From positions 154,690,001 to 154,754,000 of the forward strand of contig OZ024743.1 of NCBI GenBank assembly GCA_964016885.1: a stretch of 64,000 bases of DNA, given 5' to 3'. Position numbers and translations under genes: made by a program. The notes below the pieces were generated by a model. It was not told where the DNA came from. It saw only the letters and a list, made by a program, of their open reading frames with translations, and did not search any database. The number at the start of each line of letters is the position of its first letter. Position 1 is the stretch's first letter. Origin of the DNA: Eledone cirrhosa (taxonomy: Eukaryota). Below are positions 1 through 64,000 of this stretch, piece after piece.

Positions 1-22
1 GGGCTCACTACTGTGTGTTGAA

Positions 23-30
<8 letters not shown>

Positions 31-63
<33 letters not shown>

Positions 64-252
64 CGAAGGAAACGTGGTTAGGGAACAGATGGACCATAAC
101 GCACCAAAGTACTCAATACTTAGGGTAGTAGAGTGGGTAATAGGAACGAGTAGGACCCGAAGGCTGAGCTCAAGCCGTTTCGACGGCTAATTCTGGACTC
201 CAGAATTAGCCGTTGAAACGGCTTGAGCTCAGCCGTCGGGGTCCTACTCATT

Positions 253-328
<76 letters not shown>
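31..328. repeat. (TA)n microsatellites flanking a 195-bp palindromic PLE end
   Basis: TA runs at 31-61 and about 255-328. Confidence 0.95.
62..256. mobile_element. Miniature foldback derivative of the PLE pseudo-LTR at 30846-33736
   Basis: Arms 140-197 and 199-256 are near-perfect inverted copies around CTGGA-C-TCCAG. The sequence matches the outer ends of 30846-33736. Confidence 0.85.
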
Positions 329-329
<1 letters not shown>

Positions 330-363
330 TTACAGTAATCAAAGTTCAGTTTAAGTCATTTAT

Positions 364-412
364 TTGCTTACAATTGTTTCCTCCAAACCGAGGTTTAGAT
401 TCTTCGGAGCAA
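364..412 (-). ncRNA. Minimal type I hammerhead ribozyme motif
   Basis: Minus strand reads TTGCT-CCGAAGA-ATCTAAAC CTCG GTTTGGAG-GAAA-CAATTG-TA-AGCAA: 5-bp stem I, stem II, palindromic ACAATTGT stem III, U4C core variant. Confidence 0.7.
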
Positions 413-679
413 CTATTTATAACATACTTGACCTCCTTTTCAACCCAAGAGACACATAAAACATATGCGCATATTGATCAACAGTGGGGTGACATTCATC
501 AAATGATATAGCATGGCAATTTACATATAAAGGTTACAGGATAAAAATAAAATAAAAACAAGAGTGAAAATAAGAGTGAAAATAAAGATAAACATGAAGC
601 GTTGGCAGTCTATGAAGATAAAGCATATATATATATGACTTACTCAAAATGACGAACGTTGAATGTTCAACCTCAACAC

Positions 680-870
680 CTACAATAACAACGTCACTGG
701 AATACCAACAACAATATCTACAACAGCAACAACATCAGAATGAACAGCAATACTAATATGTACAACATCAACATTAGAAGGAACAACAACAATATCTACA
801 ACAACTGCGGCATCAAACGATAAAAAAAGCCAAACAACAGCCACCACCATTACCATCACCACTCGGTCAA
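680..870. repeat. Degenerate (CAA)/(CAC)-rich low-complexity tract
   Basis: Repeated ACAACAAC/CCACCA motifs. Confidence 0.7.
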
Positions 871-885
871 CGATCAAATATTATG

Positions 886-1054
886 AAAGGGTTGGACTCC
901 ATGCTTTGCAGCAAAGAGTTACGTCCCTTCATGGTCTGATTTAAAATCCCGCCGAGGTTAACTTTGCCTTTCGTCCTTACGGTGTCGATAAAATAAAGTA
1001 CCAGTAATACACTAGGATATGTGCTGGCCTTGTGCCATAAGCAGAAACAATTAT
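886..1054 (+). mobile_element. tRNA-derived SINE (octopod-type, Meta-domain-like core)
   Basis: Core GGTTAACTTTGCCTTTC.TCCTTACGG.GTCGATAAAATAAAGTACCAG and tail GGCCTTGTGCC...AGAAACAATTAT shared with other copies in the window. Confidence 0.85.
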
Positions 1055-1126
1055 GAAAACAATAACAACGATAATACTGTTCAGTATTATCGTTGTTGTC
1101 AACAGTTGCCATATCTATAGTATTAA

Positions 1127-1309
1127 TAATTGTTTCTACTGTTGGCACAAGGCCAGCAATTGCCACCGTGTATTACTGGTACTTTATTTTATCGACCCCG
1201 TAAGGATGAATGGCAACGTTAACCCCGGTGGGATTTGAACTCAGACCATAAAAGGCAGTAACTCTGTGCTGCAAAGCATGGCGTCTGACCCTCTACGGAT
1301 ACTGCCAAG
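1127..1309 (-). mobile_element. tRNA-derived SINE, same family
   Basis: Reverse complement has A-box-like TGGCAGTATCCGTAG, B-box-like GAGTTCAAATCCC, the core and an (ATT) tail. Confidence 0.9.
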
Positions 1310-1419
1310 CTGTGTAAGTGATTGGCGTGTGTGTGTGTTTGTATGCATGAGGGTCTGTGTGTTTGCGTGTGAGTGAATGTGTGTGTGTGTGTGTGTGTTT
1401 GTCGTATGTATGAGTGTCA

Positions 1420-4400
1420 CTAAGTGATATTTTTTTCATGCGCGGCGACATAGAAATTATCGGGTGGATATCCGATCGTGTGGTCAAACAACTGGGAATG
1501 AAGGACTCCTAGCCCTTATCAGGGCAATCTTGCAGTAGACGACATCTGAAGAAACTTGGTTAACTCCGACATAAAACCTGCGGCTCAGTAGTTACCGATA
1601 ACGTTGATCTTTTCTTCTTTTCGGGTTATAGCCAGTGTCGCTAAGAGAGTGGAATGGCACAGTCTTTCCTCACTTTAACAAAAATCTTCGCGTACAGGCA
1701 TTGCACGATAGCATTAATTAATAATATTAATAATGTTGTTGTTATTATTTCTTTTTCTATCAGCTGAATTTCTGGCTGGAGCCTTAAAAAGAAACCAATT
1801 CAATGATGTTCCAAAACAATATACAAGATATACTTGGCAATAAGGTCTCTGGAACAAAAGAGATAATTGAATAATAAGGGCAGGGGCCCCAGGGTATCAC
1901 AGCCTGAACACGCTCGTCATCATGCCACTATGATAGAGCCAAACAAGGCATGTAATATTGGGTGCTGGAAATTACGGACTCTTCCTGACAGGGATTCCTC
2001 CAAACGTCCTGAACGAATGACCGCTCTTGTTGCAAAGGAGCTTCATCCTTGCGATCTTAACATTGGGTTCTCTCCGAGACGAGGTTAGCTGGAGATGGTC
2101 ATCTTATAGCATTTTGTGGAGAATACACATTCTTCTGGAAAAGGAACAACTGAAGGAACTAGAAGAGAGGCTCGGTTAGCATTTGTTGGTAAGACTGCTC
2201 TTGTGGATAGATTGGAAGAATTGCCAGCGGGAATTAGTGAGCGTATTATGTACGTGAGAATCCCGCTGGAAAAATGAAGATTTGCGACCCTGGTGAGTGT
2301 GTATGTTCCAACTATGAATTCTCTCGATGAAGAAACAGTGTCTTTCTACCATGCCTTGAAAGGTATTTTAAGAAATATCCATCTAGGCAGACAAGGTCAT
2401 CGTGCTTGGTGACTTTAATGCTAGACTGTGTAGGGATTTTAACACATGGAATGTAATCGGAAGGGATGGGTTGGGAAAATGTAACAGCAATGGTATGCTA
2501 CTGCTGCAGATGTGTGAGGAGCTGGATCTGTGAGTTACCAACACCATGTTCCAGCAAAAGAACAAATTTATGACCACATGGAAGCATCCTGCATCTAAGG
2601 AAGGGCATCTTTTGGAGAACGTTTTTGTCAGGGAGCGTGACTGACGGGTATTGCCGTGTGTTCGTGTTCTTTGTGGGGCTGAGGGCTGGACGGTCCACCG
2701 CCTGGTACGCGCCAAAGTGAAACTAATCACTAAATGTTAAATCCGGGCTCCAGGTATTACCCTGCCTAGGAGATTGAATGCTGTTCGTCTTAGGGATAAT
2801 AATGTGAAGAGGACATTGCGAGAGGATATGCATGTTGCAGATTTTGGTGAGGACTGGCTGACCCTTAAAAAGTCGGTTTATGATGTAGTCAGGCGGATTC
2901 TGGGATTAGTGCAGGTAAAGCATGAAGACTGGTTTAATGAAAATGATGAACATATAGATGACTTGTTGGATGATAAGAGGCCGTCTCTCTCAAACTACTT
3001 GGCAGGAAAACCACAGTAGAATATGTTGCATAAGGAACTCAAGGATGCGAAATCACGTGTGAGGCGGAGGCTTTCTCAGATGAAGGATAAGTGGTGAAGT
3101 GAGAAGGCTGATGAGATACAAGCTGCATCAGATTACAGTACAGTCTCTTGCGTGAAGTTTATGGAAGGTCTTCTTCTTTGGAGACACCGCTTCGCAGCAA
3201 GGATGGCAGGGTACTTCTTCGTGACTCACAATGAAGTCTGCGAAGGTGGCGAGATCACTTTGATGAACTTTTGAATCAGCCGGCTGTCGTCAATGAAGAT
3301 TTCCTAAATCTCATTCCTGAAAAACCCGTGAAAGTAGCTCTCACAGAACCACCGACTCTTGTGGAGGTTGCATAGCCTATCTCAGTAAAAAATGTAGTGA
3401 AAAAGGGGTATATTCCAGCACCGACCCTATTTGCCATATACATTGTAATGGTTATCTATATTGCATTCAGAAATTGTAAGCATGGTATTTACATCCAATA
3501 TAGAACCTCTGGCAGCATATTTTACATCAGGCGCTTTGCAGCGAAAACAAAAGTATTTACATCAATTATAAGAGGCCTCTGATATGCAGATGTTTGCGAT
3601 CTTGTAGCGCACACAGACAGTGATATGCAGCACATTTTTAATGCATTTTCTGATGCTTGTACTGCCCTAGAATTGACTCAGTCTCAAGGAAACTGTGGTC
3701 ATATACAAACCTGCTCCTGGTAAGCAGTACAGTAAGTTAAATATCTATGTGTATTGTAAACGACTTGGAGTGGTTGATCAGTTTGTCTACCTGGGAAGCA
3801 CTGTCAATCGATACAGCAATCTTGATAATGAAATTCCACTAAGGATTAGGAAAGCACGTGATGCTTTCGGAAAGCCTGAAATACGCCTCTGGTGTCGACG
3901 AGACATATTCAAAGGGACAAATGTAAAGGTGTACAAGGCATGTGTGCTCTCTTCTCTTCTTTATGCCTGCGAAACCTAGGTCACATATCGACACCACCTT
4001 AAAAAATTGGATCATTTCCATCAGATGTGTCTCAGACGGATCCAAGGCGTTCACTGGAGAGACCACATCAGGGCCATCCAGATTTTGGAAAGCTCTGTGT
4101 GACAGTATAGAAGTTCTTTGTGTTTAAGCACAGACTCTGATAGAGTGGTCACCTTGCCAGGATGAAGGATTCTAGAATACCGAAACAACTTTTTTATGGA
4201 GAGTTAGTTAAAGGAAAATAACCTCCAATTAAACCCCAAAAGAGGTATAAGTATTCGTTGAATCCTCCTTGAAAGATGCTAAAATCTCCGCCGATAAAAT
4301 GGTAACACGTAGCTGCTGATCGTAATAAATGGGGAAAGACTGCATATGAGGGGAAAGTTGCCTTTGAGGTATCTCGAATCACATACGAGAAAGTAAAAAA

Positions 4401-4757
4401 GGATGTGAGGAAGAGTATTGCTGTTGCATTTCCAGACAGCGAAGGTCCTCCTATGGTTCTGACATGCAACGTCTGGGCCAGATCCTGCCTCATCAAAGCT
4501 GGAATCGAAATTCATCTTCGCAGTCATAAAGTGAGACCAGTGGTTGACTACCAGACTGCTGTTGGAGATACTAGTTATCATGCCTGCCAAGCATGTGGAA
4601 TAGAATGTAGATCATCAGAAGTCCTCAAACGACATGCAACATGACATGGACTCCAAGCACAGCCGGCTACTGCTAGTAAATGTTTTGGTTACCAATTCTG
4701 TGCAAGACACTTTAGATCATTGGCTGAGCTAAAAAGCCATTCGATCACAGCACCGTT
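1420..4757 (+). mobile_element. Decayed RTE-clade LINE with internal RT deletion
   Basis: APE motifs (NIGCWKLRTL..RPERMTALVAKEL, VLGDFNARL), RT C-terminal part (APTLFAIY, YADV, FVYLGS, VYKACVLSSLLYACET), C-terminal C2H2 fingers. Many stops and frameshifts, and a jump near 3380 removes the N-terminal RT. The 5' boundary is approximate. Confidence 0.9.
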
Positions 4758-4765
4758 AATTGTTA

Positions 4766-4846
4766 TTGTGTGAGTGTGTGTGTGTGTGTGTGTGTGTATC
4801 TGTATATATATATATATAAAGAGAGGGACATGTATATGTGTGTGTG

Positions 4847-4934
<88 letters not shown>
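4766..4934. repeat. (TG)n/(TA)n microsatellite
   Basis: Direct reading. Confidence 0.95.
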
Positions 4935-4937
<3 letters not shown>

Positions 4938-5202
4938 AAAGCATATATTGAGTTAGAAACTCAAAATAGTCTCATTACAGTAAATTAGCTCTAAGAAAAA
5001 AGATTTTTCCGAGCCGTATATAACTGAACAAAAGGGAAAATGGAAAAACGAACACAGACATATATATATATTTTTGTTCAAATCGTAATGGACGAAAATC
5101 GCTAAGGTAAAAAAATTATTAACTACAGACAATAGGGTTTGCTAGACTCAATTTAAGAATACATTAAGAAATATAAATACAAACCAGTCTTGTGGTAACT
5201 AC

Positions 5203-5289
5203 CATCACCCAGTCGGTCTTTGATAGAACCGTTTCGCAATATTATTTGTGAAGAGATATACCAAATTCCAGGCTCATGAATGGGTGATG
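5203..5289 (-). ncRNA. Hammerhead motif, degenerate copy
   Basis: CATCACCCA-TTCATGA-GC...GC-GAAA-CGGT..ACCG-AC-TGGGTGATG: 9-bp stem I, mutated core and cleavage triplet. Confidence 0.5.
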
Positions 5290-5627
5290 AAATTAGTATC
5301 CACCTCACTTCTAGGTCAAATAGAAAACTGGAAAATGTGTGTATATATATAACGCACATGGTTCCCGAAATTAGGGTGTCGCGCATACGTACGCCATTAA
5401 AAATAGCAGCCGGGTCTACACGACATTTGAAATAGCTCTACGTATTAACGGAGCCGAATATATCAAAAGCATGAATTGAGTTAGGAACTCAAAATAGTCT
5501 CAATTACAGTAAATTAGCTCTAGGAAAAAAGATTTTTCCGAGCCGTATATATATATCAAAGACCGTCAGGGTGATCGTAGTTACCACAATACTGGTTTGT
5601 ATTTATTTTTCTTAATTTATTCTTAAA

Positions 5628-7875
5628 CTAGCACATTTACCCGGCGTTGCTCGGGGTTTGAAATTATGCTACGAATATACAGCTAGGAAGTAAAAGAAGA
5701 AATATATTTGTCTCCAACCTGTATAATAAGTATTCAATAAATAATGCAAACGAATATTTAGTACAATCTTTATACACATAAAACTATGCTGATAATGAAC
5801 GAAAACATTGAACAGGATGTAGTTATACAAATGATTAAAGACAATAGACGTTGCAAATCTGTAAAACAACAGGCAGTTGTTCTAAAGTACAAAGATTTGT
5901 AATGAAAGCAGAGTTGTATACACACAAAAAAAAAAACAATGAGAGTAGAATAAGAGAAAATATATTCTTTGAGAGCATCCTTTGCTGTGTATGGTTACAT
6001 TTTGAACTTATAATCCAAAATATCCTGCATGATATATCCATTGGTATGTTTCGTAATGAGATCAAGGAAGAGCTGTAATAAGTGTTTTTGTTAACACTAA
6101 AGCACTTCAGAATAGACGATTTTCTTTGTTTTTCTTTTCGGAACAAACGCAAAGAGAGTATCTCTACTACCAACACGTGAGCAGGCAACGTAGAATTCTC
6201 CGTGCGAAAACAAGGTTCATCCAAGTAAATTCCAGCGACGGACAGAGTTTCACCTTCCGACCTATTTATGGACATCGCAAAGGCAACAGGAAATGGAAAT
6301 TGGGTTCGGCGAAAGGAGAAGGGAGTATCCATGCCTGATTTTATAAGGCTAATTTTTGTTATTATCACATCTTCGCCTTTTCCACATCCGGATAGGGCAA
6401 ATTAACCTTACCATTGGAGCAGCACATTCTAGCCTATTCTCCCACCCACTTTTTAGCTTTACAATGTTGGCAGGTATTTGACATGGCATATATTTGAATA
6501 TCAGGATGGATTTGATAGTTTACATTAGGGTCATAATTAACTACCTTAAGGTTCCATCGTGAGCGTGATACCTTTGAAATACCCCTCGATAAAGGTCTAC
6601 GTTGAGCGTTGCCCTTCAGCCGAATAGCTCGACTTGTTACACTCTCTACAGCTCGTGCCGTAGCAGTAGCTGAAGCACTTCTCAATTGGCGACGTTGACG
6701 TTCTTGCTCAGTCTCAATTGCTCTGGCTGCAGCATTATCTGAAGCATTACGCGCACGGCATGTTTCATATGTTTGTACTATCTCTGCATATCTTGCTGCA
6801 GCAGTATCTGTAGCATGCATAGCAAGTCGTGTTTAACGTTGCTCTGTAGTCTCTGCAGCTCGTGCTGCAGCAGTGGCTTTAGCATTATTGCTTCGCCGCA
6901 CTAAACGACGCTCAGCGGCGGGCAAATGTGTCGCAATATTTTGTGATTGTCTATTTTCGGTTATCGGTGGAGCGTCATTTACACGCATTGTTTTCTTCGA
7001 CCAAGAGGTCAAAGTCCGAGAGCCAAAGATGTGCATACTTTCTTTTGGTGAAAAATTGTAAAGTCAAAATCTATGAATTGAAGCGTTACAGTAAAATAAA
7101 AATATATACTGGCAAAACTTAAAAAAATCCTTTGAATAACTACATCCTGTTCAGTATGTTCCTTCATTGTCAAAAACGTTTCATGTGTACAAATACAGCT
7201 GGAAGCATAGATAATGCCTGCCTCAAATGTGGGCGAAATTACTTTAAAAATGTAAAAGTTGTAGGTCCCAATGGTTTGAATGGAAATTCCCATAAGGATT
7301 GTTCTAAAAATAAACAAGCCACCATCAAAATTTCGTCAATACGAGACTGCTGCGAGATTAGGCCCTTACTGCGAAAATTAACACTTAATATAATAAGTGT
7401 TTTTTTAACTTTGAAAGTGTAAGTGTTTTTTTTACTTTTTTTGTATCAACATGGCTTATGAAAATAGCGATACCGACTTTGAAGGTTTTACACATGACGA
7501 CATTCAGAATAAACAAGAATCAAGCGATAATATTATGAATTTGATGTTTATATTTCTGAAATTTCATCCGACGATGATTGTTGCTTTAAAATTGAAAAAC
7601 GAAGTTCTCCATATATCCCCTCTCGCACTCTCTTTATAAGGATTGTCAATAAAGTTGGTTTTCTCCTATACATCAATTTTGCTACGGATAATTTTTCTAT
7701 AGATTTGTTATTGCTCAACATTGGTCGATTTGTAGGATTCGTGTGATGCGACAATACTAGCGACCTGTGCAACGTGCACAGCAAATTTGGTCAAATTCGG
7801 TTGGTAATTGTAAAAGCCTTAGTTATCCAAAGTTGTACACAGACACACACACATCCTCGCTTTTATATATATGGA
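5628..7875 (-). mobile_element. Internally deleted Helitron
   Basis: 5' TC at 7875, 3' hairpin CCCGAGCAACGCCGGG plus CTAG at 5628, inserted at A|T without TSD. Pif1 C-terminus (FAMSINRSEGETLSVAGIYLDEPCF) is joined near 6395 to N-terminal CQHCKAKKWVGE..MCCSNGKVNLP and STPR-like ET.EQR repeats. Confidence 0.92.
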
Positions 7876-8250
7876 TTGAGTCTAGCAAACATATTGTCTG
7901 TAGTTAGTATTTCTTTCACCTTAGCGATTTTGCTCCATTACGATTTGAACACATATATATATATATATATATATGTCTGTGTTCGTTTTTCCATTTTTCT
8001 TTTTGTTCTGTGATATACGGCTCGGAAAATCTGTTTCCTAGAGCTAATTTACTGTCATGATATTATTTTGAGTTTCTAACTCAATTCATGCTTTTGATAT
8101 ATTCAGCTCCGTTAATTCTTAGACCTATTTCAAATGTCGTGTGGACCCTGCTGCTATTTTTAGTGGCGTAAGTATGCGCGACATGCTAATTTCGGGAACC
8201 ATTTTACAGTTTTCTATTTGACTTAGAAGTGAGGAAGAAAACTAATTTCA

Positions 8251-8333
8251 TCACCCACTCATGAGTCTGGAATTTGGTATATCTCTTCACAAATAATATT
8301 GCGAAACGGTTCCATCAAAGACCGTCTGGGTGA
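8251..8333 (+). ncRNA. Type I hammerhead motif (G5C core variant)
   Basis: TCACCCA-CTCATGA-G...C-GAAA-CGGT TCCATCAAAG ACCG-TC-TGGGTGA: 7-bp stem I, 5-bp stem III, GUC triplet. Confidence 0.65.
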
Positions 8334-8550
8334 CGGTAGTTACCACAATACTGGTTTGTATTTATATTTCTTAATTTATTCTTAAATTGAGTCTAGCAAA
8401 CCCTATTGTCTGTAGTTAGTATTTTTTTCACCTTATCGATTTTGGTCCATTACGATTTGAACACACACACACATATATATATATACATATATATATATAT
8501 GTCTGCGTTCGTTTTTTCCTTTTTGTTCAGTTATATATATATATACTTTA

Positions 8551-9847
8551 TCTATATATTAATACCCTTATAAATACGTACCGTACGTCCGACCGTGTGT
8601 GTCATGCTTTCAGTAATTACATAGTAATTCATATGTTGTTGAAAACAAATCCGTATCATACATACAATAATTTGATGTAATGCTCAGCGCCGAATATTTT
8701 TTTCATTGTCTTATCATTCACCGCCCAAGAACGACTTCAACTCCCAACAGAAGAAATTATATATTTTATATTACTGTCGTGAGTTAAGTTGAAAATGGAT
8801 AATACACTCTATTTTTACCTCCTCCAAATAGGTTATGCTTTACCCTCAGTTAGTTTGTTACTTTTTCTTTTGTTACAAGTTTTTGTTTATGACAAGCATC
8901 ATCTCTAACCACTTTCTTATACCAGTTAGGTGTTCCTTATAATTACTGAAAAAAGAACATTCTTAAAAATGGAAGATAGAATAGGTCAATAAATAGAGGC
9001 AGCGAGAGAACCACAAAAAAGACGAGACAACGGTTACGAGCAGACGAGAGGCAAGGAATCCGTGACCGTATTCGAGAACACATGACATAAAGGCGGATTA
9101 ATATGTGCCAAGAGGAGAGGGAGGCTTATCTACAGCATAGAAGAGGCGGAGTTCATGATAGAAGAAGTAACATGAATCCAGATGCGAGAGAAGGACCTCT
9201 ACAGAATAGAAGAAACTCAGAGCATGACAGAACAAATAACATGAATCCAGAGGAGATAGAGGCTTATCTACAGAATAGAAGAAACGTAGATCATGATAGA
9301 AGAATTAATCTGAATCTAGAGGAGAGAGAAACCTATCTACATAATAATATAAACAGAGTTCAAGAGCGTAGAAATGACATGAATCCAGAAGAGAGAGAAA
9401 CTTATCTACATAATATAAGAAACAGAGATCAGGAGAGAAGAAATGACATGAATCCAGAGGAGAGAGCATGTTATCTAGAGAATATGAGCAACAGAGTTCA
9501 ACTGCGGCGAAATGCCATAATTGAAGAGTAACCTTTGAGCAAGGGCGATGAACAATGTCAGAGTTAATGTGATACCTCAAAACGAATCCACCCATGGCCG
9601 CAGAAGGGGAATCACCTTTACTAGAAACATTGTATATAGGGAAGTGCTTTAAAGGATGTTTTTTTATGTGTACTTTTATGAAATTAATTTTAAATAAACT
9701 TACATTATTTTACATAAAATAAAGGAAAATATAATTGTTTATTCACCAAAGTAGTGGAAATCAAACAACTTTGGTTAACTGATAAACATTCATTGGACAA
9801 TATTTACATTTCCAAAATTATCCGTGAATATTCACGGGTCAAGCTAG
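8551..9847 (+). mobile_element. Non-autonomous Helitron with 23-aa STPR-like coding repeats
   Basis: 5' TCTATATATTAA, 3' hairpin CCGTGAATATTCACGG (9822-9837) plus CTAG|T, and 69-bp repeats at 9103-9531 encoding MNPEERE.YL.N.RN. Confidence 0.8.
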
Positions 9848-9873
9848 TTATTATTATTATTATTATTATTATT

Positions 9874-11572
9874 GAGGCTGAACGGACGTCTTTTTGCTCG
9901 CTCCGGTAAGTCTATTTATTTACCTGTCAAACATATTTATTGAATTTGTTGTTGTTGTGTAAGGCATACAAGTCCTTGGACTTTGCCCTGTGAAGGTGAA
10001 AGAATAATATTTGGGCCTTTAGGCCCAAATATTTGAATTAATTTTGCATTTTTTAAAAAATGATCGAAACAAAAACATGGCTGAGCAACGCCCCCCCCCC
10101 CCCCCCCAGCGATATGTTTGCTGTCGTGCGACAACGACGTAAAAGTTGAGAAGAACTTTAAGGCGAAATTTGGGGAAATTGATGCAACAAACGCCACCAT
10201 AAACAGCATGAACACAGACGGCAATGGAAACAACACAGAACTCTAATTTTGAAAAAAATGACAGTAATAGCGACAACCAAAATACAGATAACAGAAAAAA
10301 TGACAAGTGCAACCAAAATATCAACACCACTAACATGAAACAAGAACAACGACAACAACAACACCACCTCTTCAAATTCTTCTGGAGGGCTCAGGTTCCG
10401 CTGGAGAGGCGGTTCATCGGTTGCCAGCACCCTCTGCGTGGAGGGCTGGACATCCCGTGGCTAATGATGCGCAGACACGCGTTGAGGCTGCGGCATCTCG
10501 AGATATTCTACCTAAACTGTGAACAGGTGTGGTCGCCATTCGTCAGACGGGCCTTTCCGCAGCTCGTCTCTTTGACTGAGCTGCAGTCCTGGATCAAGAA
10601 GAGACTGATACTGGGTGACTGGCGTCTGGAATGTGCCAGGCACTCGCTGCTCTCTACCAGGCGGGCAGTGCGGTCAGTGGAACTTCCACTCTCGAGTTCT
10701 ATAAAGGATTAGTGGTGGGTAAGTGCGACGACGCACTCGACGAGGCCCTGGGAGTCGACGAAGTCGAACTAACCAGTCTGTTCTGTAGGACTTTCGAGCC
10801 GGGAACGATGGATAATTTCCAAAAATCCCTCGCTTGGCAGTGCTACCGGCGGGCACAGCCGGTTCGAGATAAATTCTACAGGCACGGAAGTGCTGTCAGA
10901 AGGACTTGCCCAACATGCGCGCAGAGCAACGAAACCGTTATCCACTCACTTGTCCAGTGTCCGTGCATTACTGACTTGTGGAGTTATGTCGAACAGCTGT
11001 TGTCGTGTGAAGAACGGATCCGGCTATCAGCCGAGTCCATAGTGAAGATCGACCCGCAGCCTTCCTTTGGCCAGGAAGGGCAGGCAATTTTCCTCTGTCT
11101 GGTGGCAGTGGCGAAAGAGGTTGTATGGTGGAAGAGGTTGAAAGGACTGAAAACAGACACTTTTCTCCTCGGCCAATCCTTCATCAACTTTTTCAAGTTT
11201 CACTTGGAAAGGAAGTTGAGGGTGGAGAGAGAAGCGCTGCCCCCTCCCCCAGTACATTTGCTAAAAGGTGGGTGAATGTGCCGAGAATGGCCTGTGTGAG
11301 CTGGTCATGCGCCTGTAGGTGGGTGAATTTGAGGGGAAGAGGGGTGCTCTTCCAGGGTACTCTCGAAGCGTCGGGTCGTTCAGGATTGGTGGGGTACCTG
11401 AGCGAACCTGGGTGGTCATCCCCCCTATTGTGGAATTTTTCTTCTTGTATTTTTCTTGTTACTTTGTTATTGTTATTCATATTGTTTACTCGATTTTTCT
11501 GTAAAACCCCACTGTCCCATTCTTTTGTATTGTCCCCATATATGTCGGCCCTTGTGGCCAATAAATGAAATC
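9874..11572 (+). mobile_element. L1/Tx1-type LINE copy A (large internal deletion)
   Basis: Shares its 5' UTR with copies B and D, then jumps at about 10368 to the ORF2 C-terminus (LFKFFW..GGLDIP, zf-RVT CPTC..ETVIHSLVQC). 3' end AATAAATGAAATC followed by (ATT)n. Confidence 0.88.
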
Positions 11573-11593
11573 ATTATTATTATTAATGTTATT

Positions 11594-14500
11594 GGGTCTG
11601 ATCGGATGTCTTTTTGCTCGCTTTCGTAAGTCTATTTATTTATCGGTAAAAACTTATTTATTGAATTTTTGTTGTTGTGTAAGTGATATAAGCCCTTGGA
11701 CTTTGCCCTGTGAAGGGGAAAGTATAATATTTGGGCCTTTTGGCCAAATATTTGAAATTTTTTACATTATAAACAAATTATCGAAAAAAAATAAAACAGG
11801 TCTGAGCCACGCCCGCTAGAGATATGTCTGCTGTCGTGTGACAACAATGTAAAAGTTGAGAAGAGCTTTAAGGCGAATTTTACAGAAATTGATACAACAA
11901 ACACCACCGCAAACAACATGAACAAAGACAAACAATGGGAACAACACTGAGAACTCTAATTTTGAAATAATGACAAATGCAACAACAATATTAACACCAT
12001 TAACATGAAAACAAATAGCGACAACACATACAGCAACGATACCAAATGCACCGAGAACAACAACAACGGTGGCACCAAAGATATAGCGAACTGCAACAGT
12101 GACAACAGCAACAACACCAACAAGAACAACGACAACAACAATACCACCAACGACAGCAAGAAGAACACTTTCGCTGCGGCAGCAGCCAGAAGAGGCCATG
12201 CTTCAACATGGTCCTCTCAAACAAAGATGAAATGTTGGGCCAGGCCTGGAATCTCATCAAGCAAGAGCAAACCTGGGACAACTTAACTGTCCTAGTAGAA
12301 GCTATTCAAGCAGTGGAGCGCAGAACCGTGCATTACAGATGAATCTCAGCACAAACCAAAAGAGCAGCTTTAATTCCACAAGCAGATGTCGAAGTCGCGC
12401 TGAGGTGCATCAGGGATGACACCGAATACATAGCGAGGGACAGACAATAGCGCACCATTTCGGTGCTGTTTAAGTCTGAATCTCGCTATGAAACATGCTA
12501 TGACATCTTGCAAAAATAGCAAGGTCATCATGAACCCCTCCCACATGGGAAAAAGGACGGCCCGACACCGCATTCCACGAATCCCGCCAGGACTTGACAT
12601 GTGGCTTCTGGGATGTGTGATTGTGGAGGGGATGGATACCGTCCCAATAAAAGTGACAAGGATTGCCACAGAGAACTGGTCCGGGGTTGACCTAGAGATA
12701 CTTCTCCAGATCAGGCCGGATAATGTCAAGACATTCTCCGACCACATCCGTCTTCAGAATGGGACGGTAATTCACATTATGACCGAGGGAGAAGGGCCGC
12801 ATTGTTTTGTTTGTGGGGAAAAAACCCATTTGCGAGGCTTCTGCCCTCAACTGCTGAAATATGCAAGGGGTCTAGGGGCTCCACTGCTGCCGACGCCGGG
12901 GCTAGGACCACAACCAACACCAGCACCGGCAAAACCACCAGCAACAACACCAATAGAGAGACCACCACCAACATTGACCACTCAGTGGGGAAATGAGGTA
13001 AGTTGTCAAATCCACCCTCGCCCCCAAAATACACACATTAATAAAAAGATAAACACACACACAGACACAGACACACTTACAGACAAAGACCCCTCATCTA
13101 ACAGTAGTGAAGATGAGGGAAAACAAAAATCCCCAAAAATACAAAAAAGGAAAGACAAAAAGAATAAGAAAATTCAACAAGCAGAAAAACACCAACAATA
13201 AAAAATACAGACACCTCCCACGCAAAAATCTCTCCAACAACACCAACATCAACATCAACACCACCATCACCATCACCCTCCAAACGCAAACAACCTAAAC
13301 AGACGCAAGAACAAATACACACATAAACATCTGAAACCACAGACACTGCACTCACAACAAACACAGACACAACCGAAACAACACCATCAAAACCATCACT
13401 ACCCCAGCCACGCAAACAAATGAAATCACACCAACAAAACATACAAAATTTCGTGCACGTCAGTTGGGCCAACAAGGAACTGATGGCCTTCCTAGCTCGA
13501 AGTGGAGAAATACAAAAAGACGGGGAAATTTTTAAATCGAGCACATTTCGCATGCCGGAAGGTTTGTATCTGGTGCGAATGTCGCTCGATTTATACAAAG
13601 AGATACGAAATAGCTTTCATTGGGACTTTAAAAGTCTTGAAGTGGGTTTTATATAAGGGTTATATAAAACCCACTTCAAGACTTTTAAAGCGGTTCCCAA
13701 AGAAACCAAACCAACTATGGAGGTCGAACCACCCGCCTTTCACAAGAGCCCGGGAGGTAAGTAAACCTTTCCTCTCTCTCTTTTAGTCTGCCAACATGAC
13801 CGTATTAAGAGTAGGAAGTTTAAATGTTTACGGCCTGGAAACGTCCTGGAAGCAGGGTCACCTGCTCAATGACATCAGGTCTCTAGAAATGGATGTAATT
13901 GCCGTCAGCGAGACCAAGATTTCCGACACGCGTGCACCAGCCCCCCATTTTCGACGACTATCAGATCTTTGCATCTGTTAGTCGGCCGGGTATGGGAGGT
14001 GGGGTGGCAGTGCTGTTTAGAACAGGCCTGGATCTCGAGGTAATGTCGATCTTCCGGGAACCGGACGGTAAGTTGGTGGTCCTGGTCGTGAACAATAACA
14101 AAGGTGGTGCCTTTAGACTGTTGGCTGTCTAGGCCCCTACTGGGGCAGGACGGCCGGACTTCAGTCGCTACCTCGATGGCTTGCCGCAACTCTCGACGGA
14201 CGACGCTGAGCACTGCTAAAGGCCGATTACTTCAGTCGAGATTCGAGATACCCTTGTCGGCTGCATGAGGCGCAAGTCACCCGGTTTGGATGGTCTGCCC
14301 TACGAGCTTTACGTAGGGCAGACCATCCAATCTCCTCGAAGCGCTCTACTGCAATTGGCAGCAGAACCGGAGTATTCCCAGTTCTGTGAGCCGGGGCGTA
14401 GTGACGCGGATAAGGAAAGACAAGAACAAGGCGGGCAAATTAGAAAATTTCGGGGCCTATAACTCTGCTCAACACAGAGTTTAAGATTTTGGCCAAGGTG

Positions 14501-15503
14501 TTAGCGAAGAGGTTGGCGCTTGTCGTCGGGAATTTGGTTGGTTAGGCGCAACCTTGCGCAATCCCAACCAGTTCTGTACACGACAACCTCCACCTGATTC
14601 GATACATCATAGAGAGGGTAGGGTGTAAACCTGACTTCGGTTGGGCTATGATCAATTTATATCTATGGAAAGCATCCGATAGGGTCGACCATCGATATCT
14701 GGAGGCTGTCCCCTGGCTTCGGCCCCGTCTTCAGAAGAAGCTGGATCGCTGCAATGCACAGCGGCACCTGCTCGATGGTCAAAGTTAATGGCCACCTCTC
14801 GGAACCTTTTCAGATCTCCCGATCGGTTCGTCAAGGGTGCCCTCTCTCCTCCCTTCTCTACGCATTGGCTCTCGAGCCTTTACTGCGGAAGCTGGAGCTG
14901 TTGAAGGGCACCACGTTCGAACCGGGACGCGGAACGGATGTGTCGGCTAGTGCGGAGACCATCAGCGTGATGGTATCGGACACCTCAGAAATCGAGGTGG
15001 TCGGCAACTTATTGGAGGAATATGAAAGTTTGACGGGAGCAAAACTTAACACGGAAAAGTCGGTGGGCTTGACACTCGGCACCTTGAGAGACAAGTCCAT
15101 GCAGTCCAACAGCGTCGTTGGGCGCTGGATGGACGGACCGATAAATTTGCTCGGGATTTGGTTCAGGCCAGACGTCCAGATGAATAAGAATTGGGACGAT
15201 GTGACGGGCAAGGTAGCCAGTCTCACCCAGAAATGGGCTGCAGGGAAGCTATCACTGAAAGGTCGGGTGGAGGAGGCGAACGCGTACATCGCATCCGTCA
15301 TCTACTACCGTCTGACTGTCGTCCCTTGCCTCCGTTCGCGTCTCGCCATATTGGAGCCGCTCCTCTTCAAATTCTTGTGGAGGGGTCAGATTCCTTTGGT
15401 GAGGCGGTCCATCTGCTGCCAGCCCGCTCTACGTGGAGGGCTGCCCATGCCGTGGTTAATGATGCGCAGACAGGCGCTGAAGCTGTGGCATCTCCAGATA
15501 TTC
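11594..15503 (+). mobile_element. L1/Tx1-type LINE copy B (3'-truncated)
   Basis: ORF1 with CCHC knuckle CFVCGEKTHLRGFC. ORF2 from ATG 13796 with APE (GSLNVYGL, AVSETK) and RT (KSPGLDGLPYE, SVRQGCPLS). Frameshifts and deletions throughout. Confidence 0.9.
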
Positions 15504-18320
15504 ATCTCCACCTCAGTAACCGAAACGGAAACAAATAAAAAACCACACCAACAAACAGTAAAAAGTCTGTGCTTGTCAGAAGGGCCAGCGAGAAAATGAT
15601 GGCCGTCTTATCATGAAGAGAGGACATTCAGAGTAGGAGATCTTTGAATTTAGCACATTTTGCGTGCCAAAATATGTGTTTCTGGTGCGAATTTCGCTCG
15701 ACTCATACAAAGAAATTCTAGAAAGCTTTCCTCAGGACGTTGGAACCAAGAACGTGAAACCCACATCGAGACTTTTAAATGGGTTCCCAAAAGATACCCC
15801 ACCTACCATGGAGGTCGAACCAACCGATCTTCACAAGACCCCGGGAGGTAAGTAAAACTTCCCTCTCTTTTTAGCTTGGCAACATGGCCATATTAAGAGT
15901 AGGATGATTAAATGTTCGTGGCTTGGGGCCGTCTTGGAAGCAGGGTCACCTGCTCAACGACCACGGGTGTCTGGAAATGGATGTGAGTGCCGTCAGCAAG
16001 ACCAGCATTTCCGACTCACGAGCACTAGCCCTCATTTTCGACGACTATCAGTTGTTCGCATCTGTTAGCAGGCCGTGAATAGGAGGAGGGGTAGCAGTAC
16101 TGTTTAGGAAAGGCTTGGATCTCGAGGTTAGATTGATATTCCGGGACTCGGACTGTAAGTTGGTGGTCCTGGATGTGAGCAATAGCGAAGGTGGTGTCTT
16201 TAGACTGTCCTGGCCGTATACGCCCCTACCAGGGTCGGACGACAAGACATCTTTAGGCGACTGGAAACATTTTTGGGTACATCTCGCCCTTTTCCTGTTA
16301 GCGGGGGGCTGGATCGGCATCTTAGACGCACGCTGGGATTGTGTGGGCGCAGCTTATAGGAGCGGGGGTGCAAAAGCCTCAAGCACCTATCAGCCAGTTA
16401 CAACTATCTGACAGGTACCGACTAGATTTCCCCAATGCGCCAGTGTGGACGTGGACCAACCGCATAGGGTCATCTAGATCGTATATAGACAGGATCCTTA
16501 TTAAGAAAATAGACAGAAATAGTGTAGGCTGCCCACTTCTTAAATCAGTCGTCTATTTAGATCTCAAATTTCGACCTAGATAAAACGCGTAGGTTAGGAC
16601 CTGGTTACTGGAAGCTGAACATGTCATTTCCGGACGTAAGACTTACAGGGCCGGATCAACAATTTAATCAAGCAACAGTTAACAGGCGGGATCGTCAACA
16701 ACATATGGTGTTGGAAGGGAGGGGGGGGTCTCTCAAAAGAGATATTAGAGTAACTTCGATAGGGTTTTACAAAGAAGTAGCTTTAGAGAAAAATAGAAAG
16801 GAGTGGGAGAATATTTGCTCGGTTCTTCGGATTGAGTGGTGGGTTAGAGGCAGTGGCGGACTTCAGTTCTTACCTTGACAGCTTGCCGTGGATCTCGACG
16901 GTCGAGGATGAGCCCTGAGAAAGGCCGATTACTTCAGCCTAAATTCAGGACGCCCTTGTCGGTTGCACGAGGCGCATGTCACCCGGTTTGCATGGCCTTC
17001 TCTACGGGTTTTACGTAAATATACCAGACGAATGCATACTTCGCGTCCATTCGTCGTGCCCTGCCACCGTCCGCGCCTAACCAAGTTGGAACGGCTGCTC
17101 TTAAAATTCTTATGGAGAGGACAAGTCCTGTTAGTGAGGCGGTCCATCTGCTGCCAGCACCTTCTACTCGGAGGATTTGTCATGCCATGGCTAATGATGC
17201 GCAGATATGCGCTGAGGCTACGGCATCTCTGATCTTCTGCCTAAACGGTGAGCAGGTGTGGTCGCCGTTTATCAGTCGGGCTTTTTGCAAGACGTGTCTT
17301 TGACTGAGCTACAGTCCTGGGTCAAGAAGAGACCAAGACTGGGTGACTGCCACCTGTAATGTTGCCAGGCACTCACTGCCTTCAACCAAGCGGGCAATGC
17401 GATCAGTGGTTCTTCCACTCTCCAGTTATCTAAAGGATTAGTGGTGGGAAAGTGCGATTACGCACTCGGAGCGGCTTTGGGCTTCGACAAAGTTGAACTG
17501 ACCTGACCTTTCCGGAAGACCTTCGAGCCGCGGACGAAAGATAACTTCTAGAAATCCCTGGCTTGGCAGTGCGACTGGGGGGCACTGCCGGTTCGAGATA
17601 AACTCTACAGGCACGGAAGTGATGTCAGATGGACATGCCCGAGGTGCGCACTGAGCGACGAAACCGTTCTGCACGCACTTGTCCAAAGTCCGTGCATTAA
17701 TGACTTGTGGAATTATCTCGAGCAGCTGTGTCGCGTGTAGAACAGATCCGGCTATCGGCCGAGTCTATAGTGAAGATCGACCCCCCGCCATCATTTTGCC
17801 ATGAAGAGCAGGCAATTTTTCTCAATCCGGTGGCCGTTGCGAAAGAGGTTGTATGGTGGACCAGATTGAAAGGACTGAAGACATACATTTTTCTCTTCGG
17901 CCAATCCCTCATCAACTTCTTCAAGGTTCACCTGGAAAGGAAGGTGAGGGTGGAGACAGAAGTTCTGTCCCCCAGTACATTTGCTAAAAGGTGGATGAAT
18001 GTAGCGAGAATGGTCCGTGTGAGTGGGCCTACTGTAACCATGCGCCTATAGGCTGTCTAATTTGATGAGAAGAGGTGCGTTCTCCCCGTATGCCCTAGAA
18101 GCGCAGGGTGGTTAAGGATTGGTGGGGTAACTGAGTCATCTCTGTGTCGTACACCCTCTATTGTGGAATCTATTTTGTTATATTTATACATAGTTTATTT
18201 TATATATTTTTTATATATTCATTGTTAAATTAGTCTTCCGATTGTGCACTTTTACTCGAGCTTATTGTAAACCCCCACTTTCCCTGTTTTTGTATTATCC
18301 TTTTGGCCAATAAATGAAAC
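15504..18320 (+). mobile_element. L1/Tx1-type LINE copy C (5'-truncated, deleted)
   Basis: ORF1 C-terminus homologous to 13440-13764, ORF2 ATG at 15884, APE motifs (WTWTNRIGSSRSYIDR, GPGYWKLN), zf-RVT region, AATAAATGAAA end. Confidence 0.88.
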
Positions 18321-18322
18321 TA

Positions 18323-18490
18323 TGGCAGTATCAGTAGAGGGATGGACGCCGTGATTTGCAGCAAAAATTACGGCCCCTTAAATCCCGCCGAGGTTAACTT
18401 TGCCTTTCATCCTTACGGAATCAATAAAATAAAGTACCAGTAATACATTAGGATAATTGCTGGCCTTGTGCCAAAAGTAGAAATAATAAT
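18323..18490 (+). mobile_element. tRNA-derived SINE
   Basis: Same head, core and tail as 1127-1309, with a small deletion in the B box. Confidence 0.88.
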
Positions 18491-18498
18491 TATTATTA

Positions 18499-19436
18499 CT
18501 AGCAGTGGTACCCGGTGTTGCACGGGATAAGGTATTTTGGAACGCGGGCCGCCAACAGACCTAGACGTGGAAAAACTGCATGCCTAGACAATATGTAAAG
18601 AAAATAAACCGAATACCCTGATGGCTGGATAATCTTTAAGATTTTCCTCGATGAAGCACGACAAATGCAGGTTTTCTCCTAATGTGGGCCTTGGGGATCA
18701 ACAAATGAATTATTTTGTATGTGCATAATATGCTTTGAAATTTCGGGAAAATCGGCTAGAGGTAACGCTTCCAAAAAGCTCTAAAAAGCTGAAAAAATGA
18801 AGTTTTTCACCTAATGCGGGTCCTAGGCCATAGAAATTTCGATTTTTGTTGCTCACAGTATGAAAAAGAGACTGACTAATACATAGTTACAATTTCAAGG
18901 AAATCGCTCTGAGGTAACGCCTCAAAAAACCCCTAAAAATCTTAAAATAACACCTGTTTTTCACCTAATGCAGACCCTAGAAGACAACATGTTGATTTGT
19001 TTTTTCTGTACATATCACTCCGTTAAACATAAGTAATACACATGAAAAGTTTGAAAAAATCGGTTGGGTACTTCTCGAATTTTAGGGATTCAAACTCACA
19101 CACACCCACACACACGCACACATACACACACACACACAGATATCCTCAGGGAAGTGAGGTAATGCAGACAGCTAGGCATACAGACATATATTTTAAGGGC
19201 GCGACGTTATATTTATGTATCATTCTAAAAAGGAAGACTATGAATTATAGAGGGAGATCGCTAAATCGCCTAGTGCGGTCCCTAGGGCATTACAAATTTG
19301 AATTTTTTTGCTCAGAATACTCCGTAAAACATAAGTATTACGTGTGTAAAGTTTGAAAACAGTCGGTTGCGTGGTTCTCGATTTTTGGGGATTCAAACTC
19401 ACACACACACAGACACCCTCAGTTTTATATATATAA
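18499..19436 (-). mobile_element. Non-autonomous Helitron
   Basis: Minus-strand 3' hairpin CCCGTGCAACACCGGG plus CTAG|T at 18499, TATATATAAAA-type 5' end followed by (TG)n, and internal CCTAATGCGG repeats. Confidence 0.75.
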
Positions 19437-19448
19437 ATTATTATTATT

Positions 19449-22400
19449 GGTCTTTTCGGACGTCTTTTTGCTCGCTCCCTGTAAGTCGCGTTATTGACCT
19501 GTTATAATTATTTGTTGTTTATTTTTTCTTGTTTTATAAGGGAAATAAGCCCTTTGCCTTTTCCCTGTGAAGGGGAATGTGTAATATTTGGGCCTTCTGA
19601 ACCGAATATTTGAACAAAAGTTGAACATTTTAATTTAAAAGAAAAAAAAATACATGGCTGAGGCAATATGTCTGCTCTCGTGTGACAACGGAGTAAACGT
19701 TGAGAGGAGCGTTACAAAAATTAATACAACAAACACTACCACAAACAACGTGAACAAAGACAACAACACTGAAAACATTATTTTTTAAAAAATTATCACA
19801 CCAACTCCAACAATAACAGTTACAACCAAAATACAGACAGCAGAAAAAAATGCCAACACTGAAAATATACGTAATAGCAATGGCAATTATTTAGATTTGT
19901 CACATACAAACATGGATTTCCCGCCGTTACAAACTTCTACACGTGTTAAAGCCGCAATGCCCACCCCTAGAATCTCGAAAAAACATCCAACACCACTGAC
20001 ACCATCACGACCACAGCAACAGCTGAAACAAGAAATAACTTATTTTCTCTTCATATCGAAATGGATTCTCAGAAAATTGACTCTTCCACGCCGAACGCCA
20101 CTGACACCACCACCACCACGACCACCACAACTGAAACTAAAAATAATAACAACAAAAATAACAATAACATTATCAGCAACAACGGCAAAAATAAGAATAA
20201 CAACAACATCAACACCAGCGCAAAACCAAGTGAGTCGTTTGCTAAAGTGGCAAACAAAAATGAAACGGTGGAGGTAAGCCGGGAAAAATTGAATGAAGCG
20301 AATGCTAAAAAAATATGGTTACAAGGTCAGCATCACCCCCCTACGCCCATCTAATGCCATGGAGCATCGGCGCCTATTCACCGTGTCATAGCGGACGATA
20401 AATATCAAAGCGCGCCGAGTGGACCGGGCATCCGAGTCCCAGATACAAAAAGCTTTGGGACATGTGTGGGCTCAAAAAACCCACATCGGACGTGGGCAAA
20501 CATGTGGAAACGAGGACGTGTCCTTTGGAACCCCACAGGAAGCGAGAGAGCACTCCAGGGCCCCATTTAAAAGTGACGAGTTCACACTCGTCCCAAGCTA
20601 TTGTGGTCAAAGAAGGGTGAGGATCAGGGTGACCCATGTTCCACCGGCCATTGACATTCCCTGGCTAATGGCTGCCGTCCTAGCCACCATCGAGGCGGAC
20701 ACTAAAGTAATTGAGGTGATAAAAGTAAAGCGGGTGAACCGGTTCGGATCTGGGATGGAACTCCCGATTCAAGCGGACCAAAGACACACACAGGAAATTC
20801 CAGAGGTGATAGACCTCAATGACGGCAGCCACCTCACTTTAATCGTTGGAGGTAGACGGCCTAGTTGTTTCGCTTGTGGCGAAGGAGCCTACCTAAAAGC
20901 TTTCTGCCCTTAGGCTAAAAGGTTGAGGACACCTCTAAAACCCACCCCAGCAACACAACCATGAAAACCAGCAGCCGAAATGACAGCAACAACAGAAGTA
21001 ACTGTAGCAGCAACAGTAGCAAAACTAATACCACCACCACCCACCGCGCCAGAATTAGAACCAGCCCCTCCATAATCTACCATGCCACAACCAAAACCAA
21101 CGCCTGTGGAGGATTTTCCACTTCCCGGCATATCGCAACTGGAGACAGGTTGTGACGACCAGGAGGAGTGGGAAATGGTATCAGAAAAAAGAAAAAAATG
21201 AAAACGCGTGGTCTTGGGGTGTCATGGAAGCAGGACCACCTGCTCAACGACCTCAGGTCACTAAACATAGATGTAGTGGCCATCTGCGAGACCAGAATAT
21301 CCGAAGCACGAGCCTTCGCACCGATCTTTGGCGGGTACGATGTATGCGCATCTCCCAGCCGTCTAGGATCAATTGGAGGAGTTGCGTGCTTTTTCGTAAA
21401 GGCTTGGATCTCGCCATACGGGCCATCATCCTTTACCCAGAAGGTAAGTTGGTGGTGCTGTACGTGACCAGCGGACGGGAAAGCTTTCAGGCTAGTGGCC
21501 GTCTATGCCCCGACAGGAGCAGGGCGGCCTGCTTTCTTCCAGCGTCAGGAGACCTTTCTTATAACTCCCGCTCTTTAATGTTAGTGGGATTCTGGAACGG
21601 GATCTTAGATGCACGCTGAGACTGCGTGGGATTAGCGAATAGGTGAGGAGAGTGTGAATTCTTCGCAAACCTGCTCAGACGGTTTCAACTGTATGATAGG
21701 TACCGTCTGGATTTCAAGTATATACCAAGGTGGATATGGACAAACCGCATCGGGTCATCCAGATCATATCAAGACAGGGTATTTTGCAGGGAAATAAATA
21801 GGTCTAGCATAGGCTGTCCACAATTCAAAATAGTCGAATACACGGACCACAAATTCGTGATCTGTGAGGTTGACTTAGATAGCCTTCATGGACAAGGACC
21901 CGGCTACTGGATGCTAAACGCGTCGTTAATAGCGCGCAAGCCCTACAGTGGTGGGCCGGATCGCGGGATAGACTTTAGTGCCTACCTCGACGGACTGCCG
22001 CCGCTCTCGGCCACTGAGACTGAGTGTTGCGAAAAGCCGATGACAGCCGCTGAAGTATGGGAGGCAATGATTGGCTGCACAAGGGGTAAATCGCCTGGTA
22101 TGGATGTTCTGCCCTACGAACTTTACGTACACATGCCAAACTTTTTCGGAGAGTCTTGGCGGACGTCTACTGCGAATGGCAACAGAAAGGGAGACTTTCC
22201 AGCTCTGTGAGCCCAGGAGTGGTGGCGCGGCTTGGAAAGTATCCGAACAAGGGAGATAACATAGATAATTTCAGGCCCATAACTATGCTAAACACAGAGT
22301 TCAGGATTTTGGCCAAGGTGCTAGAAAAGAGGTTGGCGCGTGTCGTTGGTGTTTGGGTGGGAGAGGCGCAGAATTGTGCCATCCCAGACAGATCCATCCA

Positions 22401-24368
22401 GGTTAACCTCCACCTTATGCGATACATCATGGAGAGGGTATCTAGGGAACCTGGCACGGGTGGGACCTCGATCAATTTAGATCAGTCGAAAGCTTTCGAC
22501 TGGAGGCAATCCTGAAGGCGGCTTGCCTTGAGCCCGTCTTCAGAAGCTGGATCGCTGCCATGCACAGCGACATCTGCTCTGTGGTGAGAGTGAACGTTCA
22601 CCTTTCGGATCCGTTTAACATCATGCGCTCGGTCCGTGAAGGATGTCCCCTCTCGTCCCTGTTGTTGGTATTGACTCTCGACCCATTACTGCACAAACTG
22701 TAGACGTTAAGGAGGATCACGCGCGAACTAGGATGCGGAATATCCGTGTCAGCATATGCGGACGATGTCACCGTAGTGTTGTCGAACGCCAAACAGGCGA
22801 TCGGCACTACACTAAGAGAATACGAAGCGGTGACAGGAGCAATGATCAACCAGGAAAAGTCGGTGGCCCTGTAGCTCCGCACCTGGAGAGGCAGGTCCAT
22901 GCCGTCCAACAGTGTTGTCGGTCGTTGGACGGATGGACCGGTGAAATTGCTAGGGGTCTGGTTTGGCACAGACATCCAGACAGACAAAAGCTGGGACGTG
23001 GTGACGAGCAGGGTGGCTTCTCTCACTCAGAAATGGGCAGAGAGGAAGCTATTCCTGAAAGATCGAGTGGAGATGGCCAATGTGTACATCGCGTCCGTCA
23101 TCTACTACCGTCTGACCGTCGTGCCTGGTCCTAAGTCTCGCTTGACTGCGCTGGAACGTTTACTCCTTTGATTTTTGAGGAAAGGACGCGCTCCGATGGT
23201 CTGACGGTCCATCTGCTGTCAACAACCTCTACGTGGAAGGCTGGACATGCCGTGACTCATGATGAGCAGACACGTGCTCAAGCTACGACATCTCTACATC
23301 TACCTCGACTGTGATCAGGTGTGTGCGACGTTGCTAGACTCGTGTTTCCCCAGCTCGTCTCCTTGAAGGAGCTGCAGTCTTAGTCAAGCGAAGACCAAGA
23401 GGGAGCGCTTGGAGGTTGGAATGTCTTCAGGCGCTGGCAGCCCTGGACCAGTCGGGCAATGTGATCGGTGGAAACTCCACCTCGGCATTCACTAGAGGAT
23501 TAGTGGAGGGGAAGAGCGACGACGTACTTCGGGAGACTCTGGGCGTCGACGAAAATCAATTAGCCAATCTGTTCGGGAGAACTTTCGGGCCGGGGCCTAT
23601 GGACAACTGCCAGATATCCCTGGCATGGCAGTGCTACCGAGGAGCTTTGCCAGTTCGGTATAAATTCTACACGCATGGAAGTACCTTCAGCCGGGCATGC
23701 CTGATATGCGCGTAGGGCGACGAAACCGTCCTGAACGCAGTCGTCCAGTGTCCGATCATTGATCACTTGTGGGTTTATGTCGAACACCTTCTTTCGCGTG
23801 TAGGACGGCTCCGGCTATCAACTGAGTCCATCGTGAGTATTGCCCCGCCCTCTTCCTTTAGGCGGGAAGGGCAGGAAGTTCTTAACTGTCAGGTGGCCAT
23901 GGCGAAAGGGACAGTGTTGTGGGCGCGTTTGAAAGGGCTGGAGATGAACACTTACCTCCTCGTTGATGCCCTGATTAACATTTTCAAATTTCATTTGAAA
24001 AGGAAAATCAGGGTACAGAGGGAAGTGCTCTCTTCCCAGCATTTTGTTGAAAGATGGGTGAGAGAAGCAAGCATGGTCCGAGTTAATGGGCTTACTCTGA
24101 GTATGCGCCTGTAAATTGAAGGAGAAAAACTGGGAGATGGCACTTGTCCTGGTGGTCAGGGTCACCGTGGCTTTTTTAATGGCCTTTCTCCACGATGGTG
24201 CTCGGAAGTCTCCCTCCTATTGGTGAATTTATCATTGTTTCTTTTTTGTTACATCCTCTGTTTGTGTTTTGTTTAAGCTCAGAAATGCCTATTTGTACCG
24301 TCCTATATTCTCCTTTATTGTCCTTAATGTCTTACATTGTGTAAATCCTTGTGGTTAATAAAGAAATC
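19449..24368 (+). mobile_element. L1/Tx1-type LINE copy D (both ends present, decayed)
   Basis: Shared 5' UTR, ORF1 knuckle remnant CFACGEGAYLKAFC, APE, RT (NFRPITMLNTEFRILAKVL, DQSKAFD, AYADD), zf-RVT, AATAAAGAAATC followed by ATTATT. Confidence 0.9.
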
Positions 24369-24374
24369 ATTATT

Positions 24375-24565
24375 TGGCAGTATTGGTAGAGGGTCGGACG
24401 CCATGCTTTGACGCATAGAGTTACTGCACTTGCTATTCTGAGTTCATATCCCGCCGTGGTTAACTTTGCCTTTCATCCTTACGAGGTCGATAAAATAAAG
24501 TACCAGTAATACACTGAGTAATTGCTGGCCTTGTGCCTAACGTAGAAACAATTATTATTATTATT
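24375..24565 (+). mobile_element. tRNA-derived SINE, full length
   Basis: TGGCAGTATTGGTAG A-box-like, GAGTTCATATCCC B-box-like, core, (ATT)n tail. Confidence 0.9.
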
Positions 24566-25618
24566 CTTTGAATATCAGTCATTGATGTTATTTAACTGGA
24601 AAGTTTGTTTAAATATATATCCAGCCGCTACCTGCAGCGTCAGATATTCAGAACGTATCGGAGGGTTATTGCTGTTCCCAGCAATGATGCTTTTTGAAGT
24701 GTTCCAAAAACACGGGTTGGACTAATCTTCTTTAACCATCCTTGGAAACTCATTGACATAGTAATTATTGCTCCTATAACAATCGGAACGTCCTTGATCT
24801 AATGGAAGTTCAAAATCCTTTTTAACTCTTTCTTCAAATCCTGGTGTCGGTTAATTTTCTCCCTGTCCTTTTCTTGCACGTACGTGTCAAATGGGCAGGC
24901 TACAACTACAATGATGAGGCACGATCTTTTTACCTTGTACAAAACCACCACGTCAGGCCTATTGTGTTCTAATTTCTTGTCTGTCTTTATCCTAAAATCC
25001 CATAGCACTTTCACTTGATCGTTTTCCTTCAACGACTCTGGCTTATGTTCAATTTACCACTTCTCAGAATGTGGTAAATTGTTTACTTTGCATAGATGCC
25101 AGTGAATCAAATTTCCAATCACATCATGTCTCCAGCCTTTCTAGTGAGTCTGGACTAGGTGTTTACACTGGGATACAATGAGCCACAGTCACCTCACTCA
25201 CTCTCCACAAATCCGACACAGTGAGCTAGCCTCTTCCTTGTAAATATGGTATTTCACCCACTTCGTTCTGAGGGCTTGCTCTTGCGCAGCCAATAGCGTT
25301 CCCTCTGTAGGTTTTTTAAGGTCTCCTCTTTTTAACCAGTTCCATATATGTGCTTCTCTGAATTCCTTGTTCTTAAAGAAGATGCTATGAAAGGATTTTT
25401 TATGAACCTTGCTCTTCCTCCTTGTTGTTATTTCTTCCTTTGACATCCCCCGGTCTATTGTCTTCCAGTAGAATGTTCAGCATTAACTCCCTACTGTCAG
25501 GCCCAAATTCATGCAGTCTGTTTTTCTCCATCTGAACACAGTTCTCTATGCTGGTAGACCTATTCCACCTTCAGATCTCTTTAAGTAGAATATATCAACA
25601 TCACTCCTCTTGTGTAAC
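24566..25618 (-). mobile_element. R4/Dong-like RLE LINE, 3' fragment
   Basis: EGTLLAAQEQALRT, zinc knuckle start CRICGE, RHD, restriction-like nuclease VLWDFRIKTDKKLEHNRPDVVV..ACPFD. Confidence 0.88.
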
Positions 25619-26242
25619 TTTATTATTGTCGTTATTGTTATTATTATGTTTTTTTTCATGCAATGGCCATACTCGATAACGAGGGGGCAGCCATCATGTA
25701 TGTATTTATTCATGTATGCATGTATATTTGTATATATAAATGTGTGTATATGTGAGCTTATGGTAGTTGTGCTTGCTGTCCAACGTCATGTTTGTTCAGA
25801 TGAGTGAAAATTATGATCAACAATATCTCACCCTAGGCAGCATTTTATTTTATGAGTACCTAGGAATATATTATCCAAAATGCATATCCTGTTTTAAAAA
25901 AATTGCCCCTCATTGATGCATATTTGACCGCTATGTGTGACTGTTTGAATGATCACTTTTATACTTCCTCCTTAGCCTGCAACTATTATAGCCAGTAGAA
26001 ATAAACTCAAGCATTTTCTGTGGCAAAACATTGTGATTTTTGTAGTGTATATATACAATATCTCCTTACAAACTAACTTGCATATTTTTTATCTAGTGAC
26101 TTTTAAAGAGACGTTTTCAATTCTGAACTGACATTTTGTTCTGGTATTATCTACGTTGTCTTTCATTTAATAAAGAAAATACTAAACGTGTGTGGCGTTT
26201 CTTCATGACGTGTACGGGAGCTCAGAGTACATATCATTCTAT

Positions 26243-26317
26243 CTATCGTCGATAAAATAAAGTACCAGAAATGCACTGGGTAATTGCTGGCCTTGTGCCT
26301 AAAGTAGAAACAATTAT
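26243..26317 (+). mobile_element. SINE 3' fragment
   Basis: GTCGATAAAATAAAGTACCAG...GGCCTTGTGCCTAAAGTAGAAACAATTAT. Confidence 0.8.
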
Positions 26318-29300
26318 ATATGTACATAACATAAATAGAAATGTTGAGTCTCAAGGTGTATATGATCTAGGTATACATACAGTGTTTCCTTTAAACATGG
26401 ACGTCAAACAATAAATAAAATACACAAAAAAAACGAAGTTCATCGGCGCAGAAAGAAGCTGTTGTTGTTAAGTCTAGACAAACTATTAAAATGTCACATC
26501 TAAAATAACCGAGAAAAGAGGAGTTATGTAAAGCAAATGGAAATTATAGAACTGGACTCCAAGGAATAGGTTTGTATGGAAATAGAATATAATGGATTTG
26601 ACATAAACAGTTGGTTGAATACATTCTTTGATATTTCATGTGCAAACAATATTTATCGACATATTTCACTAGAAAGACAAATTATTCCGTTTAGGTCAAG
26701 CATGTCAGTCTAGATCAGATAATGACAGATGGTAGGAAAAAAAGTGAAGCCAATGATAAACAGGAATACATTTATTGCTTAACTGAGTTTTTCAACTTCG
26801 TTTCATCTTTTATTTTATAGTGATGTTTCTTGTGGTGATGAAGTTTGTATGACCTATTATAAATGTTCATAATATTTGAACATCTCTGAATATCAAATAA
26901 TATTAGTGTTCATGTATCGGTTTTGATGCATCTAATCGATTCACCAGGAGATAAAGTTGGGATTTTAACAAAAGCATATTGGAATAAATGTCTCGCGCAT
27001 ATACGTGAGTTGCAATATTTTCGGGGGTGTATAAAACTGAATTATTTTAATTGATTTCTTTAGAAACACAGCATTAGTATCGTATCAGATTCTGATATAA
27101 TTTACCTCATTAACATATATGAAAATATATAACTGGACTAATCGAAGAAGGGTGGTTAAAATATTGTTACACTTTCATAAGTTTCCTTTTCCATCTAACT
27201 GCTTGGCATCTTGGCTGAGTGTCATTCATCAGAGCTTCAGAGTGTGAATGAAAGAGTGTAAATAGAAATCAGTTTGGAAGGCTTTGAGATGAACCATGTT
27301 TCTAATTCCAATGCTCAGTCTTGACTAACACTGGGTCACGCTGAATTTCCATTGCCTAAGGTTATACTTGTCTATGGAGTACTCAGGCGTGTAAACGGAA
27401 ATTTAATGATTACCTTGTTCAGTTTATCGACCACCTGGAATGCTCATCGTCGAAGCCAATGGATGTCCTTTCAGCAAAGTATATAGATTATTATTATACT
27501 ACAAAATTGTAATATAATCAGATCAGAGAATTTGGGAATAGCTATAATATGCATATACGTACTGCTGTCAGTTTTAGTTCATATGCTTTTATATCATTCT
27601 GCTTGGCATTAGTTTACTTTGATTAATTTAAATATCTTTTATTAGCTATAGATAGTTATCTTTCAAGAAAGTACATTGGTGTATCAATTGTTGAGGTGGT
27701 AGAATACACAATGCGATATTATGTAAAGTAAAACGCCTGTTATGCACCAAATTCTGTATAAAAGCCAGGACCCAACAAAAGTCCTTACATAACATATCTT
27801 GTGGGAAAGGTTTGGAAATCGAGCTTTGATAATTCTCATAAATGAGTTAAACACCTGCAGTGTACGTAGAATTATAAATCAAATACGCATATGTTTAAAT
27901 TGCCAAGATATAAGGAAATAAAATCCTTCCTTTTTTTAGCACCTATGTCATTGGCCATTGATTAAACGTACGATCACGTGTACTAGCAATAATCATGTCA
28001 TTTTTCTTAAACTTAATTTGTTTCGGTCTGTAATGTTCTTTTTTTAGATGCCAAAGTGTGATTTTAAAAGAGATTTAATACTATTCCGAGCAAATTAACC
28101 TACCTAGTAGAGGTTGTTCCCGTCAGCTTAACGATAGTGAGGATGATACTGATGACGATGAGGGGGATCTTGATTATGATGTTGATGAGTAGGATTATTT
28201 TCGTGTTCGTTTGAAATACAAATGCGCTTGAACGCAAATGGGTAACATATATATTGTGTTTTACTTTTTATCTCTCTAACACGAAAATAAAAACAACATT
28301 ATAATATTAAGATGGATGTAACTTATTTTCAAGGAGCTACGACTTGGGCTGTTATAAATAGCAGAAGCTATAACCTAAGCTGTTAAAAAAATGTATTGTC
28401 TGAAAATAAAACACGTCATCTTCACTTCTAGAATGTCTACTGTCTTCGTTATACATGATCATGAATTACTTTGAGTTGAACTAAAACAAGAACAACAACA
28501 ATAGCCACAACACCAATAACACCAAACAGATATAAGTAACGCATTTTTCACGTTATAAAAATCATATATTACGTTTTCCTCTCTTCAAAGCAAGAACACT
28601 TATTGTCTACTCAATTATAAGGCAGGTAATATAAATAAATCCCAGTCAAAAATAAAAAATAAAACATAATTATTAATATCACAAACTTCCCCGGAGACTT
28701 TAGAGCAATTGCTGCTCGGTAGAATTTGATTTTACCTACAACTAGTACTTATTCAGACATACAGAGTAATATCTGATTGTAAGTCTGCTTTTCCCGTATG
28801 ACAAACTGCAACTGAAGTTAATAGAACAAATTAAAGTTATACGCAACAGTAATTAGATTCCGCTCTTTAAGAGAAGGTTTATTATTGTTTGTTTACCTGT
28901 TTCATAAATAAGTATTTGACAAATAGTATCAATAAAATTGATACATGTCAAATGTTGTTGACTTTTTGCATATATTGGAATTCATTGTTATTAGTTGTCT
29001 TGCTTCCCATGGTGGGAATTCTGTAGCAAAGCTCACTCACTAGAACATTGAAGAGACACTAGAAATTGTGGTGGGAAACTACAACTTCATTTTTGTAAAT
29101 TCAAAAAGAATACAACAAGAAATAAGTGCACATATTTAAACATCATTTTAAAATCAATGACATCATGATATGCCTATTACAAATGTATAAGAGTGTTTGT
29201 GCTCGTATGAAGGTATATTATTATTCCTATAAATATGCAATTTAAATACACTTTAAAATGCGGTAATACCCACTTTATATATGAATGTTTTGATATTATG

Positions 29301-29351
29301 CAGAAAAAATCCCTCCAGCATTTCCTATTATATTTTTTTCCTTTTTACTAT

Positions 29352-29392
<41 letters not shown>

Positions 29393-29850
29393 AAAAAATG
29401 GGGAGAAGAATACTGCAGGTTGCACATGGATAACATGTAATAAAATAAGTCCCTCATCAGTGATTTGCCGACGATCATAGATATTTCATTGCATTAAAAA
29501 TCATATACCTCACGTCGGTGCAATAATAACTAAATTAAGTTATTAGGACAATTAAAACGCGTAAAGCGAGTGAGACAAGATAACAACAAAGAGGAGAGCT
29601 AACCGTAGAAGGAAGGGAACAAGCTTCATAGTTATTCTGTTAGCATAAGCTAGGTGAATATGTATGTGTACATATATGTGTACAGACGTACAGTAGTATG
29701 CATATATATACATACATTCACACATATATATATGTACGTATGGGTTTACCGAACATTTGTCATAATGCTCGGTTTGTAAACAAACAGCCCGAATTATGCC
29801 GTACAGCGTTCGGCAACCATCGTCGTCATTTTTTCAACACTGACACAGGA

Positions 29851-29893
29851 ACGATGTACTAGTTTCAAGCTTATTAGCTATCGTCAGTATCGT
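29851..29893 (-). ncRNA. Minimal type I hammerhead ribozyme motif
   Basis: ACGATA-CTGACGA-TAGCT AATA AGCTT-GAAA-CTAG-TA-CATCGT: intact core, palindromic ACTAGT, one stem I mismatch. Confidence 0.78.
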
Positions 29894-30285
29894 ATAGCTT
29901 CCTGTCAGATGATTGAACTTTTGAAAGTATATACTTTCCTTATGCATATTAACGACTGAGAAGCCTATTTAACATATCGAGTGAGTTAGTCGGCCGGGCG
30001 TACCGAACACTATAAATGGAAAAGAATGAAACGAAATTTCATTTCTCACTCTTAGTACGGCTGATATCTAAATATAAGTATGTATGCGTACATACATATA
30101 TGTGTACAGACGTACAGTAGTATGTATATATATATATACATACATGCACACACATATATATATGTACGTATTGGTTTACCGAACATATATTATAATGTTC
30201 GGTTTGTTTGTAAACAAACAGGCCGAATTACGTCATACAGTGTTCGGCAACCATCGTTGCCTTTTTGTTCAACACAGACACAGGA

Positions 30286-30328
30286 GCGATGTACTAGTTT
30301 TAAGCTTATTAGCTATCGTCAGCATCAT
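30286..30328 (-). ncRNA. Minimal hammerhead, second tandem copy
   Basis: ATGATG-CTGACGA-TAGCTAATAAGCTT-AAAA-CTAG-TA-CATCGC, with GAAA mutated to AAAA. Confidence 0.65.
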
Positions 30329-30506
30329 ATACCTTCCTGTCAGATGATTGAACGTTTGCATATTAACGGCCGAGCAGCCTAATTTGCATATCGAGTCAGT
30401 TACTAGGCCGGGCATACCGAAAACGATAAATAGAAAAGAATGAAACGAAATTTCATCTCACTCTTAGTACTTTTACATATATACATATATAAATATATAT
30501 ATATAT

Positions 30507-30761
30507 TGTTATACTTGGGGAAGGTCATATTTGTGTAATATTGCCAGAATTAATAACAGAACACACTCACTGTTTGGTTGGATTTCGCTTCTCGCTTCTG
30601 TGTCTTTTATATCGGTAATCTAACTTACTCGGCCATCAAAACCAAGCAAACAGTGAGTGTGTTCTGTTATTAATTCTGGCAATATTACACAAATATGACC
30701 CTCCCTAAGTATAACACTAAATGTTTCCACACGCGATTTCATATAAAAAACCTGGCAAAAC
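30507..30761. repeat. Foldback element: ~70-bp near-perfect inverted repeats plus ~45-nt tail on one arm
   Basis: 30507-30576 versus 30647-30716. A related single-orientation copy lies at about 54290-54465. Confidence 0.85.

Positions 30762-30845
<84 letters not shown>
30762..30845. repeat. (TA)n microsatellite
   Basis: Direct reading. Confidence 0.95.
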
Positions 30846-30848
<3 letters not shown>

Positions 30849-33736
30849 AACGAGTAGGACCCCGACGGCTGAGCTCAAGCCATATCGACGGCTAATTCTG
30901 GACTAAATGAACATTTTTATCCTGGTATTTGAATAGCCGAGCTTCTTAAGGGGTCATTCCATATATGGTAAAAGTGATTGTCACGAGGATTGGTCAAAAG
31001 TTTGTTGTTGAGACATAATAATTCTATGATGGCAATTTGTGGAGGGAAGGGGTAACTGAACCTGCCAGTAGGAGAAATAGGGAGAGGGGGTGGAGGAGAC
31101 CCAGTCATGCGTTGATAGTGCCGACTACAGCTGGGCATGAGGTCAAAGAAAATACTAGGGAGGGGGAGGGGGAGGAAGTCGAAACAATTAGTAAAACAAT
31201 TTAGAAAAATACCGAGAGTGTTAAAAAGCAATTAAATGTAAAAAAAAAAAATAATAAACAATTTCTTGTTACTACGACCTAAGTCTCTCACTGGTACTGC
31301 TAGGCTAAAGAAAGGTTTACTGGGTGGGACGGAATTATAATGAGACCCTTTTAAGAGGTATAAGTAATAAATCGAGTATCTCTTACGGTGACGGGTCAAC
31401 ATGTGAGGGGCCAAAATACTAAAGAAACTACCACGAAATAATAAATAAAGGTTTCTACCCCAGGCACAAGGCCAGCAACCACCCAGCGCAAAAAGTAAAC
31501 TAATACGAAATAATAATTCAGAATCGCGAAAACGAATACTAATACTATCTCTAAGGGTGCCGCCACAATACAAAAGTTCTAGTGCAAACTACATAAATGC
31601 TCGTACGAAGTAAAATTTGATACGGAAAATTAATTCAAAAAAAAAAAAATAAATAAATACTGATAGACGAGAAATTAATGCAAAGATACCACTAAGCAAT
31701 ATAGAAAGCACGGAAAAGGGGCAGCGGTCGGGTAAGAAGGCAAGTATCCGGTGTCTAACACATCTGCTATAAAAGCGGAGTCGGCCAAATCTATCATAGA
31801 ATAGGGGAAGGGGTGGGGGTACTGAAGCTACAAAGGACCGAGAGGCTGCCTCGGGCGAGAAAATGAAAAGGACGACGACAAAGAAAGAGGACTGGGGTGG
31901 AAGGACTAGGGAGGGATGGGGGAAGAAGGAAATATAGAGGAAGCGATACAAAGATATAAAAGAAGATTCTTACGTCTACCTTAAAAAGCAGGGGTTACCC
32001 ATTACAAAATCGGCAATTGGGGTGTTATAGCCCTAGTCTAAGGGATCATTATGGGGTTTGAGGGCGAGGTAAGTCCTACGCAATCTGTGTTTACATGCAG
32101 TAACCAGTTTATCTTTCTTGTTTAGGAGTTGGTCCGTCGAAAACAGCATTTGTAAAGTTTCCTCCGAGCATAAATTGCACGGACGGCGTCCTCCCGTGTA
32201 ATATTTGGCTCTGGACACTAAGCTCCAAGGGAGATCATCCTTGAGGTCCCATATGTGGCCCGAGAGTGTAGTGGCGTGACGCCGGGCCGGGTTTCGGAAG
32301 GTATGTCTGTGTTGGTATAGCCGGTCTTGAAGTCACATGCGGTTAATCCTATTTAAGCTTTGTTGGAGGTGTCCGTCCTCACGTTGCACTGGTAGATCAC
32401 ATTACGATCTCTGCATCTGTTGTCGAGGGGGCAAATGGATCCACCAGGACAGTTACACCTCCTGGTCGGCTCTCCACTGCTATTTAGGTTATTTCTTCCA
32501 TAGGGGTTGAGTTTTTATATCTTTTATCGCTTCCTCTAAATTTCCTTCTTCCCACCATCCCTCCCTAGTCCTTCCACCCCAGTCCTCTTTCTTTGTCGTC
32601 GTCCTTTTCATTTTCTTGCCCACCCTAGGCAGCCCCTCGGTCCCATGTAGCTTCAGTACCCCCACCCCTCCCCCTATTCTATGATAGATTTGGCCGACTC
32701 CTCTTTTTATAGCAGATGTGTTAGACCCCGGATACTTGCCTTCTTATCCGACCGCTGCCCCTTTTTCGTTCTTTCCATATTGCTTAGTGGTATATATTGC
32801 TTTAATTTCTCGTCTATCAGTATTTATTTTTTTGAGGGGGGGGGGGGTATCCTGAATTAATTTTCCATATCAAATTTTACTTCGTACGAGCATTTATGTA
32901 GTTTGCACTAGAACTTTTGTATCTTGGCGGCGCCCTTAGAGATAGTATTAGTATTCTTTTTCGAGATTCTGAATTATTATTTCGTCTTAGTTTACTTTTT
33001 GCACTAGGTGGTTGCTGGCCTTGTGCCTGGGGTAGAAACCTTTATTTATTATTTCGTGGTAGTTTCTTTAGTATTTCGGCCCCTCACTTGCTCACCCGTC
33101 ACCGTAAGAGATACTCGGCTTATTACTTATACCTCTTAAAAGGGTCTGATTATAATTCCGTCCCACCTAGTAAACCTTTCTTTAGCCTAGCAGTACCAGT
33201 GAGAGACTTAGGTGTAGTAACCAGAAATTGTTTATTTTTTTTTTTTTTACATGTCATTGCTTTTTAACACTCTCGGTATTTTTCTATATATTTACCCTAT
33301 ATTGTTTTACTAATTGTTTTGACTTCCTCCCCCTCCCCCTCCCTAGTATTTTCAGTGACCTCATGCCCAGCTGTAGTCGGCAATATCAACGCATTACTGG
33401 GTCTCCTCCACCTCCTCTCCCTCTTTCTCCTACTGGCAGGTTCAACTACCCCTTCCCTCCACAAATTGCCATCATATAATTATTATGTCTCAACAACAAA
33501 CGTTTGACCAATCCTCGTGACAATCACTTTTACCATATATGGAATGACGCCTTGAGAAGCTCGGCTATTCAAGTACCAGGATAAAAATGTTCATTTAGTC
33601 CAGAATTAGCCGTCGAAATGGCTTGAGCTCAGCCGTCATGTTCCTACTCGTTCCTATTACCCACTCTACTACCCTAAGTATTGAGTACTTTGGTGCGTTA
33701 TGGTCCACTTGGTTCCTTACCACATTTCCTCCGTTA
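30846..33736 (-). mobile_element. 5'-truncated Penelope-like element with ~1.1-kb inverted pseudo-LTRs
   Basis: Minus-strand GIY-YIG remnant at about 32033-32465 (CNCPGGSICPLDNRC..VIYQC..IGLT..TLSGHIWDLKD..CNLCSEE). 30846-31960 is an inverted copy of 32515-33656. Flanked by (TA)n. Confidence 0.9.
33546..33643 (+). ncRNA. Hammerhead motif with U3:A8 core in the PLE pseudo-LTR (mirror copy 30858-30955, minus)
   Basis: Consensus across the copies at 140-256, 30858-30955 and 33546-33643: GACCCC-TTGAGAA-G..CGGCTATTC..GAATTAGCCG.C-GAAA-CGGC TTGAGCTCA GCCG-TC-GGGGTC. Each individual copy has defects or is partial. Confidence 0.6.
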
Positions 33737-33779
33737 TATATATATATATATATATATATTTATAGTTTTAATATAGTTG

Positions 33780-33830
33780 AGATTCTACAGGACTAGAACT
33801 GTTTCATTCTTTAGAAATCATCAGGAATCT
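33780..33830 (-). ncRNA. Type I hammerhead ribozyme motif with canonical core
   Basis: AGATTC-CTGATGA-TTTCTAAAGAAT-GAAA-CAG TTCTAGTC CTG-TA-GAATCT: perfect 6-bp stem I and 4-bp stem III. Confidence 0.85.
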
Positions 33831-34049
33831 GGGTATCAAAAAATAAGTATGGTATTTATAGCTCTCTTCAGGTGGTATGAGAGGGTAGGGAGTAGGATGG
33901 GAGTAGGTCATTGGTTGATAGAAAAGGGAATTCATTAAAAGCTAATTCTTCAAAGCTATAGTTTTTTTAGAGTAACAAAGGCAGAAAGAATTCTATAAAC
34001 AAGTTCATGAGGGGGTGCCTCTCCTTATTTTTAAGTTTCTCTTAAGCTA

Positions 34050-34087
34050 CATGTGCACATGTATGTATGTGTGGGTGTGTATGTATG

Positions 34088-34125
<38 letters not shown>

Positions 34126-34282
34126 TATATGTATATGTGTATATATATATATATATATGTGTGTGTATGTATGTGTATATATGCGTATATATATATATAT
34201 ATATATGTGTGTATATGTATATATATGTATATATATATGTATATATGCGTATGTATATATATATATATATATATATGTATAT

Positions 34283-34326
<44 letters not shown>

Positions 34327-34424
34327 AATATATATATATATATGTATATATGTATGTGTGTGTATATATATATGTATGTGTGTATGTGTGTATATGTGTA
34401 TATGTAGGTGTAAGTATGTGTGTA

Positions 34425-34469
<45 letters not shown>

Positions 34470-34506
34470 GTATATGTGTATGTGTGTATGTATATATGTG
34501 TATATT

Positions 34507-34537
<31 letters not shown>

Positions 34538-34542
34538 GTGTG

Positions 34543-34610
<68 letters not shown>
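34050..34610. repeat. Compound (TA)n/(TG)n microsatellite
   Basis: Direct reading. Confidence 0.95.
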
Positions 34611-34611
<1 letters not shown>

Positions 34612-35395
34612 CAATATATTTAGAAACACACAGATACATGCGGACACACACATATACACTAATGCATCCACACCCAACCGTGAGTTAAGGGGGCCAACTT
34701 CACCGATGTTGCTCAATGAATGACTGGGACAGACCAATCCGGTTGAACTAGACTGAACCAGTATCAGTTAAAAATACATTATGAAGAGAGAAGAAACATT
34801 TAGATATAATTAGTAATAAAATGTATCATACCTAAACTGCTCCTAGATTCCTCGACTACGTAGTTTCGTGGCATAAACAAAAACAATACATCATAAAGAT
34901 ATAGAGTCCTAGCGAGGTCTGCCGACTTATCAAGAGGATACCTCATTTTACTAGTCTCAAGAACGCGTCTACACGACGTGAGAAAGAATCCCAAAAGGCG
35001 GAGGGGGAGATAGTCACGCGATATAACGGTCGAGAAACAGAGCTAATCCTCTTATAACCCCGAAGAAAATACCTCGGAGGCGGAGGGGGTATTTATATCG
35101 AAGCCGTAGAAGAGGTGGTGAGGGAGGCGAGAAGAATGAGCAATGGAAGCTTTCCAGCAGTCCCCACACTTCAAAGATTGCTCGACCAGAGGGAGTTATT
35201 AACAATATATTTAGAAACACACAGATACATGCGGACACACACATATACATGAATGCATCCGCACCCAACCGTGAGTTAAGGGTGCCAACTTCACCGATGT
35301 TGCTCAATGAATGACTGGGACAGACCAATCCGGTTGAACTAGACTGAACCAGTATCAGAGTTAAAAATACATTATGAAGAGAGAAGAAACATTTA
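34610..35395 (-). mobile_element. ~590-bp unit plus ~190-bp partial tandem copy, with internal hammerhead
   Basis: Direct repeats 34610-34802 and 35201-35395, flanked by (TA)n, no credible ORF. Confidence 0.8.
34849..34938 (-). ncRNA. Type I hammerhead motif with U3:A8 core
   Basis: TCCTC-TTGATAA-GTCGGC..long loop..GCCAC-GAAA-CT ACGT AG-TC-GAGGA, with palindromic ACTACGTAGT. Confidence 0.7.
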
Positions 35396-35475
35396 TATAT
35401 ATATATATATATGTATATATATGTATATATGTATATATGTATATATGTATGCATGTATATGTGTGTATATATATA

Positions 35476-35508
<33 letters not shown>

Positions 35509-35514
35509 GTATAT

Positions 35515-35560
<46 letters not shown>

Positions 35561-36135
35561 GTGGGTGTATGTGGGTGCGCGCGAGTGTGTGAGTGTGGAT
35601 GTTTGCGAATGTGTCTGTTGATTTTTGGCATATAGTTGAATAGTTTAAGAGACATTTGAAGATAATCGTATGATATGCACTGAATATTTTGAATTGGTCT
35701 ACAAAATTCTCTAGGCCTCTGTAACTTAGTAGAACTTTAAAGAATTTAGCTTAAAGAATAAATGGACGGAATTGATTCCACATCATTTATTCTCATCTCG
35801 GGAACAATTTTGAATAGCCCCAGTTCGTAATTTGAACTCGTGAATTTTATATTCTCCAAGTGAAAAGATCTTTCTGACGAAAATTTATCTTTGCAATGGA
35901 TGGCCGTAAGGACTGTCCATCTATTTTTGAGACTCGAAACCGATTCGGTAAAGGTAAACATGGTGAGTACAGTTAATTTTTTAAAATTTATTTTGAAGCT
36001 TTTTCTTACTTGCTAAACCTTGATTATATATGTTCTGGCCCGTTAATTTATTAACCTGCCATTGAACCACATTGGCATATGGTTAGACAATACATGTGTC
36101 CCTGGACGCCTTGCGTGTAGGGATATATACTTTAT

Positions 36136-36170
<35 letters not shown>

Positions 36171-37292
36171 GGCATAACAAGTTATCGTTTTAGGTAATCC
36201 AGTTAGATATTGTGAGTACTCTGTACTATGGAAAGTTATAACGTACGGCGTTGTTTTGAACACATTGATTGATACATATATGGTCCAGTTGTGATAGGTG
36301 TCGGAATAATAGTGATAGATACTAGTTTTAAATTTAATCGGGTTTAATTAATCTATTGTTTTCACCTAAAGTATATGTCGGATAAATATTCAAACTATGT
36401 GTGTATAATTATAACCTAATATATCTTCGTTACGCCTCAGTAATAGAATTATACATAACTCTCTTAATTAATTATCTGAGTAAAATTTATACTTTCTAAT
36501 TCAACTGCATAAAATAATCCTAAGACATTTACCTCTATAATTACTTTGAATCTTACATATCGGTAACATATTTTTCATCATTGATAATATGGTCACTTTT
36601 AATAACCTGGATATGTAATAACTACACTTTTTAAATTAAATATATTTAGACAATATAATCTTTTGGGATATCATAATTTTTTTTAATATACACTTGAAAA
36701 AAAAGATGATATAATTTACGGCATTTTAACGGAAGTGAAACCTATAATAGTCAGTTAACACTTGCTTTTTCTCCTAAATTAATAATAAACTTATTATGAA
36801 TATTGACTCAGTGTATAATTTTGCACAGCAAATTATACAATTTATGCAATTTTTACGTATTTCAAACGTTTTTGAATTACGTTAAGTTATCGCTTATTTA
36901 ACAAATTTAATTAGTGGTTAATATATAAACTAATAAGCGTCTAACCCGTACGCATTTAACATTCATTTATGGTACTTACTTCTATTTTTATCTGCGAATC
37001 TCAAAACCTCTATCATATAATATATAATATATTCTAAGTATGGCAATTATTTTTTCTAAAACATATTTCCCTTAATTTCATATTGAAAAACTGCATCTCA
37101 TGAATCGCATAAATCACCATTCCCCTATTCTGACAACGCACTAAAATAAATACGTATACATTGTACTCTTGATAATGCTCTTCGCTTTCTATACTGTTAA
37201 AGCACACGTGTAGTATTATATTCATCTTCTACTGATGTAAATCTTTAGCATTTCAGTAAATTACTTTGTAACATTTTCTGCATATATATGTA

Positions 37293-37352
<60 letters not shown>

Positions 37353-38564
37353 TCGGTCTTGTCGCTAATTCCAAATTTGATTTAGTGATTTATTGATCTG
37401 TATATAGGCTAATATTGTATGTTAATAAAACTCTGAGGATACCGATCTCGAACCTGTTTCTGGTGATTGAAGTATGAAATCATAATTGAACATTAGATAA
37501 AAAGTATTTCTTCTTAAGGAAATTCTAAAACTTCTGATTATATAATTTCATATCCTCGGGATTAAAGTCTATTGTTTGAAACATGCGTTAGTTTAACAAC
37601 ATATCGACTCTTTGGTGTTTATTATTCTTTTTATACCAGCTCTGCATGAACCCTACTGTGCATTGAGCTTTAAACCTGATTACAATTATACACAATAATA
37701 CCAATATGTATATATAGTTCGGAATATCAGAAAACAAAATGCAGACAAAAGCAAGCGTACATGTTACAAATATTATTATTTTAAAGCTTAGTGAGGGTGG
37801 GGTGGTGGCGTTTGTGGCATCAGCCCTTCATAAGGGGAGGAGGAGGGCTACGAGAAGCAGTTAGTGAGAAAAAAAGAGATATAAATAAAACATGAAGTGG
37901 AACATAAAGATTAAAATAAAGGGAGGGAACGGCGGTGGTGGTACGTGAAAGGTGGATGGACGGGGATATATGGGGGGGGGGGGTAATAGAGTCCAAGTGG
38001 GGATGGCAGAATGTGAGATGTGGATGTAAGTGTGAGACACTGGGGAAGTACGGTGTACTTGCTTGTGGGTTTCGAAAAAAACATTGTGTATGTTGGAATG
38101 GAGTTTATATCCATGTGTGTATAGTTACTGAATGGGTGTAGGTGTGTGTGCGGGTGGATGGAAAGGGATTGGATGGAGTGGGGAGATTTTGCGGGATCGG
38201 GAGGCAGTGTGGGTGTATGTGAGCATGTGCACGTGTGTGTGTTTGTGTGGTGAAGAAAGGATGATGTGGATTCGTGTGAAATGTATCGTGTAAAATTTCT
38301 GAATCGTTGTTGCTGTGTGTGTATAAGTGTATGGCAAGGTTCCAAGGTAAAATTGCGTTGATATCCGAGGGTTAAATATATATATATATTGGCGTTGATG
38401 TTCTAACATAGCATTATACACACGTATATACGTATTATATATTCATTGATACGTATTATATATTAAATATTGGTTAATATACAGGATGATTCTGAAAAAC
38501 ATTTTAGTGCCTTTATGAGTTTATGAGGTTGTATCGAACGTCACACACCTAATCTCAACAACAT

Positions 38565-38742
38565 AATTGTTTCTACTTTTGGCACAACTCCAGCAATTAC
38601 CGAGTACATTACGGGTACTTTATTTTATCGACCCTGTAAGGATGAAAGGCAAATTTAACATCAGCGGGATTTGAACTCGGACCATAAAGTGGCTTAATTA
38701 TATGCTGCAAAGCATGGCGTCCGACCTTCTACTGATACTGCG
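38565..38742 (-). mobile_element. tRNA-derived SINE
   Basis: Colinear with 1127-1309. Confidence 0.88.
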
Positions 38743-38839
38743 AATCTCAAGAAAATAATGGTGAAGCAATCGACACAATTTTCCTCTAGAAAATAAACAA
38801 ATATATATATATATAAATTAATCGTATATACTCATAAAC

Positions 38840-38995
<156 letters not shown>

Positions 38996-39014
38996 GCAGG
39001 AAACACAAACAAGC

Positions 39015-39200
39015 ACAGAATCAAAGATATCTGAGACAATAACAAAATCAAATATTGATTTCTTTCCGTGATACCGCTTAAAACTTTTATCTTTATGGAT
39101 GTCCCTGTCCTGGATGAATGTGTTCATAATAGAGAGTCCATTCCTACAACAGGATTCTAGCAAGGTCTCTCCATTCGTATTTAGATCTGACGCCAACAAA
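39015..39200 (-). mobile_element. LINE AP-endonuclease fragment (RTE-like)
   Basis: DLNTNGETLLESC..LSIMNTF..H..GKKSIFDFVIVS resembles the APE C-terminal motifs. Confidence 0.65.
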
Positions 39201-39331
39201 ATCTAAAGTATATCAGCCAGGACAAGTTTCAGACCTATCTCTAGTTTTTACAGCATATGATGGACACTGCAATTTATATCTCGAACAGATCCTTCTATCT
39301 AAGGCCTGAATACGTCATGTATTAACCCGCG

Positions 39332-39379
39332 AGAACGACGATGCGTTAACCTTCGTTTCCGGTTTCCTCATCATATTAT
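39332..39379 (-). ncRNA. Degenerate hammerhead motif
   Basis: ATAAT-ATGATGA-GGAAACCG-GAAA-CGA AGGTTAACGCA TCG-TC-GTTCT. C3 is mutated and stem I is weak. Confidence 0.45.
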
Positions 39380-40619
39380 AGGTTATGTTTCAGTGGTCAT
39401 ATTCGAACCAGTCACCAATCTGTTACTTTGTCAAACAAGCGAAGACTAGGCTTTTTTAGAAGAGATTTTTACTCACCTCGTCGTAGCTAGGTCATTGGGT
39501 TGTGAGAGTTTTCTTGGGAGCTACAGGTGTCTTCCATTGCTCTATCTCCCTAGTAGTTTACCGCTGTTAATCCTGGGTTCCTTATTCGTGCGGCAGTTGC
39601 ACGCTTATATCACAACTAGACATCATGTATTGGGACTCTATCATTATACGCCACTTGCAACCCGTTCTCTATTGAATATAGCGATATCTATTATAAACAA
39701 GTGTTTATAACTTTTCTTCTTGGTAAACGTATGTAGGCAGATGATTCACATCGTAGGTTTCTTCTTCTTCTTCTTCTTCTTCTTCTTCTTCTTCTTCTTC
39801 TTCTTCTTTTTCATTTAGACCTGTAAATATTTGAAATTCCAAATATTGGAACCTTGCCAGTTGTCCGAGATATCCCATTTTTCGTATTCAGTAAACGTTA
39901 TTGAATTTATATTTATTTCCGTCTTGTATCTATAATGATTATATTTCTATTTGTTCGAAATATTTTATGCAAATAATGGTATCAGCTCAAAATCTGTTAC
40001 GATGCAACCGTGCTGAGAGTGAATATGTACTGGAACACAGATTCTATAGATCTACAAGCAAAGTGATTTGACAGTATCAGAATCTGTCTTAGACGATTCT
40101 AAGTTTCAAATTAAGCCACATTTAATATTTAGCTTAATCACTTCCATAGTCAATAAGAATAAATGTCAGTTGAGTATTAGGGTCAAGGAAAGGAATGACA
40201 TCGTCAATAATGTAAGTGGCCATGTAGCTTTCAAGGGAAACTTGATGTACGAGTCTTCTAGAATGAATCGTATAACAAAGAAATATATAGAATTTAGGCA
40301 AAGATTAATCTTATAAAATATTGGATGAAACTGGGTACAGTGGCTATATAAGATATGAATATAATCTATAGGCTTATTTCGAATTTGTATCTCGAATGAA
40401 TCTAATCTCCACAGTCAAAAGATGTTATCCGCTTAACTATTTACTTTGTGCTGGGGGTATAAATTGGTAGAGTGCATAAGGTATTGAATAAAGTGTTAAC
40501 AGATTGTGTGAGATTCTAGACAAACACTTATTCTATATTCAATCACTTCATCTAACTGTCAGGAATATATATTAAAAAGTTACAAATGAGATATTATCTA
40601 CAATAACAAACGGAAGAGG

Positions 40620-41555
40620 GGCCGGAACTGTTTGGGGTGCGGCTGCTTCCACCACCTCACCTGCGTTGGCTTGACTCGTCGAGCTTCCAATACCCTCGCA
40701 GTCTCGAGGTGCAGGAGCTGCCACTTCGCCACGTATTCCCACCCAAGGCCGTCTAGCACACCACCAGATGGGACAGCGAGCTTGCCTGATGCCCGAGCCT
40801 CGCTGGTCAAAATCGCTCGGCTCAGGCGGATCCGGAATATCCCACACAGGATCCTGAGAGCGGCACGGGTGCCGGTAGCCGATGCCCTCTCTTCCTCGAT
40901 TGAGAGCGCCCTGGACACCAATCGAGCCAGTGACTGGGAGCGGCTGTTCTATTTTGCCCAACTCGCCCTCGGCCTCCCCAGCTCTGGCGCTGACTGTGGC
41001 GGCCGGTCAACTGCAGCCTTCGTCAAGGCCAATGTCTCGTCATTTGGGCGAGCGCCAATTCCAAGCGTGCCCAGGGACGCCACAGAGCCCACCCTCAGGT
41101 ACACCCTATCCTCTGCCCCCGAGGCCAGCGTCAAGCGTTTGCGTGACCTGGTGATGACTCGGCCGCTGTCAGAGTTGTTGCCTCAGAGGACACTGTCTTC
41201 CAACCCACCGAGGAGATCCTGCTTGCTCTGTGGCTCAAAAACCCCGAGACAGCCACTGATCTCAGACCCACACCCCCACCCGACCCCTACCTGCTCATTG
41301 TGGCTACTGATGCAGATATCATGTCAGCCATCAGGTCCTTCCCAGCTAGCAGCTGCGGAGGTGTTGATGGTCTCCGACCAGGCCACCTCATGGAGTTGAC
41401 ATCCCCCATCTCCGCTGAGGCCGGGCGCCGCATTCTGGGTGCAATTGTGGCGCTCACCAATAGGCTCATTCATTGTGCCCTCGACCCTTACTCCCGAGGC
41501 CTCTTTTTTTCGGCCATCCTCACCGCTCTCAGGAAGAAAGAGGGTGGCATATTAT
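40620..41555 (+). mobile_element. CRE-like (RLE group) non-LTR retrotransposon 5' fragment
   Basis: GC-rich island. AIRSFPASSCGGVDGLRPGHL..ALTNRL..AILTALRKKEGGI is a CRE-type RT domain 0/1, truncated just before the expected RPIAVG. Confidence 0.75.
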
Positions 41556-41993
41556 TCCGTTTCGTTTAACATGACAAAACCCTGGACGGGGGATCGCTCG
41601 GCACGTCCGTCGATGGGAAAGGTAGTGATTGGTATGGGTGGAGTTCATTGGCTGATGGATTTAAAGAATAGGTAGTCTTGGAAAAAAATATATTTAGAGG
41701 AAAATACATAGTGATACAGAATGATACAAATGCAGGCACTCCTAATTTTCAGGTTCATTTATTCTAAGTAAACAAAGAGTTTTCATTAAGTGGCTGTATT
41801 AACATGATTTATTAAAGATGGGCGGGGTCTGGAAAAAGGGTCAGGTGCCTATAATCGCATATACACACACACACAGAAAATGTATAAATACCACCATATG
41901 ACATTGACAGTCAGCTGTCCCCTTGAATAAAACAGCTCTAGTCCTGCTTCTATATAGCTATATAGAAACCATTTCTATATACTATATATATAT

Positions 41994-42371
41994 ATATCAC
42001 AGAAAAAAGAGAATCAGTGTTGCGACGAAAGCAATTTATTGGACATATTACAAATGTTTCACGGGCGACCAGCTCGAGGTACGATCGATATGGTGATCAA
42101 AACTGACTCTGAAATCGCGCGGACTTCGGATACGCCTCGATTCTACGAAGCAGATTTTCTGCTTCGTAGAATCGATTTCAGCGTCAGGTTTCATCACCAT
42201 ATCGATCGTGCCTCGAGCTGGTCGCCCGAGAAACAATTGTAATATGTCCAATAAATTCCTTTCGTTGCAACACTGGTTCTATTTTTTTTTTGTGATATCA
42301 TACTCTGATCTACGACGACATCGAGTGCTCATACGGCCTATCGCATACGGACGTTTTAAACACCCAACACC

Positions 42372-42378
<7 letters not shown>
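41994..42378. repeat. Foldback element with ~125-bp arms, nested hairpin and half-hammerhead
   Basis: 41994-42117 versus about 42173-42298, inner hairpin 42137-42175, GAAACAATTGTA at 42230-42241. Confidence 0.85.
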
Positions 42379-42407
<29 letters not shown>

Positions 42408-42426
42408 TATCGAATGTCGATCGACT

Positions 42427-42515
42427 TTCAATTCCTGCCGAGGTCATATTTGCCTTTCATCCATTCATGGTCGATAAAAAAAATGTACAAGTCAAGTACT
42501 GGAATTGATTAATCC
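42427..42515 (+). mobile_element. SINE fragment, related subfamily
   Basis: TTCAATTCCTGCCGAGGTC..TTTGCCTTTCATCC..GGTCGATAAAA core. Confidence 0.65.
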
Positions 42516-42639
42516 TCTATATCTGTTTCTCACTTCCTTTCACTCATTCTCTCTACTGTATTCAGGCATGGGCAGGAGATGGGCTCCGACAGGTGTGAAA
42601 AGGGCCTTAGATACGCCATATTTGAATACAGCATCCCTA

Positions 42640-43750
42640 CGTCTCCTCAGGATTCGTAACATTACAATGCCGTTACAAAATTATAATTTGATTTTTCACC
42701 CGCAGATTGCGAATTACATAAATATTTGTATTTGTTTTGTATCGAATACCAATAACAATATTCGATTCGTCTTCAAGGAAACTGCATCATTACGTTATGT
42801 TTTTGTTGGTTTTGTGACAATAATCCTCCGTTCAATCAATAGCGGTATAGAAGTACAGTCACCGTGTACCTGGGATATTGCCCTTTGTCAAAATTGTCTA
42901 CTTCCCTGCCGTGATCTTGAAGTATACATCGTCTGAATAGCCTTATTTGCATACCTGGTTTTGACGCAAATTAAAAACAAAATTAGAATTATATTTTTCG
43001 GTCAGACACAAAATATTACAGAAATGTGTTTTATATCGAATATTAACAATCATTTTCGATTCTTTTGCAAAGGAAAAGTCTCATTACGGTATGTTTTTTT
43101 TTTTTTTTTTTTTTGCTTTTTTAATGACGAAATCTGTTCGTTCAACAGTGGCATCGAAGAACAATCAAAATGCTTCTGGGTTATTGTCCTTTGACAAGCC
43201 TGTGTTTTCTTCTGCCACCCTTTGAAGAACAGTCAACACGCTTCGGGTTTATTGCTCTTTGTCAAAACTGTGTACTTCTCTGCCACTATTTGAATACCAA
43301 GATATTCTACGGATGTCTTTGCCGAAAATTAAAAACCAAATTAGAATTTCATATCGAAAAATAACAATAATATTCGTTTTGTTTGTAAGCAAACTGCCTC
43401 ATCACGCTATCTTTACTTTTTGATGACTAACGGAATCCGTTCGTTCAACAATGGCATGGAAGTAAAGAAAACATGTTTCTGGGTTATTGGTCTTTGTCAT
43501 GACTGCACTTGTCTGCCACTCGTTTGAACTGTTGAAAATATACAGTATTTTCTAAAATATACGGCTGCTGAATACCCTCATTTGCATACCAAGATATTTT
43601 AAAGCTTGTTATGATGAAAATTAAAAACAAAATAAGAATTTGAATTCTTGCACTCATATAGCGGATTACATAAATGTATTTATGAGTTTTATATCAAATA
43701 ATGATAATAATTTTCGATTCATTGCAAACAAACAGCCTCATTACCCTATA
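42640..43750. repeat. Degenerate ~290-340-bp tandem repeat, about 4 units
   Basis: Motif TTCGATTC....CAA.GAAAC.GC.TCATTACG recurs near 42762, 43055, 43372 and 43712. Confidence 0.75.
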
Positions 43751-45209
43751 GGATTTAATTGTATTGAAGGATTAGTTTAATTGTTGATATAGAATTAATA
43801 TATTGTCTTGTGATGTGTATGTGTGTGTGTGTGTGTATATATATTTGTAGGTGTGTGTGTATATGTGTTTGTCGGCCTGTGTGTATTAGCGAAAATGAAC
43901 GTTCCTACTTTGAACGATGCGTTGTTATATTCATAAATAATTAAATGATTTTAAAAGCCATGATTCGTATGGGAATCGCTGAAATGAAAATAAGAATAAA
44001 GATTAAGCGTTTACTTTAAGGAAATTTAATAAAAACTAATATTCCTTATTGTGTGAGAAGATTGGAAATGATCTAATAGATATCAACTCGTCCATGGTGA
44101 CCAGCTTTGTATGATGACGTATGAACCACGTGTTTCGAAATGCAGGATGAAATGTGGATGCAATTAACATTGCACAGAGATTTTCATGAATAATGAAAAG
44201 ACTCATACATTCAAGTGAATGGATATCTATGCAGATTTTGAATATGCTAGAATGTACAAAATAGAAGAAAAGCTTCTCCGTACTTCTAATAGGAAGTTAG
44301 ACATAAATAACGGATATGGAAACAACGATACTAGTCAATTGTAAATAACATTCTAATTATTCCGGCAAGTACCGTTAACATCTCTGTACAAGGCATTTAA
44401 TCATTTGACCTCCGTTACTCTAATACTGCCTTTTCTTTCACCACGAAATAACTTCCTATTATTTCCCTACAGCCAAATGAATTCAATACGTGAATACTAA
44501 GTAGACTAATGATGTATAATCGAGAAGCATCGCAATATAATTTAGCTCCTTTTATTATACTATTGTGTTAATTATATTCTGCTAAATATGTTATTTGTAA
44601 CGTCATATTATAGTCCTACTTCGTAATTCTCTCATCACTATTTCAGGAAAGAATGTTTATGTATATGTTTCACGAAAGTCTCACAAGTCCATGACGTTTC
44701 TGGACGTGTCTCACGTAATCGCCTGAATAATTAATATAATTCTAGTCATTAACTAATATTGAATTTACCCACCGCATATTTATACCTAATTAACATTTCA
44801 ATGCAAACCACATTAAATAATGCAACACTATCTTACTAAAAGTTTCGTGTCTCAAATGTTATAGTTTTCTAATGAATGCTACAACTTTAAATTAAGAACC
44901 AATATTGCGGTACTAAGCTTTCCAAGTTTCTTAATGAATCTTGTCGTAGTCAATTAGATTCCAATGGTATTATTTACGTGGTATGTGTATGTTATTTCTT
45001 TTTGTCCTTCAACTATAATATTTATATTTAAGCTGGGTCCCTATTTAACATCGCCTTTTTTATTGTGAGTCAACTAATCTTGTAAATAAAAATATCGACA
45101 TACTGTGTGTCGGAAAGCCAGAAGCGCATTGCTTTCCAATATATATATACACACACATACATACATACACACATACATACATACATTCATACATACAAGA
45201 TTTTAAAAA

Positions 45210-45995
45210 AATGAACCAATACAAAGAAAGTTGTGCATGGGTACCTGAGACGAAAAACACAGACCATATAGGGTAAATGGTTAAAAAAACCTGGCATGAA
45301 AATCCGAGAAGTTTATGACATCCTTCCTTGAAGGATATCTCTATACAATACAGGAACAAGAAATCCCTACCAAATATCTGCTACACAAAAGAGGAGGCTA
45401 TCATTCGACAATAAATGTAGGATTTGTAAAGCAAAGATCGAAGATATCAGCCACATTATTGCCAACTGCGAAAGAATGTCATCTCACAACTACCTCCCTA
45501 TGCGACAGGATGTGATAGCCAGAACCATCTGGAGTGCACTTACGTAAATAAAAAATTAAAAACAAATGAGGAGGAATATGTTGAGATAGATGGCAGTAAA
45601 GAATACTGGTGGAACCTGAAAATTAAGCCTGCCACGAAATTAAAGCACAACAGAGCTGATATTGTTGTTTGGGACCACACATTGAAATCGTGCTCTGTTG
45701 TAGAGAGCAGCTGTCCACTTTATGTCAACGTTGTAAGAAAAATACAAGAGAAGGAGGCCATCTACGGATCATTGATGAGGAGTTTGCAGGTCCAATATCC
45801 AAGATAAACCTTCAGCTTCAAACCCATGATTATTGGAGCTACAGCTTATATACCAACCTGCTTGGACCAAGGTATAACTGAAGGTGGATTTGTGGAGAAA
45901 GAGCGCAGCTCCCTAATTCATAGACTACAAATGGCTGCGATTGCTGGCACCTTCAACATTTGCAAAACTTTCTTGCGATTCAAGGAATGTCAATT
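45210..45995 (+). mobile_element. R4/Dong-like RLE LINE 3' fragment (second family)
   Basis: EGYLYTIQEQEIPTKY, CRICKAKIEDISHIIANC, YWWNLKIK..LKHNRADIVVWD..SCP, PMIIGATA. Confidence 0.85.
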
Positions 45996-46176
45996 TCCTT
46001 TCATTTGCAGAATCTTGGAGAAAGAGAAACATATATACATACTTAAATGCTTATATATATATATATATGTGTGTGTGTGTGGGGATGTGTGTGTATGTGT
46101 ATGTGTGTGTGTGTGTATGTATGTGTAAGTATGCTTCGTTATATATATATATATTTATATTATGTTATACACGACG

Positions 46177-46348
46177 CACTATAATTATTCAATTACCCAA
46201 GCTTTCGCGAAGTTAGACGATTCTAACAGAAACGTCTGATACCTCTCAATCAGATAAAATAAAGATTCTATCTGATGAACGATATCAGCTGTCCCTGTTA
46301 GAATCGTATATCTTCGCCAAACATTGAATAGGGGAATAATTATATTGT
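46177..46348. repeat. Imperfect foldback (MITE-like)
   Basis: Arms GCGAAG.TA.ACGATTCTAACAG and CTGTTAGAATCGT.TA.CTTCGC centred near 46262. Confidence 0.7.
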
Positions 46349-46662
46349 GTTGCATATTATTTAATTAAATGGCTCTGTACTATACATATAACACTCTTCT
46401 TCCCTTTCTAAAATACTTAACACTTACACCATATATACATATATATAAGAAAAGAGAAGTAAAGTTCTATACAAAACAGTGGATATAGATAAAACGTGAA
46501 GTTGGAAATAGCACGGGAAATATATTTTAGGGTCTGTTTTTCTTTTTTTCTCCTTTATTTGATTCGTCAAAGTGACGTTATTGAAAAGATGACATTCCTG
46601 AAAATGAGAGGGACAATTCTCTTTAAAAAAAGTTTTATAATGTATATAAAGTATATAGAGTA

Positions 46663-49600
46663 CTCGCTGAGATACCCGGCGTTGTCCGGTATAACTCTCA
46701 ATGGAGTAGTCGTTGTTCAAAATGAAGTGAAAGACTTCCGTTAAACACGACTATTGAAGTAACAATTTATAGGCGTTGGCCCTATAGAGGGCCTTTGAAC
46801 GTTCACTTTGAAATAATTCTGTGGCGGTGCTTAGAGCAAAGGCGAATCCGATGGTAACAATTTAGAGTTGGTGGCCCTAACCAGAGCCTTGGATCGGTCA
46901 CTCTTAAAAGACTCAGCGGCGATGCTGCCAGCAAAGACGAATCCAGCGATAACAATTTATAATTGGTGGCCCTGATGAGGATCTTTTAACGTTCACTTTG
47001 AAATATTTCAGCCGCGGTGCTGCCAGCAAAGATTAATGCGATGGTAACAATTTAAACTTGGTGGACCTGAAGATGGCCTTGGATCGTTCATTCTTAATAG
47101 TCCCAGCGGCAGAGCTGTCAGCAAAGATGATTCCGATTACAGGTGGTTGCCCTTAAGAAGTCCTTCACACCACTTTTGTGTTGTGTGTCGTATTTGCTTT
47201 GCTTGTTATTTGAGATTGCAACCTAGAAAATCATGTAACACTCGGTGGCCACAAAAACGGCCTTGAAAAGATCATGCTGGAATGTCAAAAACATGTGTAA
47301 ATAAGATGTAGGGAAAAGGAGATTAATTAGGTTAAAACTACAGAACATCGATCGCGAAGCGTAATAACAACATATCACTGTGGAAAACGGAGACATTGAA
47401 CATTTATAACGTATAGCAAATGCAACCTCAGGGACAAAGGGACACAAATAGCACACGCATACAGTAAATGTAAGCACTTATACACAAATGCAGCGATTGC
47501 TTGTTAGCGGATGGGGTGCCTATAAAACTTCCTTATAGACTATATTTTGTGTTTTCTTGCGAGTTGCAAAAGCAAATAGGTTATGTCGGCTTCCCACTAG
47601 AGAGCAGCCAACATATAGTTGACCACGGGCGAAGGATGGTTCTTCTAAATTAAGCCCTACGACCGTCAGCGTCTGGCGCTATGCTTTGCTAATGGACATG
47701 GCGAAACTGAGACAGAGAGAGAATTGCAGCCTTCTGAATGTGAAAGGTATATCTTTAGAGGATGGAATGAGAGGTATCCTTGCTATGAAGGTAGTATCCC
47801 CCTTACCACATCATGTAAGTATTGTTCCCTCAATAACTTGGGTATCGCCTTTTGGACGACCATACTTTGCCGTTGGAAAGCCTTCGGGGATCCAATTCCT
47901 GAGGAGCATGACAGGGGCACATTTCTTAAGTCGCAGTAAATGTTGTGGCAATAAGGGAGGGTCTAGGGAGTTAAGATATTCTGTGTGGTAATTAACAACT
48001 TCACCGGATCAGACATAGAGAAAAGGGATTTGTAGACGTGCTGGTTTTCAGACAAGCATAGCATGAGCTAATCATTGATGCTTCCAACTATGTGGTATTT
48101 CGAAGCCAATATTGCGCGTTCACACAGCCACTCTTGATTTGTGTAGTTCTCCTCAAGATTAGGAAAAACAGACGTCCGCAAATCAGCAATTGACTTAACG
48201 CATCTGCAAATCCCTGTGAGGTCCGCTGCACCATATCCGTCGAGTGGGATTTTGCCATCTCCCAACGATAAATTGTCAGCAGCAAAACCCGCTGATGACT
48301 GATCACCGTGCAGTTGTGCTCCCATGTTTGTTGTAAGCGTCAGCTTTCTTACATAATGCGAAAGTGGGTAGGCCTTAATGCATGCACCAACCTCATCAGC
48401 CCGCGTACCTTTTGGGATTACAGGCAGAGTCTATCGGAAGTCCCCAGATAACAGTAAAGTGACACCTCTCATTGGTTCTTGACAGTCCCTGATGCCTCGA
48501 AAGCCGCCTTGTGGGCCATTGCGTATTCGTCCAAAACAATTAGTAGGAAGCATTTTAACACCAGTGCTTTTCCGGAAGACTTGCTGATGTTGCTCGTGGG
48601 TCTCTCAGAGGATGCCACGTTGCGAGGAAGACTGAAGGCAGAATGGCCGTATTGCCGCCAGGCAGCAAATTGTCTGCAATGCCGGAAGAAACGACGGCCA
48701 ATGCGATGTTTCCGTGTTGCCTCACTGCAGCGTGTAAAAGTTTGATTACAAATGTTTTGCCCATGCCTCCAGTTGCGTCCAGAAAGAATATAACCACTCC
48801 ACGATTACGGATGGAATCAATGACAATGTTGTAGGCTTGTTTTTGATCAATTTCTTCAACATACCTTTTGAGTTCGTCGACATCATATGACGTTTCACGT
48901 ATAATGTCGCTGGAAATGTCAGATGACGCATCTCGAAGTGTTTACGGAAGCCCATATTTCTCGAAAACATCTCATCTCCGCCCATTGAAGCCACTCTGTC
49001 TTCAATATGGATCAGAGCTCTGATATATATTGCGTCTGAAAAGTCGACATCTAAGTTTTGAGATTACAATTGAGCGAGACGCCTATATTCGTCTGCAAAA
49101 TCATCTTTAAACTTTTGCCATAAAGTGTAAGGATCGCTCAATACACTGACGTGCAAGAGGATAGCAAAAAGTGCCCTTAGACTACTGGGTGATTGTAAGA
49201 TGGCAACTTCCGTCAAAGTTGCACACCATTGCGCGTCAACTTCTAAAAGTCCACTCCTCAAGCAGGCTTCCCTGTACGTTCGACGGATGAGTGAAGCTGG
49301 TAGGCCGTTTTACCTCATTAAGCAGAAGTCGCAGGTAGACGCATTCGTGTTGGGTTGGGTGGACCGTATAAACTCGCCCAAGGCAATTGTTGAATTTGAT
49401 GCCCGGATGCCCAACCACTCTTGCCCTACCTTCTTTCTTAGCCTTTTGTCCGGTTCCATCTATCGTAAGACGGTATTTCAGAATACAGCAGATTTCGACC
49501 GAAGTCGTCGTGTTGACAACATTTGAAAAAAGCGGTGAGTGTAGTTTACTTTGGTGAGATCGCTAGCTGAGCAGCTGTTGCATCGTTGAAATACACCCGT

Positions 49601-51045
49601 TTACCGTTTTCAAGTTCAACGGCAAGTTGTTTAATGACGGGGTGTCGTTGGTGCAATGGGAAGCCAAAAAGGCTTCATTGCTGCTAATGTATCGGCCTAC
49701 TTGGTAGTCAGATACCTCGTCTATACTGTTTTTATGACGAAGACCAAAGACGGCAGGATCCGATCACTTGTTTATGTACTTACAAACGTATTTAATTGAT
49801 TTTACTGAGTTGCAAAATTCGACGTTTATATGGGCGTTGAAGTCTTTCAAGAGGCGGGGGCATTATGGCACTATCCAGCTGTTGTCGATTTCGTGTTCGC
49901 CAACTTTTGTTGTGAATACACCGTCTTCAGCTCTCCTGCGCTTATGCAACGGATATCCGTCACCTCCAGTCTGTGTTTCTTGTAAAAACGGCCTGGGATA
50001 TCGTTTTGTACACTTTCCGTTGTGTATGCAGGGGGACTTCCTATAGAGACATGTCCGCAAGGAACATGGACCATGTGTGATGTGACTATAGAGAAGAGGT
50101 CCTTGTTAATCGACGGATCAGGGAGTTCGGCAGAAATGAATTTGTCGATTTAGTTTGAACTTATTTTTGTAACCAACCAAATCAAGATAGGTAGTTTGAA
50201 TTGAAATGAAAGTAAATGTGCCTCACTTTATCTTCATCTGTAGTACATGAATAACAACTAAGTCGAAATTCATATTATTGGACTACCAGTTATCGAAGCT
50301 ATCACGCTTTACTGTATTACAATAGCCACCTTCAATAAATGACTCGCCGGGGATTACTGCCCCCTGGGGGGGCCCTTGCTTGTTCCGGGTATAGACAGTG
50401 TCTTCAACATCATCTTGAGACAACGGGTAACCAATGTGTCCGTTAAAGTTAAAATCTAACGTAAACTTCAAAGGTTATCGGGTACTAATACAGTGTTAAT
50501 GTGAACATCAATAGATAATTCGTAGGGGCTTACTGCCCCCGAGTCCCCTTGATATGTTCAAGTAAAAGTTCCTTTATAAGCCACAGATAACCAAAACGTC
50601 CCGCTTCGTGAAAACCAAACACCAACTCAAGCAATTATGACGTTTTGTTTCATTGATGATATCAATTTCAACATTCATCAAGTCGAGTTACAGCCCATCA
50701 AGGTGTCCCCTACCTGAATTTCTGCGCAAGTGCATGCCTGCACATTTATTTGTAAGCCATAAGCAAACAAAATATTACTTTTCGTGAAGATGGAATGCAA
50801 ACTGCAGGAATTATGGGGCTTTATGCAGTGGTACTGCTGACTCCAAGCCAGAGGCTTAAGGGGTTATCTGTCCCTGGGGGAACCCACAATGGATGTACGG
50901 AAAAATAACATAGCCTACTATGCGTAATAGGACTTCAGAGATCCATGTATGAAATTTAGTGCAAATCGGTTGTAAAACATAGAAATGCATGCGGTTATAC
51001 TGACAGACAGACAGACATACAGACATCTTCTGTTTTATATATATA
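46663..51045 (-). mobile_element. Decayed Helitron with RepHel remnants
   Basis: Rep (ISAELPDP, MVH.PCG, CTKRYPR..DGYP, IDNSWIVP, HINVEFCNSVKSIKYVCKYINK), Pif1 (FFLDATGGMGKTF, SSGIA..LLPGG, GDFR, FAMSISKA), 3' hairpin CCGGACAACGCCGG followed by CGAG (CTAG variant). Confidence 0.92.
46760..47165. repeat. 95-bp tandem repeat (4+ units) in the Helitron 3' region
   Basis: TAACAATTT at 46760, 46855, 46950 and 47045. Confidence 0.85.
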
Positions 51046-51053
51046 TATATATA

Positions 51054-51557
51054 CTAGCAGAAAATAACCGGTGGGCGGTTTTCTGCTAGCAAATCTAGTG
51101 TATATACTGATATTGTTGAGATTTAGATGAGAAATGTTTAAGGCACGACATGTTCACCGTCTCTCGGTGTGTCTTTTATGCATGTATAAATATATGTGTT
51201 ATCTATACGGTGAAATCTTTGAAATAAATATATGTTAAAACGAAAAAGAGATTAGTGACGGAAATATAAACGTTATGATACATAAACGTTATGATATAAC
51301 GATGGAAATATATAAACGTTTACGATAAAACGATGGAAATAGAAACGTTTATATATAATGATAAGCCGAAACACTCGTAAGCCGAAACACTCGTAAGTCG
51401 AAACACTCGTAAAGCGAAACGTATAAATAAAGATTAATGTAATGAATTTGAGAAACATAGAGATTTGAAACCGCTTCTATTTGTTTCCTTGGCATTTTTT
51501 ACAGACGGACACACAGACAAACAAACAGAGAAATGCCCATTATATATTATAATTAGA
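51054..51557 (-). mobile_element. Probable small non-autonomous Helitron
   Basis: CTAG plus hairpin CTAGCAGAAAA..TTTTCTGCTAG at the left, TCTAATTATAATATATAA-type 5' end at the right, internal 16-bp repeat TAAGCCGAAACACTCG x3 near 51362-51410. Confidence 0.55.
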
Positions 51558-51831
51558 CTTGGCATGGTGTCAAGTCAGAAACGCCTCGAACTGGTTACTT
51601 CTGGCTTTTGCAAGGTGTCTCTATAGCAACCAGCGATTCCCTCGGCCTCAGTGACCAAGTCAGTGGAGAGGGGAAGGTAATGTTTCTATAGCGACAGTGT
51701 TTCTCATGGTAGTACCAAAGTGGAGAAAGGAAGGGGAAGGTAATATTTCTGTAGCACCTACATTTGAGTTTTAGGGAAGGACAGACATACAGACAGACAA
51801 ACAGAGATATGCCCATATATTGCTGTGTTTG

Positions 51832-51899
<68 letters not shown>

Positions 51900-52172
51900 C
51901 ACACACAGAATGTATATATATTTCTGTGTATATATATATATATATATATATTACACACACAGAAATGTATTGATATTTCTGTGTGTATATATATATATAT
52001 TTGTGTGTGTATATATATATATATTACACACACAGAAATGTATATATATTTCTTAGAACAAAATTATTATTAATGTTTTGCTGTTCATAACAATTGGAAT
52101 TGAAAAAATACTTTTGAAAATATTAGTTATTTTACTAATGCTTAGATATGTAAAAATGATGCAATGTTTCTA

Positions 52173-52353
52173 ATAATTGTTTCTACTTTTAGCACAAGGC
52201 CAGCAATTACTCAGTACATTACTGGCACTTTATTTTATCGACCCCGTGAGGATGAAAGGCAAAGTTAACCTCGGCGGTATTTGAACTCAGACCGTAAAGG
52301 GACGTAACTCCATGTTTTGAAGCATGGTGTCCGACTCTCTACAGATTCTGCCA
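52173..52353 (-). mobile_element. tRNA-derived SINE
   Basis: Colinear with the other copies. Confidence 0.88.
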
Positions 52354-52592
52354 ATCCACCGCCCTAATGTCTGTACGTAATGAGGGAGTGAGAGGGGAGA
52401 GAAAGAAATTCAGAGGTGAAGTGACGAAGTGACTCTCTCCTCCTCCTCCTCCTCCCCCATCTCCCCATTCGTCACAGCGGAATGTTAGTGTGTCAAAAAG
52501 AAGAAGAGTGAGAACAAGAGAAACAGACAAACTAAAAGAGAGGGATAGCTGGAGAGAGAGAGATAGCAACAGATACAGTACAGTAGCTAAGG

Positions 52593-52629
<37 letters not shown>

Positions 52630-53556
52630 CACACACATAAATGTATATATATTTCTGTGTGTGTATATATATATATTTCTGTGTGTATATATATATATAT
52701 TACACACACACAGAAATGTATATATGTTTATGTAGCACTCCTCAATTCCCCCTCTCTCCCTCTTGTAGTCTGTCTCTTTCTTTCACTCTCACTCTCTCAC
52801 TCTCTCTCTACGCGTGCGCAAAAAAACATTCGCACGCGCGCACGTGTTTCCACTGTCGGACAGACAGACAGATAAATTGCTGGTTATATATTATAAGGAG
52901 ATTACCGGTTTAGATGTATTATTAAAATTCATATCATCAAATGTTGAGTGTTACAATTAAAAAGAATAAATAGGAATTAAAAACTAAAAATTAAAGATTT
53001 AAAATTAAGTGTTGGAGTAAGTTTTGTTTCCATCTACCTTGCTCAGAAGTGGACTGGAGAATGAATTATTGTGTATAGAGAGACAGGTGTGTAGGCATGA
53101 TAGTTGCAGTAGTGTTGGCAGTTGTGTTTCTTCACAGAACAAAATTTTCATTTGGGACGAAGGAAATATTCTGTACATATGTGTATGTATATCTGATTGT
53201 GTTAATTGACAGGTCAAGAGTTCAAATGGTAATGGGGAACTGTAAGCTTGAAGTACATTCTATGGCAGCAGTTGGGTTGTAAAAGAAATTATATTATTGG
53301 AATATGGTTTTAGGGAGTGCGTGTAGTGTGAGGGTGTATATATAACAATACATACATGTGGTGTGTGTGTGGGTGTGTGTGTGGGTGTGTGTGTGTGTAC
53401 GTGTGTGTGTGTTTCAGCCTGTCTGTCAGAGTTTACTTTCTGGTGGAATATTTTAAAAGTTTTTCTTCAAATTTTAAAGAATCTCAAAACTTAAAAAATG
53501 TAAATACATACACATACACACATATATATATATATAAAAATAGAGATCTACATATA

Positions 53557-53735
53557 ATAACTGTTTCTACATTTGGCTCAAGGTCAGCAATTACACAGTG
53601 CATTACTGGTACTTTATTTTATCGACCCCGTAAGGATGAAAGGCAAAGTTAAACTCGATTGTATTTGAACTCAGATCGTAAAGGGACGTAAATATGCTAG
53701 AAAGCATGGCATCGGACCCTCTACTGATACTGCCA
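53557..53735 (-). mobile_element. tRNA-derived SINE
   Basis: Colinear with the other copies. Confidence 0.88.
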
Positions 53736-53744
53736 TGAATGCTT

Positions 53745-54185
53745 GTTCATTTCAGAATATTGAATCCCCCATCAACATTTCTCGCTAATTACCCAATTGT
53801 TGAGATGTCAGTGTCTCTTATGACCGGCCCCCGAGTTGCATTGATCATGCCAATTACAGTCTCTGGTCATACCGCTTTGAGAACAAGAAATATTTCCACA
53901 GACATGACAAATATAATCATATGGCCTCAGCGGCAAAAGGTTACCATAGTTAACCAGTGTTGCACCAACCACATGCGATCTTTGGTGATTAACGATACCG
54001 ACTCTAGAAAGAGGTATGTTTTCTCACGTATTATATTTAAATTTTGAATTGAACTTATCTGAAATTTCTCTATTTACTTCCTTTCGTAAGTATCTTTGAG
54101 CTCTGCATGGTTGTTGCGTTTTGATTCAAACTTTTCGAAAACATTTTTTAACTAGGCTCCGCCAACCTCTTCTTGGCCTGCAGTT
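53745..54185 (-). mobile_element. RTE LINE 3' fragment with C2H2 fingers
   Basis: Minus strand reads WRSLVKK..FESKRNNHAELK..RK, SRVGIVNHQRSH and YICHVCGNISCSQSGMTR..WH. Confidence 0.65.
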
Positions 54186-54469
54186 CAAAATATAGGTATA
54201 CATATATATAGTCTATCGAATTATTTCATTACACACCTGTGACATCTATATCTTTAACCGTGGGTCAATCAAGGATAAACTCTGATTGCCAGCTAAATTA
54301 ACTATGTGGATAGATTTAAAATACACAGAAGCGAAGATTAATCCAAGCCAAACAGTGAGATTAATTTATTAAATATTTCTGGAAATATTATAATAATATG
54401 ACCCTCCCCAGATATAACAATATTTGTCTCACCACAGTATTTCATATAAAAAAAATGCAAAACCAATAT

Positions 54470-54486
54470 ACATATACGTGTATATA

Positions 54487-54571
<85 letters not shown>
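54470..54571. repeat. (TA)n microsatellite
   Basis: Direct reading. Confidence 0.95.
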
Positions 54572-54573
<2 letters not shown>

Positions 54574-55835
54574 AGGGTGAGTAACGCCGAGTTACTGTTC
54601 ACCCGGGTGAGCCCTCAATATTAAGTTTCACGTTTGAATCGAGGTGTAGAGCTAATCAGAGAGTAGTATAATAAAATAAAACATGGACGAATGTTTACTC
54701 CTTCAATGACCCGTAGGACCTCTTTGGCTGTAATAATAGAATTACCACTTAGAAGGTCCTTCGAGACATTGATTACAGAGTCGGGCTGCATCCATACAGA
54801 TTGAACCTTGAGATGATACGCGCGTTGCCAACCAATCTAAAGGGAGGAGTGCGGACTGCGTACGGTTTATAATGTGTTTATCCCATAAGAAAAATATGTT
54901 GGATTACTTTGCATAAATAATGAATATTACATAATTTATCTACTAAATTTCGTGGCTATTGATTAAATGTATTTTGTTTATTTAAAGATTCACTTCTTTA
55001 ACATTCTGAAATGTCAACACTTCCGGTTGACGATCGTTTAAATAAACATACTAATTTTCTGTCACTAATTTTCTCCTAATACTGTTTATATATAATATCG
55101 TCTTTTTTAATGTATCATGGATAACGTTACTAATTACATAAGACAGTGTAACGCAGACTTCGTTCGATTTCTATGTATTATATATTATCAATTACGATTT
55201 TATTTGATGTATCATATCTACATGTATATATACTTGCGTATAATATCAATATACACACTACATATGCTAGCAGAAAACCACCCGAGGGGTGGTTATCCTG
55301 CTAGTAGACGTAATGAAGGAGTAACCACTCGTCATGGTTTTATATTATATATATGTATATCTATATATATATATATATACAGTTCAAGAGTAACCAATCT
55401 TAAACAGAGAGATGGAGATAGGAGAGGAGATAGGAGAAGAGAAGAGATATTAGTGAATTAGTTAGAAGCCAAGGCGTAAATGCATGTGCTCAATGTGCAA
55501 TATGGAGAGGAAGGCAGCCAGGTGGCTGGGTTCATGCAGAGATTAGGTGCACAGAGCTGGAAATATTCATTAGTTAAGCAAAACAAGACCACAGATTTCA
55601 CGCGGAAGTCATTATTAAAAGATTGTCAACATTATTTTAGTTTAATGTAAGGAATGTAGAGAATAATAATAATAATGCCCATCAAATACACCACGCCGCT
55701 ACAAGAATACTTACTCTAGTAACATACCTCCCCCATCTAATCCTTCTAGCAAGCACCAAGCGAATAGTTTAAACAACCCTATTCTCACATAACCACAGAG
55801 GTAACTGCAACTGCCGTTACACTAATGCATGCCCA

Positions 55836-56203
<368 letters not shown>

Positions 56204-56907
56204 GGGGTAACAAATAATAGTTAAATGCAGTCCACCTAGGTAAAGTCCAGTTATGGTATTCCAGGTAGTGGATGATATTAACGCTTGGCTTGGTTTGACT
56301 CAACAAGGCGTTTTCATAGTGATGCTGCGGGTATGCCGTAATTCCTATGTTGTAAACACTTGGAGTAATAATAAATCAGGAAAGAAGGTTGACATGGTTT
56401 GCTATACAAAAAAGGTTTAATCACATAGCTCAGATTTGTTTCACTGAGCTGGCAGGTCTAGAGATCGCTATTCGCTTATTTTCGCGTTACTCGATCGCCA
56501 ATACAAAATTATAACCAGTCAGATCTTCGGAGCATGCGAGAATGAAGAAAATACACAGGCAAGAAAAGAATAGAATATACAGGCTACTATATGAAGTAGT
56601 AATGGCATTCAATTAGAACAATAACAACAATAACAATAATGCTATCAATAAATTATTTAAGGAGACCCTGACATTACTTAGGTGGGAGGTATATAATGTA
56701 TCTAACGTTACGGCGTGTAAAACTAGCTGTCATGAGGCAAAAGAAAGCGTATGGCATGTACAGAGTATCGAAGTGTATATCAATTTTAAATTTTAAAGAT
56801 AAGCTACTGTTTACAGTCTTACTCTTCATCATCAATAGTATACATGAGTGGGACAAATAGATGTTGAGTTAATACAGAGGTTAACGAAGTAATATACGCA
56901 TATATTT

Positions 56908-56984
<77 letters not shown>

Positions 56985-57849
56985 TGCATGTGTACATACA
57001 CATCAATATACACTCGTACAAAAATATACATACATGCAAAGAGATAAGCGTGCTAATTGTAATTATGGCAAAAAGAAGCTAATGAACGGAAAAAACGAAG
57101 ATAGTACGTAATTATGTGGAGCGTTGAGAAAAATTACGCGCAATGACAAAAGCACGTTTATGGAATAACTGAACTCGTAGACTAAAATTGTGTTTAGGAA
57201 ACCGAATTATTCTCGGCTTCTGAATTAAGAATAATGTAAATAAATTACAGACGTTATTAAAATCAACAATAATTAAATATATACATGCACGCATCCATAT
57301 ACATACATACACATAAATACGCCAAAACACACGCAATGGGTATGCAAAAACAGGCACGTACGCGAAAAACACGCGCACACATACACAAACCCACGCAACA
57401 CCTGTACCCGCACACCTACGAACTTATCCACCAAATACACATAAAACATACATTAATAAAATGTATGTGTGTGTGTGTGTGCGTATACATATTATTATAT
57501 AAACGTATATAAATATACACACATAAATACGTAATAACGCGCGCATACACATATCTACATGTAAAAACACATGTTCGCTAAACTACGTCAACGAAAACAC
57601 AAAGTACACATATACACACACCCTACATACGTGAAAACCGGCATGCACACATAAACGCAAAACTCACGTATACACACAATCATATACACATGTACCAGTA
57701 TATATAATACAACATATACGCCTATAACACATGCAAGCAAATATACGTACGAGAAAGTATTCTGACCTTCACAAAACTTACAGGTGATGTATAATTACCT
57801 ATACAAATAAGTAATTTTATAAACATAAAATATACTTAGCTACTACATC

Positions 57850-60300
57850 AAGACGTACATTATCCGCGTATAGTCCGTACTATTCGTTAGAGGATAATAC
57901 AGGAAAGTTTTGTGCAATTTATGTTTAAAAGCCGAAAATTCTTTGTTTGAGATGGGGTCATTGTTGTAGAGTATTTCCAGAGTTTCAGTGGCGCAGAGGT
58001 CACAAGGACTTTATTTCCGTTATACGATCTAGCCCTAGCTAGGATCTCCCAGTGTAACCTACAGTGGATGTCGTTGTCTTTTAGACTCCAGATATAAGCT
58101 GAAAGTGACATCATATTCTTTCTTAGAGGGTTAAGAAAAGAATGGGTATGCATGTAAAGACGCTGCTTGAATCTATTGGCGCATAACACTATGTAGGCCC
58201 TAGGGGACGTGGGTATTACAACCTTACATTTGTAAATATTGTTACTAGAGAGGCATTTCCCGGATAGGGGGCAGTCAACACGATTCCTACAATTACAGTC
58301 AGTACTAGCTACAAGGTGGCACGTGTTCCTACGGCTAGGTAACTTAGCTAAATTTGAAGCAGTGGTGTTATGTGCAAGGTTAGGAGTCGTAGAGTAAGAC
58401 ATGTTAATGGTATTTCTATTTAAAAATGTATTATATTTATGTGCCGGGGTGAAATGCTTCGTAATAAGGGAGAGAAAGAATTTAGCTAATGGTGTGGTCA
58501 CCTCCATATTATATGGTTGGTTATATCATATAATGCGCCGGGATCTATTTTCCTCTATCTATGCTCGTACTCGGTATGTGCTACCTTATCGACAAATCCA
58601 CTCCGAGCAAGAGCTTTATTGTAATATGTGATTGGTGAAAATATGCTCGTTTGTAGTGAGATGGGAAAGCCTCAAAGAAACTTTTCTTACCAGGGTCTTG
58701 GTTATGCTGGCAGGATGGTTAGAATGCTTACTTACGTAATTAAGCATATCATTTGGCTTTCTATACTGGTAATGCAAGCCATTCGACAAAGCGATAGTAA
58801 TATCGAGTTAAATAACGACCGAGAGGTTGACCTCAACCTTTATGGAGATGTTGAATCCTTTAGAAAAGACTGTGAGTTTTGTTTTGAACCTGTCGCAAGC
58901 GCGTGGGCCGCACCTTGTCATGGTCAAAATACCGTCATCACGGTACAAACCACCGCCCACGTTGGGGATTCTTCCTTGATAGAGAAAAGAAGGAAAAGGC
59001 CGATAAGATCAGTAACCTCGCAGAATCGCTGGCGCCCATACTCACGTCGAATGGGGTACTATTAGATTTTTTGATCCAAATAGAGTCGTCTAAATAATCA
59101 TCAACTTACGGGTATTGAGGATGACATCAACCCCGAAATCCTTAACCACCGTGAGCGTTTTAGCGAAATTGATAGCTCTAAGAAGAAGTGGTAAAGTGAT
59201 GAAGGAGTAGTAATTATTGATGCCGAATTGGATAAAGCGGCAATGTTCCTTGTTACATATGCCGTTGAACCAATCAATCACCGCGAAAGAATTGTACCAC
59301 AGTGCAAGAGGGGCCAAGCTTCTTATTTCAGGTATAATTCTAACAAGAATCCTTTTACTAAGTCTACACAAATCGAACTTCGTAGGGTTAATAAGCCGAA
59401 TAGAGGGGTTCTTCGGGAAATTGCATTTGTGATCCTTCAGGGTAGGTGGGGAGAAACAGGGTCCAGAGGTTCAGTCCGGTCCATGATGTTGAAATCAGAG
59501 GTGATATTAAACCCAGCATCGTTGATGTCATTATTGACACTCCGATTAATTTTGCGGTAATCCTTAGTTACAGCATTATGTAGCAGTTGATGGTAGGTAC
59601 TGCGCTCCACTTGATATACATTCCCCATTTTGTCGGAGTGGACGGGCAAAGTATTGGATTCCATAATAGAACGAAATCTATTCTTCAGCTCCTGCTGGAA
59701 GGATTGGGTCCTATTCCGAAATGTGTTACTCCTAATGAGTTCCAAGACATCATTTTCGCAGGGTAGCAATGATGGATTACTCGGAGGGTTATTACAGGTA
59801 TTACACCCAAATTTATCCTGTGTGTTGTCCGCTTTTCCCTGATTATCGAAATAAATTGCACGCCAACGCAACCTTTTAAGGAACGAGTCTGTTTTCTTCA
59901 AAAGGAGTTTTAGGTATTTCTTCCTGCTTTGTACCGGTATGTTCTTTGTAGAAATATTCAGATGTTGTTTCTGCGTGATGAATGTAAATCAATAGGGTAC
60001 TCAACTGAGGGGGCCACTTTTTCCGTTCATTGCCAGGGAATGTCTCCACGAACAACCTAATAGAATATTACTCTACGACTACATTTATGCCATACACGTT
60101 GGTTTGTCTTTGCATGTAATTGTTCACACGCTTCAAATAATGACGTATTATCTTTGTTTGTTTTCGTTCGTTGCCAGGGAACGTCTCCACGAACCAAAGT
60201 ATCGTCTTCCTGTCTTCCTTCGGTTGCAACGTTTTTCGAAATATTTACTTCTGCATTTACAGGTTGATCTTTTTAGCTTCAGAAGATAGCGTCAAGGGTT
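57850..60300 (-). mobile_element. Near full-length decayed Penelope-like element (RT plus C-terminal GIY-YIG)
   Basis: STKNIPVQS..FLKRLRWRA, FDVSMGASDSA, GLYRDDG (58931-58950), YRKPND..SNHP, CNCRNRVDCPLSGKCL..IYKC..FKQRLYMHTHSF..LSAYIWSLKD. Frameshifted, ends approximate. Confidence 0.92.
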
Positions 60301-60339
60301 AAATCAGCGATTATTTGCTTAATCTTTAATCTATTATTT

Positions 60340-60357
60340 TAATAAATAAATAAATAA

Positions 60358-60418
<61 letters not shown>

Positions 60419-60545
60419 CGTACATACATACATATATATATCTATATATATATATATATATAGATATATATCTATATATATATATATAAATATATAGATA
60501 TGCCTCTATGTATATGTGTATATGGGTGTATGTGTTTATATACAT
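60340..60545. repeat. (TAAA)n/(TA)n microsatellite
   Basis: Direct reading. Confidence 0.9.
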
Positions 60546-61660
60546 ATTTATGTAATCGTCTGCAACTTCCTAAGTTGATCCATTTTCAACCTATTATTAA
60601 TTTCTCCCATCACACGCTGCTAGGGTATATGAATTTCATTTCTCTGATTATATATGTTTATCTGACAGGGAAATGTAACAAAATATAAGTCTTGAGACAA
60701 TTATATTGTAAACAGATATATCGTTATCGACATTAGTCTTATTACCATTGTCATTCCGAAACCTTATGATTAATATGTCATCGTAAACCGCACAATTCCA
60801 CATACTTCCTCCATTCCCTCCTCCTTCAGCTACTGGTTTCCATTTTTCTTACTTACCTCTTTATCAGCAACATAGTTTTATTTAAATTATTTTGTCATCA
60901 TTGCTAATGAGTATATTGTTAAGTAATAACAACAGCCTTAATTGCAAACATAAATTACATTTTATCACAAACAAAGTAGATGAAAATATGTTGCTGATAT
61001 TAAAGATAAACATGGAGAATGCTGGAGATATATAGGGTAAAATATGCTAGCAATTCTGCAGGAGTGTTTTACAGAAAATTGTTTTTCTAAAGTCGCAATA
61101 TATTTCATGATATTTAAATCTAAATAACGGATTAATTGCTTTAAAATATTCGCAGAACGGCCATCGGATTAAATGATTCGCTGTATTTGTTAGGACGCTA
61201 TTATGACCCTACATGAAATAGCAACTAGATAATTTTGTGTTTAATTCACACTGGCTATACAAATAAATAATCGGACCAGATCGGTGAACTGCCGGGATTG
61301 GTAGAACTTTGGATGTGATGACTTGCTACACCACATTCCCCCATTACTGGCACCTAGTTGTATCAGCCCTAAGGGAGATAGTAATTTGTTCGTTCCAGAT
61401 GGAGGCTGTACCACATATTCTGCCTCCGACAACTTCGCTCATAAATGCCGGTATTTCCAAACGTAACACAGAGGAGTAGGAGATTTGAGAGTGTTGCATG
61501 CCGCTGAGGTGGGAAACCCATGAAAATGGTGTAGCTGGGGTCACTGAATAATCTCATCAGCAATACGTTTGTCATAGTGCTAAAAGTGTGCAAAAAAGAT
61601 ATACCACAATATTAGGGTATAGATGCTGCTGCTCTCTACTCCATCCCGAGTGTTTCATTT

Positions 61661-61689
<29 letters not shown>

Positions 61690-61691
<2 letters not shown>

Positions 61692-62960
61692 TTCCGAGCG
61701 TTAGACGAGTGCTTCCCGCCGTCGAACAGATACCACAAGATATTCAACCGCCACACGGTGAGGTTTTCCTTCTCCACAGCATCTAACATGGCCGACAACA
61801 TGGCCAAAATCAACGCGGTGAAGATGGGAACCTCGACCGCCTACCGCGGCGGCAGAATGAACGTCTATCGGAGCACGGAGGTCCCCTCGCAGACCAGTCT
61901 TCCAACCAAAACACAGACACCGCGGCTGCCGCCAGGCTAGCGGTTTTTCATGCAATCCAACACCGGTCGGGAATGAGTGGCGGAGGAGAAACCACCGTGT
62001 CGGCGAAAACACTCTGAGAATCGGGAGAGGGCCCTAGAAGATCAAGGGACAGGCGTCCGAAATGAACAACATAACGACAGAACGTGCAACTGCAGAGCGG
62101 GCACGCAGTACCCCCTGCAGGAAAGATGCCTGACGAAGGGCCTGGTATATAAATGTGTGGTTAGCACATATAATATAACGCGCACCTACATCGGCGCAAC
62201 ATCCATGACCTTTAAATCGCGGATGTATAACCACACGACCTCTTTCAAGGATCAGAGTAAGATGCACTCTACTTGGCTGGCGGACCTGTTGTGTGACTTG
62301 AAGTACAAAGGCACTCCATATGCCCTTGACTGGAGTATCGTTCGGCACGCGAATACATACTCGGCTGGAAAATGAAAGTGTAGGCTATGCCTATACGAGG
62401 CCATGGAGATAGTCAGACTGAAGGATAATGCGGTCAACCTGAAATCGGAATTAATCATGACGTGCAGACACCAGAGGTGCACACTCTCAGCATATTATCC
62501 ACCGGCAAGCCCAGGTTAAAAGCATGCGGCGGAGCGTGCGCCGACCAGAGCGGCGAAACTGGTTCAAGGAATCACACACCAAACCCTGATGACTATATAT
62601 GCCCCGTGGGGTTTACCGAAATAACCCGGGATGCATACCCGCCTCTACACGTCACCCATGGCAAGAACATCGCCTGAGACGGCACATATTCACCTGGATT
62701 CTACTGACTTTCAGTCAAATGCATTACACCTATAGGACAATATACCTCAACCACAGTGACATATACAGTATAGCCGAAAAGCGCACCGCATGCATGAGTA
62801 TATTTTCAATAGCGAGTCCATACTCTCCACGTATTCCATCTTGTAACATATATTATATTTTCTGAATATCTCATGCTTCTCCTGTGTACTATCTCATACG
62901 CATACACGTTCCTCATTCTTCTTTTTTATATATCTCTTTAACGTTATATCTATAATTTTA
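61690..62960 (+). mobile_element. 5'-truncated Penelope-like element
   Basis: FPPSNRYHKIFNRHTVRFSFST, CNCRAGTQYPLQERCL..LVYKC..YIGAT..FKSRMYNHTTSF, CRLCLYE. CTGATGA...GAAA at 62586-62621 in the 3' UTR. Confidence 0.9.
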
Positions 62961-62965
62961 ATATA

Positions 62966-63154
62966 TTGCATATTTATTATTTATATATGTGTATATACGT
63001 ATGTGCATATATAGATGTATATATATATGTAGATATATGTGTGTGTGTATATGTATGTGTATGGTTAATTTGTTTATATATGTGCATGCTTATAACAAGA
63101 TGCATAATTTCATGTATGACCCATCTTTATATGACTTTATGTATATGTCCTATT

Positions 63155-63211
<57 letters not shown>

Positions 63212-63332
63212 ATGTATCTCTGTAGGCATGCTTGGGCCTGTATGTGAATATGGGCATATTTGTAAGAGTGTATATGAGGAAGTGTGTGTGTGTGTACAAA
63301 CACCCAATGTAGCGAAAGGGCTTGTTAGTGTG

Positions 63333-63369
<37 letters not shown>

Positions 63370-63377
63370 ATAGGTGT

Positions 63378-63425
<48 letters not shown>

Positions 63426-63620
63426 CTTTGTGAGCGAGTCTGTATATGTGCCTGTATATGGGCATGTAGGCAGGCCTCTGTGTCTGCGTATGTCTAATTA
63501 TGTTTGTTATATGTTCTCCTTAAATGTGTGTGTATAGCGGGAGTCTATGAGTACGGATATTGTTATCTATGTGATTGTGTGTGTGTGTATATGTGTGTGT
63601 GTGAGTGCGCGCGTGAACGT
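62966..63620. repeat. Degenerate (TA)/(TG) simple repeat region
   Basis: Direct reading. Confidence 0.85.
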
Positions 63621-64000
63621 GTGAACTACCAAAGCCAGCAGTAGTTCATTGAAGTGTTGCAGCAAAGGACAGCTGATGGTCAGTCGAATTGAGACTTGTT
63701 GGTCAGATTAACGATGACGTAGAAAAGCAGCAGCCAATAACAGGACGCGCGAAAATGATATTTTTGAGGCTAACGCACCAGTGAGAGAATTTGCACCAAA
63801 ATCATTAGACGTGTCCGTCGAACCTGCAAATCAAGAATCACACAGAACCACAAAATGATCGTGTCTTTAGCTCTCCGCCGGCGAAACAATTGTAACACAA
63901 TAAATTGAGGTCAGATGCATCACCGATTTTTCGTATTATATGTATATATATATTATTATTATATATATAGGGAGAGAAAAGCAGAGAAAGAAAGATAATA

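What the first reader, a model, noticed from the sequence alone, without database searches (positions are those of the whole stretch)
29660..30470. Best retrozyme candidate: head-to-tail dimer with a 43-nt minimal hammerhead per unit
Seen: two ~420-435-bp units with hammerheads 435 nt apart. Their defects are complementary, giving an intact consensus ACGATG-CUGACGA-UAGCU AAUA AGCUU-GAAA-CUAG-UA-CAUCGU. Stem III is essentially only the palindrome ACUAGU. Inference: a dimer transcript could pair the two palindromes as a double hammerhead and release a ~430-nt monomer able to circularise, as described for metazoan non-LTR retrozymes.
Basis: partly seen in the sequence, partly recalled or inferred. 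Interest (0 to 1): 0.75.

Follow-up and report, generated by a model that had tools for sequence, protein, structure and literature searches.

The report
Decayed copy of Penelope-mobilised retrozyme
This is an old, mutated two-unit copy of a very abundant non-coding repeat carrying a hammerhead (self-cutting RNA) motif; the family's insertion ends match those of Penelope-like jumping genes, which likely copy it from an RNA that is possibly circular, but this copy is predicted to be unable to cut out a unit and is a poor one to test.

Summary
The sequence observation holds: two minus-strand units with type I hammerheads 435 nt apart. They belong to a ~430-nt non-coding family with 10,575 exact 30-nt hammerhead cores in this 3.0-Gb genome. 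Copies end at two fixed sites ~56 nt apart, mostly in (TA)n (154 of 169 arms). In head-to-head insertions, 42 of 44 classifiable pairs have one end of each type: the Penelope-like element (PLE) 'tail' signature. Units within an insertion share subfamily alleles, and copies read through the cut site, so the template is a circle or an uncleaved multimer. The ribozyme is canonical with an extended stem I, not minimal, and is invariant between two young subfamilies 21% apart. This locus is not the best candidate: its units are ~6% decayed, and the defects (G12A in unit A, a stem I mismatch in unit B) do not complement in a double hammerhead. No coding PLE with this unit as its pLTR was found (0 of 142 loci). 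No cleavage or RNA data. The scan has already reported this kind, probably this family, on other DNA of this genome. New member of a known kind.

The parts
30426..30470 (-). 5'-truncated start of the insertion: unit positions 387-430 (last part of the 'tail' segment)
30012..30425 (-). Unit A, full (positions 1-430), with a 21-nt deletion; 6.0% from its subfamily consensus or 5.6% (the two units give 5.6 and 6.0%)
29659..30011 (-). Unit B, positions 1 to about 368; ends near the upstream start site (E374 class), where an unrelated repeat follows
30275..30343 (-). Extended type I hammerhead A; core starts 30322, predicted cut after 30292; carries G12A at 30301
29840..29908 (-). Extended type I hammerhead B; core starts 29887, predicted cut after 29857; core intact, G2.1A at 29888 breaks the first stem I pair
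29857..30291 (-). 435-nt stretch between the two predicted cut sites (the monomer that two cuts would release); predicted circular fold z = -6.3
30012..30073 (-). 'Tail': segment between the family's two fixed 3' end sites (about positions 374 and 430), containing a short hairpin
30474..30506 (.). TA-rich tract at the 5' side of the insertion, shared with a neighbouring hairpin repeat; likely the target site

Best explanation
The locus is an old, decayed 1.9-unit insertion of an abundant ~430-nt non-coding hammerhead repeat (a non-LTR retrozyme) that is likely copied into (TA)n tracts by the reverse transcriptase-endonuclease of a Penelope-like element, and this copy is predicted to be unable to release a monomer. 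Shown in sequence: over 10,000 hammerheads; two fixed 3' ends ~56 nt apart followed by (TA)n; scattered 5' ends; head-to-head arms with one end of each type; copies running through the unit junction and the cut site; one subfamily per insertion; a ribozyme conserved between subfamilies but decaying neutrally once inserted. Inferred: multimer transcripts of intact arrays cleave through a double hammerhead (the ACUAGU palindromes pair), and the monomer, whose ends are clamped by the long stem I, is ligated to a circle. Also inferred: a PLE protein cuts both strands of (TA)n and starts cDNA at the two sites, one per strand, giving the two arms. A Neptune/Nematis-type element is the likeliest helper; it is not identified. 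Odds: PLE mobilisation about 0.9; circle rather than uncleaved multimer as the main template about 0.55; this locus unable to give a monomer about 0.85.
For: Copy number: (10,575 and 16,453 exact hits, controls 0). Ends: 169 of 196 arms end at one of two sites, 154 of those 169 with (TA)n; 42 of 44 classifiable head-to-head pairs have one of each (P = 5.6e-11; two of the pairs are local duplicates in L130). [quoted passage not shown] One template per insertion: subfamily-diagnostic sites differ 0.071 (55 adjacent pairs) and 0.059 (76 opposite-arm pairs) against 0.442 between loci. Selection on the ribozyme: 0 of 25 core and stem II/III sites differ between young subfamilies differing at 70 of 332 sites, P = 0.002; one stem I pair alternates A-U, U.G, G.U, C-G. 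Folding. Helper candidates: intact 844-1096-aa GIY-YIG PLE frames whose 3' ends run into (TA)n (21 of 24 ORF ends examined); one family has a hammerhead of the same build. A second, 310-nt family shows the same two-end pattern. Locus decay; G12A slows cleavage >500-fold to about 1e6-fold (PMC2553840).
Against: No cleavage, transcript or circle was observed. No coding PLE shares sequence with the unit (best E = 1.0 against 24 PLE 3' regions), so the helper rests on shared insertion style only. 5' ends show no excess at the cut site (6 of 197 at positions 150-162, about 6 expected, none at 156), so the genome gives no direct trace of cleavage; most arms were chosen for holding a hammerhead, which weakens that test. 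In the one purified PLE, uncleaved RNA was the dominant template. Two loci (L059, L138) mix subfamilies in one arm, and the young array L121 has two variants that recur in both arms, which a single monomer circle does not predict. Only one pair in the ribozyme shows a change on both sides. The free MFE fold pairs core CUG with the palindrome rather than forming the active fold. Only 1 of 9 Xenopus dimers cleaved in vitro.
Confidence: 0.78

Rival explanations
1. Same family and PLE helper, but the template is an uncleaved linear multimer transcript; the hammerhead acts rarely or at another step, and circles play no part in spread.
For: [quoted passage not shown] No 5' ends pile up at the cut site. 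Mixed-subfamily arms L059 and L138; recurring variants in L121; L056 grew by local duplication, so arrays can re-expand at the DNA level.
Against: The ribozyme core is invariant across 21% divergence, so it matters during propagation. Most loci hold under two units (66 of 81 clusters among the first 100 hits have one exact core), yet new insertions reach 10 units (L121). The monomer folds as a strongly self-paired circle (z = -8.8; partly due to AT palindromes).
Confidence: 0.35
2. The unit is the pseudo-LTR of a coding PLE family that I did not sample, and the copies are its 5'-truncated stubs.
For: All insertion hallmarks are PLE-like. Xenopus retrozymes are related to PLE pLTRs (10.64898/2026.07.22.740005). 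Only the 150 best of 10,596 GIY-YIG candidates were scored and 50 loci read.
Against: Long arms always continue into another unit, never into an ORF. In 0 of 142 family loci is the unit in pLTR position; the three nearest cases are insertions at or beyond another PLE's own end. Descent from an ancient pLTR remains open.
Confidence: 0.1
3. One reading: this particular dimer is a working double hammerhead whose defects complement and which releases a ~430-nt circle.
For: Both palindromes are intact, A's 5' strand pairs fully with B's 3' strand, and unit B's catalytic core is intact.
Against: The fully paired site is the one served by the G12A core; the site served by the intact core has 4 of 6 pairs; the double fold lies 17.4 kcal/mol above the MFE against 6.0 for a young dimer. 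The defects are private decay.
Confidence: 0.1

Closest known systems
Metazoan non-LTR retrozymes (Cervera and de la Pena 2020, PMC7229834; parts 2-4 of 6 read), especially axolotl HHR_Amex2 and mussel 350-390-bp repeats
   Same: Type I hammerhead once per short tandem unit, GC under 50%, no ORF, thousands of copies, weak palindromic stem III, U.U at the base of stem II as in HHR_Amex2, self-paired predicted circle.
   Different: Expression, cleavage and circles are shown there and untested here. Here most copies are 1-2 units, dispersed, often two-armed, with two fixed ends in (TA)n; the parts I read describe none of this.
Non-LTR retrozymes as non-autonomous PLE derivatives (Li, Clavereau and Pollet 2026, 10.64898/2026.07.22.740005; parts 1-3 of 5 read)
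   Same: Co-occurs with coding PLEs; monomers, dimers and multimers.
   Different: Their link rests on co-occurrence and pLTR homology. Here no pLTR homologue was found, and the link rests on insertion-end anatomy. This locus fails their 'active' criterion of two consecutive complete hammerheads.
EN+ Penelope-like element insertions (Craig et al. 2021, PMC8557442, passages; Frangieh et al. 2024, PMC11167929, parts 1-2 of 4)
   Same: Partial tandems, inverted 5'-truncated copy, tail at one end only, two internal RT start sites, AT-rich or (TA)n targets.
   Different: No ORF; the tail is about 56 nt rather than 30-40; the repeat unit is the whole element.
[quoted passage not shown]
   Same: Palindromic stem III, predicted to work as a dimer.
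   Different: Helix II is 4 bp (not 7-8) and helix I is 6 bp plus a distal helix (not 4-5 bp): this fits their 'canonical' metazoan type instead.

Membership tests
Metazoan non-LTR retrozyme | Type I hammerhead with conserved core in each unit | tested here: met
   Family: 10,575 exact cores, 93.7% of cells paired on 82 copies. Locus: unit A carries G12A.
Metazoan non-LTR retrozyme | Short (150-450 bp) head-to-tail repeats, multiple copies, GC under 50% | tested here: met
   Units 420-435 nt (one subfamily about 475), arrays up to 7.5 units per arm, GC 0.35-0.38.
Metazoan non-LTR retrozyme | Non-coding; not part of a longer coding element | tested here: met
   No ORF of 130 aa or more at the locus; 0 of 142 loci in pLTR position.
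Metazoan non-LTR retrozyme | Self-cleavage of the transcript | not testable with these tools
   Only folding energies.
Metazoan non-LTR retrozyme | Expressed as linear and circular monomer RNA | not testable with these tools
   Needs RNA data of this species; see Tried and rejected.
'Active' retrozyme locus (Li et al. 2026 criterion) | Two consecutive units with complete hammerheads | tested here: not met
   This locus: G12A in A, G2.1A in B. Met by other loci such as L121.
PLE-mobilised insertion | Two fixed 3' ends with a tail on one end only | tested here: met
   42 of 44 classifiable pairs. At this locus only the E374-class end is seen; an inverted stub at the other side is inconclusive.
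PLE-mobilised insertion | Inverted 5'-truncated copy head-to-head with the main copy | tested here: met
   60 head-to-head pairs among 197 arms in 116 loci; not seen at this locus.
PLE-mobilised insertion | AT-rich or (TA)n target | tested here: met
   154 of 169 arms ending at the fixed sites.
PLE-mobilised insertion | An identified autonomous partner sharing terminal sequence | tested here: inconclusive
   TA-ending PLEs with long frames exist, none with homology to the unit; sampling was partial.
pLTR of a coding PLE | Unit directly flanks an RT/GIY-YIG ORF | tested here: not met
   0 of 142 loci.
min-HHR of PLEs (Cervera and de la Pena 2014) | Helix II 7-8 bp, helix I 4-5 bp, no helix III insert | tested here: not met
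   Helix II 4 bp, helix I 6 + 9 bp, 2-nt insert in helix III.

The most novel reading that the evidence does not exclude
Each insertion of this family is written by a Penelope-type enzyme acting on both strands of a cut (TA)n at once, starting at two fixed sites on one small circular ribozyme RNA, one site per strand, and rolling round it. The thousands of two-armed copies would then be a natural record of how PLE proteins make both junctions and how retrozyme circles are mobilised, with a 430-nt RNA as a ready in vitro substrate.
Probability: 0.45. Interest if true: 0.62.

Novelty: new member of a known kind. Interest (0 to 1): 0.33.

Why it matters
The locus itself is an ordinary decayed copy. 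The family matters because the link between animal retrozymes and Penelope-like elements rests in print on co-occurrence and pLTR similarity, while here it can be read from insertion ends: two start sites, one per arm, in 42 of 44 pairs. My searches listed no paper reporting this for retrozymes, though it is described for PLEs; supplements of the papers were not read and could hold it. Young intact arrays and long PLE frames in the same genome make the helper, the template (circle or multimer) and second-strand priming testable. The scan has already noted the same pattern for several families of this genome, so this finding adds a further count rather than a new idea.

Tried and rejected
Expression: no RNA holder listed; laying three unlabelled contig runs of one sample on L121 showed only that the family is abundant; neither bears on expression. 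Rfam gave no hammerhead hit in the window. Dimeric circle for the ABAB array L056: rejected, its first unit is a third type, which fits local duplication. Peak of 5' ends at the cut site: not found. Short inverted stubs beside single arms: 4 of 33 E430 arms have an E374 stub and 2 of 27 E374 arms an E430 stub (one E374 arm has an E374 stub); the window's possible stub has 2 mismatches in 12, inconclusive. Watson-Crick pairing between loop II and the stem I bulge: not supported, because the youngest copies change the loop base involved. Absence of inherited changes in the core on the main sample (0 of 42) was set aside as biased, since 60 loci were chosen on an exact core; one search replaces it. 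Helper search: the window's own C-terminal GIY-YIG fragment (30 loci read) and Pfam GIY-YIG (50 loci read) gave no pLTR like the unit; L145, L252, L139 and L135 are nested insertions. Pfam did not recognise the YRDD-type PLE fragments. Target-site duplications were not assessed because of the TA tracts. No search of other species was made; the tool holds no relatives of this genome.

Full report
Observation. The minus strand of 30470-29659 holds two head-to-tail units with type I hammerhead cores at 30322 and 29887, 435 nt apart. Rfam did not list it. A 30-nt exact core occurs 10,575 times in the 3.0-Gb genome and a second 23-nt probe 16,453 times, both with control 0. Among the first 100 core hits I count by eye 81 clusters: 66 single, 7 tandem dimers, one trimer, one pentamer and 6 inverted pairs, all head-to-head.

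Sample. I read 140 loci: the 30 best DNA matches, 60 consecutive core hits on contig C1, and 50 from the lists. 24 duplicates were dropped, leaving 116 loci and 197 arms of 40 nt or more. A 430-nt unit was numbered from the family's downstream end; the core starts at 125 and the predicted cut is 155|156.

Insertion anatomy. Of 196 arms not cut by a locus edge, 88 end at about 430, 81 at about 374 and 27 elsewhere; 154 of the 169 fixed ends run into (TA)n. 5' ends are scattered, with 6 of 197 at 150-162 (about 6 expected) and none at 156; most arms were chosen for holding a hammerhead, so this test is weak. Of 60 head-to-head pairs, 16 have a truncated end; of the other 44, 42 have one E374 and one E430 end, one has two E374 and one two E430 (P = 5.6e-11; two pairs are duplicates within L130). 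[quoted passage not shown] Frangieh et al. show that the tail lies between two internal RT start sites, that both target strands are cut and extended, and that uncleaved RNA is the main template (PMC11167929, parts 1-2 of 4). A second family in this genome (310 nt, 5,874 pattern hits) shows the same two-end pattern in the arrays inspected.

Template. Arms run through the unit junction and the cut site, up to 7.5 units (L121). At 47 non-CpG subfamily-diagnostic sites, adjacent units differ 0.071 (55 pairs) and opposite arms 0.059 (76 pairs), near the private background of 0.04, against 0.442 between loci (23,862 pairs) (L121 supplies many pairs). One RNA lineage therefore usually supplies both arms. 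Against a single monomer circle: L059 and L138 mix subfamilies and two variants recur in both arms of L121 (assembly polishing could also cause this). L056 is a local duplication. Circle and uncleaved multimer cannot be told apart here.

Ribozyme. On 82 of 125 distinct copies aligned, 93.7% of cells pair in a structure with a 6-bp proximal stem I, a 6-nt bulge, a 9-bp distal helix, a 4-bp stem II over a U.U, and a 2-bp stem III; one pair changes on both sides. By the definitions of Cervera and de la Pena 2014 (PMC4209133, parts 1-2 of 4) this is the canonical metazoan type, not the minimal PLE type; the U.U recalls axolotl HHR_Amex2, which cleaves better as a dimer (PMC7229834, parts 2-4 of 6). 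Two young subfamilies found without using the core (L121; L251/L287) differ at 70 of 332 sites but at 0 of 25 core and stem II/III sites (P = 0.002). In 57 pieces not selected on the core, core positions mutate at the background rate (14 of 613 against 247 of 9,293) and 23 of 57 are intact: selection acts on propagating RNA, not on inserted DNA. For a young dimer the double hammerhead lies 6.0 kcal/mol above the MFE and two monomer folds 13.6; the circular monomer folds with z = -8.8, partly through AT palindromes.

This locus. Its units are 5.6% and 6.0% from their subfamily consensus; the median of 24 other members is 3.2% and the 90th percentile 5.1%. Unit A has G12A, reported to slow cleavage over 500-fold in minimal and about a million-fold in full-length hammerheads (PMC2553840, passages). 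Unit B has G2.1A. In a type I double hammerhead each unit's catalytic half cuts the other's site (from the fold modelled and Fig. 1 legend). A's dead half gets the fully paired site and B's half gets 4 of 6 pairs; the double fold costs 17.4 kcal/mol. The defects make an intact consensus, not an intact molecule. Unit B ends near position 368, where a different ~300-bp repeat follows; no clear inverted arm is present.

Helper. The genome holds many PLEs: 46,991 first-look candidates for the window's YRDD-type endonuclease fragment and 10,596 for Pfam GIY-YIG. Frames of 844-1096 aa have a C-terminal GIY-YIG and a cysteine linker, the Neptune/Nematis mark in Craig et al. (no tree was built). 21 of 24 ORF ends examined reach a (TA)7 run within 900 nt, and one family carries a hammerhead with the same U.U and palindromic stem III and appears to have two ends. 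None resembles the unit (best E = 1.0). 33 of 142 family loci have a PLE fragment nearby; 3 have one upstream on the same strand within 1.3 kb, and each is an insertion at or beyond that PLE's own end. The unit is thus free-standing in my sample; its helper and ancestor remain unidentified.

Comparison and novelty. It works like a metazoan non-LTR retrozyme and meets the sequence-level features; cleavage and circles are untested. Li et al. 2026 (10.64898/2026.07.22.740005, parts 1-3 of 5) already propose PLE origin and mobilisation, and found 1 of 9 dimers active. Searches listed no paper giving the paired-end rule for retrozymes; supplements were not read. I reached this reading before opening the scan's notes; they then showed the same kind on other DNA of this genome, including a ~422-nt array that is probably this family and the 310-nt family (a look-up by sequence was blank). 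One note calls the genome an octopus; I did not verify that. Verdict: new member of a known kind; the locus is a poor test object, the family a good one. Interest 0.33.

Noticed in passing
window 30501-30722: Hairpin with 85-nt arms. Its arm resembles the 3' end region behind a PLE endonuclease fragment in L139 (by eye) and is common in other loci; likely a short two-armed PLE-type insertion sharing the TA tract with the retrozyme.
   Followed up: partly
window 29355-29658: A different ~300-bp repeat (96% to L005, 94% to L179) directly after unit B, ending in (TA)n.
   Followed up: partly
L174, L181-L210 (e.g. G000:C1:43587071-43593649); window 33801-33826: Second hammerhead family, 310-nt unit, 5,874 pattern hits, very young two-armed arrays (one with 3 + 19 units all 308 bp apart); a decayed fragment lies in the window.
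   Followed up: partly
L251, L261-L290: Young (99% identical) subfamily of the same family with ~475-nt units, 21% from the L121 type, arrays of 10 or more units; hairpins outside the ribozyme are kept with changed sequence.
   Followed up: yes
window 57890-60100 (-) and 61977-62372 (+): Broken PLE frames with a YRDD-type RT and C-terminal GIY-YIG, Hydra-clade-like by recalled motifs only; no Pfam hit.
   Followed up: partly
L139, L157, L175, L220, L243: A recurring hammerhead with a long helix II; in L139 it follows a PLE endonuclease fragment of another family, so my notebook entry tying it to the Hydra-like family is probably wrong.
   Followed up: partly
window 46759-47137: 95-bp tandem repeat (4 copies) whose consensus holds a CUGAAGA motif; possibly decayed PLE-type hammerhead repeats.
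   Followed up: no
window 9111-9500, 5838-6832: 69-bp coding-like repeat (weak STPR hit) beside helicase-like fragments (judged by eye); probably a Helitron remnant.
   Followed up: no
window 10212-15596 and 20392-24111: Two decayed LINE-type elements; RVT_1 hit at 14652-15596 below the curated cut-off.
   Followed up: no
L246, L256: Coding Neptune/Nematis-type PLEs themselves occur as head-to-head inverted pairs of 5'-truncated frames.
   Followed up: no
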